From: Candidatus Latescibacterota bacterium
Lineage (GTDB): Bacteria; Latescibacterota; UBA2968; GCA-2709665
Direction: 5' to 3'
Length of the DNA stretch: 64,000 nucleotides
NCBI GenBank assembly: GCA_963667175.2
Contig: CAXXXF010000014.1
Coordinates: 96,001-160,000 of the forward strand
Position numbers and translations under genes: made by a program. The notes under the pieces are model-generated. The model ran no database searches and was not told where the DNA came from. It saw only the letters and a list, made by a program, of their open reading frames with translations. Below are positions 1-64,000 of the stretch, in pieces (the stretch's first letter is position 1; each line of letters starts with the position of its first letter).

Positions 1-55
1 GCCGTCGACGTCCAGTTGGTTTTCGCGCACCGCTTCGAGTACCTGCCGGACCTGT

Positions 56-1039
56 TCAGGAGTCACCCGATCCCTCCTCCGCCCTCCGGCGTACGGCCTC
101 CAGAATGGTTACGACGCCTTCCGGATCATCCTTCGTCATCAACTGGCGCCGGAACGCGGCAGCCCCGTCGATGCCCTTGATGTATGCGGCAAAATGCCTT
201 CTCATCTCACGGACCCCGGTGGGCAGCCCCTTGTGTTCCACCGAGAGGCGCAGGTGCCGGATGGCCATTTCTACCCGTTCGCGGGCGGACGGCGCCCCCA
301 TCAGCGTGCCGGTGGCCAGAAAGTGCTCGATGCGCCCGAACAGCCACGGGTCGCCGATCGCCCACCGCCCCACCATCACCATGTCGCACCCCGTATGTTC
401 CATCATCTCCCTGGCGGCCAGGGGATCCCTGACGTCGCCATTGCCGATGACGGGAATCGAAACGGCGTCGGCAACGTCGCGGATCACGTCCCAGTCCGCC
501 GTTCCCGTAAATCCGGCCTTCCGCGTCCGGCCGTGTACGGCGACCGCCGCCGCGCCCATATCTTCGGCCAGACGGGCAACCTCCGAAGCCTTCGTGTCGT
601 CGTCCCACCCGCTGCGGATCTTCAGGGTGACGGGAATCGAAACCGCCTTTGCCATTGCCGAGACGATTCTTCCCAGCCGCGACGGATCCTTCAGCAGGGC
701 CGCGCCCGCGCGACGGTTCACGATCTTCTTCACAGGACACCCGCAGTTGATGTCCAGAAGGTCGGGCTTCCGTTCGGCCGCCACCCGCGCGCCCTCGGCC
801 ATTTCGTCGGGCTCCGACCCGAATATCTGCACGGAGATTGGATGCTCGTCCGCCTCGAAATCGAGGTACCGGCTGGACCGCTCGCTGCCGTCGGCCAGTC
901 CGCGGGCGCTCACCATCTCCGTCACGGCCAGACCGGCGCCCTGTTCCCGGCACAGCAGCCGGAAGGACCGATCCGTCACGCCGGCCAACGGCGCCAGTAC
1001 GGTCGAGCCGGGAATTGCCGTCTTTCCAACGTGGACCAT
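56..1039 (-). CDS. dusB: tRNA-dihydrouridine synthase B
   Basis: LAPLAGVTD, DINCGCPVKK, AVHGRT and IGNGDV motifs of the Dus family. Confidence 0.92.
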   Translation of the reverse strand: MVHVGKTAIPGSTVLAPLAGVTDRSFRLLCREQGAGLAVTEMVSARGLADGSERSSRYLDFEADEHPISVQIFGSEPDEMAEGARVAAERKPDLLDINCGCPVKKIVNRRAGAALLKDPSRLGRIVSAMAKAVSIPVTLKIRSGWDDDTKASEVARLAEDMGAAAVAVHGRTRKAGFTGTADWDVIRDVADAVSIPVIGNGDVRDPLAAREMMEHTGCDMVMVGRWAIGDPWLFGRIEHFLATGTLMGAPSARERVEMAIRHLRLSVEHKGLPTGVREMRRHFAAYIKGIDGAAAFRRQLMTKDDPEGVVTILEAVRRRAEEGSGDS

Positions 1040-1062
1040 TTCGGGACTCCGTGCCCGGGCAG

Positions 1063-1887
1063 CTATGCCGCGGACTCGATCAGTCGCCTTACCTTGTCGG
1101 CGCCGATGCGCGCCACTTCTCTAGGGTCCTCCCGCCAGAGGTCCTCGTTGAACAACTCCAGGGATACCGGACCCGAGAACCCCTGAGACGCCAGCATCGC
1201 CAGCATCCCCTGCAGGTTCAGGATTCCATCGCCCGGATAGACGCGGTCCCCGTCAGCCAGCGCCTCGCGTTCGCGGTCCGTTTTCGGCGCATCGTCAATG
1301 TGGAAAATGTACACCTGCGCCCCCGGAACCTTCAGGATATCCTCGTCCTTCCCGCCGCCGCGATAAATGTGGAATGCATCCATCACGACCGTGGTCCGGG
1401 GATGGTCCGCCATGGTTACGACGTCCATCAGCGTATCCACGTTATTGACGTGGTCCACGAAACCCAGGAATTCGAGCGCGGGCAGGCAACCCACCTCGAG
1501 GCCGAGATCCATAAGGCGGCAGAAGCGGTCCGCCGCCCGGTTCAGGTCCACCCGACCTCGCGCCGGTCCCGCGATGACGCGCGGCGCGCCGATGGCAACA
1601 CCCTGCTCCATCAGCCGCCGGGCCTCGGCGAGGCGTTCCGTTTCGAAAGCCGAATCGGTCGCGTCCATCCATCCCGAAAAATGCACCAAGTCGGGCACCG
1701 CGAGATTGTAGTCATCGAGCAACTTTCTGAGCTCGGACAGCTTTCCGCCGGACCGTTCCCAACCCGTCAGATCCTCGCACCACAGTTCGATCGCGCCGTA
1801 TCCCGCCTCACCCGCCGCCCGGATCTTCTCTTCGATCGAAGCGGGCTGAATCGTGCTGGTATTGAAACACAACTCAAACCTGGCCAT
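1063..1887 (-). CDS. Sugar phosphate isomerase/epimerase (xylose isomerase-like TIM barrel)
   Basis: ALEFLG, DAFH, FHIDD, DRVYPGDG and SLELF metal-binding motifs. Confidence 0.85.
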   Translation of the reverse strand: MARFELCFNTSTIQPASIEEKIRAAGEAGYGAIELWCEDLTGWERSGGKLSELRKLLDDYNLAVPDLVHFSGWMDATDSAFETERLAEARRLMEQGVAIGAPRVIAGPARGRVDLNRAADRFCRLMDLGLEVGCLPALEFLGFVDHVNNVDTLMDVVTMADHPRTTVVMDAFHIYRGGGKDEDILKVPGAQVYIFHIDDAPKTDREREALADGDRVYPGDGILNLQGMLAMLASQGFSGPVSLELFNEDLWREDPREVARIGADKVRRLIESAA

Positions 1888-2548
1888 CGCTTCCTCCCGT
1901 TTCGCACAATGAGTTCAACACGCACTGTCCACACCTGGGCGCCGGCACACACGTGTTCTTGCCCAGCGCGACGATCAACGCATGATATTCGTTGTAGACT
2001 CCCACGTCCTCCGGCAATGCCGCTTCAAACCTGCGCTTGACTTCATGGTATTCGAGCGACCGGTCGATCGCTCCCAGCCTTCCGAAAATCCGCCGCGTAT
2101 ACCCGTCCACCACAAAACTCGGTTTCTCGAGCGCATAGAGCAGGATGCAATCGGCCGTCTCGGGTCCGATCCCCGAAACCGCCAGCAACTCCCCGCGCAG
2201 ACGACCGGCGGGCGCATTCCTCATCCGGGCTACGTCGGCGCCGTACCTGCCGGCGAAGAACGCCAGAAATGCCTTCAGCCTCCTGGTTTTTACGCGAAAC
2301 GTCCCGGCGGACCGGATCAGGGTTTCCAGCTGGCCGTCGGGCATCTCCAGCATGGTCCGGGCGTCGAGCGCCCCGGCCTCCTTCAGCCTTCCTATTGCCC
2401 GTTCCACGTTCGCCCACGCTGTATTCTGCGTGAGTATGGCCCCGACCATCGTATCGAACGGGGTTTCCGACGGCCACCAGCCCTGCGGCCCGAACGCGTC
2501 CATCAACCGGTCGTAAACCGCGCGAATGCTGTTCTGTCCGGAGGCCAT
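1874..2548 (-). CDS. HhH-GPD endonuclease III-related DNA glycosylase with 4Fe-4S motif
   Basis: GAILTQNT, GIGPETAD, VVDGY and C-terminal CxxxPxCxxCxxxxxC. Start taken at MASGQN because the upstream ORF extension runs through a MITE. Confidence 0.85.
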   Translation of the reverse strand: MASGQNSIRAVYDRLMDAFGPQGWWPSETPFDTMVGAILTQNTAWANVERAIGRLKEAGALDARTMLEMPDGQLETLIRSAGTFRVKTRRLKAFLAFFAGRYGADVARMRNAPAGRLRGELLAVSGIGPETADCILLYALEKPSFVVDGYTRRIFGRLGAIDRSLEYHEVKRRFEAALPEDVGVYNEYHALIVALGKNTCVPAPRCGQCVLNSLCETGGSDGQV

Positions 2549-2550
2549 AA

Positions 2551-2729
2551 CAGTCCGTTGAAAAAGTCGCTTCGTAGGCGAGGCCGAGTCATTGTGGCCG
2601 AAGACAAGGCGCGCGACCGACGCGCATCCCTGGATTCGGGGAGGGAGCGCCTGCCTGCTGCAGGCAGGCAATGCCGTATTTCGGCCACAAGGGCCGGACG
2701 TAGCCTGGATGGACTTTTCCAACGGGCTG
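2551..2729. mobile_element. 179-bp MITE with IS1182/IS5-like ends
   Basis: Terminal inverted repeats CAGTCCGTTGAAAAAGTC / GACTTTTCCAACGGGCTG, flanked by ATAA direct repeats (2547-2550, 2730-2733). Confidence 0.8.
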
Positions 2730-2908
2730 ATAATGGGCGGAAATCTAACGAATCGTCGGTTGGAGAGCAAATCCTATTCAATTCGAAGCGAGGTACCCGC
2801 GCCTGCATACGGCGAATCCCGCAGGCCAACTGCCGGCGGTTTCGAATAAGAAAAACGGCGCCCGGACCGTCCCGCCCGAGCGCCATTCCGCCATTCGGTT
2901 CATCGCCG

Positions 2909-3037
2909 TCAATTCGGATGGACGTAGAGTTTCTTCCAGACCTGAATGACCCTCAACTGGTGCCGTACCCAGGTGTAGCGCTTCAGGATCTCGATCACTT
3001 TCAGGCGTAACGCGAATTCACGCAGATCGGTGGACAC
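2909..3037 (-). CDS. Putative 42-aa small protein (MSTDLREFALRLKVIEILKRYTWVRHQLRVIQVWKKLYVHPN)
   Basis: GTG start preceded by AAGGAGG; fills an intergenic gap; below the ORF-track cutoff. Confidence 0.5.
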   Translation of the reverse strand: MSTDLREFALRLKVIEILKRYTWVRHQLRVIQVWKKLYVHPN

Positions 3038-3205
3038 TCCGGCCTCCTTCCCGTTGCGAACCTCATATTCCATATATACGGATGCGGCGTTCGAATGTCA
3101 AGCCGGTTCGGCGTCGGGCCTTTGCGCTTTACACGCCAATGGCCGCAACCTATATTGCGCGACGCTACGGTTTCATCGATCAGGACCACACCACGGAGAC
3201 GCGCA

Positions 3206-3967
3206 ATGTCTGAAACCAGCCTGAAGGCCAAGCTGAAATCGGGCGAGGTCGTCCTCGGCCCGTTCGTTAACCTCGCATCCGGCGCGCTCATCGAAATCGC
3301 CGCGTACGCCGGCTTCGACTTCGTCATCCTGGATACCGAACACGGCCCCCTGGACGTCGAGACCACCGAGAACCTGTGCCGCGTGGCGAAGGGCGCGGGC
3401 ATTTCTTCGATCGTCCGCGTGAGGGAGAACGACCCGCCCCAGGTGCTCCGCGCCCTGGACGTCGGCCCGGAGGGCGTCCAGGTCCCCCAGATACGCACCC
3501 GATCCGACGCCGAGTCCCTCGTCCAGGCGGCAAAATACGCGCCGCTCGGGATGCGCGGCGTGTCGCCCTATACTCGCGCGGCCCGGTACTTCTCTGAGGG
3601 AGGCCAGATCTTCGAGCGGCTCAACAGGGAGTCCATGGTCCTCATCCACGTTGAAGGCGTGGAGGGCCTGGAGAATCTCGACGCCATCATCGCCGTTCAC
3701 GGCCTGGACGTCGTGTTCCTCGGACCGTACGACCTGTCCCAGTCTCTCGGCATTCCCGGCCAGGTGCACGATCCCCGGGTGGTGGAGCGGATGCGGGAGG
3801 CAGCCGCGCAGATCAACCAGGCCGGTCTCACCGCGGGCACGTTCGCGGACAGCCCCGACGCGGCAAAACGCTGGATCGACGCCGGCGTGCGCTACATCGC
3901 CCTGTCCGTCGATACGGGCATCTACCTGCACGGCTGCCGCGATATGGTCCATGCCGTGAGAGGATGA
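3206..3967 (+). CDS. HpcH/HpaI-family aldolase
   Basis: GFDFVILDTEHG, RALDVG, LGPYDLSQSLG; GGAG upstream of ATG 3206. Confidence 0.9.
   Translation: MSETSLKAKLKSGEVVLGPFVNLASGALIEIAAYAGFDFVILDTEHGPLDVETTENLCRVAKGAGISSIVRVRENDPPQVLRALDVGPEGVQVPQIRTRSDAESLVQAAKYAPLGMRGVSPYTRAARYFSEGGQIFERLNRESMVLIHVEGVEGLENLDAIIAVHGLDVVFLGPYDLSQSLGIPGQVHDPRVVERMREAAAQINQAGLTAGTFADSPDAAKRWIDAGVRYIALSVDTGIYLHGCRDMVHAVRG
3809..3967 (+). repeat. 159-bp direct repeat, copy 1 (aldolase 3' end)
   Basis: Aligns without gaps to 11964-12122. Confidence 0.92.
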
Positions 3968-4075
3968 GAAACAGGCGGAAAAAGGCAGACGGCGCCGGCT
4001 CGCAGAAACCGAACCGATGATCCGATCAAGGCAAAAGGGGCGAATTCAGCGGCGTCCGAAAAAAGGGGCATTGAC

Positions 4076-7000
4076 ATGCAAGGGAACCTGCGGTTGATGA
4101 GAATCGCGCGGACTATGCTCTTCCATTCCGTCATCCCGACGGTCGTCCTGATGACCGGTTGCGCGCGCGACCCGGACAAGGGTCAACGGCAAACCGTCTC
4201 GCGAGAACTCGCTCAGATTGTCAGTCAGGTAACGCGGGGAACCGTGGCGTCCCGCGAAGCGATTCACGTCAGGTTCGTCGAACCGGCCATCGATACCGGT
4301 CTCGTTGGCCACGCCTTGAAAAAGCGGGTGTTCACGTTTACGCCGCACGTCGACGGCATGACCCTGTGGGAGACCACCCGGGAACTCGTCTTTCGTCCGA
4401 ATCGGCCGCTGCCCCTGCGACAGTCCTACCAGGCACAACTGAACCTAGCGGCTCTCCAGGCCGCATTCTCCCACCTGCAACCCCTGCACTTCAGTTTCGA
4501 AGTCGCCGGTCGCGAAATCCTTTCCCTCGACGGTGATTTCGAACTGAGGGTCGCCGATGATCCACGCTATCTGATCTACAGGGGTCGCCTCGAGCTTACT
4601 GAAAAAACAGACGTGGAGAGGGTACGCGAGGCCACAACGTTACGTTTGGGAGAGACCCGATTTCCGCTGACCTGGCAGGCGGACGCCACCGGCAGGGGCT
4701 TCGCCTTCAGCAGTTCCGTCGTCGAAAGGGACAAGAACCGGAAGAAGTACACGCTGACCGTGGACGACGGGAAACTGGATCTTTCCCAACCGTACAAGAA
4801 GGAGATTCCCCTTGAGCCGCTTCAGGATATGGCCCTGGTGGACGTAAAAAGAGACGAAGGAGGCGAAAAACCGAGTCTGACTCTGGTTTTCTCTGACGAA
4901 CTGGACGTTCGCCAGACGCTCGAGGGATTGATTCAGATACATCCGAATACGCGGATTCGCCTGAAGGCGTCGGGCAAACACCTCTACGTGGATGGGGATT
5001 TTTCCCATGGGGAGTCCTACCGGCTGGACCTCCATCCGGGCATTCGCAGCAGCTGGGGCACGCGCACCGAGAAAATCGTGCGCAGGACGGTTCAATTCGG
5101 CGACCGCAAGCCGCAGATACGCTTTGCCCGCGACGGGGTCTTCCTGCCGTCGTCCGGAGACAAACGGATTCGCTTTGCCACCCTCAATCTGCAACGGGTC
5201 GGCATTGAGGTGACAGAGGTCTTCGCGTCCAATCTGGGACAGTTCTTGCAGACCGAGCAACTGGAAAGCGGCGGGGAGCGACGCAATTCCTTCTCGCACC
5301 ACAACGTGCGGCGCGTGGGTGTGCAGGTTGCCGGCGAGACGCTGGAGATATCCAGCCGCCGAAACGTCTGGATTGAGCATGAACTCGACCTGCGGTCGTT
5401 GATCACCGGCGATGAGCGGGGTCTTTTCCTCATCAAACTGGGTTTTGAGCGAGAGGACATGCTCTACCGCCCCTCCCCCAACGGAGACAGCGGGCGCGAT
5501 TCCTATTATTCAAATCCGAAATACTCCGGCTATATCCGCGCCCACGGCCGGGCCTATAAGGCCTTGATCATCAGTGACGTCGGTCTGACCTACAAACGCG
5601 GTCACGACCAGCACCTCGTGTACGCCACCCACATTGAGGATGCGCGGCCTCTGTCCGGCGTCAGGGTGAACTTGCGCACGTACCAGAACCAGATCGCGGC
5701 CAGCCGCACGACCGACGCTCAGGGGCTGGCGCGTTTTAAAGAGGTAAAACAGCAAATCTATTACGTCGAAGCCGAACACCGGGGACAGCGCAGCGTGGTC
5801 AGGCCCAACAAGATGGCCTGGAATATGTCGAGCTTCGATATTGGCGGCGTGAAAGCGCGTCCCGGCGGCACGCGGGCTTTCATCTACACCGAACGCGGCG
5901 TGTACCGCCCCGGAGACGAGATCAATCTCTCGGTCATCGCCCGTCATCAGGACTACACCTTCCCCGACGACCATCCCGCCACGTGCAGCATATTCAATCC
6001 CAGAGATCAGCTGATCTTCGAACACGTGCAACTGGAAAGCCGTGAGGGAATGTACACGTTTGCCTTCGCCACGCGCCCTGAAGATCCCACCGGAAACTGG
6101 CGCGCCCGAATCCGTATCGGCGACAGCACCTTCGACCACGTGCTCAAAGTCGAGACGGTCGTGCCGTATCGCCTGAAAACGAGGATCACGCCTGCCCGTG
6201 AGCGCCTGGGACCGGAGGACGAGTTCCTGACCGCGGATTTGCGCAGCGCGTACCTGTTTGGCACTCCTGCCGCTGATCTGGAAACCGAGCTGACCGTCTC
6301 CATCCAGAGCGCGCCCAGGTCGTTCCCGCAATACCCGGCGTTCAGTTTCAACAATGCGCTGATTGACTACAAGCCCTTGCAGGCCGTGATCTTCAAGGGC
6401 CGTCTGGACGCCGAGGGCCGCGCGCGCGTCGAATGGCCCCTCCCCGCTCTGGTCAATGCGCCCTCGGCCCTCCAGGCCGTGATCACGGCCAGAGTGCTGG
6501 AGAAAGGAGGCCGCCCCAACGTCCGGCGGCGCCTCCTTCCCGTTGACCCGTACGATCACTACGTGGGTCTGAAACAACCCGAGTTCGACTACGGCTATAC
6601 CCGGGTCGGCGCGCCGGTGCGCATCCCCGCGATCGTGACCGACGTGACGGGCAACCCCGTGGACGGACGCAGTTTGAATTACCGTGTTTACCGGGGAACA
6701 ACCTACTGGTGGTGGGAATACGAAAATCGCGAAGCCTTCCGCCGGCGCTTCAAGAGCGACCGCCGCACCGAGCTCGTCTCGGAGGAGCGGGTCGTCTCTG
6801 CGCCGAAACCCATTGATCTGATGTTTAATCCTGCGGATCGGGGAGAATACCTCATCGAAGTCACGGACGGCGACGAAGGCCATACCGCGTCCTGTTTCGT
6901 GCGAGCCTTTCCCTGGGGGCACGCGCAGACGGGCGAGGGAAGCGAGGGGACGCTGGTATTGAAATCCGACCGGAAGCGCTACCGCGTCGGAGAAAAGGCC

Positions 7001-9592
7001 GGTATCCGCTTTCCCGCGCCGAAGACCGGCTCGGTCCTTTTCTCCATCGAACAGGGCGACCGGGTTCTGGATTCCCGCTGGCTTTTCCTGGACGGCCCCG
7101 GGGAGGAAGCCGATATTTCCTTCGAAGTGACCGCGGGGATGATTCCCACGGCCTACGCGACCGTTTCCCTGATCCAGCCCCACGGACAGTCCGGTAACGA
7201 CCGGCCCATACGACTGTTTGGAACCCTGCCCATCGAGGTCTACGATCCGGCCACGCGCCTCGATTTCGATATCTTCATGCCCGAGCAGTTGCGTCCGGGA
7301 GAGCCCTTCCAGGTAGCGGTCCGGAGCAGCATCGCCGATTCGGTCGAGTTCACCATTGCCGTTGTCGACGAGGGTCTGCTGGCCCTCACCGATTTCCGAA
7401 CGCCGGACCCCTGGGCGTACTTTTTTCAGAAACGAAGTTTGGGCGTGCGCACGTCCGACCTGTTCGCCCACGTCATCGGCGTGGCCAAAGGCGACCCGTT
7501 CAAGACTTTTTCCATCGGCGGCGGTTTTGCCGACGAGCAACCGGCCCCCGACCGGAAACGGCGGCGATTCCCGGCGGTGTCCATCTTCGCCGGTCCGCAA
7601 AGCACCGACGCCTCGGGCCGGGCGCGGGTGGAATTCACCATGCCCAACTACGTGGGCGCCGTGAGGACCATGGTGGTGGGCGCCCGGGACAGGAGCTTCG
7701 GCCACGCGGAGACGACAACCGAGGTCAAGAGCGACCTGATGGTGGTCTCGACCCTGCCCCGGGTGATGGGTCCGGGAGACCGGATTCACGTGCCGGTCAC
7801 CGCGTTTGCCACAGCAGATCGTATCGGTATCGTCGACGTGTCCATCAACGTTCAGGGACCGCTCGCGATCGTGGGCGAACCGGGCAGGCAGATCGAATTT
7901 GCAGGCGTGGGGGAACAGGACGTAATCTTCGAGCTGCTGGCGGACGAGGCGGTGGGACCGGCGACCATCGTGGTTGACGCGGTAGCGGCGGGGGCAAGCG
8001 CATCGCGGCGGACGGACCTCGAGGTGCGACCCTCGGCGGCGGCCCTCTACGAAAGTGTGGAACGCGAGATCGTCCCCGGGGAGACGGTGTCGTTCACCTT
8101 GCCGGACAGGGGCCTGCCCGGCACCAACCGGGCGCGGATCAACGTGCGCCGCCGGCCTGATTTCAACTTCGACAACCAGATGCTGCGCCTGGTCCGCTAC
8201 CCGTATGGCTGCGTAGAGCAGACTGTGTCTGCCGTCTTTCCCCAACTCTACCTCAAGGACCTGCTGGACCTTGAACCTGATAAGCGCGACGTCGTCGCCG
8301 CCGATATTGACGAGCGAATCAACGCAGCCATCCGTCGGCTGCGGCGCTTTCGACTGTCCGATGGTTCCTTCAGCCTGTGGCCGGGCCAACGCCGCACCTC
8401 CGTATGGGGCAGCCTCTACGCCGGCCACTTTCTGATCGAAGCACGCCGATTGGGTTACCACGTCCCCCAGGATATGTACCAGGGATGGCTTCGCGACCAG
8501 CAGTCCCGGAGCGCCACAACCCGTGATCCGCTGAAGGTGCGGGCGTACCGGGCGTATCTGCTGGCGCTGGCCGGCCATCCGTCGCACGGGGCGATGAACC
8601 TGCTCAAAGAGAACGATCTGCACAGGATGAAAGACTCGGATCGGTGGCTGTTGGCCACCGCCTATCTGCACGCGGGGATGGAACCCACAGCCAACGACGT
8701 CGCGCGAAGCACCGGCGTCACTGTGGAGGAATACCGGGAGTTCGCCGACACCTACGGGTCGGACCTGCGTGACAGGGCCCTCATCCTGGATAATCTGGTG
8801 GCCTTCCAACGATGGGGCATGGCCGACTCGCTGGCCAAAGTGGTCGCCAGAAGCATAAAGACGGGCTGGCACGCCACCCAGACGACCAGCGTGTCGCTGC
8901 TGGCCCTGGGCAAGTACGTGCTCGCCCTGCAACACGGGAACCGCGCGGTTGCTCCGCTCACCGGCCGCATCCGTCTTCCCGGCGGCGGGTCGGCGCCCTT
9001 CAACGTGGAGGGACTGGGCTTTCAGCGGGAGATCGCCAGTGGATTTGGCGACGAGGTGGAGGTGCGGCTGGATCCTTCCAATACCGTGGCGCGGGCCTTC
9101 GTCTCCCTCGACTGGGAAGGCGTTCCCCTGCGGGACGAGGGAAGAGACGAGGAGGCCCAACTCATCCTCGACGTGGAATGGCTCGACGAAGACGGGGCGC
9201 GTATTGATCCGGGCACACTGGCACAGGGTACCACTTTCTGGGGCCATATCCGCGTTGAGAACGACGCAGGGGAATTCCGTCTGGAAGAGGTGGCCCTCAC
9301 TCAATTGTTACCCGCGGGCTGGGAGATCGAGAACATCCGGCTGGTCAAGTCGGCCCTGCCCGGATGGATGAACGATTGGCGTCTCAACGCTGAAGAATAC
9401 CTCGACGTCCGCGACGACCGCGTCAACTGGTTCTTCGACCTGCCTCGCGGAGGCAGACCGCTCGACTTCGCCGTCAAGCTCAACGCGGTGACCCAGGGGA
9501 CGTTCACCTTGCCTGCGACGCAGGTCGAAGCCATGTACGACCGCGACTACCGCGCCCGCAAGGCGGGGGGGATGGTCGCGGTGGGACCGTAG
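4076..9592 (+). CDS. Bacterial alpha-2-macroglobulin lipoprotein
   Basis: Lipobox-like LMTGC, YTERGVYRPGD (MG2), AVVDEG, thioester PYGCVEQ, EAMYD C-terminus; 1838 aa; next to pbpC. Confidence 0.93.
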   Translation: MQGNLRLMRIARTMLFHSVIPTVVLMTGCARDPDKGQRQTVSRELAQIVSQVTRGTVASREAIHVRFVEPAIDTGLVGHALKKRVFTFTPHVDGMTLWETTRELVFRPNRPLPLRQSYQAQLNLAALQAAFSHLQPLHFSFEVAGREILSLDGDFELRVADDPRYLIYRGRLELTEKTDVERVREATTLRLGETRFPLTWQADATGRGFAFSSSVVERDKNRKKYTLTVDDGKLDLSQPYKKEIPLEPLQDMALVDVKRDEGGEKPSLTLVFSDELDVRQTLEGLIQIHPNTRIRLKASGKHLYVDGDFSHGESYRLDLHPGIRSSWGTRTEKIVRRTVQFGDRKPQIRFARDGVFLPSSGDKRIRFATLNLQRVGIEVTEVFASNLGQFLQTEQLESGGERRNSFSHHNVRRVGVQVAGETLEISSRRNVWIEHELDLRSLITGDERGLFLIKLGFEREDMLYRPSPNGDSGRDSYYSNPKYSGYIRAHGRAYKALIISDVGLTYKRGHDQHLVYATHIEDARPLSGVRVNLRTYQNQIAASRTTDAQGLARFKEVKQQIYYVEAEHRGQRSVVRPNKMAWNMSSFDIGGVKARPGGTRAFIYTERGVYRPGDEINLSVIARHQDYTFPDDHPATCSIFNPRDQLIFEHVQLESREGMYTFAFATRPEDPTGNWRARIRIGDSTFDHVLKVETVVPYRLKTRITPARERLGPEDEFLTADLRSAYLFGTPAADLETELTVSIQSAPRSFPQYPAFSFNNALIDYKPLQAVIFKGRLDAEGRARVEWPLPALVNAPSALQAVITARVLEKGGRPNVRRRLLPVDPYDHYVGLKQPEFDYGYTRVGAPVRIPAIVTDVTGNPVDGRSLNYRVYRGTTYWWWEYENREAFRRRFKSDRRTELVSEERVVSAPKPIDLMFNPADRGEYLIEVTDGDEGHTASCFVRAFPWGHAQTGEGSEGTLVLKSDRKRYRVGEKAGIRFPAPKTGSVLFSIEQGDRVLDSRWLFLDGPGEEADISFEVTAGMIPTAYATVSLIQPHGQSGNDRPIRLFGTLPIEVYDPATRLDFDIFMPEQLRPGEPFQVAVRSSIADSVEFTIAVVDEGLLALTDFRTPDPWAYFFQKRSLGVRTSDLFAHVIGVAKGDPFKTFSIGGGFADEQPAPDRKRRRFPAVSIFAGPQSTDASGRARVEFTMPNYVGAVRTMVVGARDRSFGHAETTTEVKSDLMVVSTLPRVMGPGDRIHVPVTAFATADRIGIVDVSINVQGPLAIVGEPGRQIEFAGVGEQDVIFELLADEAVGPATIVVDAVAAGASASRRTDLEVRPSAAALYESVEREIVPGETVSFTLPDRGLPGTNRARINVRRRPDFNFDNQMLRLVRYPYGCVEQTVSAVFPQLYLKDLLDLEPDKRDVVAADIDERINAAIRRLRRFRLSDGSFSLWPGQRRTSVWGSLYAGHFLIEARRLGYHVPQDMYQGWLRDQQSRSATTRDPLKVRAYRAYLLALAGHPSHGAMNLLKENDLHRMKDSDRWLLATAYLHAGMEPTANDVARSTGVTVEEYREFADTYGSDLRDRALILDNLVAFQRWGMADSLAKVVARSIKTGWHATQTTSVSLLALGKYVLALQHGNRAVAPLTGRIRLPGGGSAPFNVEGLGFQREIASGFGDEVEVRLDPSNTVARAFVSLDWEGVPLRDEGRDEEAQLILDVEWLDEDGARIDPGTLAQGTTFWGHIRVENDAGEFRLEEVALTQLLPAGWEIENIRLVKSALPGWMNDWRLNAEEYLDVRDDRVNWFFDLPRGGRPLDFAVKLNAVTQGTFTLPATQVEAMYDRDYRARKAGGMVAVGP

Positions 9593-9616
9593 CATCTGCC
9601 GTCGCGCAGGATCGTC

Positions 9617-11926
9617 ATGCCCATCAAAAGGTACGTTTTCTATTTCATCTCCGCCGCAGTTGCGAGTGCGGTCGTGTATTTCCTGATCCCTCTGCCCCGA
9701 CCGTTATTCACGCCGGATTACAGCACGCTGGTCGTGGACCGGAACGGCCGGCTTCTGCGTGCCTTTCTCAACGACGGCCAGCAATGGTGTTTCCCACCCG
9801 ATTCCAGCCTGGCAACGCCCGACAAACTGCGGGCGGCCGTCCTTCACTTCGAAGACAGGCGCTTCTACGGCCACCCGGGCGTCGACCCGTTCGCGCTTGC
9901 CCGCGCCCTGTATCAGAACGCAGCGGCCCTGTCCGTGAAAAGCGGCGCAAGTACGCTCACCATGCAGGTAGCGCGGCTGATGCGTCCAAAGCCGCGCACC
10001 TATTTCAACAAAACGCTTGAAATGCTGCTGGCGCTGAAAATCGAGCTGTACCATACCAAGAACGAAATCCTGCGTATGTACCTGGATCACGCGCCTTACG
10101 GCCGCAACATCGTGGGCTACCAGGCCGCGACCCTCAGGTACTTCCGCAAGTTGCCCCATAAACTGACCTGGAGCGAGGCCGCGACCCTTGCGGTACTGCC
10201 CAACGCACCCGGGCTCGTCTTCCCCAACGCCGACCCCCGCCGGCTGCTGCAGAAGCGCAATCGACTGCTCGCCGGTCTGCACCGTACCGGCCATTTCGAC
10301 GCCGAAACCCTGCGCCTGGCCCGCGGCGAACCCGTGCCAATGCAAGTCTTTGCGTTTCCGGTGCTGGCGCCGCACCTGTCTCGTTTTATCAAGGGAAACC
10401 GCGGCGGCGGTCGCGTCAGAACCACCATCGACGCGGATTTTCAACGGAAACTGGAAGCCACCGTCGCGCGACACCTGGACTACCTCGATCACCGGGGCAT
10501 TGGCAATGGCGCAGCGCTGCTGGTGGACACCGGCAGCGGCGACGTCCGGGCCTACGTCGGCTCTCGGGATTTCTTTATGGCAGACCACCAGGGTCAGGTG
10601 GACGGCGTGATCGCGCCGCGTTCTTCAGGATCGCTGCTCAAGCCCTTTCTGTACGCACTGAGCATCGATCAGGGCCTTATCCTGCCCGAGACCATGGTCA
10701 AGGACGTACCCACCTTCTATAGGGGGTTCTCACCACGCAACGCCGATAAGAGCTACGACGGTCTGGTACGGGCCGAAGAGGCCCTGGTGAGATCCCTCAA
10801 TGTGCCGGCCGTGCGTCTCCTGCGGCGCTATGGCGTGTTCAATTTTCACCGCTTTCTCCGCGACGCCGGCGTCTCGACCCTGGTACGCTCCGCCGATGAC
10901 TACGGCCTGCCGCTGATACTCGGCGGCGCCGAAGTTACCCTATGGGATATGGCGCGGCTCTACCGCTGCCTTGGCCGTGGGGGACGGATCGAATCCCTGC
11001 GCTACCTGTACGGGCAGAAGGAACACAGACTGCCAGCGCCCCTCATCAGTGAGGGGGCGGCCCATCTCGTCCTGGAGGCGTTGCGCGACGTGCGGCGGCC
11101 CGGAGTCGAGTATTACTGGCGCCAGTACGAGGACCAGTGGCCCCTCGCCTGGAAGACCGGCACCAGCTATGGCCGGCGCGACGCCTGGGCGATAGGCGTG
11201 AGTCTCGAATGGACCATTGCCGTGTGGATCGGCAACTTCACGGGCGAAGGCAACCCCGACATGAGCGGCGCGCGAACGGCCGGTCCGTTGCTCTTTGACA
11301 TTTTCAACGGCGTCCCCAGGAGCCTCGATCAGGCGTGGTTTCCACGGCCCGACGCCGACCTGGAAGCCGCGACGTTGTGTGTGGAAAGCGGCCGACCCGT
11401 CAACCCCCATTGCCCACGTACTACCCGGACCCTGGCGCCCCGTTATAGGCGCCCCATGGACCGCTGCGCCTACCATCGGAGCGCCGTCCTCAATGGAGCG
11501 GGCACCCGTCAGGTGTGTTCTCTGTGCTGGCAGCCGGGCGACCACAAATTGGCGTCGCAAACGGTCTATCCGCCCGACGTCGTGCAATATCTCCGGGATC
11601 GGGGGCAGGCGCTCCACGATCCGCCGCCTCACAGGGCGGAATGCCCCGCGCAACCCGAAGCCAGGCCCCTGCAGGTGCTCTATCCGACGCCGGAAGCCCG
11701 CCTGCAGGTTGGCCGGGATCTGGACGGCGCCCGGCAGAAAATTATCCTCAGGGCGGCTCACAGCCACCGGGAGCGCGCATTGTTCTGGTACGTGAATCGC
11801 CGGTACCTGGGCAGTACCGTAAACCGCCACCGATTGGCGGTGTCCCTTGCGCCGGGCACACAGGCTCTGGAAATCGTCGATGCCCACGGCTTTCGCGACC
11901 GCGTTCGGTTTTACGTCGTACGTTGA
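9617..11926 (+). CDS. pbpC: Penicillin-binding protein 1C
   Basis: EDRRF and GASTLTMQ transglycosylase motifs, SLLK, SLN and KTGT transpeptidase motifs; canonical A2M neighbour. Confidence 0.93.
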   Translation: MPIKRYVFYFISAAVASAVVYFLIPLPRPLFTPDYSTLVVDRNGRLLRAFLNDGQQWCFPPDSSLATPDKLRAAVLHFEDRRFYGHPGVDPFALARALYQNAAALSVKSGASTLTMQVARLMRPKPRTYFNKTLEMLLALKIELYHTKNEILRMYLDHAPYGRNIVGYQAATLRYFRKLPHKLTWSEAATLAVLPNAPGLVFPNADPRRLLQKRNRLLAGLHRTGHFDAETLRLARGEPVPMQVFAFPVLAPHLSRFIKGNRGGGRVRTTIDADFQRKLEATVARHLDYLDHRGIGNGAALLVDTGSGDVRAYVGSRDFFMADHQGQVDGVIAPRSSGSLLKPFLYALSIDQGLILPETMVKDVPTFYRGFSPRNADKSYDGLVRAEEALVRSLNVPAVRLLRRYGVFNFHRFLRDAGVSTLVRSADDYGLPLILGGAEVTLWDMARLYRCLGRGGRIESLRYLYGQKEHRLPAPLISEGAAHLVLEALRDVRRPGVEYYWRQYEDQWPLAWKTGTSYGRRDAWAIGVSLEWTIAVWIGNFTGEGNPDMSGARTAGPLLFDIFNGVPRSLDQAWFPRPDADLEAATLCVESGRPVNPHCPRTTRTLAPRYRRPMDRCAYHRSAVLNGAGTRQVCSLCWQPGDHKLASQTVYPPDVVQYLRDRGQALHDPPPHRAECPAQPEARPLQVLYPTPEARLQVGRDLDGARQKIILRAAHSHRERALFWYVNRRYLGSTVNRHRLAVSLAPGTQALEIVDAHGFRDRVRFYVVR

Positions 11927-11963
11927 GGAGTTGGGCATTGAGCCGCGTTCAATCGGTGCGGTT

Positions 11964-12122
11964 CAGATCAACCAGGCCGGCCTCACCGTGGGCACCTTCG
12001 CGGACAGCCCCGACGCGGCAAAACGCTGGATCGACGCCGGCGTGCGATACATCGCGCTCTCGGTCGATACGGGCATCTATCTCCACGGCTGCCGCGATAT
12101 GGTCAACAGCGTGAGGAAGTGA
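11964..12122 (+). repeat. 159-bp direct repeat, copy 2 (orphan aldolase 3' fragment)
   Basis: Encodes QINQAGLTVGTFADSPDAAKRWIDAGVRYIALSVDTGIYLHGCRDMV..., nearly identical to the aldolase C-terminus. Confidence 0.92.
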
Positions 12123-12207
12123 GCACGGAACCACGTTGCAAGAGCATCACCAGGATATCAGCAACGTACTGCGCTGGATTCGTCGGAAATCTGGACAAAG
12201 ACGCAAC

Positions 12208-12247
12208 AGCAAGTAGGGCGACTCTTCTCCGAGTCGCCCTACTTGCT
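12208..12247. repeat. Perfect 17-bp-stem hairpin, REP-like (GTAGGGCGACTC)
   Basis: AGCAAGTAGGGCGACTC-ttctcc-GAGTCGCCCTACTTGCT. Confidence 0.8.
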
Positions 12248-12437
12248 TGCAAACCAGACTATCACATCGTACGTGTGCTAAACTCGTCTCCGATTCGGAT
12301 CCCATCTACGATCTCTCTAACGTCGTATTGGTACGTAGGGTGTCGGTCAAGGCTGGGATCTATACAATGGGAACGATTTACAATGTTTGCCAGCAGACAC
12401 ATCATCAAACATGGCACAAGGCAGGTCGGCCACCCAC

Positions 12438-12923
12438 TCAAGAACTCAACAGTCTATCCCGCAATACAACGGCCAACACTCGCTTAACATCATCCAGTTC
12501 AATCCCCCGCATATATGCGCACCCCCGTAGATCCTCATCCTTGATCTCATCGAATTCGAACGTACCAACATATTCAAAACAATATTGTTGTATATCATAA
12601 GGACCCTTGCCCTTAACTTTTTTGGTCAAACGTGTGACAATTCCCTCTGCCCACTTCTCAGCTTCGATTTCTTCAGCGATTTCCTTTCCAAAATCCGTCA
12701 ACTGCAACGGGCTGGCCGGAGTTACAACCCTGCGAGATGGAAGTCGTTCCAGGACTTCTTCGATCTTCTTCTCGATTCTATCCATGAATTCCTTAAACGC
12801 TTTCCTGTCGGAGTCAACTTCTCCCTTCCACTTCCCGCTCTTGAAGACGAGACCGGCCGCGGTAATCAATAAACCGAAAACGGCAACAGAGGCGCCTATG
12901 GCAAGGAATATGTGTTTTTCCAT
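12438..12923 (-). CDS. Hypothetical protein, N-terminal TM helix plus short coiled coil
   Basis: Hydrophobic N-terminus then charged helical region; GAGGGA upstream of ATG. Confidence 0.7.
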   Translation of the reverse strand: MEKHIFLAIGASVAVFGLLITAAGLVFKSGKWKGEVDSDRKAFKEFMDRIEKKIEEVLERLPSRRVVTPASPLQLTDFGKEIAEEIEAEKWAEGIVTRLTKKVKGKGPYDIQQYCFEYVGTFEFDEIKDEDLRGCAYMRGIELDDVKRVLAVVLRDRLLSS

Positions 12924-13119
12924 CGTCAATTCCCTCAAGATCGCTTATCCGTTCGATCCGTCTCTTCAAACTCTACCGGACGGTTCGCCGCCGGCACAAC
13001 GTCATCGAAAGACTGTCATTCATACCGCTTCGGCAACTTTATCGCTTATCCCCCTTGGACTTTGTAGGGCTGTATACCGATTCTACAACCATAATCTACC
13101 ACTTCATCGCATTCCCCCG

Positions 13120-13299
13120 TTATCGCCTCCTGGACCTCTTGCCCCATTTCCTCTTCAGTTTGTCAAAGACCCGATCCGTCTCCTCCTCCGTCAACATCCT
13201 GCTCTTGCCTGTCCGCAATTCTCCGCAAGTCCGCAAGGCCCTGGCTACCTCCGCGTTAGCATCACTTTCATCCTCCCGCATCACGTCACCAGCACCCAT
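13120..13299 (-). CDS. Putative 59-aa small protein, antitoxin-like composition
   Basis: ATG with AAGGGG upstream; MGAGDVMREDESDANAEVARALRTCGELRTGKSRMLTEEETDRVFDKLKRKWGKRSRRR. Confidence 0.35.
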   Translation of the reverse strand: MGAGDVMREDESDANAEVARALRTCGELRTGKSRMLTEEETDRVFDKLKRKWGKRSRRR

Positions 13300-13579
13300 T
13301 TTTTCCCCTTAATCAATTACCCCTTGTTTATACATCCACACTTCTCGTTCTCGTGCTGCAAACCGGTATGTGTATAAACATCACTCTTCAGCCTAACGCA
13401 TCAACCGCAGAGAAGAATCCTGTCTGAATCAGGCGTTTTGAGATGGTATCGAATTTCGCCATGCGAGAAGTCGTGGGGCCTGTGTGGAGATCGGGACGGC
13501 TCCGTGTAAACAAGATACGGGATCAAGGCAGAAAGTCAATTGCATCCTGAAAAATACACTACAATTACGACCGAAACAA

Positions 13580-13609
13580 AAGGGGCGACCACCCTTGGAG
13601 TCGCCCCTT
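13580..13609. repeat. REP-like hairpin
   Basis: AAGGGGCGAC-cacccttgga-GTCGCCCCTT. Confidence 0.6.
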
Positions 13610-13813
13610 GTTCGTGCGCAATCCACACAATGCCAATTCCTCATCGCCAATCGCAGCACACGTCGGATACCACCATCATGCGGGGGCCGGCCAGTCCCGT
13701 CGGCAGACCTCTTGCCGCATGTGTTCTGGGATGGACCCCCGTGCGGTACGGCTCTTGCGAGTAAACCAGTCTTACATGGACCGGCTACCGCAATGCCATG
13801 CGGCAGAATCCGA

Positions 13814-14071
13814 TCAAGCGACGTCGTGCCGTTTGATCCAGTCGCGCAGGGCGTTGTCGATCCGTGTCTGCCAGCCGCGCCCTCCGGCGCGAAAATGATC
13901 GACGACCTCCTGGGACAACCGGATAGTGGTCGATACTTTCGGTCGCGCCTTCGGGGGACGGCCCCGACGCACGGGCGCTCTGGCGAGCTTCTCCGGCCAG
14001 CCGCCCTTCGAGAGATCGGGTGCGGTGTCGGGGTCAAAACCTCGGGCCGTAGAGCCGTCGTTCTCGTTCAT
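13814..14071 (-). CDS. brnA: BrnA-family antitoxin
   Basis: RRGRP...KVSTTIRLSQEVVDHFRAGGRGWQTRIDNALR signature. Confidence 0.88.
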   Translation of the reverse strand: MNENDGSTARGFDPDTAPDLSKGGWPEKLARAPVRRGRPPKARPKVSTTIRLSQEVVDHFRAGGRGWQTRIDNALRDWIKRHDVA

Positions 14072-14128
14072 TTGTCCTCCTCATGCTAATGATCCTGTGG
14101 GCGTCGCCTCGTCGAACTCGATCCGCAC
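14034..14128 (-). pseudogene. brnT: Internally deleted BrnT toxin
   Basis: N-terminus (M)RIEFDEA joined out of frame to the C-terminus RGDAHRIISMRRTNERERRLY; overlaps the brnA start. Confidence 0.75.
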
Positions 14129-14232
14129 AATTAATGTTACTACAGAAAATCAGGCTGACAACGACATTTCCAAGCCACCGAGTATCTCGTGACCGAAGAC
14201 CGGATCGTTCGGGTGGATCGGATCCCTGCACT

Positions 14233-14258
14233 GTAGGGGCAACCCTTGTGGTTGCCCT
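14233..14258. repeat. GTAG-type REP-like hairpin
   Basis: GTAGGGGCAACCCTTGTGGTTGCCCT. Confidence 0.7.
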
Positions 14259-14277
14259 CGTTTGCACGATGGCGCAC

Positions 14278-15180
14278 CTAATATTCACCGTAGGTTGTAC
14301 GATTGTTGATAAATTTCCTAATCTCCTCGCCGTACCGCACAAAATTCCAACGCTTTGCGCTCCCCTTTTCATTTCTCTCACCGTCGATTTTCTCGCCGGC
14401 TTGGTGATAAAAGCCCCCATAGTAGCTTGGATGGTACGACTTCAGCCAAAACACTGAATGGTCATCTCCTGCTTGTGCGTCACGATCGAGCCTTAAATGT
14501 GCAATATTGGCGACGTTTCGCTGGGGATCGATACCATCGATATCCGACACCCGATTGACCATTTGGAACGCATTTTCTACTGCGACTCCGTGAGCATATT
14601 TGCCCTGAGTAATGATCACGTCAGGCTTAAGGATCTGCAATTCTTTAGATAAATACTCTCTGCAATTCTCGTAAACTCTCGGAGGCTCCTGGCGCTTTCC
14701 ATTTGCGTTAGAGCAACACTTCGCCGCTCTCACGTGAACAAAGAGGTCATGAATCACCGCTAATTTTTCTCTCTCATCCCAGTATCTTACTGGTTCAGGA
14801 AAACATTCCTCCCCAATGAAGGGATGGAGGATGCTCCGCACTATCCCCAAGGTTTCTCGCCAGTGAGGGTTCAGATGCCCTTGCGGACAATCGGGTTTCA
14901 CGTTCCTCTTCGGTTGGGGCGGGGACAGCGAAAGAACCAGGATACGGGGGATTGAGTAGCCGTGGAAGTCTCTATCCTCGTAGTATCGGCTAACGCAAAC
15001 ACCGTCTGTCGGAGGCGAAAAGTCTGCATCTTTCTTTTTCTGTCTGCAGGCTGCACGACATTCACATTTCTTTGAACAACCAAACGCTTCGAACCTATCT
15101 TCGAAACAAAGGTCGCTATCCACAGGCGCGATGCCACTGCACTCGTAATATTGGTTAAGGCGTTTTTGCGTCTCATTCAT
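14278..15180 (-). CDS. Uracil-DNA glycosylase-superfamily protein (divergent, Cys-rich)
   Basis: AKCC, NCREYLSKELQILKPDVIITQG and YHPS motifs. Confidence 0.65.
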   Translation of the reverse strand: MNETQKRLNQYYECSGIAPVDSDLCFEDRFEAFGCSKKCECRAACRQKKKDADFSPPTDGVCVSRYYEDRDFHGYSIPRILVLSLSPPQPKRNVKPDCPQGHLNPHWRETLGIVRSILHPFIGEECFPEPVRYWDEREKLAVIHDLFVHVRAAKCCSNANGKRQEPPRVYENCREYLSKELQILKPDVIITQGKYAHGVAVENAFQMVNRVSDIDGIDPQRNVANIAHLRLDRDAQAGDDHSVFWLKSYHPSYYGGFYHQAGEKIDGERNEKGSAKRWNFVRYGEEIRKFINNRTTYGEY

Positions 15181-15232
15181 CGCTAAGTGCCTCTCAATGC
15201 GGTTTCAAATCTTCCTTCCACGGATGCCTTAG

Positions 15233-16784
15233 CAGTCCGTTGAAAAAACGGGATTTCAGCGAAGAATCGTGGAAAAGAGGGTAGGGTATGTTTGATGTGT
15301 GTTGCGTGTCGGCAATGGGCACTAAGTTTTCAAATAGGGAAAGAATGCGGAAAGACGCCGTGAAATTGTTTTACGGGCCTCGAGAGCGCGTTTGAGGCGA
15401 TGAACAAAGGTGCCGAATGCCGATAGCAACCCATGCAACGCCCTCGGGGTGCCCTTGCCGGTGATCTGTCGCATCACGAGGGAGAGATTGAAAGCGCCGC
15501 CGTGTATACACAGCCGTTTGTAGATGTTGGTGTGGCCGCGCAGGTGCGTGCGACGCATCCCCCCGGTTTCATAGGTGTGCGCAAAACTGCGTTCTGCCAC
15601 CTCGGCGCGCTGCCGCTGCAGGGCGCGCCCACGGACGCCTCGTATGCGCCGGCGATTTGCATACACCGCCATCTTGGCCGCCGCATCCTTTTTCCAGTTT
15701 CGCCGTCCGCGATCCGGTTCCGAGACGTAGCTGCGGATCTTTGCCGTCTTCAAGGTCTTCATGGTGTGATTGCTGTGATATCCCTTATCCGCCACCACTT
15801 CGCGAAGTGCCGTCTTGTCATCGATGTCCCCGACCGCTTGCAGATTCCGGTCGGCTTGGTCCAAACTCCCGCCCAGCGACTCGGTGTCCCCTTTATCGGC
15901 GCCACATACCGTTATGGCCACCAGCGCCTGAGTGTCCAGATCGACCGTATGCTCGGCCTTGTGAGCCAAATGCGTGCGTCCGTCCTTCATCTTGGTAACG
16001 CGGGCATCCGCATCATGGGGATGTTCCCAGTCCTTGTTGGAAGCCTTATTCGTGCGCTTCTTGTCGAGCCGGGCCAGGTCCTGCTTCGTCGGGGTTGGGA
16101 TGCCTTCGGCCCGGGCCAGCCCTTCCAGGTACTCGTGGTAGGCTTTGCCCGTGTCCCGGCGCACGATGCTTTTCATCGCCGCGTTGGCTTCCAGCGTGGT
16201 GGCGTCCACCGCCACCGTCTTGCCCTTGAGCAGGTCGTGGCCGACCAACACCTTCAGCACAAACGTGAAGACCGCTTCGTGCACCTCCACCGGCAAGCGC
16301 TGCCTTATGCGCGACAGACTCGAGTGATCCGGCGGCGATTCGCTCAAGGGAATACCCAGAAAGCGGCGCAGACAAAGCGAATCGGCAACACGCCAGGCGA
16401 TGCCCCGCTCCGAGCTCAAACCCTCGAAATAGCCGATCATCAGCATGCGGAAATACACCCCGGGAACGATACTGGGACGCCCCAACGTCTCCGCGTAATA
16501 CGGCGCGCACTGCCCTTCCACAAAGGGATCGAAACCACCCTCGGACAGCAGCCTGTTCAGGCGCGTGTAAAACGGATGCCCAGGACCCTCGGACAGCGTG
16601 CTGGAAGGCACCCACATTTCCTCCTGATGACTTTCTTGACGCCTGCTCATCGACATCACCGACCTCCTTCAACACTCGACTTCTCTGCTTACTGCACGTT
16701 TCCTCTATCTTACCAACAAACACATGACACAAACAATACTTTTTTGACCATGACTTCGAAAATTCATACTTTTTCAACAGGCTG
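15233..16784 (-). mobile_element. IS1182/IS5-like insertion sequence
   Basis: TIRs CAGTCCGTTGAAAAA / TTTTTCAACAGGCTG, flanked by TTAG and TTAA; contains a DDE transposase. Confidence 0.88.
15322..16659 (-). CDS. DDE transposase (IS1182/IS5-like)
   Basis: GRPSI, PDHSSLSR, AVDAT, ADKGYH and ERSFA motifs. Confidence 0.92.
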   Translation of the reverse strand: MMSMSRRQESHQEEMWVPSSTLSEGPGHPFYTRLNRLLSEGGFDPFVEGQCAPYYAETLGRPSIVPGVYFRMLMIGYFEGLSSERGIAWRVADSLCLRRFLGIPLSESPPDHSSLSRIRQRLPVEVHEAVFTFVLKVLVGHDLLKGKTVAVDATTLEANAAMKSIVRRDTGKAYHEYLEGLARAEGIPTPTKQDLARLDKKRTNKASNKDWEHPHDADARVTKMKDGRTHLAHKAEHTVDLDTQALVAITVCGADKGDTESLGGSLDQADRNLQAVGDIDDKTALREVVADKGYHSNHTMKTLKTAKIRSYVSEPDRGRRNWKKDAAAKMAVYANRRRIRGVRGRALQRQRAEVAERSFAHTYETGGMRRTHLRGHTNIYKRLCIHGGAFNLSLVMRQITGKGTPRALHGLLSAFGTFVHRLKRALEARKTISRRLSAFFPYLKT

Positions 16785-17331
16785 TTAAAGCTCGGATCTT
16801 GACTATCACAACCGATGGGTATCCGCGCCGATCGGATTGTTTGATGAGACTTGGGCCAACACACAACCTGCACCTGACGAGTCTAACGAGGGCGGACGCG
16901 AGCGGTGTCGCGGAACGCCTGTTCAAGGTCCGAAAAATTGTATGTGATTGTAGCGTCCTGGGCGAGTGTCCTTTGCTGCAAATCCGTAAAAGTCGGACGT
17001 GTCCATTGCGGGATTCATTGAAATTTCCTTAGATGTCGGAAATTATCCGGAATTTCAGCCATCTCTGGCGTCATGCGATTCTCCTCCTTCCTTAAGATCC
17101 AGTTTGGCAAGTTCCTGACGTATAATATACTTAGAGCAAATCCGCAAAGCACGGCCCAGACGCAGATTGCCCCTCACGTCGCTCCAGTCACCCCTGCAGA
17201 CGTCCCTGAACACGCGCGCCGAAAGGTGTTCCATTCTGGTTATATGACGATCCCCGTAGTGTCGTCCTGGTTTGGTTTCCAGATTGACGTCGACCCACCG
17301 GTAATAACTATCTTTCTGGCGCTGCCGTCGG

Positions 17332-18756
17332 GGGAATGTACCTATCTTAGTTGAAATAGAAGAGGCTCCGATGTAAATTGGATACAGTAGTCCCGAGTAG
17401 AATACTGTATCCTCATACGAAAGGAGCCTGTAATGAGCAAGGTATCATCGAAGTCTCGTGAAGTCAAGTTGAACACGGAAGGTGTTGTGAGTTCCAGGGC
17501 GGTCTCCGCAGGTATGCTGGAGGATGTTGACGTCCGTGTGGCCTTGATCCAGTCGCTGATCCCTCTGGGTCTGGCCGCCGTGGAAGAAATCTTGCAGAAT
17601 GAGGTCGCCGCGTTGACGGGCAAGAGATACAGTCGTAAAGCAGACAAGGCCCCGAATCGCCGGTGGGGCGTGCAACGTGGATCGGTGTATCTATCGGACC
17701 AGAAAGTGCCCGTGGCGGTACCGAGGGTGCGCGACGTGGAAGCCAATGAGGAGGTGCCTCTACAGGCGTATCGCCGCTTGCAGCGCCCCAGAGACATGGA
17801 CGAAGGGTTGCTGCTTCGCGTTCTGGGCGGCCTTGCCACGCGTTCTTACGCCAGTTGCGCAGAGGCGGTACCCGAGGCGTTTGGCTTGTCTTCGTCGACG
17901 GTCTCGAAGCGGTTCATAAAGACATCAGCGGCCAAGCTGAGGCAGTTTCAAGAACGGTCGCTTGCCGGCTATGACCTGGTGGGGCTGTTTATGGATGGCA
18001 AGACCTTTGCCGATCAGCAAATGATCATCGCCCTTGGCGTGACAATCGACGGGGACAAGGTCCCGCTGGGGTTCGTGCAGGCCGCCAGTGAAAATGAGCG
18101 CGTGTGCCGGCAGTTTGTCAATTCGCTCATCGATCGCGGACTGCAGTATCACCAGGGGCTGCTGTGCCTCATCGACGGCTCGAAGGGGTTGCGGACCGCG
18201 CTGACCAAGGCCCTATCCGGATACGTCGCCATTCAACGCTGCCAGTGGCACAAACGGGAAAACGTGATCGCCTATCTGCCAAAATCACAGCAGGATGAGG
18301 TCAGAAAGGCCCTCCACGATGCGTACGACAAGGAGACCTACAACGAAGCCAAAGCCGCGCTACAGGCCCTCAAACCCTCCCTGGCGCTGAGGAACGCATC
18401 GGCACTGAACAGCCTCGAGGAAGGGCTCGAAGAAACCCTCACCCTCCATCGGCTGGGGCTCATGCCACAGCTCAAACAATCGTTCCGCACCACCAACTGT
18501 ATCGAATCCCTCAACGCCATGGTCGCTCAGCGCACACGAAATGTAAAACGATGGAACAACTCCGATCAGCGATATCGGTGGTTGGCAGCCGCGCTGTTAG
18601 ACATCGAGCCACGACTGCGGAGAATCAAAGGATACCGCTTTCTTCCTATACTCAGACTTGCCCTACAAAAACACCTCAACCTCGATCACGACGCGCAAGA
18701 GGCTTTCGCCGCCGACTAAACGCCTCTCCCGTTTCAACTAAAAATAGTACTTGCCC
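17332..18756 (+). mobile_element. IS256-family insertion sequence
   Basis: Imperfect ~35-bp TIRs (GGGAATGTACCTATCTTAGTTGAAA / TTTCAACTAAAAATAGTACTTGCCC) and 8-bp TSD GCCGTCGG (17324-17331, 18757-18764). Confidence 0.92.
17433..18719 (+). CDS. IS256-family transposase
   Basis: VPRVR, LFMDG, IDGSKGL, QRCQWHKREN and RTTNCIESLN motifs. Confidence 0.93.
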   Translation: MSKVSSKSREVKLNTEGVVSSRAVSAGMLEDVDVRVALIQSLIPLGLAAVEEILQNEVAALTGKRYSRKADKAPNRRWGVQRGSVYLSDQKVPVAVPRVRDVEANEEVPLQAYRRLQRPRDMDEGLLLRVLGGLATRSYASCAEAVPEAFGLSSSTVSKRFIKTSAAKLRQFQERSLAGYDLVGLFMDGKTFADQQMIIALGVTIDGDKVPLGFVQAASENERVCRQFVNSLIDRGLQYHQGLLCLIDGSKGLRTALTKALSGYVAIQRCQWHKRENVIAYLPKSQQDEVRKALHDAYDKETYNEAKAALQALKPSLALRNASALNSLEEGLEETLTLHRLGLMPQLKQSFRTTNCIESLNAMVAQRTRNVKRWNNSDQRYRWLAAALLDIEPRLRRIKGYRFLPILRLALQKHLNLDHDAQEAFAAD

Positions 18757-18920
18757 GCCGTCGGTATGTTCTGCTCATACAGAATCACTCCCAATATTCC
18801 CTGTATGGCCCAGGCAGATGTTACCGCGCATTACGTAGCAGTGGTCACGGTTTCAATTCTCTTCCTTCCAGCGTCTTACCTCGTGTTCGTAACCCTTGGA
18901 CGAGGAGCAAGATCCGTCGG

Positions 18921-19757
18921 CTATTCACCTACCTTCTTCACGTTTGCAGATGTTTCTTTCACGTGATCATCGAAACGCTTGAGACCAATTAGATTGATAG
19001 TCGATACTACTGTTTCTTCGTTTGTCAAAAACCACTCCTTTTTGCTGCCCGGAATTCCATGACCTATTATCCTGCGTAGGTGATGCTTGATTTTGGATTC
19101 TAACCGATGTAACTGTTCGTCGTCATCGACGACCCAGATTTCAAGTATCTTTGGCGGTTCCGGCATTCCCGTAGTCTGGTCTCGAATACGCTTGTGCGCA
19201 TTCTTCTTGGACAAACCGATTTTCATATATGTCCTCATTGCGGAATCATCATTCGACGGTTTTATCGGCGCGCTCAAATAACGAGGATACGTATAAAGAT
19301 ATATCCCCGGTACGTTTGCCTTTTCGAATTCTCCAATTCGTCTTATGGTTTCACTCTCAAGATCTGCATTCTCCCTTTCCACTCCCTTGGGATCGTTTGC
19401 ATATCTTTCACATTCTTTCTCTCGTTCCTCAATCTTCCGTTTAGTGGTTTCGCTTAGAACTCCACCATGCCGAGTCCGAAAATTCCGCAACGCGCTTTCA
19501 GTCTGTTTGGCAAGGGTTGGTTTGTCAGGTATTTCTCCATTTATAATTGCGCCGAGGTAACGCCTATAATTGTAGACAAAACCCCTTGTAGCTTTGTCCA
19601 GTTCCTTTTTAATCTCGTCAGGTGTCTTTTTTTCGGGGTAGGTAAGTTTCCAGACGTCTCCGAGTAGCTGATCGTCACTATCAAGTGCCTTTCTTACTTC
19701 CTGCATGTATTTTTCGCCGCCCACTTTACGCCTCCTTCGAGTCTTTATTATATCCAC
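18921..19757 (-). CDS. GIY-YIG/T5orf172-domain protein
   Basis: GIYLY, MKIGLS, RIRDQTTGMPE, LESKIKHHL and KEWF motifs. Confidence 0.75.
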   Translation of the reverse strand: MDIIKTRRRRKVGGEKYMQEVRKALDSDDQLLGDVWKLTYPEKKTPDEIKKELDKATRGFVYNYRRYLGAIINGEIPDKPTLAKQTESALRNFRTRHGGVLSETTKRKIEEREKECERYANDPKGVERENADLESETIRRIGEFEKANVPGIYLYTYPRYLSAPIKPSNDDSAMRTYMKIGLSKKNAHKRIRDQTTGMPEPPKILEIWVVDDDEQLHRLESKIKHHLRRIIGHGIPGSKKEWFLTNEETVVSTINLIGLKRFDDHVKETSANVKKVGE

Positions 19758-19886
19758 TTACGAGATTTACGGACGATCTTTCAGATCGTCCGGCTTCACG
19801 CATTTTCCTTCTCTCACCTGTTACGCCACATCCGCATCGGAAACCCGCTCGGGCAGTCGCAATACATGCCGTTCGACACCGGTATC

Positions 19887-19993
19887 GGGCAAGTGATATT
19901 TTTATCGGTATCCTTTGATCCTCTTTGCCTGCAGCAGGCAGGCCGATATGGCTGATGGGAGTTGCTCCATCGCTTTACATTACGGGTACGCTG
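19887..19993 (-). mobile_element. Inverted, internally deleted remnant of an IS256 right end
   Basis: Reverse strand resembles the transposase 3' region (AATGTAAAGCGATGGAGCAACTCCCATCAGCCATATCGG...ATCAAAGGATACCG) and the IR end TAAAAATATCACTTGCCC. Confidence 0.75.
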
Positions 19994-20085
19994 TGGGTCC
20001 TGCCATGATTCTGGACTTGGAGAGGAATTGCATTGCCATGGTTCAGTTACTCTATCAACTTGGTCAATTCAAGTCAAGGTCAGGC

Positions 20086-20113
20086 TTGACAAGCCCCAGC
20101 GATCTGTTAGATT
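20086..20113 (+). promoter_or_regulatory. Sigma70-like promoter of the small TM/coiled-coil gene
   Basis: TTGACA-16-TAGATT with an extended -10 TG. Confidence 0.5.
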
Positions 20114-20979
20114 TCTACTGTATCACAGCTACCTGCAAGTAGCCAATATGAGTATATCCAATGAATGCAAGTAACGGTAAATTCTGGAGCGCCGAAACCA
20201 CCAGAATCATCGTGGCCGTCCTGGCGTTGGCAACATCCAATTTCATCGCTACCTTTGGAATTGTGTATTATATGACAAGCGATCTGGAACGGCGTATGGA
20301 TAGGCGATTCGACAGAATCGAAGTTCGCCTGGACAGAATTGACTCTCGATTGGATTCCTTCGGTGAACGCATCGCCGCGAACGAAGCGAGGCTGAACGCC
20401 AAAGATTAAGAATCCGCCGCACCACGACATTTCGTCAACAGCCCGCCTGCCAGTATGCCAATTGGCAGGCTTTGTTATGCTGACCCCCTTGTGCCAACAT
20501 TCAGTGAGAACACGCACCCTCCGAGTCCAATGTAAAATATCACGGTGGCTTGGCCCCCGGTTCTGGGTCCAGGGTGTTTTCGTGCCGCCCTGCGAGGTCG
20601 ATTTCTCCTCCTGCTCCATCTCCCATAGATCGTCCGCTTTGTCCAGCCCGTCCAGGGAATCCATCATCGCAGCGTTCGCTTCCTCCTCGAAATGCTCTGC
20701 TCGTTCTCGATCACCGGCCTTCCATTTCTCTGCCGCGGCCTCCCAGGCTTTGGCTGCTCCTTTCGCCGCAATACATCCCCTCGCAAGGGCGCCCTGAGCC
20801 TCCGACTCTGCAGACCGCCTGGTGAAATTGCCTTCCCGCTTCGAATAATCGACGGCCGCCTTCTCGGCAATCTCCCGCCACGTGGCCGCTTCCGCCCTTG
20901 CCTTCTTCGCCGCCGCATCGTTAACTGCCACACGTCTCCGGCCCTGTTCGTTACGGGGTTTGTTTTTCTTGTCCGCCAT
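20107..20979 (-). CDS. Hypothetical Ala/Glu/Lys-rich helical protein (3' end uncertain)
   Basis: ATG 20979 with GGAG; the 3' third runs antisense over the 20161 gene and is doubtful. Confidence 0.4.
   Translation of the reverse strand: MADKKNKPRNEQGRRRVAVNDAAAKKARAEAATWREIAEKAAVDYSKREGNFTRRSAESEAQGALARGCIAAKGAAKAWEAAAEKWKAGDRERAEHFEEEANAAMMDSLDGLDKADDLWEMEQEEKSTSQGGTKTPWTQNRGPSHRDILHWTRRVRVLTECWHKGVSITKPANWHTGRRAVDEMSWCGGFLIFGVQPRFVRGDAFTEGIQSRVNSVQANFDSVESPIHTPFQIACHIIHNSKGSDEIGCCQRQDGHDDSGGFGAPEFTVTCIHWIYSYWLLAGSCDTVEI
20161..20409 (+). CDS. Small TM plus heptad coiled-coil protein (paralog of 48394-48630)
   Basis: TM helix, then RFDRIEVRLDRIDSRLDSFGERIAANEARL. Confidence 0.75.
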   Translation: MNASNGKFWSAETTRIIVAVLALATSNFIATFGIVYYMTSDLERRMDRRFDRIEVRLDRIDSRLDSFGERIAANEARLNAKD

Positions 20980-21199
20980 GACGCGTCTCCACGTGTTTAG
21001 AACGCTCGGTCCCGGTCTGTTTATCTGTAGTGGATAGAGCAGTGATCGCTCCATACAATATGAATCAATCCATTTCAAGCGAGGAATGGAAAGTAACGTC
21101 CCCAAGGAGCGACTCCCATGTTTTCTCTCCGACTTCCTTGCCCCCGACGACGGCGCTTGATTGGCCCACCCGAAATGCGCGGTTGAGCTTTCCTGTCGG

Positions 21200-21718
21200 T
21201 CACCCATCCTTGTTGAATGTCAGGGCAAAATCAGGACTGTAGTTTATGACATAACCGTTTGGCTTTCCTAAAAAGGGAACCACACGCGGTAGGGCTTCTC
21301 GTGCCTGTTTCTCGTACGATTCAGGAGTCGACCCGTCCTTGAACGTAATAATCCGATGACGGGATCCGCCGGTCATCGCGTAAAACGTGATCTGACTCGG
21401 TGCGTTTTGCTCCGTCAGAATCACCGCGTGAGGCTTGAAGGTTGCACGATAGGCCTGATCTTCGGCTTCATTCAGTTCCGCGCGGGTGACCTCAATTGAC
21501 TCGTCAATCACGTTGACTTCCACCTCAAGCCACTCTGCAAGCTCGACCCGGAGGTTCTCCGCGAATTCAACCCGACCACCATAGATCTGGTCGATTCGAC
21601 GACAACCTTTTGCGAGATTGGCATATCCCATTCGCCGGACAAGCTTACCGCGGGCGATACCGAGATCCTGCATCCGTTGGCGGATTAAACGCGCTATTGA
21701 AAAATCCCTTCGAGTCAT
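21200..21718 (-). CDS. Hypothetical protein with XRE-like HTH N-terminus
   Basis: LIRQRMQDLGIARGKLVRRMGY; GGGAGG RBS; AT-rich upstream region. Confidence 0.65.
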   Translation of the reverse strand: MTRRDFSIARLIRQRMQDLGIARGKLVRRMGYANLAKGCRRIDQIYGGRVEFAENLRVELAEWLEVEVNVIDESIEVTRAELNEAEDQAYRATFKPHAVILTEQNAPSQITFYAMTGGSRHRIITFKDGSTPESYEKQAREALPRVVPFLGKPNGYVINYSPDFALTFNKDG

Positions 21719-21895
21719 CTTTCCTCCCGGACCGATTCTGCGGAGAAAGTCGAGCCGCAGACGCCCTTTTCCTGAGTCTTCCTCTAATCTTCCTTCTTTA
21801 TAATATACTGTTAATTATATTTTTATTTCGATACGTACATTGTTCGGCTCAAATGCTTAAACGCTGTCACCGGATGAGTCAGTCGCAACCAGCCA

Positions 21896-24676
21896 TCAGA
21901 AGCCAAGGGGTGCGACGCCGGGTTTGTGGCGGCATTCCTCGGCGAGTGCGCGGCCGATGCGCACCGGGTCATTGAGAAAATTCATGATCTTCGCACGCTC
22001 GCGGACGTTCGCGAAGTCCGCGGGCGTGAGTTTTTCGAGTGCGAGTGCCTCCAGGGGCGTTTCACAACCGAAAAAGAGCCTGAACGCCCGTTCGACGCGT
22101 TCCCGGTCCATGTAGAAAAACTCGACCCTGAACATGAAGCGGCGGGCGGCCGCCGGATCGAGCGCTTCCCGCCGATTCGTCGTGCAGGCGAAGGGAAGCG
22201 GGTGCCGCTCCATCTGGCTGAGCATTTCGTTGACCATGCTGGTTTCCCACGACCGCACGGCGTGCTCCCGGTCCATCAGGAGGGAGTCGGCCTCGTCGAA
22301 CACAAGGAATGAACCAGTCTCTACGGCTTCCGTAAAGGCCGCTGCCATCTGCTGTTCGGTTTCCCCCACCCACTTGCTCAACAGATCCGAAGCTCGTTTC
22401 GGCAACAGTTCCATCCCCATTCGTTCGGCAATGTGGCGCACAAAGGCCGTCTTCCCGGTTCCGGGCGGGCCGTACAGACAGAGCGCGAAACGCTTCGCGC
22501 CGATTTCAACCATCCGTGCGGTCAATGCTTCCAGACTCGTATCCGCGTTGACCAGTGTCGGATCGTAATTCCAAATAGGTTCGCCTTTGGAAGGACGGAC
22601 GCCGTAACGCAGTTTCACTTTCTGTTCAACATTCCGCCGGATGACATCCGCGTTCCCCGCGATCATAGCCGCCTGATGCGTGGCCAGATCCAGGTGCCTG
22701 GGGGTCACTTTGTCGTCGTGCGCCAGTTCCGTCGCAAGTCGCCGCGCTTCCGGATCAGTCACCTGTGCATTGGTGAGGATACCGGAGAACACACGCTTCC
22801 TCGCGCCGACGGACATGCGGCGGAATTCGATCGCGTGCATCATCCGGTCGATGAAGAACGGCTGAATCATCCGGTAGAAGCCAATCGAGTTGCACGCCCA
22901 GATGATGGGCACCGGATTTTCTTCGACGATGCGATTCAGCCAGTGTTTCTCCACGCTGTCGAAGTCCTCCATTTCATCGAAGAAAATCACCGAGTCGGGC
23001 TCGTCGGCCAGCGATTCGAGCGCATAATCGAGTGTTTTTGTGCGTGAAACTGAAAGACGCTCCCGGGATCCGACCTCATTGTTGCCGATCGCGTACATCC
23101 GTGCGCCCGCCTCGCCGCAGAGCGTGCGCGCAAATTCGGTTTTTCCGGTTCCTGGGGGTCCGTACAGGAGCATATTGATGCCCTTTTTCTTTGCATCCAT
23201 CGCCGCCGCGAGGGTCTGTCTTACGTCTTCGGCGACCGGCCCCAGATGCGCAAAAGCCGTCCACGGCAGGGCAGCCCGTACCGGCGCCCCCAGTCGTGGG
23301 CGCGCTCTATTGGCGGCGATTGTGAGCTCGGACCGTTCGCAGAGATTGTAAAGGTCCGATTCCGTTCCGCCCACAAGGCAGGTCGTTTCAATGGCCTTCG
23401 CCAGGATGCCCGGCGGACATTCGAGACGATCCACAAGTCGTCTGGCACATTTGGTAGCGTCGATACCCTCGATGCCGCTTTCGGCCAGCATTCGTCCTAG
23501 AATAGCAGCCTGACGCGTCGGGCCGTGGGCAGTGAACCTGACAACCATCGTGAAGCGTCGGAGCATGCTCTCGTCCAGATCTTTCAGACTGTTCGCGGTG
23601 TATATCACCGGAACGGGATTCTCCTCCATCAGCCGGTGGTTGGCGAGGCGGGAGCCGCTGGTGGATTCCAGCGCGTCCTCTGCCTCGTCACACAGAATCG
23701 CGGCTTCGGGCATGGTCTGAAGCAGTGTTTGCGCCATGCGCAGTTCATTGCGCCGGTCGGCGCGCCTGTCGTTATCGGTATCACAGGATTCCTCGTATCC
23801 ACGTCGCAATTCGCCAACCGGGAAAAGTGTCATACCCGAGGCGGCTGCGACAGTTTTGGCAAATTCCGTTTTTCCCGTTCCGGCCCTGCCCCAAAGCAGG
23901 ATGTTGACGCCCTGCGCATCTAAACCCTCGGTACGGTAATTCTTCGTTGCACGCAGAAACCGGAGAGTGTCGTCGCGTTCGCCCACGTGCGCAAAGTCGT
24001 CCAGACACAATGTGGCTTGCAATGGGTCACCGACCAAACGCGCCGTCAACTCGCCCATTTCGCGCACCGGCGGCTGCCAGACTTCCCACATGAAGTCGTT
24101 GATCAGGTCATCGGGGTCGTGGTGGCCGCGCACCCGGGTGGCGACTTCCCAATCGGCGATGCCCACGTCCGCCAGTTCCCGTAGGCCGCGCTCGATCTCG
24201 AGTCGAGGGCGCCTCGGGATAAGCGTCATTGTCTCGACGGGATTGTTACACGAGCGAGCGATGCCATCCCAAATGTCTTTGGCCAGAGTACAGTGGGTGT
24301 AACAGTGTGCGAGTTCAAGCAGCGCGGCGGCCGCCGGCCCCAGCGAGAAGCGATCGACGACAAGACGGGTTGCGGTTGCGTCGCGGCTGAATTCGGGAGG
24401 GCGGCTTGTCTTTTGCTCGAGGACTTGAAATGCTATTTTCAGGTTGACTTTGAGACTCTCCGATGGCACGTCTGCAAATTGCGGGTCGTCCAACAACTCT
24501 TGAAACAGTTCCGAATTATCGATCCAGGATTCGAAATCAGACCGAATGCGTCGACTGAACTGAGCTGCGTGCAATACATTCACCATGTATCTGCGCGCAA
24601 GATACAACGTGTACTCTCCGAACACCGGAGGATGTTTGCTTTCCGAAAACAGATCGTCGATATTTCGTTTGCCCAT
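21896..24676 (-). CDS. AAA+ ATPase with three tandem AAA modules
   Basis: Walker A GRAGTGKT, GPPGTGKT, GPPGTGKT, paired with Walker B ILCDEAED, FFDEMED, VFDEADS; GGGAG upstream of ATG 24676. Confidence 0.9.
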   Translation of the reverse strand: MGKRNIDDLFSESKHPPVFGEYTLYLARRYMVNVLHAAQFSRRIRSDFESWIDNSELFQELLDDPQFADVPSESLKVNLKIAFQVLEQKTSRPPEFSRDATATRLVVDRFSLGPAAAALLELAHCYTHCTLAKDIWDGIARSCNNPVETMTLIPRRPRLEIERGLRELADVGIADWEVATRVRGHHDPDDLINDFMWEVWQPPVREMGELTARLVGDPLQATLCLDDFAHVGERDDTLRFLRATKNYRTEGLDAQGVNILLWGRAGTGKTEFAKTVAAASGMTLFPVGELRRGYEESCDTDNDRRADRRNELRMAQTLLQTMPEAAILCDEAEDALESTSGSRLANHRLMEENPVPVIYTANSLKDLDESMLRRFTMVVRFTAHGPTRQAAILGRMLAESGIEGIDATKCARRLVDRLECPPGILAKAIETTCLVGGTESDLYNLCERSELTIAANRARPRLGAPVRAALPWTAFAHLGPVAEDVRQTLAAAMDAKKKGINMLLYGPPGTGKTEFARTLCGEAGARMYAIGNNEVGSRERLSVSRTKTLDYALESLADEPDSVIFFDEMEDFDSVEKHWLNRIVEENPVPIIWACNSIGFYRMIQPFFIDRMMHAIEFRRMSVGARKRVFSGILTNAQVTDPEARRLATELAHDDKVTPRHLDLATHQAAMIAGNADVIRRNVEQKVKLRYGVRPSKGEPIWNYDPTLVNADTSLEALTARMVEIGAKRFALCLYGPPGTGKTAFVRHIAERMGMELLPKRASDLLSKWVGETEQQMAAAFTEAVETGSFLVFDEADSLLMDREHAVRSWETSMVNEMLSQMERHPLPFACTTNRREALDPAAARRFMFRVEFFYMDRERVERAFRLFFGCETPLEALALEKLTPADFANVRERAKIMNFLNDPVRIGRALAEECRHKPGVAPLGF

Positions 24677-24791
24677 AGCCGGCACTCCCTTCCGCTACTC
24701 GCATTTTCGCCCGCGGCGTTCACCGGATTCGCCGTTCCATTTCCGATGGCCGAAACACAAAAAGAGGCGCGTTCGCGATTGAACACGCCTC

Positions 24792-24826
24792 AAGCTAAAC
24801 AGGATATGCGACGAACCGCGTCGTAT
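24792..24826 (-). promoter_or_regulatory. WYL (DriD-type) box plus -10 element upstream of the triple-AAA gene
   Basis: Minus strand ATACGAC-GCGGTTC-GTCGCAT (24826-24806), then 8 nt, then TAGCTT. Confidence 0.7.
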
Positions 24827-24830
24827 GTCG

Positions 24831-25793
24831 TCAGGTTTTTTTGTAAAATCCCAGATTTTTTTCAAGTTCCTCCGAGATTTCCGCACGAAGCGAGGCCGGT
24901 TTCAGAACTTCGGCGCTGGCGCCGTGGCTCAGAATCCACGCCTTGATCTCATAGAGGCCACCTGCGCGAAAGTGAAGAATGATTCCTTCGTCTTCCAATT
25001 CCTCGATCTCCTGCGACGGGTGCCAGATCCGTTGTCTGATATACGGCGCCTGGGATGCCGAGAAGCGGACGCTAACGTCGATCGGCGCTTCAAGAACGAC
25101 ACCGAATGCCTGATTGAGCTGTTCCTCGATTCCTGAATCTTCGGACGCGTCGAACGACCGGGACGTAATCCGGATATCCTGAATCCGCTCCGCGGCGAGG
25201 GTCAGCAGATTTCCGTATTTCGGATTGCAGCATAGCAGATACACGCCATCGTAATGGTACAGAAACCTGAACGGCAGCACAGGATAGGTCTTGCTTTCAC
25301 CGGTACTCATAGCGCGGTAGGTCACGTTGCAGACTATTCGCTCCGTGATTGCTTCTTGCGCGATTTGAAATACCTGAGGGGTAACTTGAGCCTTCTGTCC
25401 GCGAATATGTGGATGATAGGCCGCCTGTTCCAGGAATGCGCGCATTTTCTCCGGCAGCGTTGTCCGGATCCTGTTCAGGCTTTTCTGATATTCGGTCTTA
25501 AAGGGCGATTCCTCGAGGATTCCAGTGATGTAGGTCAGAGCGATCAGCTCTCCGACCGGGAAATTCAGAGGCGAAACGCTGCTATCGCCCAGGAGTTTCC
25601 AGGTGTTCTGGCGGCCCCGTTTTTCCGTAGTCAGTGGAAATCCGGCGTCGTCAAGGTCGCGCAGGTCGCGCTCAATCGTCCTCCGCGATACCTCGAAATG
25701 CTTCTCAAGATCGTGGATCGTCGCGCCAAATCTGCGCGATGCGAGTTCTCGCAGCATATCCAGCTGACGAACGATCTGTCTCTTGTCTGCCAT
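24831..25793 (-). CDS. HTH-WYL-WCX transcriptional regulator
   Basis: wHTH FEVSRRTIERDLRDL; WYL region PFRF...GVYL...ERI; WCX region WILSHGASAEVLKPASLR. Confidence 0.9.
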   Translation of the reverse strand: MADKRQIVRQLDMLRELASRRFGATIHDLEKHFEVSRRTIERDLRDLDDAGFPLTTEKRGRQNTWKLLGDSSVSPLNFPVGELIALTYITGILEESPFKTEYQKSLNRIRTTLPEKMRAFLEQAAYHPHIRGQKAQVTPQVFQIAQEAITERIVCNVTYRAMSTGESKTYPVLPFRFLYHYDGVYLLCCNPKYGNLLTLAAERIQDIRITSRSFDASEDSGIEEQLNQAFGVVLEAPIDVSVRFSASQAPYIRQRIWHPSQEIEELEDEGIILHFRAGGLYEIKAWILSHGASAEVLKPASLRAEISEELEKNLGFYKKT

Positions 25794-25901
25794 CGTTTCA
25801 CCGGATTCCCGATGCGACTCTGGTTTGAACCGAAAGCCGTCTCGTATCTTCTCACCAATTGCCGTGACGTGATTCCTGGACGCACGCGTCCGGACCCGCC
25901 A

Positions 25902-25933
25902 CAAAAAAAGGCGATCCCGCTCAGAATCGCCTC
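25902..25933 (-). terminator. Rho-independent terminator after dksA
   Basis: AGGCGAT/ATCGCCT stem followed by a T run on the minus strand. Confidence 0.7.
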
Positions 25934-25956
25934 TCTTGCTCCCATCTCGCTCCACC

Positions 25957-26391
25957 TCAGGTATCTTCGTCTCCGCTCATCGGCAGGTCTTCAGCCGAGA
26001 TGACTCGCCGCCTCGGGCGGTCGACATTCTGAGGATTTCGCTCTCGCTCCTGCTGGACCTGCATGGTATAACGGGCCGTGGGAATCGCTTCCAGCCTGAG
26101 CTCGCCGATCATCTCCCCCGACACTTCGCAGATGCCGTAGGTTTCGTTTTCGATCTTGCCCAGCGCATGGTCGATCTCGGCCAGCTCGCGCCGTTCGTTG
26201 TTGCCCAGGGTCGCCATCAACTCCAGGGAAATCGCGTTCCCGGCCATGTCGAACGGATCCGCGGAACGGTCCTTTCTGAGTTCGTCAATGTCGGCATCTT
26301 CCAGGCTGGTTTGTTTCAACAGGTCTTTCTTCCGATCCAGCAGCAACTTCTGGTAAAACGCCAGCTTTTCAGGTGTCAGTTTCTCGGGCAT
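25957..26391 (-). CDS. dksA: DksA/TraR-family RNA polymerase regulator
   Basis: DPFDMA coiled-coil tip (DxxDxA); IDHALGKIENETYGIC...RLEAIPTA. Confidence 0.85.
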   Translation of the reverse strand: MPEKLTPEKLAFYQKLLLDRKKDLLKQTSLEDADIDELRKDRSADPFDMAGNAISLELMATLGNNERRELAEIDHALGKIENETYGICEVSGEMIGELRLEAIPTARYTMQVQQERERNPQNVDRPRRRVISAEDLPMSGDEDT

Positions 26392-26702
26392 ATCACCTTC
26401 GACCTCCGCGGCGCCAGACCCTTCTCATGGAACCTGCATCCCCATCGACACCGCGCAAAGATGTCGATAGATTTCTCCCGAAAATGTTCAGATCTCTACT
26501 GGCGCCGGACCCCGATCCCGCTACCGGAGCGTGCCTCATCGGAATTTTCGGACGAAAATTTATCGTTCCGAATATCGAAAGTCAAGCCCCAAATTTGAAA
26601 AAAAACACCCTCATTTCCTGCCAGTGGGAAAAACGCCGGCCGATACTTCCCGTGGAGTCGGAATCCGTTGCAATGAGCGGCGGTATCACACAGAGGAAGT
26701 CG

Positions 26703-27377
26703 TCAGGCCCGGCCCTGTGACGGGCACAACGCGCCCACACCGCATGCGTCGCAATCCGGCGACCGGGCGCTGCAGATCGCCCGTCCGTGATGAATAAACA
26801 GATGCGGCAGATCCACCCAGTCTTTCTTTGGGACCAGCCCGATCAGGTCCTGTTCGATTTTGACAGGGTCCTGCCTGCGGGTAAGGCCCAGACGATTGGA
26901 AATCCGGCGCACGTGCGTATCCACCACCACGCCTTCTGCAATACCGAATGCGTTGCCGAGAACGACGTTGGCGGTCTTTCTTCCAACGCCGTCGAGAGCC
27001 ACCAGTTCATCCAGAGTCCGTGGCACCTCGCCGCCGTGGTTTTCCAGCAGCGCCCGGCAGCACCCCTGGATGTTGCGCGCCTTGTTGCGAAAAAAACCCG
27101 TCGAGCGGATGAGATCCTCCAATTCTTCAAGGGGCGCATCGGCATAATCCGCGGCCGTCGGACACCGCTCGAAGAGACCGGGCGTCACCCTATTGACGCG
27201 TTCGTCGGTACACTGTGCCGAGAGCATCGTGGCGATCAGCAACTGGAGCGGATTCTCGTAAGACAGCGAACACTCGGCGTCAGGATAGACGCCCCTTAAC
27301 TTTCCGATGATCGCCCGCGTCCTCGACCGCCTCGCAACCAGATCTTCGTCCGGCTCCATCGTATCGGAATTCCTCAT
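26703..27377 (-). CDS. nth: Endonuclease III
   Basis: LSAQCTD, GVGRKTANVV, VVDTHV and C-terminal 4Fe-4S Cys motif. Confidence 0.92.
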   Translation of the reverse strand: MRNSDTMEPDEDLVARRSRTRAIIGKLRGVYPDAECSLSYENPLQLLIATMLSAQCTDERVNRVTPGLFERCPTAADYADAPLEELEDLIRSTGFFRNKARNIQGCCRALLENHGGEVPRTLDELVALDGVGRKTANVVLGNAFGIAEGVVVDTHVRRISNRLGLTRRQDPVKIEQDLIGLVPKKDWVDLPHLFIHHGRAICSARSPDCDACGVGALCPSQGRA

Positions 27378-27388
27378 CTGCTCCGCGG

Positions 27389-28177
27389 CTACCACGGCCG
27401 CACCGCGGGGACTGGCTGTTCGAGGCCGTCCGCGCGAACGTTCTCGCCATTCACCCAGCGGGCGCGGTCCGACGCCAGAAACACGACCACGTCGGCGACG
27501 TCTTCCGGAGATCCGAGGCCGCCCATGGGAAATCCGTCTCTCTCGTAAGCGGCGAACACTTCCGGTTTTTCCTGACGCAACCCGTCCCACCCGCCGCCTT
27601 CGAAAATGATCGACCCCGGCGATACCACGTTTACGCGGATGCGGTCGTGCACCAGCTCGAGCGCCATGGGTTCGGCCATGAAAATCTGGGCGGCTTTGGA
27701 CGCGCCGTACTGAACCGCGCCGCTCAGCTGCGGTATCCATCCCGAGATGGACGAAATGAACACCACCGAACCGCCGCCTCGCGCTCGCATGTGAGGGACC
27801 ACGAGCCGGGTCAGCCGCACGCCGTGGAACACGTTTTTGTCGAAGGTCTCCACCCAATCCTCGTCGGTCGAATCCATCAGCCTGTCGCCGGACCGGCCGC
27901 CCACGTTATTGATGAGGACGTCGATTCCGCCAAGCCGTGCAGCGGATTCCTCCACAAACCGCTCAGCGTCGTCAGGGTCCTGCACGTCCGCCTGGATGGC
28001 GGAAACGCGAACGCCCAGCGCTTCGATTTTCGCCGCTGCCTCTTCCAACGTCTCCTCCCGCCGCGCGCAGATCGCGACGTCGCATCCCTCCGTCGCCAGT
28101 CCCATCGCCGTCGCGAGACCGATCCCGCGGTTCCCACCCGTCACCAGCGCGACTTTTCCCTTCAGATTCATATCCAT
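27389..28177 (-). CDS. SDR-family oxidoreductase
   Basis: TGGNRGIG, NNVG, YGASK. Confidence 0.92.
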   Translation of the reverse strand: MDMNLKGKVALVTGGNRGIGLATAMGLATEGCDVAICARREETLEEAAAKIEALGVRVSAIQADVQDPDDAERFVEESAARLGGIDVLINNVGGRSGDRLMDSTDEDWVETFDKNVFHGVRLTRLVVPHMRARGGGSVVFISSISGWIPQLSGAVQYGASKAAQIFMAEPMALELVHDRIRVNVVSPGSIIFEGGGWDGLRQEKPEVFAAYERDGFPMGGLGSPEDVADVVVFLASDRARWVNGENVRADGLEQPVPAVRPW

Positions 28178-28474
28178 GAAGACCTCCATTCAATTATCTA
28201 TTTTACCGTAGACTCTTCCCCACCCCACAAAATCCCGTATTCCCTTTCAAGAGGCGGTGAGACGGGAAAGAGAAGAAGGAATACGGGTTGGTCATCCTGC
28301 GGCTTATCCATTGTGTCCTGACAGGTCGCCTGTCGGCGGACAACCCACTCAAAATTGCTTTCGTGCAGGAGACAGGCCTTCGCGAATTGACGAATTGACA
28401 AAGCCAGACAATATGGATATCCAGTGGACACCGGGTGATCGTCTCCCCTCTCCCGTCTTACGTTTCACCACTCT

Positions 28475-28624
28475 CCCGGGAGCGAGGGCACCTGCCTGCG
28501 CCTGCCTGTCCCGTTGGAGCGGCAGACAGGCCGAGACCTGCTCGGCAGGCAGGTCCTGCCCTCGCAGCACGGCCGTGGTAGTTGTAGGGGCGACTCTCAG
28601 AGTCGCCCACATATTGGTGCGGAT
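28475..28624 (+). repeat. 150-bp palindrome-rich direct repeat, copy 1
   Basis: Colinear with 31763-31912; contains nested CCTGCCTG...CAGGCAGG and GTAGGGGCGACTCTCAGAGTCGCCC. Confidence 0.85.
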
Positions 28625-28654
28625 ATCGCCAATTGACGTCGCAATACCGTCGCG

Positions 28655-29764
28655 CTAATCGGTTTTGGCAGGATGCTGAGCGCTGTCTGTTTTGAGTTTG
28701 TCTACGAAGCATCGGACGAACGCAGCGACTTCAGATAATTCCTCAGTGTAGCAAAAGCGTTCTTTTAGAGGGACCTTATATCCGTCCTCAAAATCGATCC
28801 CAAGCTCTTGTAGCAGCGTCTTTAATTTCTCCAGCTTGGAGTTATCGGGGGGCTCGGGTTCGATTCTTAGAAATACCTCAAAACGCCAACCTTTTGGGTC
28901 AATTGCGGTGTTGAACCCGATGATTTCGGAAAACGAAGAGTGCTTGAGATTATAGCAGAGAACATCATAGAGCTTGTGCGGCTCTCTCCACTTGAGCTGG
29001 CTTTCACAAATCTTGCCGACAGACTCTTCCAACTCCTTCTCGAGATCCAAAACTCTCCTGCGGAGTTCGTTCTTGAACTTATCAATTCTCTTGAAGAAAT
29101 CCGTGGCCTTTGTGAGATTGTCATCATTTTCCAGGAAACGGGCTAATTCTTCGTTCATTATCCTGCCCTCCCGCAGACCGTCAACTGTATTCAGGAAATC
29201 AAGCATGAACGTGAGATAACGGGTATTCGCTCTTGAGACTTTGTACCCGAGCTGCGATCTGACTTCGTTGAACAACTGCTCGTACGTGATATTCTTGAAC
29301 GGTTCGACGTCGCCGCCTGGTTTGAGGCTCAGAATAAACAGGTGTTTCTTGAGATGCACGTAATGCGTTTCTACGTGCTTTATATAGTCTTCAAATGGGT
29401 TGCTGATTTCGTGAAAAATCTTGTTCTCGATCACGATGGCATGGCTTTCAGACTGAATCAAGAGGTCGATCCGACTCCCCTTCCGGGTGGTTTCTTCGCG
29501 GCGGATCTGTATATCGCCACCGATCTCCCTTCCCTGTTCTCCGATGCAGCCAGCCCGCACAAGAGCATCCAGAAACAGCGTTCCGAGTCCATGCGGGTTG
29601 CCGGGATCAAGGAAGAAGGCGAGAATGTTGCTGCACACATTCTCGTAGTGAGGATAGCCTGAAATTTCCATCAACGTCGGCGGGCGCTCGGGACGCGGCG
29701 GAACCTGTTTGCTAAATTCGTCCAGGAGAGTCTGGGCAGCATCCACGTCCCATCCATCGTTCAT
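28655..29764 (-). CDS. PD-(D/E)XK nuclease-family protein (PDDEXK_4-like)
   Basis: ENVCSNILAFFLDP...HGLG, RREE...RIDLLI...IVIENKI. Confidence 0.85.
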   Translation of the reverse strand: MNDGWDVDAAQTLLDEFSKQVPPRPERPPTLMEISGYPHYENVCSNILAFFLDPGNPHGLGTLFLDALVRAGCIGEQGREIGGDIQIRREETTRKGSRIDLLIQSESHAIVIENKIFHEISNPFEDYIKHVETHYVHLKKHLFILSLKPGGDVEPFKNITYEQLFNEVRSQLGYKVSRANTRYLTFMLDFLNTVDGLREGRIMNEELARFLENDDNLTKATDFFKRIDKFKNELRRRVLDLEKELEESVGKICESQLKWREPHKLYDVLCYNLKHSSFSEIIGFNTAIDPKGWRFEVFLRIEPEPPDNSKLEKLKTLLQELGIDFEDGYKVPLKERFCYTEELSEVAAFVRCFVDKLKTDSAQHPAKTD

Positions 29765-29824
29765 TGAGGATTCTCCTCGCCGCCTATTTTACGACATCAA
29801 ACTCGCCGGTGAAGCTGTCTCACT

Positions 29825-30331
29825 CTATATTAGCACGTAGGGAGAATTCGCCAAGACAAACCGAGCTTTTTCACGGCGTAACATTTCAAACGGCGTCAGA
29901 CACTTGATACCGAGACCTATACAGACGCTGGGGATCTTTATCCTGTTCATAGATGGTGACGGGATCTCGTGTGTAACAACGTCATAACCACCTGCAAGCG
30001 CGTGGGCGATCAGGTAACAGTCAGCCACTTGCAGAAAAGTGTCGATGGCTGCAGCCTGGTAACCGTGGCCTCTTATCCAATCACCGACTGTTCCAAGCGC
30101 TACAAGCACCTCCATGGTCGGTTTAAGAAAAAAGGCATCGCCACGACAGTCTGCCCAAATCGCAAGGTCGTCTTCGCCGGCTGCGACTTCGTCGGCGACT
30201 TTTTCAATGCTGAAAACGATTCCCCGTTCGTTCGCCGTGACCAGCCAATTCCAGAACCCAGGACATATTTCGAAGCCGTAATGCAAGTTCTTGGCACGGA
30301 TAAAAGCGTCTGCATCAAGCAAATATGCCAT
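29825..30331 (-). CDS. DUF4411-family PIN-like protein
   Basis: YLLDAD, CPGFW, ADCYLIAHA, VVTHE, KIPSVC; directly follows the IrrE gene. Confidence 0.85.
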   Translation of the reverse strand: MAYLLDADAFIRAKNLHYGFEICPGFWNWLVTANERGIVFSIEKVADEVAAGEDDLAIWADCRGDAFFLKPTMEVLVALGTVGDWIRGHGYQAAAIDTFLQVADCYLIAHALAGGYDVVTHEIPSPSMNRIKIPSVCIGLGIKCLTPFEMLRREKARFVLANSPYVLI

Positions 30332-31480
30332 CTACGATCCCACTTTCAGACTCGTGGCAAATGCCCGTAACGTCGATACCTTCTTGATTCCGAGAAGACG
30401 GAAGGACTCGGAAAACGAAGTCCTCCCACCCAGTGTGCTGGTCACAATGGCGCCGCCAAACCGCCCACCCACACGCGCCTTGAGCGTGGGATGGAAGCTA
30501 CCACCGCTCGTCTTTTCAATGTTCCCTATTCGATCCAGTTCTCGGCCGTAGGCGGACCCAAGCGCATCACGGTCGAGCACGCCGCCATCGTGGAGCCGAC
30601 GCAGTACGACCAAGGTGCTGACTTTGAATTGGCGAGCAAGGCGGTTCAGCTGGATTGGAAGTTCCTCCCTCTTACGGTAACTCTCAAGTAAGGACCTGAG
30701 TGGTACGAGAAGCTCGGCGGCGACACGGTTGCACCAACCCTCTATTTCGTGGGCAGGCACGGAAACCACGTCAGCATCGGAAAGCGCAGATTCGCCAAGC
30801 CAGATGTGCCCGAGTTCATGTGCCAGCGTAAACATCTGTGCCGCTTTGGTGTCGGCGCCGTTAATAAAGACAAGCGGTGCAAGATCGTCGCTCAGGGCGA
30901 AGCCCCGAAACTCTTCGGGGTCCAGCCTGCGGCGGGTGTTGTTGCCAACGATCCCGCTTGTCATCACCAATACGCCCAGTGCATCGGCCTGCTGAATAAA
31001 GCGTCTTAGCGCCTCGGTCCAGGTACGTAGATCGTTCCTCTCCTCGACGTCGAAACCCAGTTCGGCTCTAATCTCTTCCGCAGTGGTCTCAACGTCGCTG
31101 CCAGTTGTAGTGGAACCCACGAACGCCAGCGGATCTTCTCCCTCAATGCGTGCATAGTCACGGTACCAATCCTGGCGCCGTAAGCAGAGATAAACAGTTT
31201 CCAAAAGTTCGACGCTGGGCCGTCCGACGAACTCATTGCCTATCGTTCGCATGTCAGGTATAGGGACCGGTTCATCAAGTGGCGCAGAGAGAAAGAACGA
31301 ACCGATCGGCGCATAGGTGACCCGGGCAAGCTTCTCCAGTTGCTTGAGCGTCGGCTGTTTCTCACCGCTTTCCCACTCAGGATACCTGGGAAATCGCTTA
31401 ACGAGAGCGTCGACGTGAATGCCCGCCCGCTCGCGCGCCCAGCGAAACATCTCCGGTTTGACATCAACGCGCAGTGTCAT
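30332..31480 (-). CDS. XRE-HTH plus ImmA/IrrE metallopeptidase
   Basis: WESGEKQPTLKQL HTH; FTLAHELGH zinc motif; EGWCNRVAAELL. Confidence 0.9.
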   Translation of the reverse strand: MTLRVDVKPEMFRWARERAGIHVDALVKRFPRYPEWESGEKQPTLKQLEKLARVTYAPIGSFFLSAPLDEPVPIPDMRTIGNEFVGRPSVELLETVYLCLRRQDWYRDYARIEGEDPLAFVGSTTTGSDVETTAEEIRAELGFDVEERNDLRTWTEALRRFIQQADALGVLVMTSGIVGNNTRRRLDPEEFRGFALSDDLAPLVFINGADTKAAQMFTLAHELGHIWLGESALSDADVVSVPAHEIEGWCNRVAAELLVPLRSLLESYRKREELPIQLNRLARQFKVSTLVVLRRLHDGGVLDRDALGSAYGRELDRIGNIEKTSGGSFHPTLKARVGGRFGGAIVTSTLGGRTSFSESFRLLGIKKVSTLRAFATSLKVGS

Positions 31481-31762
31481 TGGCGACTCCTCCATGTCCG
31501 AAAATGGCGTAGCGCTGCATCAAACCGCGCTTGATTTTCCCAATCTTCGTGAAAAGTCTCGAAGATGTGGATGAACTGCGACTCGCTTACGCCATATAGT
31601 TGCGCGATTACGGAATCTAAATTGCAAATCATAGCTTATTGTTTTTTATTTGTTTAGGCCCAGTATTTTTCTCGCTAAGGGAAAAGGGAGAAAAAAAGCC
31701 GCCGCTCGGCGCCGACAGGCCGTGCCGTTTACCGCTGCAAACTGAAACCTGCAGTTGCGACA

Positions 31763-31912
31763 CCCGGAAGCGAGAACACCTGCCTGCGCCTACCTGTCCC
31801 GTTGGAACGGCAGACAGGCCCAGTTCTGCTCAGAAGGCAGGTTTTGACCTCGATGCGCCGATGTTGGATTTGTAGGGGCAACTTTCAAAGTTGCCCGCAT
31901 ATTGGTGCGGAT
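31763..31912 (+). repeat. 150-bp palindrome-rich direct repeat, copy 2
   Basis: Colinear with 28475-28624. Confidence 0.85.
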
Positions 31913-32052
31913 GAATTTGCGTCGCGCGGCGCTGACAACCGGTACCGCTTTAACGAATGCGGAATTTATGCAAAGTCGCCAGTTGATGCAAGCGGAGACC
32001 GTATCCTGGATGGTGCAGGAAAGGTCCGGCCCTAGGAACGGCGAATTCACAC

Positions 32053-32092
32053 TTGACAGACGTAATATTACATTGTATTATTACGAAGTAAT
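32053..32092 (+). promoter_or_regulatory. Near-consensus sigma70 promoter overlapped by palindromes
   Basis: TTGACA-17-TATTAT; palindromes GTAATATTAC, CGTAATA-N11-TATTACG and ATTAC-gaa-GTAAT. Confidence 0.75.
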
Positions 32093-32124
32093 GAAATATC
32101 GTTAAATTCAGTAAAGGATAGAGC

Positions 32125-33822
32125 GTGGACCTCACGATTGCGGAATTATCCCGCGCAACTGGCAAGAGTGGAAACTACCTCCGTCAGCATATTCATCGAA
32201 AGCATCTGAAGGCGCACAGGAAGGGTCGGAGGGTTTGCGTTTCGGTTGACGAGGCGGTGCGTTGGGCGCGTGAACGGGGGCTTCCCCTTGATCTACCGGC
32301 AAACGTTGCGATCACGTCTCAACCCAAACAAGATCGTACCGCCCGAATCACAGTGCTTGCGATCCTGGAGTCCGCCGCAGTGGCGAGAAACCTATTTACG
32401 CTCCTGCGCCACAGACGCTCTGACGCGTTGGGTCCCTGGGCTGGCGAGCCTGACGGAACCTGGCATAGCAGCGACCTCGGGCAGGAAATATGGCTATTCA
32501 CATTCGATGCTCCGCTGACGCGCTGCCAGGAGTTGGTGGATGAGATCTTCGAATCTGGCACGCTGCAGATCGAGGACACTGCAGTCCATTTCGATCTCGA
32601 ACCCCACCCAAGATGCCACTGGGCTTATCGAGATGACCGACCACTGAACGACGCTTCTGTGCGCAGCCCGTTCTCAAGACATAGTGCGGAGGTAATTGAG
32701 TACTGGAGCTTTGTGCCGGATGTTCGCTCACGGTGGTTGGAGATGCTTAAGACGCAACGCGGTAAGCTTGAGTCCCGACTTAAATCGATACCGTTCCCCC
32801 TCGTCCGCGGTCCGGACCGGATCGGAAACCTGATGATCGCCGGCGCCCTGGACGAGATTACGTGTGACTTGTCAGCAAATCGTGATGGAAGCCTCCGGTT
32901 CCACTTCGACGCAGTCAATTTACACGAGAAATATCGCGCTGAGATTTGGGCGAGCCATAGCGGGGATGATGTGCTTCGGAAGGAAACACCCGTCACGCCT
33001 GGCCAAACCACTATAGAAGCCACATCCGATGTCGACGATATTGGCTTTGCGGTTTACCGTTCGACTGACGGTCAGTGCATAGATCTGATGCACGTACGTA
33101 TTGTTCTGGAGGTCCAAATTCAAATGTCGGTCGAGTCCGGTCGGACCCTACGCCATCAGATAAAGCAGGGGCCGGTCTTTTGTGTCACTCTTCCAGGCGA
33201 TCACTCCGCAACAACGGTTGAATCAGACCACGAGAGGAGCGGACTCGACAAACGTATCCGACGCCATTGGCTGGAGCAAAAGGCGTACGAACAAGAAACC
33301 ATTGCACGCCGCGACCGCAATTTCGCCCGGTTTGGTCCTGACGAGTTCGACGAAGCCGTCAGCCATTTCATTGGGTTGCTGCGTCAAAACCACGATAATA
33401 ACGACCCGGTATATTTAGCTGACCCGTACTTTATGAATCCGGCCGCAAAATCGAATTGTACAAAGCTATACTTGGAAATGTTCGCAGCGACAAAGGACCG
33501 GGAACTTAGAATTCTCTGCACAGCCAACGAGTGCCTCATAGCATCGCAGTGGTGGTGGTCGGATTTCCCCGATGAGATAACCTCACACATAAGAGTCCGG
33601 TCGTTCAGAAAACCCAATGACAAAAAAGGCGCATTTCACGATCGTTTTCTCATCACGCCCACGCACGAGACTCTCATCACTCACTCTCTAAACGGCTGGG
33701 CGACAGATGGTGTAACGTTTGCGGGCCTTCCATATGAAATCTATCGCAACGAAGCATTACACTTTTGGTCAATGGAAATAGAATCCACGAACACAGGACT
33801 CTTCGTACGGGAAGTCTGCTGA
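32125..33822 (+). CDS. HTH plus C-terminal PLD-like nuclease-domain protein (VPA1262-like)
   Basis: Excisionase/MerR-like HTH N-terminus; VYLADPYF, FHDRFLI and HSLNG motifs. Confidence 0.6.
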   Translation: MDLTIAELSRATGKSGNYLRQHIHRKHLKAHRKGRRVCVSVDEAVRWARERGLPLDLPANVAITSQPKQDRTARITVLAILESAAVARNLFTLLRHRRSDALGPWAGEPDGTWHSSDLGQEIWLFTFDAPLTRCQELVDEIFESGTLQIEDTAVHFDLEPHPRCHWAYRDDRPLNDASVRSPFSRHSAEVIEYWSFVPDVRSRWLEMLKTQRGKLESRLKSIPFPLVRGPDRIGNLMIAGALDEITCDLSANRDGSLRFHFDAVNLHEKYRAEIWASHSGDDVLRKETPVTPGQTTIEATSDVDDIGFAVYRSTDGQCIDLMHVRIVLEVQIQMSVESGRTLRHQIKQGPVFCVTLPGDHSATTVESDHERSGLDKRIRRHWLEQKAYEQETIARRDRNFARFGPDEFDEAVSHFIGLLRQNHDNNDPVYLADPYFMNPAAKSNCTKLYLEMFAATKDRELRILCTANECLIASQWWWSDFPDEITSHIRVRSFRKPNDKKGAFHDRFLITPTHETLITHSLNGWATDGVTFAGLPYEIYRNEALHFWSMEIESTNTGLFVREVC

Positions 33823-35963
33823 TGATTAAGAAGGGCCATACAGAATCCTTGCTGCCTGAAGAAGCTAAGGCCGTAGTTTGGCGGATCTTCGGCGAAGGTG
33901 AATCGCCACTGAAGGGCCGGTCAACTTTCAGCCTGATCAAGCCAATGATCGAGAAACACGTCCCTTTCCACAATCAGAATAGTGCAATTGCTGAGATCCG
34001 AGGCTGGTTTGAGTCCTACGGCGACCGCCACTGGCTCAAGTCTGAAATGGGCGAGCAGGTTGCAGTCTTGATCCTGGAGGGAATGAAAAGCGAGCGTTCC
34101 GAGAGCGCTGTCTGGGCGGTCGGCTCTATCGAACCCGATCTGGCCGCACGCATAATACGTGCCGGATGGCGCCCGCAGGAATTCGACTCGTTCGTCGATG
34201 CCACATTCAAGGCATTAAAGAAGCTATGCGATCGAAACAAGGTTCTCGACGCGGCACGCTTTCCACGCTTATCGAATCAGAATTCCAACGACGGGAGGGT
34301 CCCAACCAACGCGGTAGTGCGCCCGGGATGGCTCGCAATCTTCCAGCACCTCGACAGCCATGGTTTTGAACTCGTATACGAGGGTTTACAGCGCACCGCC
34401 GGCAATTTAATCGACCTTATATTCGACATGATGCCAGAGGAATTCGAATCCCTGCTTGGGAGGCTTGGGCACCCTGTAATGCAGGCCCGAGCGGCCAACC
34501 GCGTAATCGGAAGAACTCGAGTAAAGCAAAACCGGAAGACGCTGCAGTGGATCAAAGACGATTCCAGCGACATCCTGGTCGCACTGGCAATTGTCCATAC
34601 GTTAAACGCCGTGAACAGGCTGGATGAAGATCTCAGATACGCCGAACGCAGTAACGCAGAACACTACAATTGGAGTACCGAACTTCGCCCGCCAAGGGAC
34701 GATCTCGATTCAGCTGGAGTCGGCCTGATTACAGGTATTACTGATCGCCTGGCGGATTTCGAACCACTTCGGTGCACGCGGTGGATCGGAGAATTGCTTG
34801 GTACCGCGCCCAACATAATCCATCGAGGGGAAAATAACGAAGTCCCGAAGCGTATTAAGCAGCTTGAAGAGGCGTGTACTAAGTTGCTCGGACGCCTGTT
34901 CCGTGAATCCTGGTCTGAGGAACTGAAAGACGAACTTTGCAACGGTTTGCAGCTGGCAGGTCGAGGGACTTGGTCCCGGCATCTGGCAAGTATTGCCTGG
35001 GAGATCCGAGACGTTAAGCCTGAACGCGCAGCCGAAGTCGCAATAGCGGCTCTTCACGAAGGCGAACGACAGATCGCCGAGCAGATGAAGGAGAATCGAA
35101 TATTCCTGTACTGGAATGACTGGGAATACAGAGCGTGGATCCAAGGTCTTGGCGCTGCGCTATCGCTGTCCAGCGATGAGCTTCACCTGCCGACGTGGCT
35201 TTCGGCACGGTGTCGAGCATTGCCCTTGAGCGTTTGGGACGCAGAGGAGAATCACGAGGTCTTTCATTGCGCCGAGCGGGCTGCTCAGACCTGGTTCCTC
35301 GTTGCGTTCTCTGCGATTCCGTACCTTAATGAACTCGGCCGCTGCGTAGATCCAAATGAAGTCCGGGAACTCGCGGAAATGTGCTGGAACCACTGCGATT
35401 TCGCCAGTCTGTACGTCCGCAGCCAACCGGAAACGTCATTCGTATCAGAGTACGTCGTCCGTCTCGCCGTCGAATATGGCCATCCAAGCGATACCTGGCT
35501 CCTGAATCAGGCACGAAATCGAGGGGTCGGACCTCGCGCCTTGTGGGCCCTGATTCACCAACGAGACCAAAAGATCGCCCGGGACGGCGGAACAGCCGCC
35601 CATTATGGCCAGACGATTACAATTGAGCTTCTTCGAATCGCCGCAGATCGATTTCGCAGTGAAGGGACTTTTGACCTTGAAGAACTACGATTTTGGGGCC
35701 AATTGTGGCTTTTGCTTGGAGCCATCGATGAGTCAGAGCAGACAGCGATAGAGATCAGTTCGTTTCCCGAAAACCTTCTCGACCGTACCGACAATCTGCT
35801 GGTATTGAAGCTGCTCGCCACGGTGGCCAATCAAAGGAGGCTGTTACCCAGATTACGAGACGATGCCACGACGCTCTACCGGCAACTCTGGCCCGGTACG
35901 TACACACCTGCCGAGGAACGTGAGGACCGTACGGAGATTGACGAGCGATTCAATCGAAAGTAA
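33822..35963 (+). CDS. Large hypothetical, probably alpha-helical protein (713 aa)
   Basis: TGATG overlap with the upstream stop; long ORF with no recognised motif. Confidence 0.75.
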   Translation: MIKKGHTESLLPEEAKAVVWRIFGEGESPLKGRSTFSLIKPMIEKHVPFHNQNSAIAEIRGWFESYGDRHWLKSEMGEQVAVLILEGMKSERSESAVWAVGSIEPDLAARIIRAGWRPQEFDSFVDATFKALKKLCDRNKVLDAARFPRLSNQNSNDGRVPTNAVVRPGWLAIFQHLDSHGFELVYEGLQRTAGNLIDLIFDMMPEEFESLLGRLGHPVMQARAANRVIGRTRVKQNRKTLQWIKDDSSDILVALAIVHTLNAVNRLDEDLRYAERSNAEHYNWSTELRPPRDDLDSAGVGLITGITDRLADFEPLRCTRWIGELLGTAPNIIHRGENNEVPKRIKQLEEACTKLLGRLFRESWSEELKDELCNGLQLAGRGTWSRHLASIAWEIRDVKPERAAEVAIAALHEGERQIAEQMKENRIFLYWNDWEYRAWIQGLGAALSLSSDELHLPTWLSARCRALPLSVWDAEENHEVFHCAERAAQTWFLVAFSAIPYLNELGRCVDPNEVRELAEMCWNHCDFASLYVRSQPETSFVSEYVVRLAVEYGHPSDTWLLNQARNRGVGPRALWALIHQRDQKIARDGGTAAHYGQTITIELLRIAADRFRSEGTFDLEELRFWGQLWLLLGAIDESEQTAIEISSFPENLLDRTDNLLVLKLLATVANQRRLLPRLRDDATTLYRQLWPGTYTPAEEREDRTEIDERFNRK

Positions 35964-36135
35964 GCGGCCATTTGAGTTTTGTTTGACTATCGCGAAGAAG
36001 AGCCAACGGAAGCTGGAGGGGGGAAAGGAATTGTGCCTATATTGATTGGAAGAGAACAGGCTAAGCGCGGCTTCGCTGTACTCGGCCGCAACCAAATAGA
36101 TCGAAGTGAACGACTGAGCCCGTTTGACGTCGCAA

Positions 36136-36198
36136 TCACTCCCCCCTTGAGGGGGAGTCGCAGAAGCCGAGCCGTCAGGCGACTGATGCGGTGGGAGG
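36136..36198. repeat. Hairpin intergenic element
   Basis: ACTCCCCC-cttga-GGGGGAGT followed by GC-rich structured sequence. Confidence 0.5.
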
Positions 36199-36275
36199 AT
36201 TACAACGCGTGAACGTGGGCAATCTGCACGAATAAACATGCACGCACTTTGCGTTGAAGTCTTACTGTAAGACTC

Positions 36276-36360
36276 TAACCTCAATTCGAAAAAAGACAAG
36301 CGAAAAATCAGCCACAAAAAGCACAAAAGACACGAAGGGCATGGCTGCGAAACGGCGTGT
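36276..36360 (+). repeat. Dispersed repeat (second copy at 53848-53931)
   Basis: TAACCTCAATTCGAAAAA...AAATCAGCCACAAAAAGCACAAAAG(A/G)CAC...CGGCGTGT. Confidence 0.8.
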
Positions 36361-36385
36361 AGAGGTCGTCCGAAGGCAGGTTTTC

Positions 36386-36690
36386 TCCGTTCACGTCCAG
36401 TGACCTGAAGGTTCCTGAAATTCTGACGTCAAATCGCCTTGATTCACCTGCGTTTATTCGAATTCACGTTCCCGAAGAACTTCGAATCAAGGCTAACCTT
36501 AATTCGTCGATAATATCCGGTCAAAAGTATAGCTAAGCCAAGTGAAAACAGCAATTTCTTCCGTTGAATTGCGGCGTTCTTCCGTCCACATCCAGTGAGC
36601 TGAAGAATTACCAACTCGTGACATCAAATCGCCTGTGTTCTTACGGATATATCTCAGCGGGAACGGCATGAATATTTCGCATTAAGGCTA
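36386..36690 (+). repeat. Imperfect tandem duplication, period about 195 bp
   Basis: TCCGT.CAC.TCCAGTGA, TGAC.TCAAATCGCCT and AAGGCTAA each recur at about +195. Confidence 0.6.
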
Positions 36691-36730
36691 ATCACGTAAT
36701 AGCACCAAAACCGTCGACATCAACTACAAC

Positions 36731-37651
36731 ATGCCAATCATCTTTGTACCAGGAAAACAGACACTACAATTCTACACGGGAACCGTTGCGTATCAGATTC
36801 CCGGGATTTATCGTAGTGATGCTGGTGGACATCCGATAGAGCATATAGTCTACCAAGATTCGAACGGATACAGGGCAACGATTGTAAGCGGCCTCGTCGC
36901 GTATCTCAGGAAAACCAACTGGTCGGCGAATTATGATATAGATCAGCGGTTCGTGAGAACAGTCGACAAACGAAAAGTTGAAAACAACACATTATTTCTT
37001 GTAGAAGAGCATAAAGAAGAGTTACGCGGATTTCAATTGGAAGGGTGTTTCCAATACCCAAACGACGAAAAGGACACCATACGATTTCATAGGTCGGCAT
37101 CCAATCTCGGTGCTCCAATCGTAAAGACGAAGACGCCAATCCGAAATGCAGTCAAAGTGGCAACTCGCATTGCATTCGGCATGTGGGACATGGACTTCAT
37201 CGAGTTTGTCAGTTCAAGGTGCTATTCTACAGATGGCAAATATCTCGTATACGAGGAGAGTCAAATCGAATCTGAAACCGCTGCGTATCGAGCCTATCCG
37301 CGCAGGGCATATCAGGTGGTAAATTTGGAGTCTGATGGTATTATGACGCACGCCGCGCGTACGGAATCACTATTGTCAAACATAACGGGCAAAAATCTGG
37401 AAGGGTTGTTATCTGCGTTGCAGATTGTTTCTTCCAACGACACCTATCGGAATTGTATGCAATTTGTGTGGCTTTACGAGCAATTGAAGAAATGTATGAT
37501 TCAACTGAATGAACAAAACGTCATTGACAAGTGGGTAAAGGACCATCGAAATGAAATAGCCCACGCAGACGTGAATTACGTAGACCCTGAGATATTTCGT
37601 GAGTTACAACATTTGGCACTTAAAATCGTCATGCGGGAGAAAAAGACCTAA
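36731..37651 (+). CDS. Hypothetical protein with C-terminal HEPN-like RxxxxH motif
   Basis: Low-GC 306-aa ORF; helical C-terminus with RNEIAH. Confidence 0.6.
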   Translation: MPIIFVPGKQTLQFYTGTVAYQIPGIYRSDAGGHPIEHIVYQDSNGYRATIVSGLVAYLRKTNWSANYDIDQRFVRTVDKRKVENNTLFLVEEHKEELRGFQLEGCFQYPNDEKDTIRFHRSASNLGAPIVKTKTPIRNAVKVATRIAFGMWDMDFIEFVSSRCYSTDGKYLVYEESQIESETAAYRAYPRRAYQVVNLESDGIMTHAARTESLLSNITGKNLEGLLSALQIVSSNDTYRNCMQFVWLYEQLKKCMIQLNEQNVIDKWVKDHRNEIAHADVNYVDPEIFRELQHLALKIVMREKKT

Positions 37652-37783
37652 ACACGTGAGTACGATTGGGTTATTCTGAATTCGGCACAGTTGTAGATGA
37701 GAGATCAATGCACATGCCCGCGATGGTCGAACAACAACCTTGTCGATATTCCTGAACCGGATCGATTAACAATAAAATCTGAG

Positions 37784-38407
37784 CTATACGTCGCTCGGCT
37801 CTAATGGATCAACAGGTTTGTACTCGTCCTCGCCAAGGCTGGGAAGTTCCACGCCCTTGACGATCTTCTCACCAGCATTCATAACTGCCCTAAAGTTTTC
37901 CTTGATAATCTCCGTTCCCTCTGTACTGTCCCTATTTCCACCAGCAAACTGCCGAAGCGCAAAAGCTGCCTGGAATGCTTTCAAAAATGCTTGTCTCGCA
38001 TCAGCATCCAGGTACAGGCAGTTTCCTTGCCACCATTCCTGACACTCTAAAGCGACGCTACCTACCTCATCTTTGTTCAATACCGACCGGAGTTTCCGCC
38101 AATGCGTGTATGCTTGTTGATGAGTTTCGAGACGACGATCAAGCGCGGCAATGCTGAGTTGGTGTTTTCGCTTCGCCTGCTCGACGAGAAGGCGGTTCTG
38201 CTGAACAATCTCTTCCATCCGCTCAGAGTATACAGAGCGAACCTTTTCAATTTTGTCGGTGATCTTTGCTATATCTTGTTTAGTTGCAAGGTTTTCACCT
38301 TTCTTCCGTGCGTAGGGCGTCACGTAATTCCTTAAGATGAACAGTACTAAAATTACGAAGATACCGACAAGCTGAAGAACATCAAAATACACCGACCAGT
38401 CGCTCAT
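37784..38407 (-). CDS. Hypothetical TM plus coiled-coil protein
   Basis: TM helix then KKGENLATKQDIAKITDKIE; GAGGGG RBS. Confidence 0.7.
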   Translation of the reverse strand: MSDWSVYFDVLQLVGIFVILVLFILRNYVTPYARKKGENLATKQDIAKITDKIEKVRSVYSERMEEIVQQNRLLVEQAKRKHQLSIAALDRRLETHQQAYTHWRKLRSVLNKDEVGSVALECQEWWQGNCLYLDADARQAFLKAFQAAFALRQFAGGNRDSTEGTEIIKENFRAVMNAGEKIVKGVELPSLGEDEYKPVDPLEPSDV

Positions 38408-38689
38408 GGCAAATCCCCTCGTGTTTTGCGATCTGCTTTCAGATCTGAAGCAACTTTGCACAATTGATTTTCAGGTCGCCATTGTAGGAAAGAGCGAACT
38501 CACCCGCGATTTACCAACCTCAGGACAGGTATTAAGGTTCCGAAGCCCACAGATTGAACCTTCAGGGCGATAGCAGATAGGTACGTTTAATCGCCATCTT
38601 CGCATAGCCCGGTTCGTGATATACCTCACGCATCCTCAAAGCCAATACAGAATCGCGTTGGATCCAAGTCGGCATGTGTGTTGGCGCGA

Positions 38690-41530
38690 TCAGGTCCACG
38701 TGTCAATCCTCGTCTTCTTGCCTCCATGGACGCTTGGTTCGGCGCACCATTGGTTTCGCAAAATGGTGAGCGGTTCGAGAGCTTCTTCGGGTAGGTGCAA
38801 CAGATCCCGCAGGACGGCGCGGTCGAGGTCCTGTCGCACGTCGTCGCAATACGCCTCATTGGCCGGCAGGAATTCCTTTTCCTTGAACTGCTCAAAGATA
38901 GCCTCAGCCTGAGACAACTGCTCTTTGTTTAGAGAGCGAGGATCCAGGACCGTCAATCGCGGCAACTGAGTAATCGTCAGTCGTGCGCGGCCCTGCTGCT
39001 GTCGAGTTCCGATCCACCAGAAGCAGAGGAGTCCGAGCGTCGTGTTCGACCACAGAACCAGTGGAACGGCCCATTCCTCTCGCTCCAATATGAAGTTGGG
39101 CCATGCTGTGCCGCCGATCGCTTTGGAGGGCGTGAGGCATGCCGTGAGGCTTTGCGAGTTGATTCTGAAATCGAGATTGAAGTGTAGTTGCGAAGCCGTC
39201 CGATTCCAGACAGATACTGCTTGTTCTTCGCGGCCCTGGCGCACTTCGCCTTCGCTATCGGGAGGAACAACGAGGCTTCGTTCGCGGTTGGCATCATGGC
39301 CCCACAACGCCGGATATTCTGGTATTCCCTGGACAGGGACGATTTCAAACGGTCCACGTGGAACTCCGTCACTGCCCTTTCCTGAGATGTCGAGGTGGTA
39401 TAACCCTTCCTCGCCAAGTGAGCCGAGCCGACTCGTGAAGACCGGCGCGGAGAAACCTTGGGGCAGCCGGAGGGTTTTTTCCAACAATCCAAGAGCGGTG
39501 TTGGCGAGCGCGGTTTCGCGAAGGGATGCGCAACCGCCGTGTTTCAATGGTGCGACGATATAGGTACCGATGGTCTCTTGGTCGCCCACGCAGATGCGAC
39601 CTTGCCGAACGTGCTGAGAGACGCGACGTATTGCCCGTGCTATCTCAATGGCTTCCGCAATGCTGCGCGGTCGATGATAGAGATTCACGAAGAGTGTATT
39701 CTCTAATCCTTCTTGTCCTTCGTGGCATTTGGTGGCCACGACGAGGGCCTCGGCCATACCCGTATCAGCCGAAAAGGCCCGGTCCTTATTGCCGTAAGCA
39801 GAGATGGTAAGCACAACTACGGTCCTGTACTCGAGTTCTAGCAATCGACGTGTCCCCTGCCACGAGCTACCGATCACACACGCCGCAGGGAGCACCAGCG
39901 CAAGGACGCCACCCGGCCTCGCCTTTGTGTGCGCGAGATCTACAAAGTTCGAAGCCAACCCTGCATTGCCATGGCCTGCCAGGTGTCCGCTCTTCTTTAG
40001 CTTGGCGCAAATTCTCTTTAATCGCGTGCTCATTTGCCGCTGTTCCTCTTCGCTCGTATCCAATCCGGCAAATGACGGCACCGGCACCGATCCTTCGATA
40101 TTCTCGTGGTTGGTTGGTCGTGTAAACGGAGGATTCATAATCACCAGATCCGCTGTTTCTCGAGGGAGGTTCATGTCTTGACTCAACTCCGTTGCCACAT
40201 CCCCCTTTTTGCCGTGTGCCACCGTGGCGCCTGTCCCAAACAGTGACGGCGCAGTGTCATCCTCAATCAGATCAAGCGCCCCCAGCGCCATCCTATGGCG
40301 CTTTTCCTGACTCTGCTCTCCGTAAGGCAACGCGTGGACGCGTGTCTCGCCAAAGGTCGTGCCGGGATGCGCGCTGGACAGCATGGATGCGGTAAGGTGC
40401 GACGCAGCTGGCATAATGTCCGCCGCGATGAGGGCATTCTCCATCATGTCTCGATGCAGCGCCTGATCGGCGACCTGGAGACGAGTGAGCGCGTCAGCAT
40501 TGGACCAATCTGTTTCCGAGTCCAATCGGGATACCGCCAACTCCGCGAGCAGAGCGGCAGAAGTGGGAAGCGTGTAGAACGTGGCGAGAAACTTTCGGTC
40601 GGCGATCAGCGTTTGGAACATCCGACCGGAAAGGTCGTGCAGGGTTGTCGCACCGAGACCCGCCAGATCGCTGGCTGCCTGAGCGAGGCGATTCAACACC
40701 GCGTTGGCCGTACCATTGGGAATCGGCAGAAGCAAGTCTGAGGCGATGCGGAATATCGGATAGTAATTGATGTGATCGAGGATATGTTGCCAGCAGGCGA
40801 GCAAACGACTCTTGCTGACGTCGTTTCTCCCCGGAATTCGCAGTTGGTCGATTGTGGCAATCTCGTGGGCCTCCACAATCGCTGTGTGAAAGACAAGCGC
40901 GTTCGCGACGATTGCCATCGCCATGCGCGAGGTTTGTTCTCCATCCTCCTGATGAAGGGAATCCGCCATCTGCGCCAGCGCATTCGCGCCCGCGGACTCC
41001 CGCAACTTGTGGGCGGCTTCGCCAATGCTCTGCTCCAGAATGCGGGTTCCCTTAGCCAGTAGCCGTTCGGACAGCGAAACGTTCTCGATGAACGTGGCGA
41101 GGTCGTCGATACTTCCGGAGAGCCATCCCGCGATCGGCCAACGCAACGGCCTGTCCTTCTCTTGTAGAGAATACGTGCAATAACGGTACTCAGCGGTCTC
41201 GATCCGGTCCTTGAGGTCCGCCTGAGGCGCCTGGCTCAGGTCTTTTGGTATCTGGACGGCAATGGTCTGCTCAATCGGGTCTCCTGCGTACTTAAAACGG
41301 AATCCCAAGCGTTTCCTGGCGTCTTCTTCTACGGTACGGGCCGGTTCAAATTCGGTTTCGAGGACGACCGGGACGCCTCCCGGCGGTCGAATTACCACGT
41401 CCGGCTGGAGGCCAGGTTCCCGGAGTACGTTCGTTTGTTCCGCACTTGTGCGGTCGCGCCAGCGCGGATGTTTCGAGCGCAGTGCATTGGAGAGTTCGAA
41501 ATTGAAGGCGATTTCGCTTGTTTGGGGCAT
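38690..41530 (-). CDS. Type IIG-like restriction-modification fusion protein, SAM-binding motif I apparently missing
   Basis: N-terminal PD...ETE nuclease-like region, RKFLATFYT, DLVIMNPPF, PGGVLALVLP; no DxACGxG/FxGxG motif. Confidence 0.75.
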   Translation of the reverse strand: MPQTSEIAFNFELSNALRSKHPRWRDRTSAEQTNVLREPGLQPDVVIRPPGGVPVVLETEFEPARTVEEDARKRLGFRFKYAGDPIEQTIAVQIPKDLSQAPQADLKDRIETAEYRYCTYSLQEKDRPLRWPIAGWLSGSIDDLATFIENVSLSERLLAKGTRILEQSIGEAAHKLRESAGANALAQMADSLHQEDGEQTSRMAMAIVANALVFHTAIVEAHEIATIDQLRIPGRNDVSKSRLLACWQHILDHINYYPIFRIASDLLLPIPNGTANAVLNRLAQAASDLAGLGATTLHDLSGRMFQTLIADRKFLATFYTLPTSAALLAELAVSRLDSETDWSNADALTRLQVADQALHRDMMENALIAADIMPAASHLTASMLSSAHPGTTFGETRVHALPYGEQSQEKRHRMALGALDLIEDDTAPSLFGTGATVAHGKKGDVATELSQDMNLPRETADLVIMNPPFTRPTNHENIEGSVPVPSFAGLDTSEEEQRQMSTRLKRICAKLKKSGHLAGHGNAGLASNFVDLAHTKARPGGVLALVLPAACVIGSSWQGTRRLLELEYRTVVVLTISAYGNKDRAFSADTGMAEALVVATKCHEGQEGLENTLFVNLYHRPRSIAEAIEIARAIRRVSQHVRQGRICVGDQETIGTYIVAPLKHGGCASLRETALANTALGLLEKTLRLPQGFSAPVFTSRLGSLGEEGLYHLDISGKGSDGVPRGPFEIVPVQGIPEYPALWGHDANRERSLVVPPDSEGEVRQGREEQAVSVWNRTASQLHFNLDFRINSQSLTACLTPSKAIGGTAWPNFILEREEWAVPLVLWSNTTLGLLCFWWIGTRQQQGRARLTITQLPRLTVLDPRSLNKEQLSQAEAIFEQFKEKEFLPANEAYCDDVRQDLDRAVLRDLLHLPEEALEPLTILRNQWCAEPSVHGGKKTRIDTWT

Positions 41531-41996
41531 GGAAAATCCTCACTTGCTGAATTCATTGCCACTTCTTCGCCGCTTCCGAAGCAGCGCCCGGACGACGAGT
41601 TGTTTCGCGTAAAACGAGGCGACCGTGCCAAAAAGGTGTCGCATTTCGCAACAGTGGCGCGTCCGTCCGGCTTATCGTTTTTGTCCGCGCGACTTTGTGT
41701 GCGTTGAAGATAGTCTTGGAGGCATCTCGACACAAGCGCCAAAACCGCTTGCGGATCGTGATTTCTCGCCAACGGCCGCTAAAGATGTGCCACATCTACC
41801 AAAGGGTCTGTCGCTTTTGCCAACAAACCGTTTCCAATCTCATCCCAAATCAATGTCTATGTTAAATTTAGTATCTAGCGAGGCTTCGCCTCAGACGCCA
41901 GGACGTGCTGTTGCGTAAGAGTGTTTGTGTAGATAAAATAGGCCCCAGTTGAGCGGCGGTAGTCCTTTTAGGGACCCCCGATTATTTAACCGGGGC

Positions 41997-42254
41997 TTAT
42001 TCCTCTACAAGCTGTTTTGCCCAGTCCGTTATTCCCGTAAGCAAGTCTCTTTTTACGTACTTTATCATTAACTCGACTGATAGGCTTGTATCGGCATATT
42101 TCGACAAATCGACGGGAATTGGAAATTCGTAGGGAGTGTCGATGCCGACCAAATGGCCGTGAAACACAACTATTGCCTCGTGTTTTTGCAATCCAAGATT
42201 AACGGTCACATTATTGACTCTTATCGTGGATGGCGTTCTTGTTCGTTCGGGCAT
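41997..42254 (-). CDS. Hypothetical protein (85 aa)
   Basis: AAAGGAG upstream of ATG 42254; low GC. Confidence 0.6.
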   Translation of the reverse strand: MPERTRTPSTIRVNNVTVNLGLQKHEAIVVFHGHLVGIDTPYEFPIPVDLSKYADTSLSVELMIKYVKRDLLTGITDWAKQLVEE

Positions 42255-42422
42255 TTGGATTCTCCTTTCGAGTTCTGGACAGGTTAGTGTTTCGGTCGCA
42301 CGACGAAGCGGAGGGTCGTTATTGATCTGTTGACGGGCTCTGCTCAATTGCGGACAGTTTGGAGTATATATAATATAGGTTGACAAGAGACAACGAGATT
42401 TCTATTGTTTCAAGGAGGCACC

Positions 42423-42599
42423 ATGAAAACAGCAAATGACCTGATTGACCACGTCATCAAGAGAAAAGACGCCGGTGCCGTCGTATAAGAAGTGTTCAAA
42501 AAAGACAAACCGGAAGAAGAGGAGGTCGTCGAAATACCAGATGCAAGAACCCTCATATACAGCTTCATGAAGGAAAGATCATCGAAGAGGCCTAGGTAG
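42423..42599 (+). pseudogene. Small ORF with an in-frame TAA at codon 22
   Basis: AAGGAGG RBS and TTGACA-17-TATTGT upstream; the frame stays open for 36 more codons after TAA 42486-42488. Confidence 0.4.
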
Positions 42600-42637
42600 G
42601 AAAAACCAACCTACAGGATGACTACGGTGGAGGGAAA

Positions 42638-42922
42638 ATGAGCAAAATTGACATTCGTGGACCGATACGAATTGGCGGGGAAGAATGGCCCAGAGAATAT
42701 TCAGCGCCAGACTTCCACCCAATGACAAAGTTCTTTGTTGCCAAAATGACGGAGTTGGATCCTCAATCTGAAGTTGGGCTAGTTTTCGGTTATGGTCTTA
42801 GAGAGGACAGTCGGGAAGACATGCTAACACATCGCCATATAGGATTTTATGCGTCTAAGGAAGATATGATCGCAATTGCACATAAGATCATACAAGATCT
42901 TGGTGGACGAAATAGCGATTGA
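42638..42922 (+). CDS. Hypothetical protein (94 aa)
   Basis: GGAGGG RBS. Confidence 0.6.
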   Translation: MSKIDIRGPIRIGGEEWPREYSAPDFHPMTKFFVAKMTELDPQSEVGLVFGYGLREDSREDMLTHRHIGFYASKEDMIAIAHKIIQDLGGRNSD

Positions 42923-43174
42923 AACGACTCAGTCGAGACCCAGATCGCCTAACCCCCTGACAGGATCACGGGACATTTCACATTTGCATCACGCAATACC
43001 TCAATATATGGTCTGATATCTCCATTTGTTGAACGTCATCCGCCAAGGCGGGGAGTCCCTGCAGTGCCTCTGATTCCTGTCGGTATCGCCCCCTAAGCGT
43101 CACAGTTCCGGACAACCGTCTTGTGGGGATTCCCGGGCGTTTTTTGCCTCTATTAAGCCTGTTTCTAATATAAC

Positions 43175-43202
43175 TTGACAATTAGGACAATTGCCATATA
43201 TT
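43175..43202 (+). promoter_or_regulatory. Sigma70-like promoter of the putative TA operon
   Basis: TTGACA-16-TATATT. Confidence 0.55.
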
Positions 43203-43269
43203 GATTTTTACGAAAAGACAACCTCCGTATTATGAGTTTGCGACAACTCACTAAATCAGGAGTAGACAA

Positions 43270-43752
43270 ATGGCTACCTTAACGTTACCTGCGCCTGACA
43301 TTACTGAGTCAAAAATGAACTGGCGTTATCGTACCGTGACGCATGAGCAAATTAAAGAAATCGAAGAAAAACGACAAATGATCAATAAAGATATTCGTAA
43401 TTCTAGAGTTTTTCGTGACCAAATGAGGGAGTTTTACGAGGCTTTAAAACCCGATCCTCTCGGTTATATTAGAAACCACACTGAAGATGAACCTAATGAA
43501 TTAGTAGTATGGATTCGCAAATGCGAAGATGCGTATAAGGACCTTCATCGGTTTTTCGAATCCTTAAGGCCTGAGTATAGGCGTATGAGTTCGACATTAG
43601 GCAAAAAACTACAAACCATTATTGACCTCACCTATGAGATAGTTGCTTTTCTACAAGAAATACGCTGGTGGATCACTGTTGCTCTCGCTAATAAACAACA
43701 GCGTAGACCTAACAATTCCGCTAAGGTGACACTTGCTAATCTTTGGGATTAA
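43270..43752 (+). CDS. Hypothetical helical protein, putative antitoxin
   Basis: AGGAG RBS; directly upstream of the RelE-like gene. Confidence 0.65.
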   Translation: MATLTLPAPDITESKMNWRYRTVTHEQIKEIEEKRQMINKDIRNSRVFRDQMREFYEALKPDPLGYIRNHTEDEPNELVVWIRKCEDAYKDLHRFFESLRPEYRRMSSTLGKKLQTIIDLTYEIVAFLQEIRWWITVALANKQQRRPNNSAKVTLANLWD

Positions 43753-43755
43753 TTT

Positions 43756-44058
43756 ATGAAATTTATCCCACCAGTTGATGTATATATTGATGAAAAGACA
43801 AAAAAGAAATTAAATAAACTCGGCCGCAGTAACAAGGTTATCAAGAACCAAGCTGAGAGATTTATACAGGAAGTCGAGGAAGGCAAGATGTTACCAAGCC
43901 GTCATTACGGACATATGTTCGACAATGTATGGAAGGCCCGACTAAATCAACAATATCGAATTGGATTTTGCATTTGTGATCCCGAAGAAGAAATCACTTC
44001 AATAAATATCATCGAGGTCGATAATCACGATGAATTTTATGCGCTTTTAAATCCATAA
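43756..44058 (+). CDS. RelE/ParE-superfamily toxin-like protein
   Basis: 100 aa; KKKLNKL, WKARLNQQYRIGF and C-terminal HDEFY pattern. Confidence 0.65.
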   Translation: MKFIPPVDVYIDEKTKKKLNKLGRSNKVIKNQAERFIQEVEEGKMLPSRHYGHMFDNVWKARLNQQYRIGFCICDPEEEITSINIIEVDNHDEFYALLNP

Positions 44059-44084
44059 TCTCTCCTTATCACATCAACCAGAAA

Positions 44085-44122
44085 AACAGGGAGAGGCGAC
44101 TTGCCTCTCCCTGTTGCATTTT
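44085..44122 (+). terminator. Hairpin terminator
   Basis: 13-bp stem AACAGGGAGAGGC / GCCTCTCCCTGTT. Confidence 0.75.
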
Positions 44123-44228
44123 AGGCTTAGGGACTCTTAGTTATAATCTCCGAATATATGTTACCTTACAATAGTGCGCAATCCGTCTTGTAGAACTGAA
44201 CACCATCATCACAACGATACTGAGCAAG

Positions 44229-44321
44229 TGTCGCGAAACGCAACAGTTGCAGGTTTCGGTTTTCCCTTTGTGTCTTTGTGGCTTCGTGTGAGGATTGCGT
44301 TGGTGGAAGCCCGACGTAACC
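44229..44321 (+). repeat. ~90-bp direct repeat, copy 1
   Basis: TGTCGC...ACAGTTGCAGGTTTCGGTTTT(T)CCCTTTGTGTCTTTGTG...GACGTAACC; matches 46039-46125. Confidence 0.85.
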
Positions 44322-44352
44322 GCTGCGCCAGGCCCCCCGGCAACCTCCCTAA

Positions 44353-44377
44353 CAGCCCGTTGATAAAGTCCATCCGG
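44353..44377. mobile_element. Isolated end of the 2551-2729 MITE family
   Basis: CAGCCCGTTGATAAAGTCCATCC versus the MITE right end (reverse complement) CAGCCCGTTGGAAAAGTCCATCC. Confidence 0.6.
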
Positions 44378-44381
44378 ACTG

Positions 44382-45942
44382 CTACAGCATCGACCGGCGC
44401 AATTTCGGATGCGCCTTCAGGTAGGGTCCACCGCTGCTGACGCCGACGATCTCGTCGCCGCGCCAGCGAAACGTCACCGTCTCCTCTTCGGCGGACTCCG
44501 TCCCGCGACAGCTCCTCCTCCTCGTACTCGGGAAGAGCGAAGCGCATCTGGCTGGTCGTAGCCCCATCACCCTGCGCCACCACCACGAACCCGTTCTCCA
44601 CCGTTGCCTCGACGGGCCGCCCGTCGACGGTCACCGAGCAGGTCGCCTCATCCGCCCAGCCCGGGAAGCGCAGCCGCAGCTCCTTTCCGGTTCGGTTGAC
44701 CACGGTGACCCGGCCTTCGTTTTCGTCGCGCTCCGCCTTCACCCCCACCTCCGGCAGATCGCGGTCGAAGTGAAAGTGAAAGTTGACGCGCACGAACTCT
44801 CCCTCGACGTCCACGGTCCGGGTCCAGAGCTCGATAAGGCTGTGCAGGGCAGCTGCGGTGAAATCCGTGACGCAGGTCTGGCCGCTGACGTGGCCGACAG
44901 AGCCGCCGATAGCGCCCACGAAACGGTTGGGAAGGTCGCGGTAGCAGTCGCGGGCATCGGCTGCTTCGGCCGGCCGGATCGGAACCGGTTCCCGGATCTG
45001 CGCCGGGAACAGCCGGGCTCGCGCGATGCGCTCGGCATCGTCGAGCAGTCCGGGATCGGCGAACCGGTCCCAAAGCAACAGGGCGATATGGGCGATATCC
45101 CCGGCCGAGGCGACGTCGCCGCCGTAGCGGGCGCCGACGTCGTGGGTGATGAACCCGGAGCGGGTGATCAGCCCGGATACGGCCTCCCGGTAGGTCCTGT
45201 AAATCTGCTCCTGGCGTTCAAGCGAACCCTGGAGCGCGGCCAGCATCAGCAGGCCGCGGAGGGTGTTCAGGTACGAGTGGGTGTGGTGGCCGCAGCCCCT
45301 GGCGAGGCTGCCGTCCGCGTTCACCAGGGTTCCGAAGTGGAAATCGCCCAGGCGCTCCGCCTCCTCGAGTGCGGCCGGATCGCGGGTGGCCGCGTGGAAA
45401 CAGAGCAGGCCCTCGATGGCGCGGCCGTGGGTGTAGGCCGGGGCGGCGCTTTCGCCGTGCTTTGCCCGCGCGGGTCCGCCGTCGAACGAGAACTCCCACG
45501 CCATCAGGTCCCGGCTGGCGCGGCTCATGCCCTCAATCGCGCGGTTGCCCCATTCGGCGGCGCGGCCGCTGCCGCGGCATTCGACAAGCAGTCCGAAGGA
45601 CAGCATGGTCTCGCGGTAGGAGTGGATGTACCAGGTCGCCGGGTCCCGGGGGTCGACGTCCTCGAGGAAGATGCCGCTGGCGTTGTCGGACAGGCGCCGG
45701 CTGTTCTCCAGCATCGCCGCTTCCATCTCCTCGGGGATCTCGAAGCCGGCGGCGCGGTCAAGCCGCAGCATGGCGTTCCACCAGCGTCCGACGTTGTGGC
45801 CGGTGCAGTATGGACGAAACTCGTACCTGGCGCCCAGTTCCGCGTCGACGGCCATGTGCCAGTACGGCAGGTAGCCGTCGTCGCGCGACAGACTGCCGAG
45901 AAGGTTGCGGCCGGAAAGCAGCAGGCGGTTTTCAACGTTCAT
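44382..45942 (-). CDS. Putative GH127-like glycoside hydrolase (frameshift near 44500)
   Basis: Helical barrel with HNVGRW and HTHS, C-terminal LRLRFPGW beta-domain; the true C-terminus (VTFRWRGDEIV) is in another frame. Confidence 0.55.
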
Positions 45943-46038
45943 GGTGTGTGGTCGACTCCCAACTTGATCGATCGTTCCATGGTACCGCTCGCGCGACAGA
46001 AATCCGGAACACCGTCACTGTGACCGATATTCGGGATA

Positions 46039-46125
46039 TGTCGCAAATTGCGACAGTTGCAGGTTTCGGTTTTTCCCTTTGTGTCTTTGTGTGAGGATTT
46101 CGTTTGGTGAGAGCCGGACGTAACC
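46039..46125 (+). repeat. ~90-bp direct repeat, copy 2
   Basis: Matches 44229-44321; begins with the palindrome TGTCGCA-aat-TGCGACA. Confidence 0.85.
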
Positions 46126-46143
46126 CCTGGTCGATGCCCCGGC

Positions 46144-48149
46144 TTAGCTGTCCAAAATCCGACGGCGGCCGTCCTCGAGCCGGTCCCAGCTCCTCGATGC
46201 ATCGGGGCCCTGCGCTTGTTCTGGCGTCTCAATCCGGCCAGGTACTCTTGCCATTCCCCCTCGCGACCGGACCGGGTGAGCACGTTTCTGACCTGGCGCA
46301 GATAGGGAACCGCCTCCCGGTATCCCGCCGGTTTTACCCGGGCGATCTCCGCCTCCGCCAGGTCCTTCCAGATTGCCACCGAACGGTTGGGATGCGTCGA
46401 TGCGATGGCCTCGGCCACGTCGTCGTCCAGATAGTCACCGTGCATCCAATATGGAGCTTCGGATCGGCTTTCATAGTCGTACCACTTCACAACCTCGTCC
46501 GGCTTCTTCTCGGCAATGGCCAGCCGGATCAGCGCGTCGACCATCGGCGCCTCAACCTTGTCGCGTGGCGCCGGCATTTCGACTTCCGGAGCGGGAAGGG
46601 GCCAGTCCGTCTCCGGGTCGCTCTTGCGCTTCCTGCCGCTACGAGGGCGCCGGCCGGTTTGCAGATAGTGCCGGCCCCACGCCTCGACGCCCTCCCCAAC
46701 CCCCTGCCCGCGGGCGGCATTGCACAGAGCCAGGAATCCCTCCGAGTCGGGACTGGCGAAAAATTCCTCCGCCTGTATGGCCAGCCCGGCGAGCGGATTG
46801 CCGCTGTGCTGGTTGATTGTCCGCAGTCGCTCTCGAAGCTCCGCTTGCAGTCCTGGATACCTGTCCTGAAGCGCCTTGAGCCCCTGCCGGCACCAGCGCC
46901 GCGCCTCGTCCCACGCGCCTTCGGCCATCAGGCGGTCCACCAGGCGATTGTAGGTGAGGGTGATGGGGGCTTCGCGCTTGCACAGAGGCAGGATCTCCTC
47001 CTCCCTTCCAGCCTTTTCCATAGCTCTGATGAGCCAGTCGACGACGTGGTCCCGTTTGTAGTCAGTAGAACGTCCGTCGTCTACGGGAGGTTGCTCGCGG
47101 GCATCCAGTCGCTGGGCCAGGCGGTCGCACACCTTCGACCAATCGCGTCTATCATAGTCTTCAACCCAGAGATTTGCAAATCCTTCGGAGCAGAGTTCGT
47201 ACTCGTCCGCCTGTGCCATATCCAGGACCCATACGATCCGGTCCGAGGGCGACATGGAACACCTGTCCAGTGCCCGGAAAAGAACGTCGAGGCAGGCGCC
47301 GATCGCTTCGCTCGACTCCCCCTCGTGCTCGTATTCCAGCGCCCGAGTGCCGGCGGCAAGCAGTTCCGGTCCCAGTCGCACGGCAGCGTCAACCTGTCCG
47401 GACGCCACCAGCGCCTGAAGCATCGCCTTGAGTCGCTCCGTGTTGACCGCCTGGGTCCCGTAGTGATGGTCGTCCCAGGCGGGTTCCTCCAGGGCCGCGA
47501 TTTCGGAGCGGATTCTCTGCAGGACTTTGCGGGTCTGTCCCGAGGTCAGACTGCGGCGGTCTTCGAGCGATTGGCGCACCTCGTCGTGCGCTTCGGCGAG
47601 TTCCAGCAGCAGTTCTGCAAGGTCGTCCCTGCTATGCTCCTGCAGGTAGGCGCGCAAGGAAGCATTCCGGGATTGCCCGGATCCGAAGCTATCGGAACGT
47701 GTCTCGACGGGCGCCTCATCCGGGTCCTCCGCGTCGAATGCCAGTTGCTCGTCGTCGTCGTTTTCCGTGATCGCGTCCAACTGCTCAAGGCGCGGATCGT
47801 CTGCCTCTACCCGGCCGACGGCGGTTCCGGTCTTTGCCGTCTCCAGATATTCCACCACGACAGCCACCGCGTGTTTGCACGTTGTCCAGTAGGGACAGGT
47901 ACATTCGCATATCAGGTCCTCGCTTCCCTCGATGCTCACCCTTGTCGCGTAGCGGCGACTGCCCGCCACCCAGGCGACCAATGCGCCTTCTTCGTCGCGC
48001 CGCAGTTCCCGAACGGCCCCCTTTCTCTGATAGGACCGGCCCCGGGCGACGATGCGACTGCCGGCCCATTCCTCCAAGTCGTCCCACGTCAGTTCCGAAA
48101 AGGGGTCAGTGGGCTGCTCGGGTTCAGTCTTTTTCGTTCGTGGAGCCAT
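46144..48149 (-). CDS. SWIM zinc-finger domain protein (two +1 shifts near the 3' end)
   Basis: RGRSY, VAGSRRY, CECTCP...CKHAVA; corrected end KRRPRCIEELDRL...LDS*. Confidence 0.82.
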
Positions 48150-48393
48150 CTCGTTCCGTTACTCCTTTTAAAGGGGAATTACACACGTAACGCCATTGAT
48201 AGCATGAAACGAAACTTTCGTAGATGGACAGGATGAAAACGAAAACCAGGAAGCGCGACAAAGACGCGAGACTTGCTTTCAAAGTCAAACGCCCCTTCCG
48301 CGCTTCGAATTCTCGCACGTTTGATATTTACCCTTGACATGACTTGAAAGCCTGTATACTTTTCCAGTTAAATAACAGCTGGAGTCGGATGCC

Positions 48394-48630
48394 ATGATTA
48401 GAAAAATCCTCAATAACGATCACTTCCAACTGGTCACCTTTCTATTTCTTCTGATCGGTGCCATGTGGACACTTACCACCAGACTTGAGGACAGAATGAA
48501 CGCTCGCTTCGATAAAGTTGATGAACGCTTTGATAAGATCGAAACACAACTGAGCGAAATCAACAAACGGCTGAATTCCTTCGGTGAACGTATTGCCAAA
48601 AACGAAGCCAGATTAGACGCCTCGATGTAA
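48394..48630 (+). CDS. Small TM plus coiled-coil protein (paralog of 20161-20409)
   Basis: RFDKVDERFDKIE...RLNSFGERIAKNEARL; GGAG RBS; TTGACA and TATACT upstream. Confidence 0.75.
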   Translation: MIRKILNNDHFQLVTFLFLLIGAMWTLTTRLEDRMNARFDKVDERFDKIETQLSEINKRLNSFGERIAKNEARLDASM

Positions 48631-49005
48631 GCCCCTCCTGTGCCTACCGCCCTTCAGGTCACGCCTCGAATTCCTTCATTGAATTGACCCAATTGCCTGA
48701 AATAGCCACAGGGGAACTGCGCGCAAACAACGCCCTGGAAGCTCCTTCCGGCGCGTCGTAGACATTCATGTCCTCGTCCATCACAGCCTTCCTCGACTGA
48801 TCCCTGCCGCAACCTCCGCGAACGTCCGCTTCTTCCCTGTCTCATAACGGTCCGTTGAGACAGACCATCGCGTCTCCAGCCGAATATTACATTGAACAGG
48901 CGCAAAAGACAAGAAACACCTGATGGCCGCTGAATCCGTCACGCAGGTCCCGTCGATCGTTTGCCTGTCAACCGCCAATCGATATCCGACGCGTTTGGAC
49001 GAGAG

Positions 49006-49317
49006 CAGGTCTCCGGTCCCGGCGAGGTTCTCCTGACGGCGAAGGCGTCGGACCCGGACGGCGACGCACTGAGGGTCGAGTCGGTACCGGCCCCGTCGCA
49101 CGGGATGGCGCAAATCGTCGATGACTGCGTGTCGTACACCCCGGCCGAGGACTACTATGGAGAGGACCGGTTCGCCTACGTGGCGACGGACGGCAACGGC
49201 GGGACGGCGTCCGCCAATGTCGTGGTGACGGTGCGCCCGGTGGCGGACGCCCCGGCGGTGGCGGCCGCGATCCCGGACCAGACGCTCGAGGAAGGCGGCC
49301 GCGACGGCGGCGACTGA
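49006..49317 (+). pseudogene. Fragment of a cadherin/Ig-like repeat adhesin
   Basis: SDPDGDAL, YTPAEDYYGEDRFAYVATDG, VADAP and IPDQTL; no credible start; truncated. Confidence 0.65.
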
Positions 49318-49429
49318 CAGACGGGAAGGGGCGTGGAGGTGGCCGGCGGCGCGCGCTTCGCCTTCGGACGCGTACGACTGGAGGCGCAGGGCAGGCCAGC
49401 CGGGGTGAGGGTCTACCCTCTCTCCACCC

Positions 49430-50080
49430 TTAAATCTCTCCTGAACGCTTCTCGAAGAATGCCCTGACGTCGACGAGTTGCTTCGCGTAGAAGGCGGCGT
49501 CTTCGCTGTCGCGGGATTGGAGGACGGCAACCGCCGTATCGAATTCCGATTCGCCGGTGTCGTTGTCTCCCGACAGGATTTTCGTCAGCCCGATGTATCC
49601 GTCGAGCATGGTCGCCTGGTCCGGATTCCCGTCGTCCGACGCGCTGTGGTCTCTGGCGGCTCCAAATACCGACAACGCCTCCGCGTACGACCCATCGGCG
49701 ATCAAATGGGCGCCAAGAAACCAGCACGTAAACGCGAGTTGAGCGTCGGTCGGGTCCAGTTCACGCAGCTGCCTGACGCTATATCGGGCGAACGCGAGCC
49801 CCTGCCGCGTCTGGTCCGCGGAAATCTCCACGTCCGGTTCTTCCCAGCCGATCCAGGTGAAGGATGCGGCATTGGTGGCCATCTTCTTGGCGGCGAATCG
49901 AAACTCCCGTGCGGCATCGTCCTCGATGCCGTCGTTCGCGCACGCCCGGGCGAGGCAATGGTGAATACCGGCGTTCGCGAAGTGGATCACCTGATCGATG
50001 GATTTGGCTTTCCAGTAGCCGTCCAGGACCAGGTTTCCAAACGCCTCGGCTACGTCGGACGCATCCCCGAGCCCAAGCAC
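49430..50080 (-). CDS. Hypothetical TPR-like helical protein (start may lie further upstream)
   Basis: 216-aa ORF; the frame is open upstream of the GTG. Confidence 0.65.
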   Translation of the reverse strand: MLGLGDASDVAEAFGNLVLDGYWKAKSIDQVIHFANAGIHHCLARACANDGIEDDAAREFRFAAKKMATNAASFTWIGWEEPDVEISADQTRQGLAFARYSVRQLRELDPTDAQLAFTCWFLGAHLIADGSYAEALSVFGAARDHSASDDGNPDQATMLDGYIGLTKILSGDNDTGESEFDTAVAVLQSRDSEDAAFYAKQLVDVRAFFEKRSGEI

Positions 50081-50231
50081 GTATTCGCTTGCGGCATAGA
50101 GGTCCTTCTCCTCAACAAGAGTCCGGACGTTATCGAATATAAATTCGCGCTCCAGGTTACGTCCTGCTCGGATTGCCCCGCTTCCTGCCGATTGACCGTC
50201 GTGGGACCTCGCCGCAAACTAACAGTTTGCT

Positions 50232-51944
50232 CTACACGTTCCGGCGCCAGGCTTGAAACTCCGCCAAGGGCATCGCATTGAGTACATCTTCAGCCGTCAG
50301 TCCGCCCTTTCGGCCACAGCCCAGGCCGTGGTCCATCTGCTCCAGGCCCTCCACACTGTGGGCATCCGTATTGATGGCAATTTTCACGCCTCTTTCCAGC
50401 GCGTATCCGATATGGCGCCAGTCCATGTCCAGCCGCCGCGGATTGGCGTTCAGCTCAATGGCCGTATTGGACTCGGCCGCCGCGTCGATAACGGCGCGGT
50501 GATCCAGCGGATACCCCTCGCGAGCCAGCAACAGACGGCCCGTTGGGTGCCCCAGAATGTGCACGTGAGGGCTGCGCACCGCGCGCACGATCCGCTCGGT
50601 CGCTTCGGCCTCGGTCATGCCGAACCTGGAATGCACCGACGCGACGACAACGTCGAACTCCGCCAGGAATTCGTCCTCGAAGTCCAGACGCCCGTCGCCC
50701 AGGACATCCACCTCGATCCCCTTCAACACCCGGACGTCCGCGAGTTCCGCGTTGACACGCTCGATTTCCTCCCACTGGGCGCGGACCCGGTCCTCCGTCA
50801 GGCCGTTCGCGTATGCCGCCGCCTTGCTGTGGTCGCATATCCCGATATACGCGTATCCAAGATCCGCCGCAGCACTCGCCATCTCCATCACGTCCGCCCG
50901 GCCGTCGCTGTGCCGGGTATGCACGTGAAGCGTCCCCAGCAATTCCTCGCGTCTCACCAGCCGGGGAAACCCTCCGGCCGCGGCCCGTCGGACCTCGTCT
51001 TCTCCCTCCCGCAGTTCCGGTGGGACTTCGGCAAGACCCACCGCCTCGAACAGCGCCGCCTCGTCCTCACAGGGGATCCGGCGATCGCCGTCGAACAAAC
51101 CTCCTTCGTTCAGTCTCAATCCAGCTTTCGACGCCCTTTCGCGCATCCGGGCGACGTGCGATGCGCTGCCCGTCACGTGATGAAGCGCAGCCGAATACGC
51201 CTCCTCCTCGACGATCCACAAATTCGCGCGCATTCCGGAGTTCAACGCAACACGCAGCGGCATTGCTCCGGTTTCCAGGACTTCCTCCACCTCCCCGTAC
51301 CCCGCAAATGCTGCGGCAAGCCCTTCCGGATCCTTTGCGCACGCCACCAGGTCGATATCGCTGTGCGTTTCGCAGCGGCGCCGTATCGTTCCCGCCACGG
51401 CCAGCCGGTCCACGGTCGCCCGGTCCTCGAGATAGGCCTGAATCTTCTTCGCTTCATCGCGTGCGTTATTGCATAGAAACTGGCCGCGGTGCTTCTGCAT
51501 GTATTGAATGCCGTTCGCGATCCGTTCGGCGGTTTTCCTGCCGAAGCCGCTCATCGATTCCAGTTCACCGGAGTCGCAGGCTCTGGAGAGCGCATCGACG
51601 TCCACAATGCCCAGTTCTTCATAAATCGCCCGTACTCTCTTCGCCCCCAGCCCGGGAATCTCCGTCATCTCCATCAGCCCTTCCGGTACGGATGCCTTCA
51701 ATTCCTCCAGACCGGGAAGACGCCCCGTCTCCACGAGTTCGCCGATGCGTCCCGCGAGTCCCTTCCCCACGCCCCGGACCGTATCCAGCTTTCCCTCGGC
51801 TGCCAGTGTCGCTACCGGTTCCCCGTGGGAATCGATTGCCCGGGCGGCGTTGGCGTACGCGCGTAGGCGAAATCCACTCTCGCCGTTCAACGCCATCAAT
51901 TCCGCCATCTCTTCCAGGATCTCCGCGACGTCCCGGTTGTCCAT
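50232..51944 (-). CDS. polX: DNA polymerase X / PHP-domain protein
   Basis: FRLRAY, GLGAKR, GTIRR...DID, HVHTRHSDG, DHS, HPTGR and NTDAH motifs. Confidence 0.92.
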   Translation of the reverse strand: MDNRDVAEILEEMAELMALNGESGFRLRAYANAARAIDSHGEPVATLAAEGKLDTVRGVGKGLAGRIGELVETGRLPGLEELKASVPEGLMEMTEIPGLGAKRVRAIYEELGIVDVDALSRACDSGELESMSGFGRKTAERIANGIQYMQKHRGQFLCNNARDEAKKIQAYLEDRATVDRLAVAGTIRRRCETHSDIDLVACAKDPEGLAAAFAGYGEVEEVLETGAMPLRVALNSGMRANLWIVEEEAYSAALHHVTGSASHVARMRERASKAGLRLNEGGLFDGDRRIPCEDEAALFEAVGLAEVPPELREGEDEVRRAAAGGFPRLVRREELLGTLHVHTRHSDGRADVMEMASAAADLGYAYIGICDHSKAAAYANGLTEDRVRAQWEEIERVNAELADVRVLKGIEVDVLGDGRLDFEDEFLAEFDVVVASVHSRFGMTEAEATERIVRAVRSPHVHILGHPTGRLLLAREGYPLDHRAVIDAAAESNTAIELNANPRRLDMDWRHIGYALERGVKIAINTDAHSVEGLEQMDHGLGCGRKGGLTAEDVLNAMPLAEFQAWRRNV

Positions 51945-52048
51945 TACGCCTCCGTTATCAGCATTCGGGCGGTGGTACGTATCTCTGACGCGCAGCCGTT
52001 CGCTCAAATCCGCACCTGAACCGCGCGGTTGCTCCTGAACGCGGCCGT

Positions 52049-52570
52049 CTACTCCGGCGCCCCGGCCCGGGTACGTCCGACGTCATCCAGCAACAGGTTG
52101 TTCTTCCGGATATAGAAGGGGGTGAGGGCAAATGTGATCATATTCACCACCAGACTCAGTATCGCAAGGACCTCGTGCAGGATCTGATAAAACGTGCGGC
52201 CGCCTTCCCCGCCGCTCCAGAGCAGGTCCGCGTGCGCGCCGCCGCCGATCATCGCCGCTGCCATGATCAGCAGAATGCCGAACGTCAGCAGGTAGAAGAA
52301 ACCGCCTTTGAACGCGCGGGCGCGGGCCAGAAACTCAGGGTCCAGGCCTCGCTCCCTGACCTCGGCCTTGATCGCCGAGCCCGTGCCCATAAAGTAGAAC
52401 ATCGTCGTCGTCTGTGTCAGAACCGTGAGAAACGCGGCCAGAAGGCCCACCTTCAGGTGGGCGCCCACGCTAACGGACATCCAGTCGAACCGCGACGCGT
52501 ACCCCATGCCGAAGCTCATCAGCAACAGGGGAATATTCACAACGAGCATGCCCAGAATGGCCGCCTGCAT
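52049..52570 (-). CDS. Four-TM membrane protein
   Basis: Four hydrophobic segments, two with His. Confidence 0.7.
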   Translation of the reverse strand: MQAAILGMLVVNIPLLLMSFGMGYASRFDWMSVSVGAHLKVGLLAAFLTVLTQTTTMFYFMGTGSAIKAEVRERGLDPEFLARARAFKGGFFYLLTFGILLIMAAAMIGGGAHADLLWSGGEGGRTFYQILHEVLAILSLVVNMITFALTPFYIRKNNLLLDDVGRTRAGAPE

Positions 52571-52807
52571 CGTCGTCGATCTTACGCCTTCGGAAGCGCC
52601 CGACCGTTGTGACTCCGTTTCCACTCCTGACCTCCAGCCTGTGAATGCCAACCCGTTTACACCGGTCGCAGCCGCCCGCACCCGGCGCGAACCCCTCACG
52701 TGATTTTTATGGACATTCGGGTCGAAGACTTTATTTTCTATGGAATATAGACAGAGAAGGCAACGCCGTCAACTTCCTCACGTCAGCAGATGCCTCAGCA
52801 TACGCCC

Positions 52808-53836
52808 ATGGCGCAACGGTTGAACGCGGCCATTGCCGGACTGGGCCGCGCCGGATGGTCGAAGCATTTCAAGGATCTCAATGACGCGCCGGAATTTCAT
52901 CTCGACGCCGTCATCGACCCGCTCCCGGAACGCCGTGAAGAGGCGGCCGCGCTTTCCGGTTGCCGGACCTACGGGACCATGGACGCTTTCTGGCGAAGGG
53001 AACGCCCGGACGTGCTTGTTGTGGCGACCCCCACGAGGCTTCACGAGCGTCACGCCCGGAGGGCGCTCCGCGAAGGCTGTCACGTGATCCTCGAAAAGCC
53101 GATGACCACCACGCTGAAGTCGGCGGACCGCATTGTCGATGAAGCGGAACGGAACGGCCGCCGCGCGCTCGTCTACCAGCCGCATCGCCTTTCAGCGGAA
53201 ACGCAGACGCTCAAAGGGATCATCAATAGCGGGATCCTCGGCCCGGTCTACCTCATCCGCCGGTCGCTGACGCGTTACGTGCGGCGCAACGACTGGCAGA
53301 GCCTGCGAAAAAACGGCGGCGGCATGCTCAATAACTACGGCGCCCACTACATCGACCAGTTGCTGTATCTTTCAGACGGCACGCCCGTTTCAGATATCCG
53401 ATGCAACCTGTGGGCGGTCGCGACGCGCGGAGACGCGGACGACGTGGTCAGAATCTGGCTCAAGACCGAAGAGAACCAGCTACTCGATCTGGAAATCAAC
53501 CAGGCGGCGGCCCTGCCCCTTCCGCCCTGGCACGTCTGCGGGCAATACGGAACCCTCGTACAGTCAGAGAACGCCTTCCACATACGGTACTACGAGCCCG
53601 ACCAGGCGCCGGCCCTGGCCGTCATCGAAGGGGCTGCGCCGGGGCGCAGCTACGACAACCAGGACCGACTCCCCTGGCGGGAAGAGGCCGTGCCGATTCG
53701 TCCTGAAGCGCAACTCGACTTCTACGCGAACGTCCATGAGACGTTATCCCGAAACGCGGCGCCCCACGTCAAGCCCCATGAATCGCGTGAACTGATACGG
53801 GTCATCGAACAATGCCGAAAACGGGCTGTATTCTGA
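52808..53836 (+). CDS. Gfo/Idh/MocA oxidoreductase
   Basis: GLGRAG, EKPM, GGMLNNYGAHYIDQ. Confidence 0.9.
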   Translation: MAQRLNAAIAGLGRAGWSKHFKDLNDAPEFHLDAVIDPLPERREEAAALSGCRTYGTMDAFWRRERPDVLVVATPTRLHERHARRALREGCHVILEKPMTTTLKSADRIVDEAERNGRRALVYQPHRLSAETQTLKGIINSGILGPVYLIRRSLTRYVRRNDWQSLRKNGGGMLNNYGAHYIDQLLYLSDGTPVSDIRCNLWAVATRGDADDVVRIWLKTEENQLLDLEINQAAALPLPPWHVCGQYGTLVQSENAFHIRYYEPDQAPALAVIEGAAPGRSYDNQDRLPWREEAVPIRPEAQLDFYANVHETLSRNAAPHVKPHESRELIRVIEQCRKRAVF

Positions 53837-53847
53837 GAAGCTGTTTT

Positions 53848-54014
53848 TAACCTCAATTCGAAAAAGATAACCGCCAAATCAGCCACAAAAAGCACAAAAG
53901 GCACAAAAGGTATAGACGCCAATCGGCGTGTGTCGTAACGCCGTGACCCTGCAGAGTTTTCCTTGTCATTCGACGATACGCCCTGTAACAGATTAGCTGT
54001 TTTTGTGGATGATT
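53848..54014. repeat. IR-bounded intergenic element sharing its 5' part with 36276-36360
   Basis: AATCAGCCACAAAAA ... TTTTTGTGGATGATT inverted arms; CACAAAA(A/G)G periodicity. Confidence 0.7.
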
Positions 54015-54091
54015 CAGGTTGTCGCCTTTTTCGTATTTTTCGCGTGTTTCGCAGTTTCTGATTTTTCTACGTCGTTTCTGAAAGGAGAGCG

Positions 54092-55157
54092 ATGCGCAAG
54101 TCTTCCCGTGCGTTTCTCGAAGCCATGCTCAATGCCCCGGGTCCATCCGGATACGAGGGTCCCGTTCGTGAGGTCTGGACGGCGGAAACGAAGAAAACGG
54201 CGGACAAGGTCACGGTCGACGCGCACGGCAACGCGATTGCCGTGCACAACGCCAAAGGCAGCCCGCGAATCATGCTGGCCGGACATATGGATGAACTGGG
54301 ATTTCAGGTCAACCATATCGACGACAACGGGTTCATCTACGTCAACACCATCGGCGGCTTCGACACGAATATCGTCCCGGGCAGGAAAGTCCGCATCCAT
54401 ACGTCATCCGGCGCCGTCCCGGGCGTCTTCGGCAAGAAACCGATCCATCTGATGACGGCGGAGGACCGGAAGAAAACGCCCGGAGTCCATGAACTCTGGA
54501 TCGACGTCGGCGCCGCAGACGCGAAAGAGGCCGGAAAAATCGTCGACGTCGGCGACCCCGTCACCTATGATCCCAATTTCGAAGTGATCCGCGGAGACCT
54601 GGCCGTCTCCCGCGCCTTCGACAACAAAATGGGCGCCTATATCGCGGCGGAGACCCTGCGCCGTGTCGCCCGCTCCGCGAAACCGTCCCGGGCCGCCCTG
54701 TTCGCCGTTGCCACGGTCCAGGAGGAGATCGGCCTGCGCGGCGCAAAAACCAGCGCGTACGGCATCGATCCGCATCTCGGTATCGGCCTGGACGTCGCCT
54801 GCGCGACCGATCACCCCGACGTCGACAAGCGCCGCGACGGCGACCTCAAGGTGGGCGCCGGGCCCGTCATCGCCCGCGGCGCCAACGTCAATCCGGTTGT
54901 CTTCAAGCGCCTCGTGGCCGCGGCGCGAGAGGCGGACGTGCCGGTTCAGATCGAAGCCGCGTCCGGCGGAACCGGAACCGACGCGAACGCCATACAGCTC
55001 ACACGCGCCGGCGTGGCCACCGGGCTGGTCAGCGTGGCGCTGCGCTATATGCACACACCCGTGGAAATCCTGTCTCTCAAGGACCTGGACCGGACCGTCG
55101 CCCTGCTCACGGAATTCATCCTGGCGATCCACACCGAAAACCCGGTTTATACCGTAA
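54092..55157 (+). CDS. M42-family aminopeptidase (shift near the 3' end)
   Basis: GHMDE, AFDNK, VQEEIG, GTDA, RYMHTP. Confidence 0.9.
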
Positions 55158-55180
55158 TGCGCAGCGAATCCGGAGGCAAA

Positions 55181-56045
55181 ATGAAACTCTCCTGCACGTC
55201 TGTCATGCTGCCCCGATGGGATCTGGACCGCACGTTCGAAAAGCTGGCCGAACACGGGTACGACGGCATCGAACTGCGTTGCCGCTACAACCCCGGCGAC
55301 GATAGCGGAGGCCCCCTCATTCTGGGGCCGCCACCTCTCGGACGTCAGCCCCGATAACGTCATCCAAAAGGCCGAAGCGATCCGGGCCGCCGAAAGGCGT
55401 ACCGGGATACAGGTGATCGCCCTGGCCCCGAACGTCACGCTGGAAGACACCGACGTCGTGGAGAAACTGTTCCGCGGCGCGGCGGCGCTGAACCCTGACA
55501 GCCCGCCCATGATCCGCATCGGCGCGCCACGGCACGACCGGACGCAGCCCTACTGGCCCCAGTTCCTCAACGCGCGAGCGGGTCTCGCGAACCTCGCTGA
55601 AACCGCCCGGGATTATAACGTCAAAATTCTCTACGAGATTCACGTGGGCACCGTCGCCGTCACCTGTTCGCGCGCCATCGAACTGCTGCGCGACCTGGAG
55701 CCGGAGCATATCGGCGCCATCTACGATGTTCCGAACATGCTCCGCGTGGGCCTTGAAGACACCAGAATGGGCATGGAACTGCTCGGCCCCTATCTCGCGC
55801 ACTGCCACGTCGGAAACGGCAAACCCGTCTCCACCGGGCGCGACGGCACGGGCGCCCTTGAATGGGAATGGGACTTCGCCGACCTGAGGGAAGGGATTGC
55901 CGATATCGGCCAGATCATCCGCGATTTCAAAGACGTCGGCTACGCCGGGTACCTCTCGCTGGAAGACTTCGGGCCCGGCGACGACGACGCCAAGCTTGGC
56001 GAACAGGGCGCCTATCTGAGGCGGCTGCTTGAGAAGCTGTCTTAA
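55181..56045 (+). CDS. Sugar phosphate isomerase/epimerase (frameshift near 55310)
   Basis: GYDGIELR, YEIH, YDVPN, HCHV, LSLEDF. Confidence 0.8.
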
Positions 56046-56086
56046 AATCCCCAACGGCCTTCGCCCGGCTGCAAGGAGCACCGCCT

Positions 56087-57349
56087 ATGCCAGAACCTGA
56101 GTCCCGTGACCGACCCATCCGGGTGGGCGTCATCGGCGTGGGACGGGGCCGGAGCTTCGCCCGGGGCGCGACGGACGCCGTGGGAATGAAGCTCGTGGCG
56201 CTTTGCGACACCTGGAAGGAGAAGCTCGAACAGGTCGGCCGGGAATACGGGGTGTCCCACCTACACCGACTACGACCGTTTTCTAGAACATGAAATGGAC
56301 GCGGTCATCCTGGCGAACTACAGCCACGAGCACGCGCCCTTCGCAATCAAGGCGCTTCAGGCGGAAAAACACGTGATGAGCGAAACCGCCGCGTGCAAGA
56401 CGCTCGCCGAAGGCGTTGCGCTGTGCCGAGCGGTGGAAGCAAGCGGCCGCATCTACATGTTCGCCGAAAACTACCCCTTCTCCTCGGCAAACCAGGAACT
56501 GCGCAGGCTCTACCGTAGCGGAGAGATCGGAAACGTCACCTACGCCGAAGGCGAATACAACCACGCAGCCGAGGAAAACTGGCGACTGGGCATCTCCCCA
56601 GGCCTGAACCACTGGCGAAACTGGATTCCGCCCACGTACTACTGCAGCCACGCGCTCGCGCCCCTGATGTGCGTCACGGGGACCATGCCCGTTTCCGTCA
56701 ACGCGCTGTCCATCGTCGAAGAACCCACCCAGTCGCCGTATCGCGTGCGCGTGGGAGACCAGGGCGGTCTGATCCTGGTCCGGACGGACAACGGCGCCGT
56801 CTTCCGGATCCTGGGCCTGCAGCTGAGTTCCATCCACCGGGTGCGCTACGAAATTCACGGCGAACGGGGTCTCATCGCCACCGCTGAACCCAACCACTGG
56901 AGCTGCGTCCGCGTTCATCACGAAGACTGGCTGCGGACCAAAGGTCAGCCATTGGACCGGACCTACACCGCCGACTGGCCCGAACACGGCGATCTCGCCC
57001 GGAAGGCGGGGCCACGGCGGCGGGGACTTCTGGACGAATTTCCACTTCGCGCGCGCCATCCGATCCGGCCGTCAGCCCTATCTGAACGTGTACCGGGGCG
57101 TGGCGATGGCCGCCGTCGGCGTGCAGGCCTGGCGCTCCTGCCTGGAGAACGGCGCTCCGTTTCCGATTCCCGATTTCCGGCGGAAAACGGCATGCAGGCC
57201 CTACGCGGAGGACCACTGGTCGCCCTATCCCGAAGACGCCGGCCCCGGCCAGCCTCCCCCCAGCACCCGGGGCTACGTGAAGCCGGGCCCGGACGCCATC
57301 CATTCCGCTCGCGCGCGCTGGCGAAAGCTGGGGGTACGATCGCTTATGA
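56087..57349 (+). CDS. Gfo/Idh/MocA oxidoreductase (frameshifts near 56256, 57008, 57331)
   Basis: VGVIGVGRG, HVMSE, AENY, EGEYNH, YYCSH and GHGGGD spread across frames. Confidence 0.8.
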
Positions 57350-58364
57350 CCGGATCGAAATCAGACGTTGTCATCACGGATTTCATTTCCAATCCCGATC
57401 TCGAGAGGGAAATCCTTCGCGGCGTTGCCGACGTCAGGGTTCTGAACGCGACCCGGGAAGACGAACTCGCGGGCCGGATCGAAACCGCCCACGCGATCAT
57501 ACCCTACCACTATATCGTCATCTCCGAGCTGACCCTGAACCGCCTGCAGAACTGCAAAGTCATCGTCCGGGGCGGCGTCGGCTTCGACAATGTTGACGTG
57601 GCCCGCGCGCGCGAACGGGGCATTCCCGTCTGCAACGTGCCCGATTACGGCACCGAAGACGTGGCCGATGCGGCCGTGGGCATGGCGGTTTCGATGATCC
57701 GGGGCGTCGCGTTTCTCAACTCCCGGCTGCGCGCGGCCCAGGGACCCTGGTCGCCCTCCCAGGCCGCGCCTCTGCAGCGGATCCGCGGCAGCGTTTTCGC
57801 GATTATCGGTCTGGGCCGGATCGGCACCGCCGCCGCCCTCCGCGCAAAGGCGCTGGGGATGGACGTGTGTTTCTACGACCCGTATAAGCCGGACGGATAT
57901 GCCAAGGCCCTCGGAATACGTCGCGTGGAAACCCTGGAGGACACCCTCGGCCAGGCCTTCACGCTCAGCATCCACTGCCCGCTGACGGACGAGACCCGCC
58001 GCCTGATCGACGCCGAAGCCATCGCGCGCATGCCCGACGGCGCGTACCTGGTGAACACCGCCCGCGGCGCGATTGTTGACACGTCGGCGATCCCGGACGC
58101 CGTCGCGTCCGGTCGTCTGGCCGGGGGCCGGGATCGACGTTTTCGAATGGGAACAGCTCCATGAGGAAGACCCCGCTCATCGTCGCCTGGCGGGACCCGG
58201 CCCACCCCGCGCACCATCGCGTGCTCCTGACGCCGCATTCCGCCTTCTACTCGGAGCAGAGCCTGACGGACCTGCGCGCCAGCACCGCCGAGACCTGCAG
58301 AAAGGCCCTGCTGGGCCAGCCGCTCAGAAATATCGTCAACCCTCCGGCAGGCAGAGGATCGTAG
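57346..58364 (+). CDS. D-isomer-specific 2-hydroxyacid dehydrogenase, CtBP-like (frameshift near 58125)
   Basis: GVGFDNVD, GLGRIG, VNTARG, TPHSAFYS. Confidence 0.88.
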
Positions 58365-58428
58365 CTGTTCGATCTCCACGGTTCCACCGATCGCCCGTGC
58401 CTGAAAGCGGAAAGGACCCGTCGACACC

Positions 58429-59934
58429 ATGCCATCCGATCAGAACATCCTCCTGCTTACCGACGGTCCCGGCGGAACGATCGCGTCCGATCTCGACATT
58501 CTGTACCCGGGCAGGGTCAGACGCCTGAACTTCGTGAGCGACCCTCACGACGAGGGCGTTCTCGGCGAGCATGAATTCGTCATCACCGTGATGAACGACG
58601 GGCGAAATCTGCGGATGCTGGACTACAATGCCGTCACGGCGTTCGCGGAATCCGGGGGGACAGGTCATCTCCTGCCTGTTCGAGTACGCGCGCAACCGCG
58701 GCCTGCACTTCAGCAAAACCCACGTGCAGGACCGGATCCGTCCGGAGATGCGAATCGAAATCGAGAACGACGTGACCCGCGGCTATGCCGCGGGCGACGC
58801 CTTATGGTGGTACGGCACCGTCACCAGCGCGCCGGACCAGACCTATGCAAACCAGATGTTCCAGCGACAGGTCCTGGGCGTGGACACCTCCGGAGACGTC
58901 ACGGTTCTGGGCATCTCCAATCTGAACAGCGGCGCCGTTATGCTGGAAGAGAAAGTCGGAGACGGCCGCATCGTGGCCATGGACCTCGTATCGCCGGTGC
59001 GCCCGTGGTACAATTCCTGGGGAAGCACGAACAAGTACCTCTTCCTCGGCAACGTCGTCAACAACGCCGTCCGTTACGGAAAACACTATCCGGAACGCCT
59101 CTCCTACGACGGTTTCGTCGACCTGATGTTCGACGTCGCGGATCAGTACCCCGACCTCCACGTCGAGGACGAAGGACGTTCCAGCGACGGCAGGCCGATC
59201 TATTCGCTGAACATCGGCGATGAAGCCAGCCCCACGATGAATTTTGGCGCCGCGATACACGGCTGGGAGTGGGAGAACGCGTACGGCCTGCTGCGCCTTG
59301 CGGAAGTCCTGTGCCGGAATCCGGAAGTGGAAGGGATGGACATCCGGAGCCTGCATTTCAAGATCCTGCCGGTGCAGAACCCGGGAGGATTCGACCGGTT
59401 CACCCGCCAGAATTCGAGGGGCGTAGACCTGAACCGCAACTTCGACTGCAACTGGGAGAACTTCCAATACACGCAGGGACGTGCGGATGCCCTGGGACTA
59501 CAATTACATGGGCGCCAATCCCGCGTCCGAACGGGAGACCCCGGGTCATCCAGCGCATCATCGACCGCTGCCGGCCGCTCTGCGTGATCGACTTCCATAC
59601 GGCCGATTATATCATGATGCTGCCCCACAAGGGAGACGGCGAACTGCTCGCAGCGATTCACGCCGATATCCGGGACCGTCTGAAAGACCGTTATCTGACC
59701 CAGAAACCGTACGCCGGCGCGTACCAGCAGGTCAATATGGACCGCATTACCGGATTCCGTCCACCCGAACCCTATTGCATCTCCTACGCGGCCGAGCGCG
59801 GCACGCCGGCCGCCTTCCTCATCGAAATGTCCGGCAATCGCGACGACGTTCACGCCCTCGTGATGAATACGGACACGGTCGTCGAAGTATGCCTCGCGGC
59901 CGTCAGGCAGTGTCTGCGAACCCGAAGCCGGTAG
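58429..59934 (+). CDS. M14 zinc carboxypeptidase-domain protein (frameshifts near 58657, 59476, 59545)
   Basis: IHGWE, NPGG, RQNSRGVDLNRNF, SERET, IDFH, IEM. Confidence 0.8.
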
Positions 59935-59981
59935 CCCGTAGCGACCGACAGACGGCTCGCCCGAATCAAAGGAGGCCCGCA

Positions 59982-60986
59982 GTGAACATCACCGAAGTCG
60001 ACCTCTTCGAAGTGGAAGTCCCGCCCATACCGCCCATTGCCAGATACCATCCCAAAATCTACTCCATCACGTTGTGTCGCATCCACACCGACGGCGGCAT
60101 CGAGGGCATCGGCGAATGCCAGGGCGAACCCGCCCAATTCGCCGAAACAGCCTCCGCGCTCACCGGGCAGGATGCCCTTTCCCTGGATCCGTTCGCGCAT
60201 CCCGATCCCTTCACGTGCGCGCTCCTGGACGTCGCCGGACAGGCCTGCGGCATCCCGCTCTGGCGATTCTTTGGGGAAAAGGTCCGCGACCGAATCCCCG
60301 TTTCCTACTGGTCCTGCGCCATGCAGCCCGATGAGACCGCGGCCGAAGCCGGGATCGGCGCCGGTCTGGGCTTCACCAACCACAAGCTCAAGGCGCGCCC
60401 GTGGAACATCGTGGAAACGGTCCGGCTCATGAAAGAGGCCGCCGGACCCGAATACACCGTCGGCGTCGATCCCAATACCGCATTTCAACGACCCAGCGTC
60501 GCCGCGCGCCTGGCCGGAGAACTGGAACCCTTCGGGACGGTCGCCAACTTCGAAGATCCCGTGCGAAAGAACAACCTGGACTGGTACCGACTCCTGCGTG
60601 AAAAGACCCATATCCCCATCGCGCTGCACCTGGGGCCACCTGGAGGGGTATTGAACGCGCTGAAGGCCGAATGCATCGACTACGTCAACCTGGGGGGGCC
60701 GGCGCAGCAGGTGAAGAAGGCCGCCGCCCTCGCGGAGGCCGACGACGTGCCCTGCTGGGTGCAGATGGGAGGGTTGTGCCTGGGCGTCCTCGCGGCCTAT
60801 TCCGTGCACGTACAGGCCACCATACCCAACGCGACCCTGCCATGCGACGAACTGCCGTTCACCCGCGTGGCCGACGTCGTGGACGGCGCCCTGGTCGTAG
60901 AGGACGGACACTTCATCCTGCCCGAAGGACCGGGCCTCGGCGTGAAGCTGGATATGGCGACGGTGGAAAAATACCGCACGGGCTGA
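59982..60986 (+). CDS. Mandelate racemase/muconate lactonizing enzyme-family protein
   Basis: GTG with AAAGGAGG; GIGE, KLK, VDPN, FEDP, PEGPGLG. Confidence 0.85.
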   Translation: MNITEVDLFEVEVPPIPPIARYHPKIYSITLCRIHTDGGIEGIGECQGEPAQFAETASALTGQDALSLDPFAHPDPFTCALLDVAGQACGIPLWRFFGEKVRDRIPVSYWSCAMQPDETAAEAGIGAGLGFTNHKLKARPWNIVETVRLMKEAAGPEYTVGVDPNTAFQRPSVAARLAGELEPFGTVANFEDPVRKNNLDWYRLLREKTHIPIALHLGPPGGVLNALKAECIDYVNLGGPAQQVKKAAALAEADDVPCWVQMGGLCLGVLAAYSVHVQATIPNATLPCDELPFTRVADVVDGALVVEDGHFILPEGPGLGVKLDMATVEKYRTG

Positions 60987-61011
60987 ATCTCAACCATCAC
61001 CGGAGGTAACC

Positions 61012-61350
61012 ATGCTTCAACTCACGCAAACCGTCCTGGCGTTATACGGCGTCCTGCTGATCGCGGGCGGCGTGATGGGCAAGCTCAAGTCGGACAGTTC
61101 GGTCTCGCTCGCCGCGGGCGGCATCAGCGGTCTGGTTGCGCTCTACGCCTATTGGACCGGGCTGACCGATCCGGCAACGGGTTTACTCATCGGACTGATG
61201 CTTTCCCTGCTGCTTACCGGGATTTCGCTGAGCCGGTTCATCAGGACCCGAAAGCTGATGCCCGCGGGCGTTTTGCTCATTGCCAGCATCCTCACGGCCG
61301 CCCTCCTGTCGTATTCGCGAAATCAGCTCGGCGTGACCGGCCCCGTATGA
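61012..61350 (+). CDS. TMEM14-family membrane protein
   Basis: YGVLLIAGGVMG...SLAAG...RFIRTRKLMPAG. Confidence 0.85.
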   Translation: MLQLTQTVLALYGVLLIAGGVMGKLKSDSSVSLAAGGISGLVALYAYWTGLTDPATGLLIGLMLSLLLTGISLSRFIRTRKLMPAGVLLIASILTAALLSYSRNQLGVTGPV

Positions 61351-61368
61351 ACCGGGAGGTACGCATCC

Positions 61369-62571
61369 ATGAAGATCGTCGACGTCCACGTGCGGGAAGT
61401 CTCGGTTCCGCGCATCTACACCACCTATGCCGCAGACCCGCAGGGCCTTCAACCCGACGAGGACCTGAGTCGATCCAGATACCAGATTCTGGAGTTCTTC
61501 ACGGATACGGCGCACGTCGGGCTGGGCGAAGTCCCGGACATTGCGGACCGCATGAACCCTCTCGCGGGCGCCGATCTGCGCGATTTCCTCTTGCGGGAGT
61601 TGAAGGACGGAGACGTCGCCGATCGCCACGCGCTGCACACACGCGTCGCCGCGGAACTGCCGGCCGGCATTCACCCGGAGCTCCGGGGTCTCATCCTGTT
61701 CGGCGTGGAGATCGCGTTGCTCGACCTGGCCGGGAAACATTACGGCGCACCCCTGTACGAACTCCTTGGAGGACGCCGTCACGAACGCGTGCACGTCTGC
61801 TGGGTCGCCTATATGCGGCGGGGCCTTTCGCTACGCGAAGAGCTCGACGCGCTTGAAGAGGAAATCCGGACCATGGTCTCCCGGGGACTACGCGCATTCA
61901 AGCTGAAGGTCGGCGAGGATCATTCACGCGACCTGGACCGTATCGCGCGCTTCCGCGAGGTTGCGGGCCCCGACGTCTATCTGAAGGCCGACGCCAGCGG
62001 CGCGTGGGAAGAGGACGAGGCCATTGCAAAGATCCGGGATATGGCCGCGGCCGGCATCGACGCATGCGAAACCCCTGTGGTCGCGGTGAATCGCGCCGTG
62101 GCCAACGACGATCCTGAGCGGATCAACAGGAACGCCGATGCAGCGGCCTGTTCGCTGGCCCGCGTCAGGAAACAGACCCCCGTCCGGATTATCGAACACG
62201 TGGCGGATCTCGACGATGGCTTCTCCACGGCGCTCGTACGCCGCCGGGCAGTGGACGTCTTCAACCTGATCCCTTCCCAGGCCGGCGGCATCCTGCGCAG
62301 CCAGCGCCTGATCCACGTCGCGCAGGCCGCCGGAATCCCCGTGCTGCTGGGCAGCACCGTGGAGATGGGACCCGGCACCGCCGCATTCGTGCACCTCGCC
62401 GTGGCTTCCGAAAACGTTACCGTTCCCTCGGACCTCGTCGGGCCCGCCCTCCTGGTGGACGACGTCTGCAAGACGCCGTTCAGGTACCGGGACGGTACGC
62501 TGGAACCCTTCGAAATGCCCGGGCTGGGCGTTGAACTCGACGAAGAAAAAATGAAAAAATGGGCGGCCTGA
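61369..62571 (+). CDS. Mandelate racemase/muconate lactonizing enzyme-family protein
   Basis: GLGE, DLAGK...PLYELLGG, FKLKVG, PGLGVELD. Confidence 0.87.
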   Translation: MKIVDVHVREVSVPRIYTTYAADPQGLQPDEDLSRSRYQILEFFTDTAHVGLGEVPDIADRMNPLAGADLRDFLLRELKDGDVADRHALHTRVAAELPAGIHPELRGLILFGVEIALLDLAGKHYGAPLYELLGGRRHERVHVCWVAYMRRGLSLREELDALEEEIRTMVSRGLRAFKLKVGEDHSRDLDRIARFREVAGPDVYLKADASGAWEEDEAIAKIRDMAAAGIDACETPVVAVNRAVANDDPERINRNADAAACSLARVRKQTPVRIIEHVADLDDGFSTALVRRRAVDVFNLIPSQAGGILRSQRLIHVAQAAGIPVLLGSTVEMGPGTAAFVHLAVASENVTVPSDLVGPALLVDDVCKTPFRYRDGTLEPFEMPGLGVELDEEKMKKWAA

Positions 62572-62586
62572 CAATGGGGGCGACGT

Positions 62587-63000
62587 TCATGACGATGCGG
62601 ATTTGCGGACGCCGAATCCCAACCCTTCATCCTCACAGAATTTCCGCAGTTTGCGTACCGCGCCACCGACCTTCCGCCCGCCGCGGGTAATGCCGAACAG
62701 GTGCTGGCTGACCACGCGCCTGGATATTCCCATAATCTCGGCGATTTCGCGCTGGGTCTTCCCGTGGCAGAAATACAGCAGCGTCGCCTCTCTCTGTTTC
62801 TCCGTCAGACAACCCGGCGCCGCAGCGAGAATCCGCAGCGCCGCTGCCGCGACCCGGTCCTCCCACGTGTATCGCAGCCGCCTGTCTTCCAGCGACTCGA
62901 ACCAGAGGCCGTCCTCGTTGGGAACCTTTTCCAGTTCGCGCTGTTCCAGCCGTACTTCCCAGAAATCCGGATGATACATAAGCTCGATCATCTCCTCCAT
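62587..63000 (-). CDS. Sigma70 region 4-like HTH protein
   Basis: LTEKQRE...GKTQREIAEIMGISRRVVSQHL. Confidence 0.72.
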   Translation of the reverse strand: MEEMIELMYHPDFWEVRLEQRELEKVPNEDGLWFESLEDRRLRYTWEDRVAAAALRILAAAPGCLTEKQREATLLYFCHGKTQREIAEIMGISRRVVSQHLFGITRGGRKVGGAVRKLRKFCEDEGLGFGVRKSASS

Positions 63001-63287
63001 GTTACGTACAGACCGCACGTACGGGCACAAAAAAACCACGGGACAAAACCCTACCCGCGGCTCCGGAGAGGCAATCGAGTTGCGAAATAACCGGCTGTGA
63101 ATCCCTTAGAAACCCTCACGAGGCGGATAGGTCGGGTGAAACGTCGCGGTCAGCCTCATATCTCGCCTCCCTTCTCGTCGTTTTCAGATGAATCGCGGGA
63201 ACGTGAAAAACCCAAGCACCCTCGGGCGCTCATGTTGCGTGAGACAGCCTCCAACCTATACACAATCCCGGATGCACTTCCGGAACG

Positions 63288-64000
63288 TCAACCGTCGTTC
63301 CGGTTGCTCTCCACCTGCGACTTCCGCGCTCTCAATGCGTCCCACCAGTCCATCAATTCCCTGATGCGCTGCTCGTATCCCCGATCGGTGGGCCGGTAAT
63401 ATTCCCGTCCCTCCAGATTCTCCGGAAGATGGCTCTGCGCCACGAATCCCTCCGGATCATCATGCGCGTACCGGTAGCCCCGTCCGTATCCCAATTCCTG
63501 CATCAGACCCGTCGGCGCGTTTCTGAGGTGCATCGGCACGGGCAGATTCGGCTGTTCCACAACGTCCTTCCGTGCTTTGCCGTAGGCCGCGTAGACCGAA
63601 TTGCTCTTGTCCGCGGTGGCCAGATAGACGGCTGCGTGCGCGACGGCCAGATCGCCTTCCGGGCTTCCCAGAAAATCGTACGCGTCCTTTGCGGCCAGTG
63701 CAATGGAAAGCGCCCGGGGGTCCGCGTTGCCGACGTCTTCCGACGCGAACCGGACCATGCGGCGGAGGATATAGTGCGGGTGTTCGCCCGCTTCCATCAT
63801 GCGCGCCAGCCAATATAGCGACGCGTGCGGATCGCTGTCTCTCAGGCTCTTGTGAAGCGCCGAAATCAGATTGAAGTGTTCCTCGCCGCTCTTGTCGTAC
63901 AGAAACGCCTTGCCGCCCATCGCCGCCCGGACAGACTCCGCGGTTAACCGTTCGCCCGGGCCCAGGGACGCCGAAGCCATTTCGAGTACATTCAGCGCGC
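63288..64000 (-). CDS. rarA: Replication-associated recombination protein A (5' end outside the window)
   Basis: YDKSGEEHFNLISALHKSLR, ASEDVGNADP, KSNSVY, HLRNAPT. Confidence 0.93.
   Translation of the reverse strand, partial: ALNVLEMASASLGPGERLTAESVRAAMGGKAFLYDKSGEEHFNLISALHKSLRDSDPHASLYWLARMMEAGEHPHYILRRMVRFASEDVGNADPRALSIALAAKDAYDFLGSPEGDLAVAHAAVYLATADKSNSVYAAYGKARKDVVEQPNLPVPMHLRNAPTGLMQELGYGRGYRYAHDDPEGFVAQSHLPENLEGREYYRPTDRGYEQRIRELMDWWDALRARKSQVESNRNDG

Follow-up and report, generated by a model that had tools for sequence, protein, structure and literature searches.

We analyzed a 64-kb stretch of DNA (referred to here as the window) and found all the elements of the original prediction, namely a WYL regulator gene, a box, a -10-like hexamer and an ATPase gene, on its minus strand. 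Read along that strand, the sequence runs from the WYL gene to the box and then, after 8 nt, to the hexamer TAGCTT and the triple-AAA gene; the stop codon of the WYL gene lies 4 nt ahead of the box. The features are listed with the evidence for each in brackets.

24831..25793, minus strand: gene for a predicted DriD-family wHTH-WYL-WCX regulator, 320 aa (Pfam, PDB sequence match, recognition helix)
24806..24826, minus strand: candidate DriD-type operator ATACGAC-GCGGTTC-GTCGCAT (consensus match, conservation in related loci)
24793..24798, minus strand: -10-like hexamer TAGCTT, 8 nt past the box, without a -35 (sequence, spacing, conservation)
24754..24791, minus strand: terminator-like hairpin (11 bp, loop of 6) with a T-run (terminator scan, conservation in the related loci L003 and L001, folding)
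24685..24693, minus strand: Shine-Dalgarno-like GGAAGGGAG, with 8 nt between its end and the ATG (sequence read)
21896..24676, minus strand: gene for a tandem triple-AAA+ ATPase, 926 aa (Pfam, database protein, AlphaFold2, Foldseek)
23957..24676, minus strand: N-terminal helical domain of the ATPase, aa 1-240, family-specific (Pfam, DSSP on the model, homology)
23297..23956, minus strand: AAA module D1, ~aa 241-460, with Walker A GRAGTGKT, Walker B CDEAED and Arg373/Arg374 (motifs, alignment, model)
22577..23296, minus strand: AAA module D2, ~aa 461-700, with Walker A GPPGTGKT and Walker B FDEMED (motifs, alignment, model)
21899..22576, minus strand: AAA module D3, ~aa 701-926, of the classic clade, with a pore-loop-like SKWVGE, Walker B FDEADS and Arg845/Arg846 (motifs, PDB matches)

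The window shares a block of genes in synteny with L003, a locus from a Gemmatimonadota MAG (SDR, HhH-GPD, dksA, WYL, AAA and a 172-aa ORF). The WYL-AAA pair is therefore located inside a conserved block, while the flanks are variable and mobile-looking. The pair had earlier been placed at an island edge; variable, mobile-looking DNA does surround the block, but the pair itself belongs to the syntenic part, and that placement is uncertain. Repair-type genes (HhH-GPD, UDG-like) were also noted near the pair.

DriD of Caulobacter crescentus is a wHTH-3HB-WYL-WCX activator of an SOS-independent DNA-damage response, and DdaA is its Acinetobacter counterpart. The window regulator carried the Pfam domains HTH_11 (residues 9-59, 1.2e-9), WYL (141-209, 1.9e-8) and WCX (237-312, 3.3e-20), in the same order as DriD. 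A PDB sequence search identified DriD (9pfq_Q/8tp8_A) as the closest solved structure, with residues 7-311 aligned; at an E-value of 3.6e-12 the regulator would be a distant DriD relative only. The recognition helix read SRRTIERDLRD as compared to GRRTAER-MRD in DriD. The available text of PMC10853764 gives Arg36, Arg37, Thr38, Glu40, Arg41 and Arg43 as the DNA-contact residues of DriD, with Arg37, Glu40 and Arg41 as those that read the DNA from the recognition helix, and all six were identical in the alignment. On the other hand, the phmmer alignment showed only three of the seven ssDNA-contact positions of DriD to be retained (Tyr168, Ser172 and Tyr192), while Arg178, Arg189, Arg204 and Arg207 were replaced by Tyr, Tyr, Leu and Ala, respectively, and the signalling residue Tyr240 by Val; the identity of this alignment is low and single positions could therefore be shifted. 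Given these replacements, the ligand of the window regulator may differ from that of DriD, and ssDNA, which had been proposed as the signal, is a conjecture.

The DriD site had been given as ATACGAC-N7-GTCGTAT, and this was correct: the available text of PMC13004042 and PMC9186387 has ATACGAC(X)7GTCGTAT as the consensus and ATACGACCGTTTCTGTCGCA as a probe. The window box had one mismatch to this consensus and was the sole site in the window at one mismatch or fewer, with 0.01 expected from 100 shuffles. Looser searches were uninformative, since six sites were found at three mismatches (6.0 expected) and the core CGAC-N7-GTCG occurred three times (3.08 expected). In a motif scan of the window, no further box turned up ahead of the WYL gene; the box lies downstream of that gene, so it cannot autoregulate it. 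The same holds for DriD, which, in the available accounts, has no operator ahead of its own gene and is not autoregulated. At the equivalent position, L003 carried a perfect copy of the DriD-type box and L001, a close relative, a degraded one that scored 10.1 and fell under the threshold used in the survey described below.

A consensus scan of the interval that separates the WYL gene from the AAA gene found no sigma-70-type promoter, and the hexamer 17 nt upstream of TAGCTT, read by eye, was GCGGTT, which agrees with TTGACA at one position out of six. TAGCTT itself was retained as TAnCTT in both L003 and L001. According to the available text of the DriD cryo-EM study (PMC13004042), DriD sites extend over the -35 position, their distance to the -10 is constant, and such promoters have no -35; in the Caulobacter promoters, a spacer of 8 nt separates the 21-bp DriD site from CAAGGT, CAATCT or CAAGCC, and an 'optimised -35' probe has TTGACA 17 nt ahead of CAATCT. 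At the sequence level the window promoter has the same layout, with the site over the -35 position, 8 nt to the -10-like hexamer and no -35. The spacing and the lack of a -35 had been pointed out in the original prediction, and they match the activated promoters of that study.

The 5' arm of the terminator-like hairpin, a feature absent from the original prediction, begins directly past TAGCTT. In L003 and L001 the hairpin was retained through compensatory changes. Folding gave -20.3 kcal/mol for the full hairpin and -7.2 to -8.3 kcal/mol if the RNA starts 6-7 nt past the hexamer, a loss of ~12 kcal/mol for this assumed start. RNA from the predicted start would not contain the 5' arm and would therefore escape termination.

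The ATPase gene extends from an ATG at 24676 to a stop at 21896, and a database protein was 100% identical across the same 926 aa. Three stretches matched Pfam AAA (PF00004), and the Walker A lysines (K269, K512 and K742) and the Walker B residues (D330/E331, D567/E568 and D794/E795) showed no or almost no variation across 62 aligned homologues. In the AlphaFold2 model (mean pLDDT 79.6), a helical N-domain is followed by three alpha/beta ATPase modules. DSSP on the model assigned the N-domain (aa 1-240) as all helical; it had no Pfam match, with DUF7656 sub-threshold only, and was homologous to the N-domain of relatives with two AAA modules. A winged helix in this domain was suggested by Atlas and is a lead only. 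D1 and D2 are duplicates of each other, since in the 2-AAA relatives it is the first AAA module to which each of them aligns; an aromatic pore loop was not obvious in either when read by eye. The PDB sequence matches of D3 were VAT, Cdc48, Rix7 and p97, with E-values down to 5.7e-29 (VAT), and D3 is predicted to have the features of a classic-clade protein-threading motor. Foldseek gave Cdc48 (2.7e-14), Rix7 and p97 as the closest folds to the whole model, although the TM-scores were low (0.19-0.21). The window ATPase thus resembles Cdc48/p97/VAT and Rix7 in its tandem AAA modules with Walker A and B motifs, double arginines and, in D3, the aromatic SKWVGE. The Cdc48 N-domain is beta-rich. A Cdc48-type N-domain and the two-ring N-D1-D2 build were both absent from the window protein, which differs from Cdc48 in having three modules instead of two and an all-helical N-domain without a Pfam match.

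We then compared the locus with known systems. PADLOC and NCBIfam gave no match above cut-off, which agrees with the earlier view that this is not a named system. The top match in both was IetA/IteA of IetAS, to the D3 module only. With 98.4 bits against a curated cut-off of 510 and one AAA module matched, we rejected an IetAS identity; the two ORFs downstream of the AAA gene had no PADLOC and no Pfam matches, and therefore no IetS-like partner was detected. CapW and BrxR, in the available text of PMC11662680 and PMC9122601, are wHTH-WYL-WCX repressors of adjoining defence genes, and CapW senses and binds ssDNA. As with the window regulator, their genes neighbour the ones under their control, frequently within defence islands, but they repress, usually from a site in their own promoter, and the systems beside them include CBASS and BREX among other defence systems. 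The window differs in its DriD-type site, spacing and helix residues, and its target is in no listed defence system. No CapW/BrxR-type own-promoter operator was found, as the sole box is downstream of the WYL gene, and the AAA gene is part of no PADLOC system. Relative to DriD, with which the window shares domain order, operator, base-contacting residues and promoter build, the differences are the distant homology, the loss of four of the seven ssDNA contacts and of Tyr240, a target that is an adjoining multi-AAA ATPase, and a promoter nested in the terminator of the regulator gene. A term search of the available text of the DriD papers PMC13004042, PMC9186387 and PMC12041258 and the DdaA paper PMC13010146 found no occurrence of 'ATPase' or 'AAA'.

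To follow the pair beyond the window, we surveyed 80 related AAA loci. The synteny check of WYL and AAA homologues bore out the idea of a conserved, self-contained pair: in 40 of the 80 loci a WYL gene was located no more than 800 nt from the AAA gene, and no third gene family was found conserved beside the pair in this set. Among these 40, the WYL gene was downstream on the same strand in 31, divergent in six and upstream on the same strand in three; the adjacency spanned many phyla. At two loci, the WYL proteins adjoining 2-AAA relatives matched DriD with E-values of 5e-51 and 1e-52. The box was conserved as well, being above threshold just upstream of the AAA gene, always near its start, in 32 of 77 loci; the threshold was the 99th percentile of control windows, which guard against chance but not against the circularity of a position-weight matrix refined on the loci that it scored. 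In 28 of the 32 box-positive loci, an NAnnnT (TAnnnT-type) hexamer followed at the fixed distance of 8 nt. Loci with a WYL gene had the box more often (26 of 43) than loci without one (6 of 34; Fisher p = 1.8e-4), and in all three gene orders the box stayed with the AAA gene, not with the WYL gene. It was also present at loci with no WYL gene upstream, and six loci (L029, L033, L034, L041, L054 and L071) had a box but no WYL gene within ~8 kb. Since 36 of the 80 loci had no WYL gene and 45 of the 77 had no box above threshold, three other triple-AAA loci (L011, L012 and L031) being among them, the ATPase family is not obligatorily under DriD-type control.

Taken together, these observations make it probable that the pair is a two-gene cassette in which a DriD-family activator switches on a Cdc48-like triple-AAA ATPase through the box. 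A dimer of the regulator would probably bind ATACGAC-N7-GTCGCAT at the -35 position of the -35-less promoter; a ligand in the WYL/WCX pocket, for which ssDNA arising in DNA damage or phage replication is the most likely candidate, would let the regulator recruit RNA polymerase and turn on the ATPase gene. Transcription of the WYL gene is probably constitutive, coming from upstream and perhaps shared with dksA, and would end at the strong terminator in which the activator-dependent promoter is nested. Because of this nesting, read-through RNA would be terminated and promoter-started RNA, without the 5' arm, would reach the ATPase gene; such an arrangement would compactly insulate a possibly harmful gene from read-through.

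As to function, we offer only tentatively the view that it is a new, horizontally mobile, ssDNA-triggered stress or immunity cassette, whose Cdc48-like unfoldase would abort phage infection or extract proteins trapped on damaged DNA, with the promoter deliberately placed inside an RNA insulator that would let only transcripts begun by the activator be expressed (in the triple-AAA clade this insulator would be the terminator, and in the double-AAA clade an anti-Shine-Dalgarno hairpin). A possible but similarly doubtful alternative is that the ATPase is a member of a chromosomal DriD/DdaA-like damage regulon, for example an unfoldase clearing DNA of proteins that are trapped or cross-linked on it, neither self-contained nor anti-phage, and that its adjacency to the regulator is incidental. 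DriD and DdaA govern DNA-damage genes via CGAC-N7-GTCG sites in the available descriptions, the six loci with a box and no WYL gene nearby are as expected if served in trans, and the HhH-GPD and UDG-like genes near the window pair would fit. However, a linked cassette is favoured by the adjacency seen at 40 of 80 loci, which covers many phyla, three gene orders and plasmids. The flanking genes are not conserved, and at 8 of 19 loci at least one flanking ORF matched a PADLOC model (AbiEi, LmuB, PD-T4-6, PDC-S26 etc.; 72 of 138 ORFs scanned), a count that comes without a background rate and includes the HhH-GPD repair gene of L003, probably a false positive. Since this alternative concerns function only, it is compatible with the regulatory mechanism proposed above.

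It is unlikely that the WYL protein is instead a CapW/BrxR-type repressor that occupies the box and keeps the AAA promoter shut until a ligand frees it. The shared build of CapW and BrxR, their repression of adjoining defence genes and the ssDNA sensing of CapW speak for this, and the commonest order, box-AAA-WYL (31/80), puts the box ahead of both genes as in autoregulated repressor operons. On the other hand, the promoter has no -35 to occlude (1/6 matches), the site-hexamer spacing and the recognition helix have the spacing and residues of DriD, which is an activator, and the window box is placed where it cannot autoregulate. Already disfavoured, and very improbable, is a chance palindrome or a part of the WYL 3' end or terminator, with the AAA gene expressed through read-through or an unrecognised promoter. 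It is true that looser forms of the motif are as frequent in the window as chance predicts and that a strong terminator stands between box and AAA gene, but the full motif is expected only 0.01 times, is conserved where no WYL gene is upstream, keeps a fixed spacing to the hexamer and co-occurs with WYL genes.

The WYL activators DriD, DdaA and PafBC represent a second, SOS-independent route to ssDNA sensing in bacteria, and the known targets of activators of this type are division inhibitors, nucleases and repair genes. The present data show a physical link, by way of a DriD-type promoter, between DriD-family regulators and a single family of large Cdc48-like ATPases, which is seen across many phyla and also on plasmids. 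With a WYL gene adjoining at 40 of 80 loci, a box at 32 of 77 and no third conserved gene, the cassette is widespread and unnamed; the pairing recurs in many unrelated bacteria and appears to be undescribed. For a protein family that is uncharacterised, it yields a regulatory prediction that is precise and can be tested. It also offers a candidate for damage-induced protein extraction in bacteria or, on the other reading, for a new defence effector. Cultured hosts exist for testing the cassette, as the same layout was found on plasmids of the cultured Fuscovulum blasticum and Novosphingobium humi.

The cassette comprised a WYL regulator gene and an ATPase gene on the same strand, with the following features from regulator to ATPase.

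25793..24831, minus strand: WYL regulator gene (320 aa; Pfam HTH_11, WYL and WCX)
24826..24806, minus strand: box ATACGAC-GCGGTTC-GTCGCAT, 4 bases past the WYL stop codon
24798..24793, minus strand: hexamer TAGCTT, 8 bases beyond the box
24791..24764 with tail to ~24754, minus strand: hairpin with an 11-bp stem and a 6-nt loop, followed by a T-run (terminator scan)
~70 nt beyond the hairpin, minus strand: Shine-Dalgarno-like GGAAGGGAG, then ATG at 24676 (sequence reading)
ATG 24676 to end 21896, minus strand: ATPase ORF (926 aa)

The hairpin lay directly 3' of TAGCTT. A promoter scan found no sigma-70-type promoter with a -35 element between the WYL and AAA genes, and by sequence reading the hexamer at the -35 position matched TTGACA at 1 of 6 bases. 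The box was the only site in the window within one mismatch of ATACGAC-N7-GTCGTAT, against 0.01 expected. Looser versions of the motif occurred across the window at chance-level frequency and were uninformative; the window by itself is therefore thin evidence for the box, and the weight of the evidence comes from the comparison with other genomes.

This layout is that of promoters published for DriD, the Caulobacter WYL activator of the DNA-damage response. PMC13004042 gives the DriD site as ATACGAC(X)7GTCGTAT, and PMC9186387 lists ATACGACCGTTTCTGTCGCA as the DriD probe and ATACGTCCGTTTCTGGCGCA as the didA site. According to PMC13004042, DriD sites overlap the would-be -35 place, their distance to the -10 is constant, and the DriD-activated promoters it describes have no -35. 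Its Methods print promoter sequences in which 8 nt separate the 21-bp site from CAAGGT (didA), CAATCT (CCNA_03891/01149) or CAAGCC (bapE). We read these three hexamers as the -10 elements of the Caulobacter promoters, an assignment fixed by the 'optimised -35' probe printed there, in which TTGACA lies 17 nt before CAATCT. The 8-nt spacing from box to hexamer in the window is the same as in these printed promoters.

The best solved relatives of the regulator were the DriD chains 9pfq_Q and 8tp8_A (E about 4e-12, residues 7-311 aligned). PMC10853764 lists Arg36, Arg37, Thr38, Glu40, Arg41 and Arg43 as the DriD residues contacting the site, and all six were identical in the aligned window regulator (SRRTIERDLRD versus GRRTAER-MRD in DriD). 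The ligand pocket was less well kept: among the seven DriD positions compared (Tyr168, Ser172, Arg178, Arg189, Tyr192, Arg204 and Arg207), only both Tyr and the Ser were retained. Tyr240 of DriD, which PMC12041258 describes as a key signalling residue and as replaced by Phe in homologues without it, aligned with Val in the window regulator. This altered pocket was common to the window protein and its closest WYL relatives, at loci L003, L001, L021 and L010 of our genome scan for ATPase relatives. In the main group of WYL proteins linked to an AAA gene, the DriD-like Arg residues were kept and the helix was SRRTAERMRDAV; the WYL proteins of two double-AAA loci matched DriD at E 4.8e-51 and 9.6e-53.

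The genome scan was queried with an alignment of 22 ATPase homologues and confirmed 484 loci, of which it returned the best 80. A strict search for the site (at most 2 mismatches, -600 to +200 of the AAA start) found it in 13 of these 80 loci. We then scanned 77 of the best 80 loci with a symmetrised weight matrix, using ~30 randomly chosen 550-nt windows from each locus as controls, and 32 exceeded the 99th percentile of the controls (33, 37 and 32 in the three rounds); since the matrix was refined on the same loci that it scored, the controls guard against chance and not against circularity. A hexamer of the form NAnnnT lay exactly 8 nt past the box in 28 of the 32 box-positive loci, and among the 40 loci scoring >15 the hexamer started with TA in 29 and CA in 8, with a final T in 34. 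The box was present in 26 of the 43 scanned loci that had a WYL gene, against 6 of the 34 that lacked one (Fisher p = 1.8e-4, again within the best 80). It was always 5' of the AAA gene, regardless of the side on which the WYL gene lay, indicating that the AAA promoter is the one served. L003, a Gemmatimonadota MAG (WYL 72% and AAA 65% identical), had a perfect site in the corresponding position; the box of L001 was degraded. On the Fuscovulum blasticum pRsa and Novosphingobium humi plasmids the ATPase gene was likewise preceded by the box and, 8 nt further on, a TAnnnN hexamer. Six loci (L029, L033, L034, L041, L054 and L071) had a strong box before the AAA gene and no WYL gene in the fetched flanks, and in these the regulator may act in trans. 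The original prediction that a WYL regulator controls the ATPase gene through a DriD-type box is well supported by sequence and comparison. The regulatory mechanism would be DriD-type activation, a kind already known.

Of the best 80 of 484 loci, 44 had a WYL gene at E <=1e-5 (45 at 1e-3), in 40 of them no more than 800 nt from the AAA gene; the other 36 showed no WYL gene, mostly with ~8 kb of flank per side. The 40 adjacent genes were just downstream on the same strand (31), divergent (6) or, as in the window, just upstream (3). When the ORFs up to 5 kb from the AAA gene were all clustered across these 80 loci, no third conserved family emerged; every other cluster found in more than 7 loci consisted of shadow ORFs whose coordinates overlap those of the AAA or WYL genes. 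Twenty-two plasmid or chromid records carried ATPase relatives. Searching plasmids with the WYL protein retrieved mainly unrelated WYL regulators of Thermus and cyanobacteria; 3 records also had the AAA gene. RefSeq places an 'AAA family ATPase' or 'ATP-binding protein' beside a 'WYL domain-containing protein' on the F. blasticum and N. humi plasmids, where the neighbours include HEPN, PD-(D/E)XK, UvrD-like and HipA genes. Paracoccus versutus and Azospirillum brasilense are further cultured carriers of the cassette. Only one of 50,697 phage records (MT835507.1, unannotated) had a relative of the ATPase, a double-AAA part at 18037-19470 with 32% identity.

Immediately after the -10-like hexamer, the window, L003 and L001 each had a hairpin and U-run, with pairing kept through compensatory changes (GAGGCG/CGCCTC versus GAGACG/CGTCTC). 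The full hairpin had a predicted folding energy of -20.3 kcal/mol, against only -7.2 to -8.3 for RNA beginning 6-7 nt past the hexamer, whose remnant hairpin stood apart from the U-run. At the same place, double-AAA loci (L006, L009, L016, L019, L034, L042, L044, L050, L077 and others) had a tract of 6 pyrimidines with a purine right after it. This tract was complementary to the Shine-Dalgarno sequence of its own gene and co-varied with it: over 27 distinct loci, cognate pairs averaged -9.56 and non-cognate pairs -6.87 kcal/mol, and 0 of 10,000 permutations reached the cognate mean, a statistic that ignores kinship. Assuming that transcription starts at the purine after the tract, we infer that both the hairpin and the tract/Shine-Dalgarno structure would be confined to read-through RNA. 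Our literature search (subscription-only papers and supplementary tables lay outside it) found no description of a WYL gene paired with a multi-AAA ATPase, and the conserved pairing and this proposed nested insulator appear to be undescribed in the searchable literature.

The ATPase homologues formed a well-populated family of roughly 880 to 1030 aa, named, where at all, only 'AAA family ATPase' or 'SpoVK/Ycf46/Vps4 family'. Among the best 80 of 484 loci the triple-AAA form occurred in six (L001, L002, L003, L011, L012 and L031), and the remainder had a ~690-aa form that shares the N-domain and has two AAA modules; the long ORF of L028 is probably an over-extension. Duplication of the first AAA module gave rise to the triple form. 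Across 62 aligned homologues, each module (D1, D2, D3) kept the Walker A Lys and the Walker B Asp-Glu, with one or more Arg in the Arg-finger position. D3 belonged to the classic clade, matching VAT, Cdc48, Rix7 and p97 (E down to 5.7e-29), and its SKWVGE presumably lies where classic-clade motors carry the aromatic pore loop. An AlphaFold2 model (pLDDT 79.6, pTM 0.60) had a helical N-domain (~20-230) and three ATPase modules, and its best Foldseek matches were Cdc48, Rix7, p97 and 55LCC (E about 1e-13 to 1e-14), with the low TM-scores expected of a flexible multi-domain chain. Pfam gave nothing above threshold for the N-domain alone, and Atlas only a weak winged-helix lead.

Transposases, a T5orf172 gene, a PDC-S26-type PD-(D/E)XK gene and a DUF4411/M78 pair lay near the cassette, among the following features.

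14278-15180, minus strand: UDG-superfamily gene
15322-16659, minus strand: DUF772 transposase
17433-18719, plus strand: Mutator-family transposase
18921-19757, minus strand: T5orf172 gene
20107-21718, minus strand: two ORFs (172 and 366 aa) downstream of the ATPase, shared with L003 only
25957-28189, minus strand: SDR, HhH-GPD glycosylase and DksA/TraR zinc-finger genes (L003 counterpart 4534-6740)
28655-29764, minus strand: PD-(D/E)XK (PDDEXK_4) gene (PADLOC candidate system PDC-S26, E 6.5e-87)
29825-31495, minus strand: DUF4411 gene, then M78/ImmA-IrrE-like peptidase gene (PADLOC RmrA/capP-like matches)

The stretch around the pair was lower in G+C (about 0.50-0.60 versus 0.62-0.65 outside); however, the block of SDR, HhH-GPD, dksA, WYL, AAA and 172-aa ORF was syntenic with L003, which makes a position at an island edge uncertain. 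The dksA genes were 85% identical; as dksA was adjacent only in the window and L003 among the best 80 of 484 loci, we kept it out of the module. The two downstream ORFs were likewise left out, being shared with L003 only and unmatched in Pfam and PADLOC. Ahead of them lies a promoter-like site at 21831..21802, and another, TTGACT-17-TAAATT at 26585..26557 upstream of dksA, could by its sequence drive dksA and the WYL gene together.

PADLOC and NCBIfam gave only generic AAA and WYL matches below family cut-offs for both cassette proteins, in keeping with the view that this is no recognised named system. In 8 of 19 loci, one or more of the flanking ORFs (up to four per locus) had a PADLOC match (72 of 138 ORFs, 19 of 39 loci covered), a figure with no background rate for comparison, so these matches are suggestive only; one of them, the L003 HhH-GPD repair gene, is probably a false positive. 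PDDEXK_4-like genes also flanked the cassette in L022 and L031, and the DUF4411 and M78 genes look like a two-gene toxin/regulator-type pair. Long ORFs of 565 to 946 aa (32125-35963, plus strand; 38690-41530 and 44209-48149, minus strand) matched no Pfam family at E <=1e-4. The stretch from 14278 to 19757 was mobile-looking, and a local G+C minimum of 0.43 lay at 42-44 kb of the window.

What the first reader, a model, noticed from the sequence alone, without database searches (positions are those of the whole stretch)
32053..35963. Two-gene operon: HTH-fused PLD-like nuclease plus a 713-aa orphan, a candidate novel defence system
Seen: a near-consensus promoter covered by overlapping palindromes. 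Gene 1 has an N-terminal HTH and C-terminal DPYF/HDRF/SLN motifs. Gene 2 is coupled to it by a TGATG overlap. The neighbours are PD-(D/E)XK, IrrE/DUF4411, HEPN-like and R-M genes. Known: single-motif PLD-fold domains act as nucleases in defence (BfiI, DISARM DrmC). Inference: a nuclease effector plus a helical sensor or scaffold, autoregulated by the fused HTH. The resemblance to the uncharacterised VPA1262 family is from memory.
Basis: partly seen in the sequence, partly recalled or inferred. Interest (0 to 1): 0.75.

Follow-up and report, generated by a model that had tools for sequence, protein, structure and literature searches.

The report
HTH-PLD enzyme plus helical partner
A two-gene cassette found in defence islands and mobile elements of many uncultured bacterial phyla pairs a probably self-repressing DNA-binding protein that carries a phospholipase-D-type domain with a large helical partner, and it is a distant, differently built relative of the recently reported Juno anti-phage family.

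Summary
The operon is real. A TTGACA-17-TATTAT promoter (11 of 12) is overlaid by two GTAAT-ATTAC-type palindromes. Gene 1 is 32125-33822 (565 aa). Gene 2 is 33822-35963 (713 aa) and is joined to gene 1 by TGATG.

Gene 1 has a Xis/MerR-type HTH, an Arg/His-rich domain, a beta-sandwich and a C-terminal PLD-fold domain (Z 10-12 to PPK, NucT, Zucchini, Nuc, BfiI). The PLD domain carries invariant DPYF, H505-D506-R507 and S521. Gene 2 is a confident all-alpha HEAT-like solenoid with no family match.

Gene 2 follows gene 1 in 18 of 18 related loci with room for it. The two proteins co-evolve (r 0.94), and one fused homologue exists. The operator motif travels with the promoter in 13-16 of 20 loci.

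Flanks hold R-M or Abi genes in 8 of 18 loci and integrase, transposase or relaxase in 7 of 18.

Gene 1's beta-sandwich and PLD part is homologous to the VPA1262 N-terminal-domain family (hhalign 98%). A 2026 preprint reports full-length VPA1262 as the anti-phage system Juno. Neither gene reaches either NCBIfam cut-off, and the helical partner is unrelated to the partners of that family.

Best reading: an autoregulated, PLD-effector defence or anti-mobile-element module, a new variant of a known kind. No phenotype or enzyme activity has been shown.

The parts
32053..32081 (+). sigma-70-type promoter, TTGACA-17-TATTAT
   Evidence: 11 of 12 matches, the best site in 31400-36800. A TTGAC -35 element sits 9 nt before the first operator copy in 7 loci (window, L001, L002, L003, L007, L011, L016).
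32061..32085 (.). operator: two GTAA-N2-TTAC-type palindromes (32062-32071 and 32075-32084), 13 nt apart, covering the spacer and the -10 element
   Evidence: Inverted repeat of 12 nt, 92% complementary. The strict motif lies upstream of gene 1 in 13 of 20 loci and the relaxed motif in 16 of 20. The remaining 427,479 nt hold 2 strict and 7 relaxed copies.
32113..32118 (+). Shine-Dalgarno-like AAAGGA, 6 nt before the GTG start
   Evidence: Read directly from the sequence.
32125..33822 (+). gene 1, 565 aa: HTH, Arg/His-rich domain, beta-sandwich, linker helix and PLD-fold domain
   Evidence: ORF and translation. 531 homologues at E<=1e-3 among 8000 scored candidates. AlphaFold2 model with pLDDT 72.8.
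32125..32277 (+). residues 1-51: Xis/MerR-type (excisionase-family) helix-turn-helix
   Evidence: HTH_17 at E 1.2e-3. 19 of 31 family members hit HTH_17 at E<=0.1. Structure matches: Pukovnik Xis Z 7.3 and BldC Z 7.1. R20, Q21, H22, R25, H27 and L28 are invariant.
32326..32784 (+). residues ~68-220: highly conserved Arg/His-rich alpha/beta domain of unknown fold. Its first part (about 68-133) is specific to this family.
   Evidence: Invariant R71, R74, N89, R95, H96, R97, W105, H165, R169, S181-P182-F183, E192 and W194. No structural or Atlas match.
32830..33111 (+). residues ~236-329: Ig-like beta-sandwich
   Evidence: Z 7-9 to the beta-sandwich domains of GH2 enzymes, a generic match. This part is homologous to the VPA1262_N_dom family.
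33112..33312 (+). residues 330-396: low-confidence linker ending in a conserved helix (372-396)
   Evidence: pLDDT below 50 over 328-396, although R379 and E391 are invariant.
33313..33804 (+). residues ~397-560: single PLD-fold domain. Motifs: DPYF (33421-33432), H505-D506-R507 (33637-33645), S521-L-N523 (33685-33693).
   Evidence: VIA-align: Z 12.0 PPK, 11.9 PLD, 11.4 NucT, 10.6 Zucchini, 9.9 Nuc, 9.7 SauUSI, 8.6 BfiI. Foldseek: PLD3/4 and NucT. Transitive sequence link: the homologous N_dom family hits Pfam PLDc_2 in 27 of 30 members.
33822..35963 (+). gene 2, 713 aa: all-alpha solenoid. Its start overlaps the gene 1 stop (TGATG).
   Evidence: AlphaFold2 pLDDT 86, pTM 0.80, about 36 helices. 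The C-terminal half resembles HEAT/ARM repeats, for example importin-beta at Z 13.1, which is within the generic range for helical repeats. No Pfam, NCBIfam, PADLOC or PDB sequence match.

Best explanation
This is a horizontally mobile, two-protein immunity-type module, most likely directed against phages or other mobile elements.

Step 1, regulation (inferred, with strong comparative support). A dimer of gene 1 binds through its Xis/MerR-type HTH to two GTAA-N(1-2)-TTAC palindromes. These lie between and over the -35 and -10 elements of its own near-consensus promoter, so the operon is held at a low, self-limited level.

Step 2, co-expression (shown from the sequence; binding is inferred). 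Gene 2 is translationally coupled to gene 1 through the TGATG overlap and is made with it.

Step 3, effector (fold shown, chemistry inferred). The C-terminal PLD-fold domain of gene 1 carries one HKD-like motif with Arg in place of Lys: H505-x-R507, then S521-x-N523. As in the single-motif enzymes Nuc, BfiI and Zucchini, it would need a homodimer to build one active site. That site would cleave phosphodiester bonds, most probably in nucleic acid.

Step 4, sensing (inferred). The 713-aa alpha-solenoid acts as the sensor or scaffold that keeps the enzyme off until a trigger appears.

The cassette is a divergent branch of the VPA1262 N-terminal-domain superfamily, whose full-length members were recently reported as the Juno anti-phage system.
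For: Anatomy.

PLD fold. 15 of the 18 best VIA-align rows are PLD-superfamily chains (recognised from recalled knowledge of these entries), with Z 8.6-12.0 over residues 390-564. Foldseek agrees.

Conservation. H505, D506, R507 and S521 are invariant in 31 sequences of about 50-70% identity.

Homology to VPA1262_N_dom. hhalign gives 98.0% probability, E 2e-13, over 301 columns, aligning residues 220-548 to 201-538. Both families share the DPYF, HDR and SLN motifs. 27 of 30 members of that family hit Pfam PLDc_2, best E 5e-8. One of its plasmid members is annotated 'phospholipase D family protein'.

Gene linkage.
- Gene 2 lies directly downstream in 18 of 18 loci with room; the 19th locus is cut by a contig end.
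- The stop/ATG overlap T[AG]ATG occurs in 12 of the 16 loci examined, plus the window.
- Pairwise identity matrices correlate at r 0.938, with 0 of 5000 Mantel permutations as high.
- One homologue of 1236 aa is a gene 1-gene 2 fusion.

Operator. The strict motif lies in the 110 nt upstream of gene 1 in 13 of 20 loci. It occurs only twice in the other 427 kb. Copies are 13 nt apart in 8 loci. The HTH recognition-helix residues are invariant.

Context.
- The window lies in a low-GC island at about 12-44 kb. The island holds PADLOC candidate PDC-S26 (E 6.5e-87), an IrrE/M78 plus DUF4411 pair, an IetA-like AAA ATPase with a WYL regulator, a GIY-YIG protein and a transposase.
- In related loci, R-M or Abi genes lie within 6.5 kb in 8 of 18: L001 and L007 (type I R-M gene clusters; in L001 the cassette lies between hsdS and hsdR), L004/L009 (AbiE plus a Pycsar-type TIR protein), L010, L011, L013 and L017.
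- Integrase, transposase or relaxase genes occur in 7 of 18.

Patchy distribution. Homologues occur in 6 of 168 genomes of the phylum and in 0 of 14 other genomes of the genus. In-phylum identity is only 52-55%, the same as across phyla.

Precedent. [quoted passage not shown]
Against: - No phenotype, enzyme activity or binding has been measured for this family.
- The HKD-like motif is not canonical. It has Arg for Lys and Pro512 where the canonical Asp sits, and N523 is not invariant. Only 1 of 31 members touches Pfam PLDc_2, at E 0.051.
- The PLD fold also occurs in non-catalytic sensor domains (TrmB, FAM83) and in polyphosphate kinase, which are among the best structural matches.
- Neither gene matches any PADLOC model at a meaningful E-value.
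- Neither gene reaches the NCBIfam cut-offs for VPA1262 models.
- 4 of 18 related loci (L003, L006, L008, L015) show no defence or mobile-element gene nearby, and no background rate was computed.
- L004, L009 and L012 share flanking genes, so they are not independent.
- Gene 2 shows no relation to the partners of the N_dom family (hhalign 0.1%).
Confidence: 0.6

Rival explanations
1. An addiction or stabilisation module of mobile elements (toxin-antitoxin-like). The PLD enzyme would be a toxin, held in check by the helical partner and by autorepression, that stabilises islands, ICEs or R-M cassettes rather than sensing phages.
For: - Tight two-gene coupling and an autorepressed promoter are typical of type II TA operons.
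- The cassette lies beside a relaxase and coupling protein in L014, integrases in L001 and L010, and IS elements in L002, L005, L018 and L019.
- Three of 19 loci show decay of gene 1: an insertion in L018, a frameshift in L012 and stop codons in L014.
Against: - The proteins are far larger than classical TA pairs.
- The DNA-binding domain sits on the putative toxin, not on the partner.
- Many such modules also act as abortive-infection systems, so this reading overlaps with defence rather than excluding it.
Confidence: 0.15
2. A transcription factor with a non-catalytic PLD-like ligand-sensing domain, as in the archaeal TrmB family (HTH plus a PLD-fold sugar-binding domain). It would regulate gene 2, whose function would then be the real output.
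For: - TrmBL2 and TrmB are among the top structural matches: Foldseek ranks 1-7 and VIA-align Z 8.3-8.4.
- The architecture is the same in outline: an N-terminal HTH and a C-terminal PLD fold.
- The conserved operator is present.
Against: - The residues at the HKD-equivalent positions (H505, D506, R507, S521) are invariant across the family and in the distant N_dom family. That pattern is expected for an active site.
- Catalytic PLD enzymes score higher than TrmB: Z 10-12 against about 8.4.
- N_dom relatives lack the HTH but keep the motif.
Confidence: 0.1
3. A recombination or excision accessory of integrative elements. An excisionase-type HTH fused to a nuclease-like domain would act on element ends.
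For: - The HTH matches the excisionase-family models (TIGR01764 at E 4e-4) and phage Xis structures.
- Integrases lie nearby in L001, L010 and L014.
Against: - The binding sites sit on the cassette's own promoter, not at element ends.
- Most loci have no integrase within 6.5 kb: 15 of 18.
- In L001 the cassette sits between type I R-M genes (hsdS and hsdR), and in L007 directly after hsdS.
Confidence: 0.05

Closest known systems
VPA1262 N-terminal-domain family (NCBIfam NF040700), about 500-600-aa proteins on plasmids and chromosomes
   Same: - The beta-sandwich, linker and PLD-fold domain are homologous (hhalign 98%, E 2e-13, 301 columns).
- Both share invariant DPYF, H-D-R and S-L-N motifs.
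- Both are followed in the same operon by a large hypothetical protein. For N_dom this holds in 6 of 6 plasmid loci, with partners of about 595-660 aa, 3 of them after an extra small gene.
   Different: - Gene 1 scores 37.8 bits against a cut-off of 80.
- It has an N-terminal HTH and about 65 further family-specific residues (about 68-133) of the Arg/His-rich domain. The profile alignment with N_dom begins at about residue 220 and the HMM match at 134.
- It has Pro512 where N_dom keeps the canonical Asp (HDRFLVID).
- Its partner (gene 2) shows no relation to the N_dom partners (hhalign 0.1% against a thin 6-sequence profile).
Juno, the full-length VPA1262 family (NCBIfam NF040699, 1026-position model); anti-phage activity reported in bioRxiv 10.64898/2026.08.01.741415
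   Same: - It belongs to the same superfamily by way of the N-terminal domain. True N_dom proteins touch NF040699 only at the HDR region, at E 2e-5 to 3e-3.
- It is found in variable islands rich in defence genes.
   Different: - Juno is one polypeptide of about 1000 aa, whereas this is two genes with an HTH.
- Neither gene matches NF040699: no hit at E<=1 and none in the whole genome at E<=10.
- The passages of the preprint that I read give no domain analysis or mechanism; 'PLD' occurs 0 times.
- I could not obtain a Juno sequence, so I could not compare its C-terminal half with gene 2.
Single-HKD PLD-superfamily nucleases (Nuc, NucT, BfiI, Zucchini, SauUSI N-domain); PLD domains in defence (DISARM DrmC and Mokosh MkoB, both recalled)
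   Same: - The fold matches over about 130-150 residues at Z 8.6-11.4.
- There is one motif per chain, implying a dimeric active site. This follows from established knowledge of Nuc and BfiI and was not tested here.
   Different: - The motif is HxR(x)4P(x)8SxN rather than HxK(x)4D(x)6GSxN.
- There is no sequence-level match to any solved structure and almost none to Pfam PLDc_2 (1 of 31 members).
- There is no PADLOC match to DrmC or MkoB.
TrmB / TrmBL2 regulators (HTH plus PLD-fold effector domain)
   Same: The order of a DNA-binding domain followed by a PLD-fold domain is the same. They are the top Foldseek matches.
   Different: - The HTH is of another type (a winged helix there, Xis/MerR-type here).
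- Two extra domains lie between the HTH and the PLD fold.
- This family keeps an invariant His-x-Arg and Ser at the catalytic positions.

Membership tests
VPA1262_fam / Juno (NF040699) | Score at or above the curated cut-off (325 bits) of the full-length model | tested here: not met
   No hit at E<=1 for either gene. 0 hits at E<=10 in the whole 5.52-Mb genome.
VPA1262_fam / Juno (NF040699) | Single polypeptide of about 1000 aa | tested here: not met
   Two genes of 565 and 713 aa. Only one fused homologue (P0243, 1236 aa) was found among longer proteins.
VPA1262_fam / Juno (NF040699) | Protects against phages when expressed | not testable with these tools
   Reported only for two full-length VPA1262 proteins.
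VPA1262_N_dom (NF040700) | Score at or above the curated cut-off (80 bits) | tested here: not met
   37.8 bits, E 9.6e-10, residues 134-441. True members score 201-208 bits.
VPA1262_N_dom (NF040700) | Homologous beta-sandwich plus PLD-like region with DPYF, HDR and SLN motifs | tested here: met
   hhalign A1 against A3: 98.0%, E 2e-13, 301 columns. Motifs.
PLD superfamily (HKD enzymes) | PLD fold | tested here: met
   Residues about 396-560: Z 12.0 (rmsd 3.0, 139 aa) to PPK, 11.4 to NucT, 10.6 to Zucchini, 9.9 to Nuc and 8.6 to BfiI. This rests on a predicted model with pLDDT about 65-89 in this part.
PLD superfamily (HKD enzymes) | Canonical HxK(x)4D(x)6GSxN motif | tested here: not met
   The sequence reads H505-D-R507-F-L-I-T-P512 ... 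T-H-S521-L-N523. His and Ser are invariant, Lys is replaced by an invariant Arg, Asp is replaced by an invariant Pro, and Asn varies. The canonical motif itself is recalled.
PLD superfamily (HKD enzymes) | Match to Pfam PLDc_2 / PLDc | tested here: not met
   The window protein has no hit at E<=1. 1 of 31 family members hits at E 0.051. The homologous N_dom family hits in 27 of 30 members.
PLD superfamily (HKD enzymes) | Homodimer forming one active site; phosphodiesterase activity | not tested
   No homodimer prediction or assay was run.
Excisionase / MerR-type HTH (Pfam HTH_17, TIGR01764) | Family HMM at or above the cut-off | tested here: not met
   HTH_17 scores 19.5 bits against 27. TIGR01764 scores 20.6 against 28.8. 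19 of 31 members hit HTH_17 at E<=0.1.
Excisionase / MerR-type HTH (Pfam HTH_17, TIGR01764) | Fold of the Xis/BldC-type DNA-binding domain | tested here: met
   Pukovnik Xis Z 7.3, rmsd 1.4 A, 50 aa. BldC Z 7.1. 6hn7 Z 6.8.
Any system in PADLOC-DB v2.0.0 | Significant match of either protein to a system model | tested here: not met
   Best hits: mad1 at E 1.8e-3 (HTH only) and a type IV Cas11 model at E 7.9e-3.

The most novel reading that the evidence does not exclude
The cassette may be a one-piece 'tethered effector' switch. A dimeric HTH-PLD enzyme would be parked, inactive, on its own operator. The alpha-solenoid partner would detect a phage or plasmid product and release or activate it. 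A single event would then both derepress the operon and unleash the enzyme.

A bolder variant concerns the chemistry. The His-x-Arg PLD domain, whose best structural match is polyphosphate kinase, might not be a nuclease at all. It could be a phospho-histidine transferase or hydrolase acting on a nucleotide or polyphosphate substrate. That would also give the first mechanistic handle on Juno.
Probability: 0.15. Interest if true: 0.8.

Novelty: new variant of a known kind. Interest (0 to 1): 0.6.

Why it matters
- The family is large: 531 gene 1 and 411 gene 2 homologues at E<=1e-3 among the scored candidates.
- It has spread by horizontal transfer across lineages that span at least ten phyla by my recalled taxonomy of the record titles.
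- It was found only in uncultured metagenome-assembled genomes. It is absent from 72,556 plasmid records (gene 1 only was searched) and from 50,697 phage records, and it is not covered by PADLOC v2. Discovery pipelines built on isolate genomes would therefore miss it.
- It links an uncharacterised two-gene cassette to the just-reported Juno family. It also proposes what the conserved core of that superfamily is: a PLD-fold domain with a His-x-Arg motif. The passages of the preprint that I read do not say this.
- The conserved promoter-operator pair and three invariant candidate catalytic residues make the model directly testable.

Tried and rejected
- Complex prediction. Gene 2 (full length) with gene 1 residues 330-565 gave no verdict, score 0.00. 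This is no evidence either way. Full-length gene 1 did not fit the size limit.
- Expression. No RNA holder was listed among public runs.
- Sequence search of solved structures with both family profiles found nothing: best hits ferritin at E 0.22 and a radial spoke protein at E 0.33.
- Protein Atlas. Gene 2 gave only hits under 0.9. Gene 1 residues 60-235 gave no usable hit.
- Fold of gene 2. Only generic alpha-solenoids appeared: Foldseek TM<=0.27 and VIA-align Z<=13.1, within the generic range for helical repeats. No specific family can be named.
- The viral structure library with gene 1 returned only poxvirus PLD-like envelope proteins and small HTH proteins.
- The idea that gene 2 equals the partner of N_dom operons, or the C-terminal half of Juno, was not supported. 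hhalign A2 against two single partners and against a 6-sequence profile gave probabilities of 0.2% or less. NF040699 does not hit gene 2.
- I could not obtain a full-length VPA1262 sequence. The best 150 of 698 representatives found with an N_dom query are all 604 aa or shorter.
- tblastn of gene 1 against plasmids, and of both genes against phages, found no match.
- Rfam and tRNA scans of the window found nothing.
- No + strand terminator-like site was found after gene 2.

Full report
**1. What is in the sequence**

The region 32053-35963 holds one operon on the + strand. A sigma-70-type promoter, TTGACA-17 nt-TATTAT (32053-32081), matches 11 of 12 consensus positions. It is the best of 8 promoter-like sites in 31400-36800, where shuffles give a mean of 4.0.

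An inverted repeat lies over the promoter's spacer and -10 element. Its arms are 32061-32072 and 32074-32085, 12 nt each and 92% complementary. Each arm contains a 10-bp palindrome of the type GTAAT-ATTAC, starting at 32062 and 32075, 13 nt apart.

Gene 1 starts with GTG at 32125, 6 nt after an AAAGGA site, and ends at 33822 (565 aa). Its TGA shares one base with the ATG of gene 2, which runs 33822-35963 and encodes 713 aa.

- Confirmed: PD-(D/E)XK (28655-29764, minus strand), DUF4411 (29825-30331, minus) and IrrE/M78 (30332-31495, minus).
- Not confirmed: the 'HEPN-like and R-M' genes. The ORFs between 36731 and 44058 match nothing in Pfam, PADLOC or NCBIfam.

**2. Gene 1**

Family libraries see little. 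Pfam HTH_17 matches residues 3-51 at E 1.2e-3, below the gathering score. An excisionase-type domain matches at E 4e-4. NCBIfam NF040700 (VPA1262_N_dom) gives a sub-threshold match: 37.8 bits against a cut-off of 80, E 9.6e-10, residues 134-441. PADLOC gives nothing meaningful.

An AlphaFold2 model built on 31 homologues (mean pLDDT 72.8) shows five parts.

| Residues | Part | Evidence |
|---|---|---|
| 1-51 | Xis/MerR-type HTH | Pukovnik Xis Z 7.3, rmsd 1.4 A over 50 aa; BldC Z 7.1 |
| ~68-220 | alpha/beta domain, the most conserved part of the protein, rich in invariant Arg and His |; no structural or Atlas match |
| ~236-329 | Ig-like beta-sandwich | Z 7-9, generic |
| 330-396 | low-confidence linker that ends in a conserved helix | |
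| ~397-560 | PLD-fold domain | see below |

For the PLD-fold domain, 15 of the 18 best rows of the Foldseek-independent search are PLD-superfamily chains (a recognition from recalled knowledge of these entries). They include polyphosphate kinase (Z 12.0), a PLD (11.9), FAM83A (11.9), vaccinia F13 (11.4), NucT (11.4), Zucchini (10.6), Nuc (9.9), SauUSI (9.7) and BfiI (8.6). Foldseek agrees, returning PLD3/4, NucT and TrmBL2.

Set against the canonical HxK(x)4D(x)6GSxN motif (recalled), the family reads HxR(x)4P(x)8SxN. His and Ser are kept, Lys becomes an invariant Arg, Asp becomes an invariant Pro, and the Asn varies. The fold is shown, on a predicted model. The chemistry is inferred.

**3. 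Gene 2**

The model is confident (pLDDT 86, pTM 0.80) and entirely helical, with about 36 helices. Its C-terminal half superposes on HEAT/ARM solenoids, for example importin-beta at Z 13.1 with rmsd 7.5 A. That lies within the range the tool itself calls generic for helical repeats. No Pfam, NCBIfam, PADLOC, PDB-sequence or Atlas match exists. The gene is not an orphan in the sense of lacking relatives: 411 homologues reach E<=1e-3 among the scored candidates.

**4. The two genes are one unit**

A scan of one genome per prokaryotic species returned 19 loci.
- Gene 2 lies directly downstream of gene 1 in 18 of the 19. The remaining locus (L016) ends at a contig edge inside gene 1.
- The stop codon of gene 1 overlaps an ATG (T[AG]ATG) in 12 of the 16 loci examined, as in the window. 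L013 uses an ATGA overlap instead.
- Across the window plus 15 loci with intact pairs, the pairwise identity matrices of the two proteins correlate at r 0.938. None of 5000 Mantel permutations reached that value, and r is 0.915 without the outlier L019.
- Among longer proteins, one homologue of 1236 aa is a gene 1-gene 2 fusion, 44% and 45% identical to the two genes. It is a single metagenomic sequence and could be an assembly frameshift.
- Three loci show decay of gene 1: an insertion of about 1.4 kb in L018, a frameshift in L012 and two in-frame stops in L014.

**5. The operator is conserved**

The strict motif GTAA-N(1-2)-TTAC occurs in the 110 nt upstream of gene 1 in 13 of 20 loci (window plus 19). 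A relaxed form occurs in 16 of 20. The remaining 427,479 nt of all these sequences hold only 2 strict and 7 relaxed copies.

In 8 loci two copies lie exactly 13 nt apart. In the 7 of these that have a TTGAC -35 element, the first copy starts 9 nt after the start of that element. The four loci with no match to either form are L009, L012, L013 and L019.

The residues of the HTH recognition region (R20, Q21, H22, R25, H27, L28) are invariant. The site covers the spacer and the -10 element, and gene 1 carries the only DNA-binding domain of the operon. Together these points make autorepression by gene 1 the natural reading. It is inferred, not shown.

**6. Context and distribution**

The window's cassette lies in a low-GC stretch at about 12-44 kb: GC 0.43-0.60 against about 0.59-0.65 outside. 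That stretch also holds:
- a PADLOC candidate system, PDC-S26 (E 6.5e-87);
- an IrrE/M78 plus DUF4411 pair;
- an IetA-like AAA ATPase with an HTH-WYL-WCX regulator;
- a T5orf172 GIY-YIG protein;
- a Mutator transposase.

In the related loci I scanned ORFs of at least 130 aa within 6.5 kb of the cassette. That was 157 of 171 candidate ORFs; 14 outer or syntenic ones were left out.
- R-M or Abi genes occur in 8 of 18 loci. L001 and L007 hold type I R-M gene clusters: in L001 the cassette lies between hsdS and hsdR, and in L007 directly after hsdS. L004 and L009 lie between AbiEi/AbiEii and a Pycsar-type TIR protein. L010 has an EcoRI-type methylase and GmrSD. L011 has a type ISP enzyme. L013 has a helicase, DUF4391 and a methylase. 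L017 has an MmeI-type enzyme.
- L012 adds a Phd antitoxin and an AAA ATPase with a WYL regulator.
- Integrase, transposase or relaxase genes occur in 7 of 18 loci (L001, L002, L005, L010, L014, L018, L019).
- Four loci show neither (L003, L006, L015 and the short L008).
- L004, L009 and L012 share flanking genes and are not independent. I did not compute a background rate.

The loci come from lineages that, by my recalled taxonomy of the record titles, span at least ten phyla, and all are metagenome-assembled genomes. Gene 1 has no match in the plasmid collection, and neither gene has one in the phage collection.

Within the window's own phylum, 6 of 168 genomes have gene 1, and 0 of 14 other genomes of the genus do. 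The in-phylum copies are only 52-55% identical, no closer than copies in other phyla. This pattern indicates an accessory, horizontally transferred cassette.

**7. Relation to VPA1262 and Juno**

True members of NF040700 were found in the same phylum (three proteins scoring 201-208 bits) and on plasmids (7 hits, one annotated 'phospholipase D family protein'). A search of 1.84 billion representatives found 698 at E<=1e-3.

A 30-sequence alignment of that family has invariant D-x-Y (DPYF), H-D-R, W, G and S. Its consensus is HDRFLVIDxxVWLSGNSLN. 27 of the 30 members hit Pfam PLDc_2, best E 5e-8. Only 1 of 31 members of the gene 1 family does so.

Profile-profile comparison of the two families gives 98.0% probability, E 2e-13, over 301 columns. 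It aligns gene 1 residues 220-548 with N_dom residues 201-538. The beta-sandwich, linker and PLD domain are therefore homologous. The HTH is specific to gene 1, and the profile alignment does not reach the Arg/His-rich domain (the weaker NF040700 HMM match begins at residue 134).

N_dom genes are also followed by a large hypothetical protein of about 595-660 aa in 6 of 6 plasmid loci examined. In 3 of them an extra small gene intervenes. These partners show no relation to gene 2: probabilities of 0.2% or less against two single partners and 0.1% against a thin 6-sequence profile.

The full-length model NF040699 (1026 positions) matches neither gene and nothing else in the genome.

A preprint of August 2026 (10.64898/2026.08.01.741415; I read section 12 and the passages found for 'Juno', 'phospholipase' and 'PLD') renames full-length VPA1262 proteins Juno. 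[quoted passage not shown] The passages I read give no domain analysis, and its supplements are closed.

Of the other three papers that contain 'VPA1262', I read passages of one (10.1101/2023.03.28.534373), which mentions the gene only as part of an island. For the other two I saw the search listing only. A further search for PLD, HTH and two-gene anti-phage systems (listing and abstracts only) showed nothing that describes this cassette.

**8. Mechanism and alternatives**

The best-supported model (confidence about 0.6) is a self-repressed defence-type module. A dimeric HTH-PLD enzyme is the effector and the alpha-solenoid is its sensor or scaffold.

| Status | Claims |
|---|---|
| Shown | operon anatomy; co-conservation; conserved operator; island and mobile-element context; homology to the N_dom superfamily |
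| Shown on a predicted model | PLD fold; HTH fold; solenoid |
| Inferred | autorepression; dimeric active site; phosphodiesterase (probably nuclease) activity; binding of the two proteins; protection against phages or other mobile elements |

Rival readings:
- An addiction-type stabiliser of mobile elements (0.15). This overlaps with abortive-infection defence.
- A TrmB-like regulator with a non-catalytic PLD-fold sensor (0.10). The invariant His-x-Arg and Ser argue against it, since they are kept even in the HTH-less N_dom relatives.
- An excision accessory (0.05).

The non-canonical motif and the top structural match to polyphosphate kinase leave open a chemistry other than DNA cleavage.

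**9. Verdict**

The cassette is not a member of either curated VPA1262 family by their cut-offs. It is a divergent branch of that superfamily with a new architecture: a fused HTH, an extra N-terminal domain and an unrelated helical partner. I rate it a new variant of a known kind, with interest 0.6.

Noticed in passing
window 12000-44000: A low-GC island (GC 0.43-0.60 against about 0.59-0.65 outside). It holds PADLOC candidate PDC-S26 (28655-29764, minus strand), an IrrE/M78 plus DUF4411 pair (29825-31495, minus), an IetA-like triple-AAA ATPase of 929 aa (21896-24685, minus) with an HTH-WYL-WCX regulator (24831-25955, minus), a T5orf172 GIY-YIG protein (18921-19757, minus) and a Mutator-family transposase (17433-18719). 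No tRNA or integrase marks its ends.
   Followed up: partly
window 36731-44058: Several ORFs have no match in Pfam, PADLOC or NCBIfam. They include a 946-aa ORF (38690-41530, minus strand) and lie in the lowest-GC stretches of the window (0.43-0.46). They may be further unknown island cargo.
   Followed up: no
L012:14769-19355 and window 21896-25955: An AAA ATPase together with a WYL/WCX regulator lies near the cassette both in the window and in L012. This could be a co-travelling module or coincidence.
   Followed up: no
L028-L033 (plasmids of Azospirillum, Klebsiella, Burkholderia, Methylorubrum, Rhizobium, Bradyrhizobium): VPA1262_N_dom genes sit in two- or three-gene operons with an unannotated partner of about 595-660 aa, 3 of them with an extra small gene between. 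In Methylorubrum the operon lies next to a SIR2-family gene. These operons look like uncharacterised split relatives of Juno.
   Followed up: partly
L024 and L026 (G136, G141): Open frames of 1655 and 1690 aa carry a weak match to the PLD/HDR part of NF040700 only (positions about 320-457, E 3e-11 and 8e-9). This is a third architecture for the same domain.
   Followed up: no
L018:8566-10000, L012:10147-10162, L014:5337-5480: Gene 1 is disrupted in 3 of 19 loci: an insertion of about 1.4 kb amid IS elements, a frameshift near residue 51-55, and two in-frame stops at residues 18 and 46. Gene 2 stays open in all three.
   Followed up: partly
window 26703-28189 (minus strand): The 384-aa HhH-GPD ORF and the 266-aa short-chain dehydrogenase ORF overlap by about 470 nt on the same strand, so the true start of the glycosylase-like gene is probably further downstream.
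   Followed up: no
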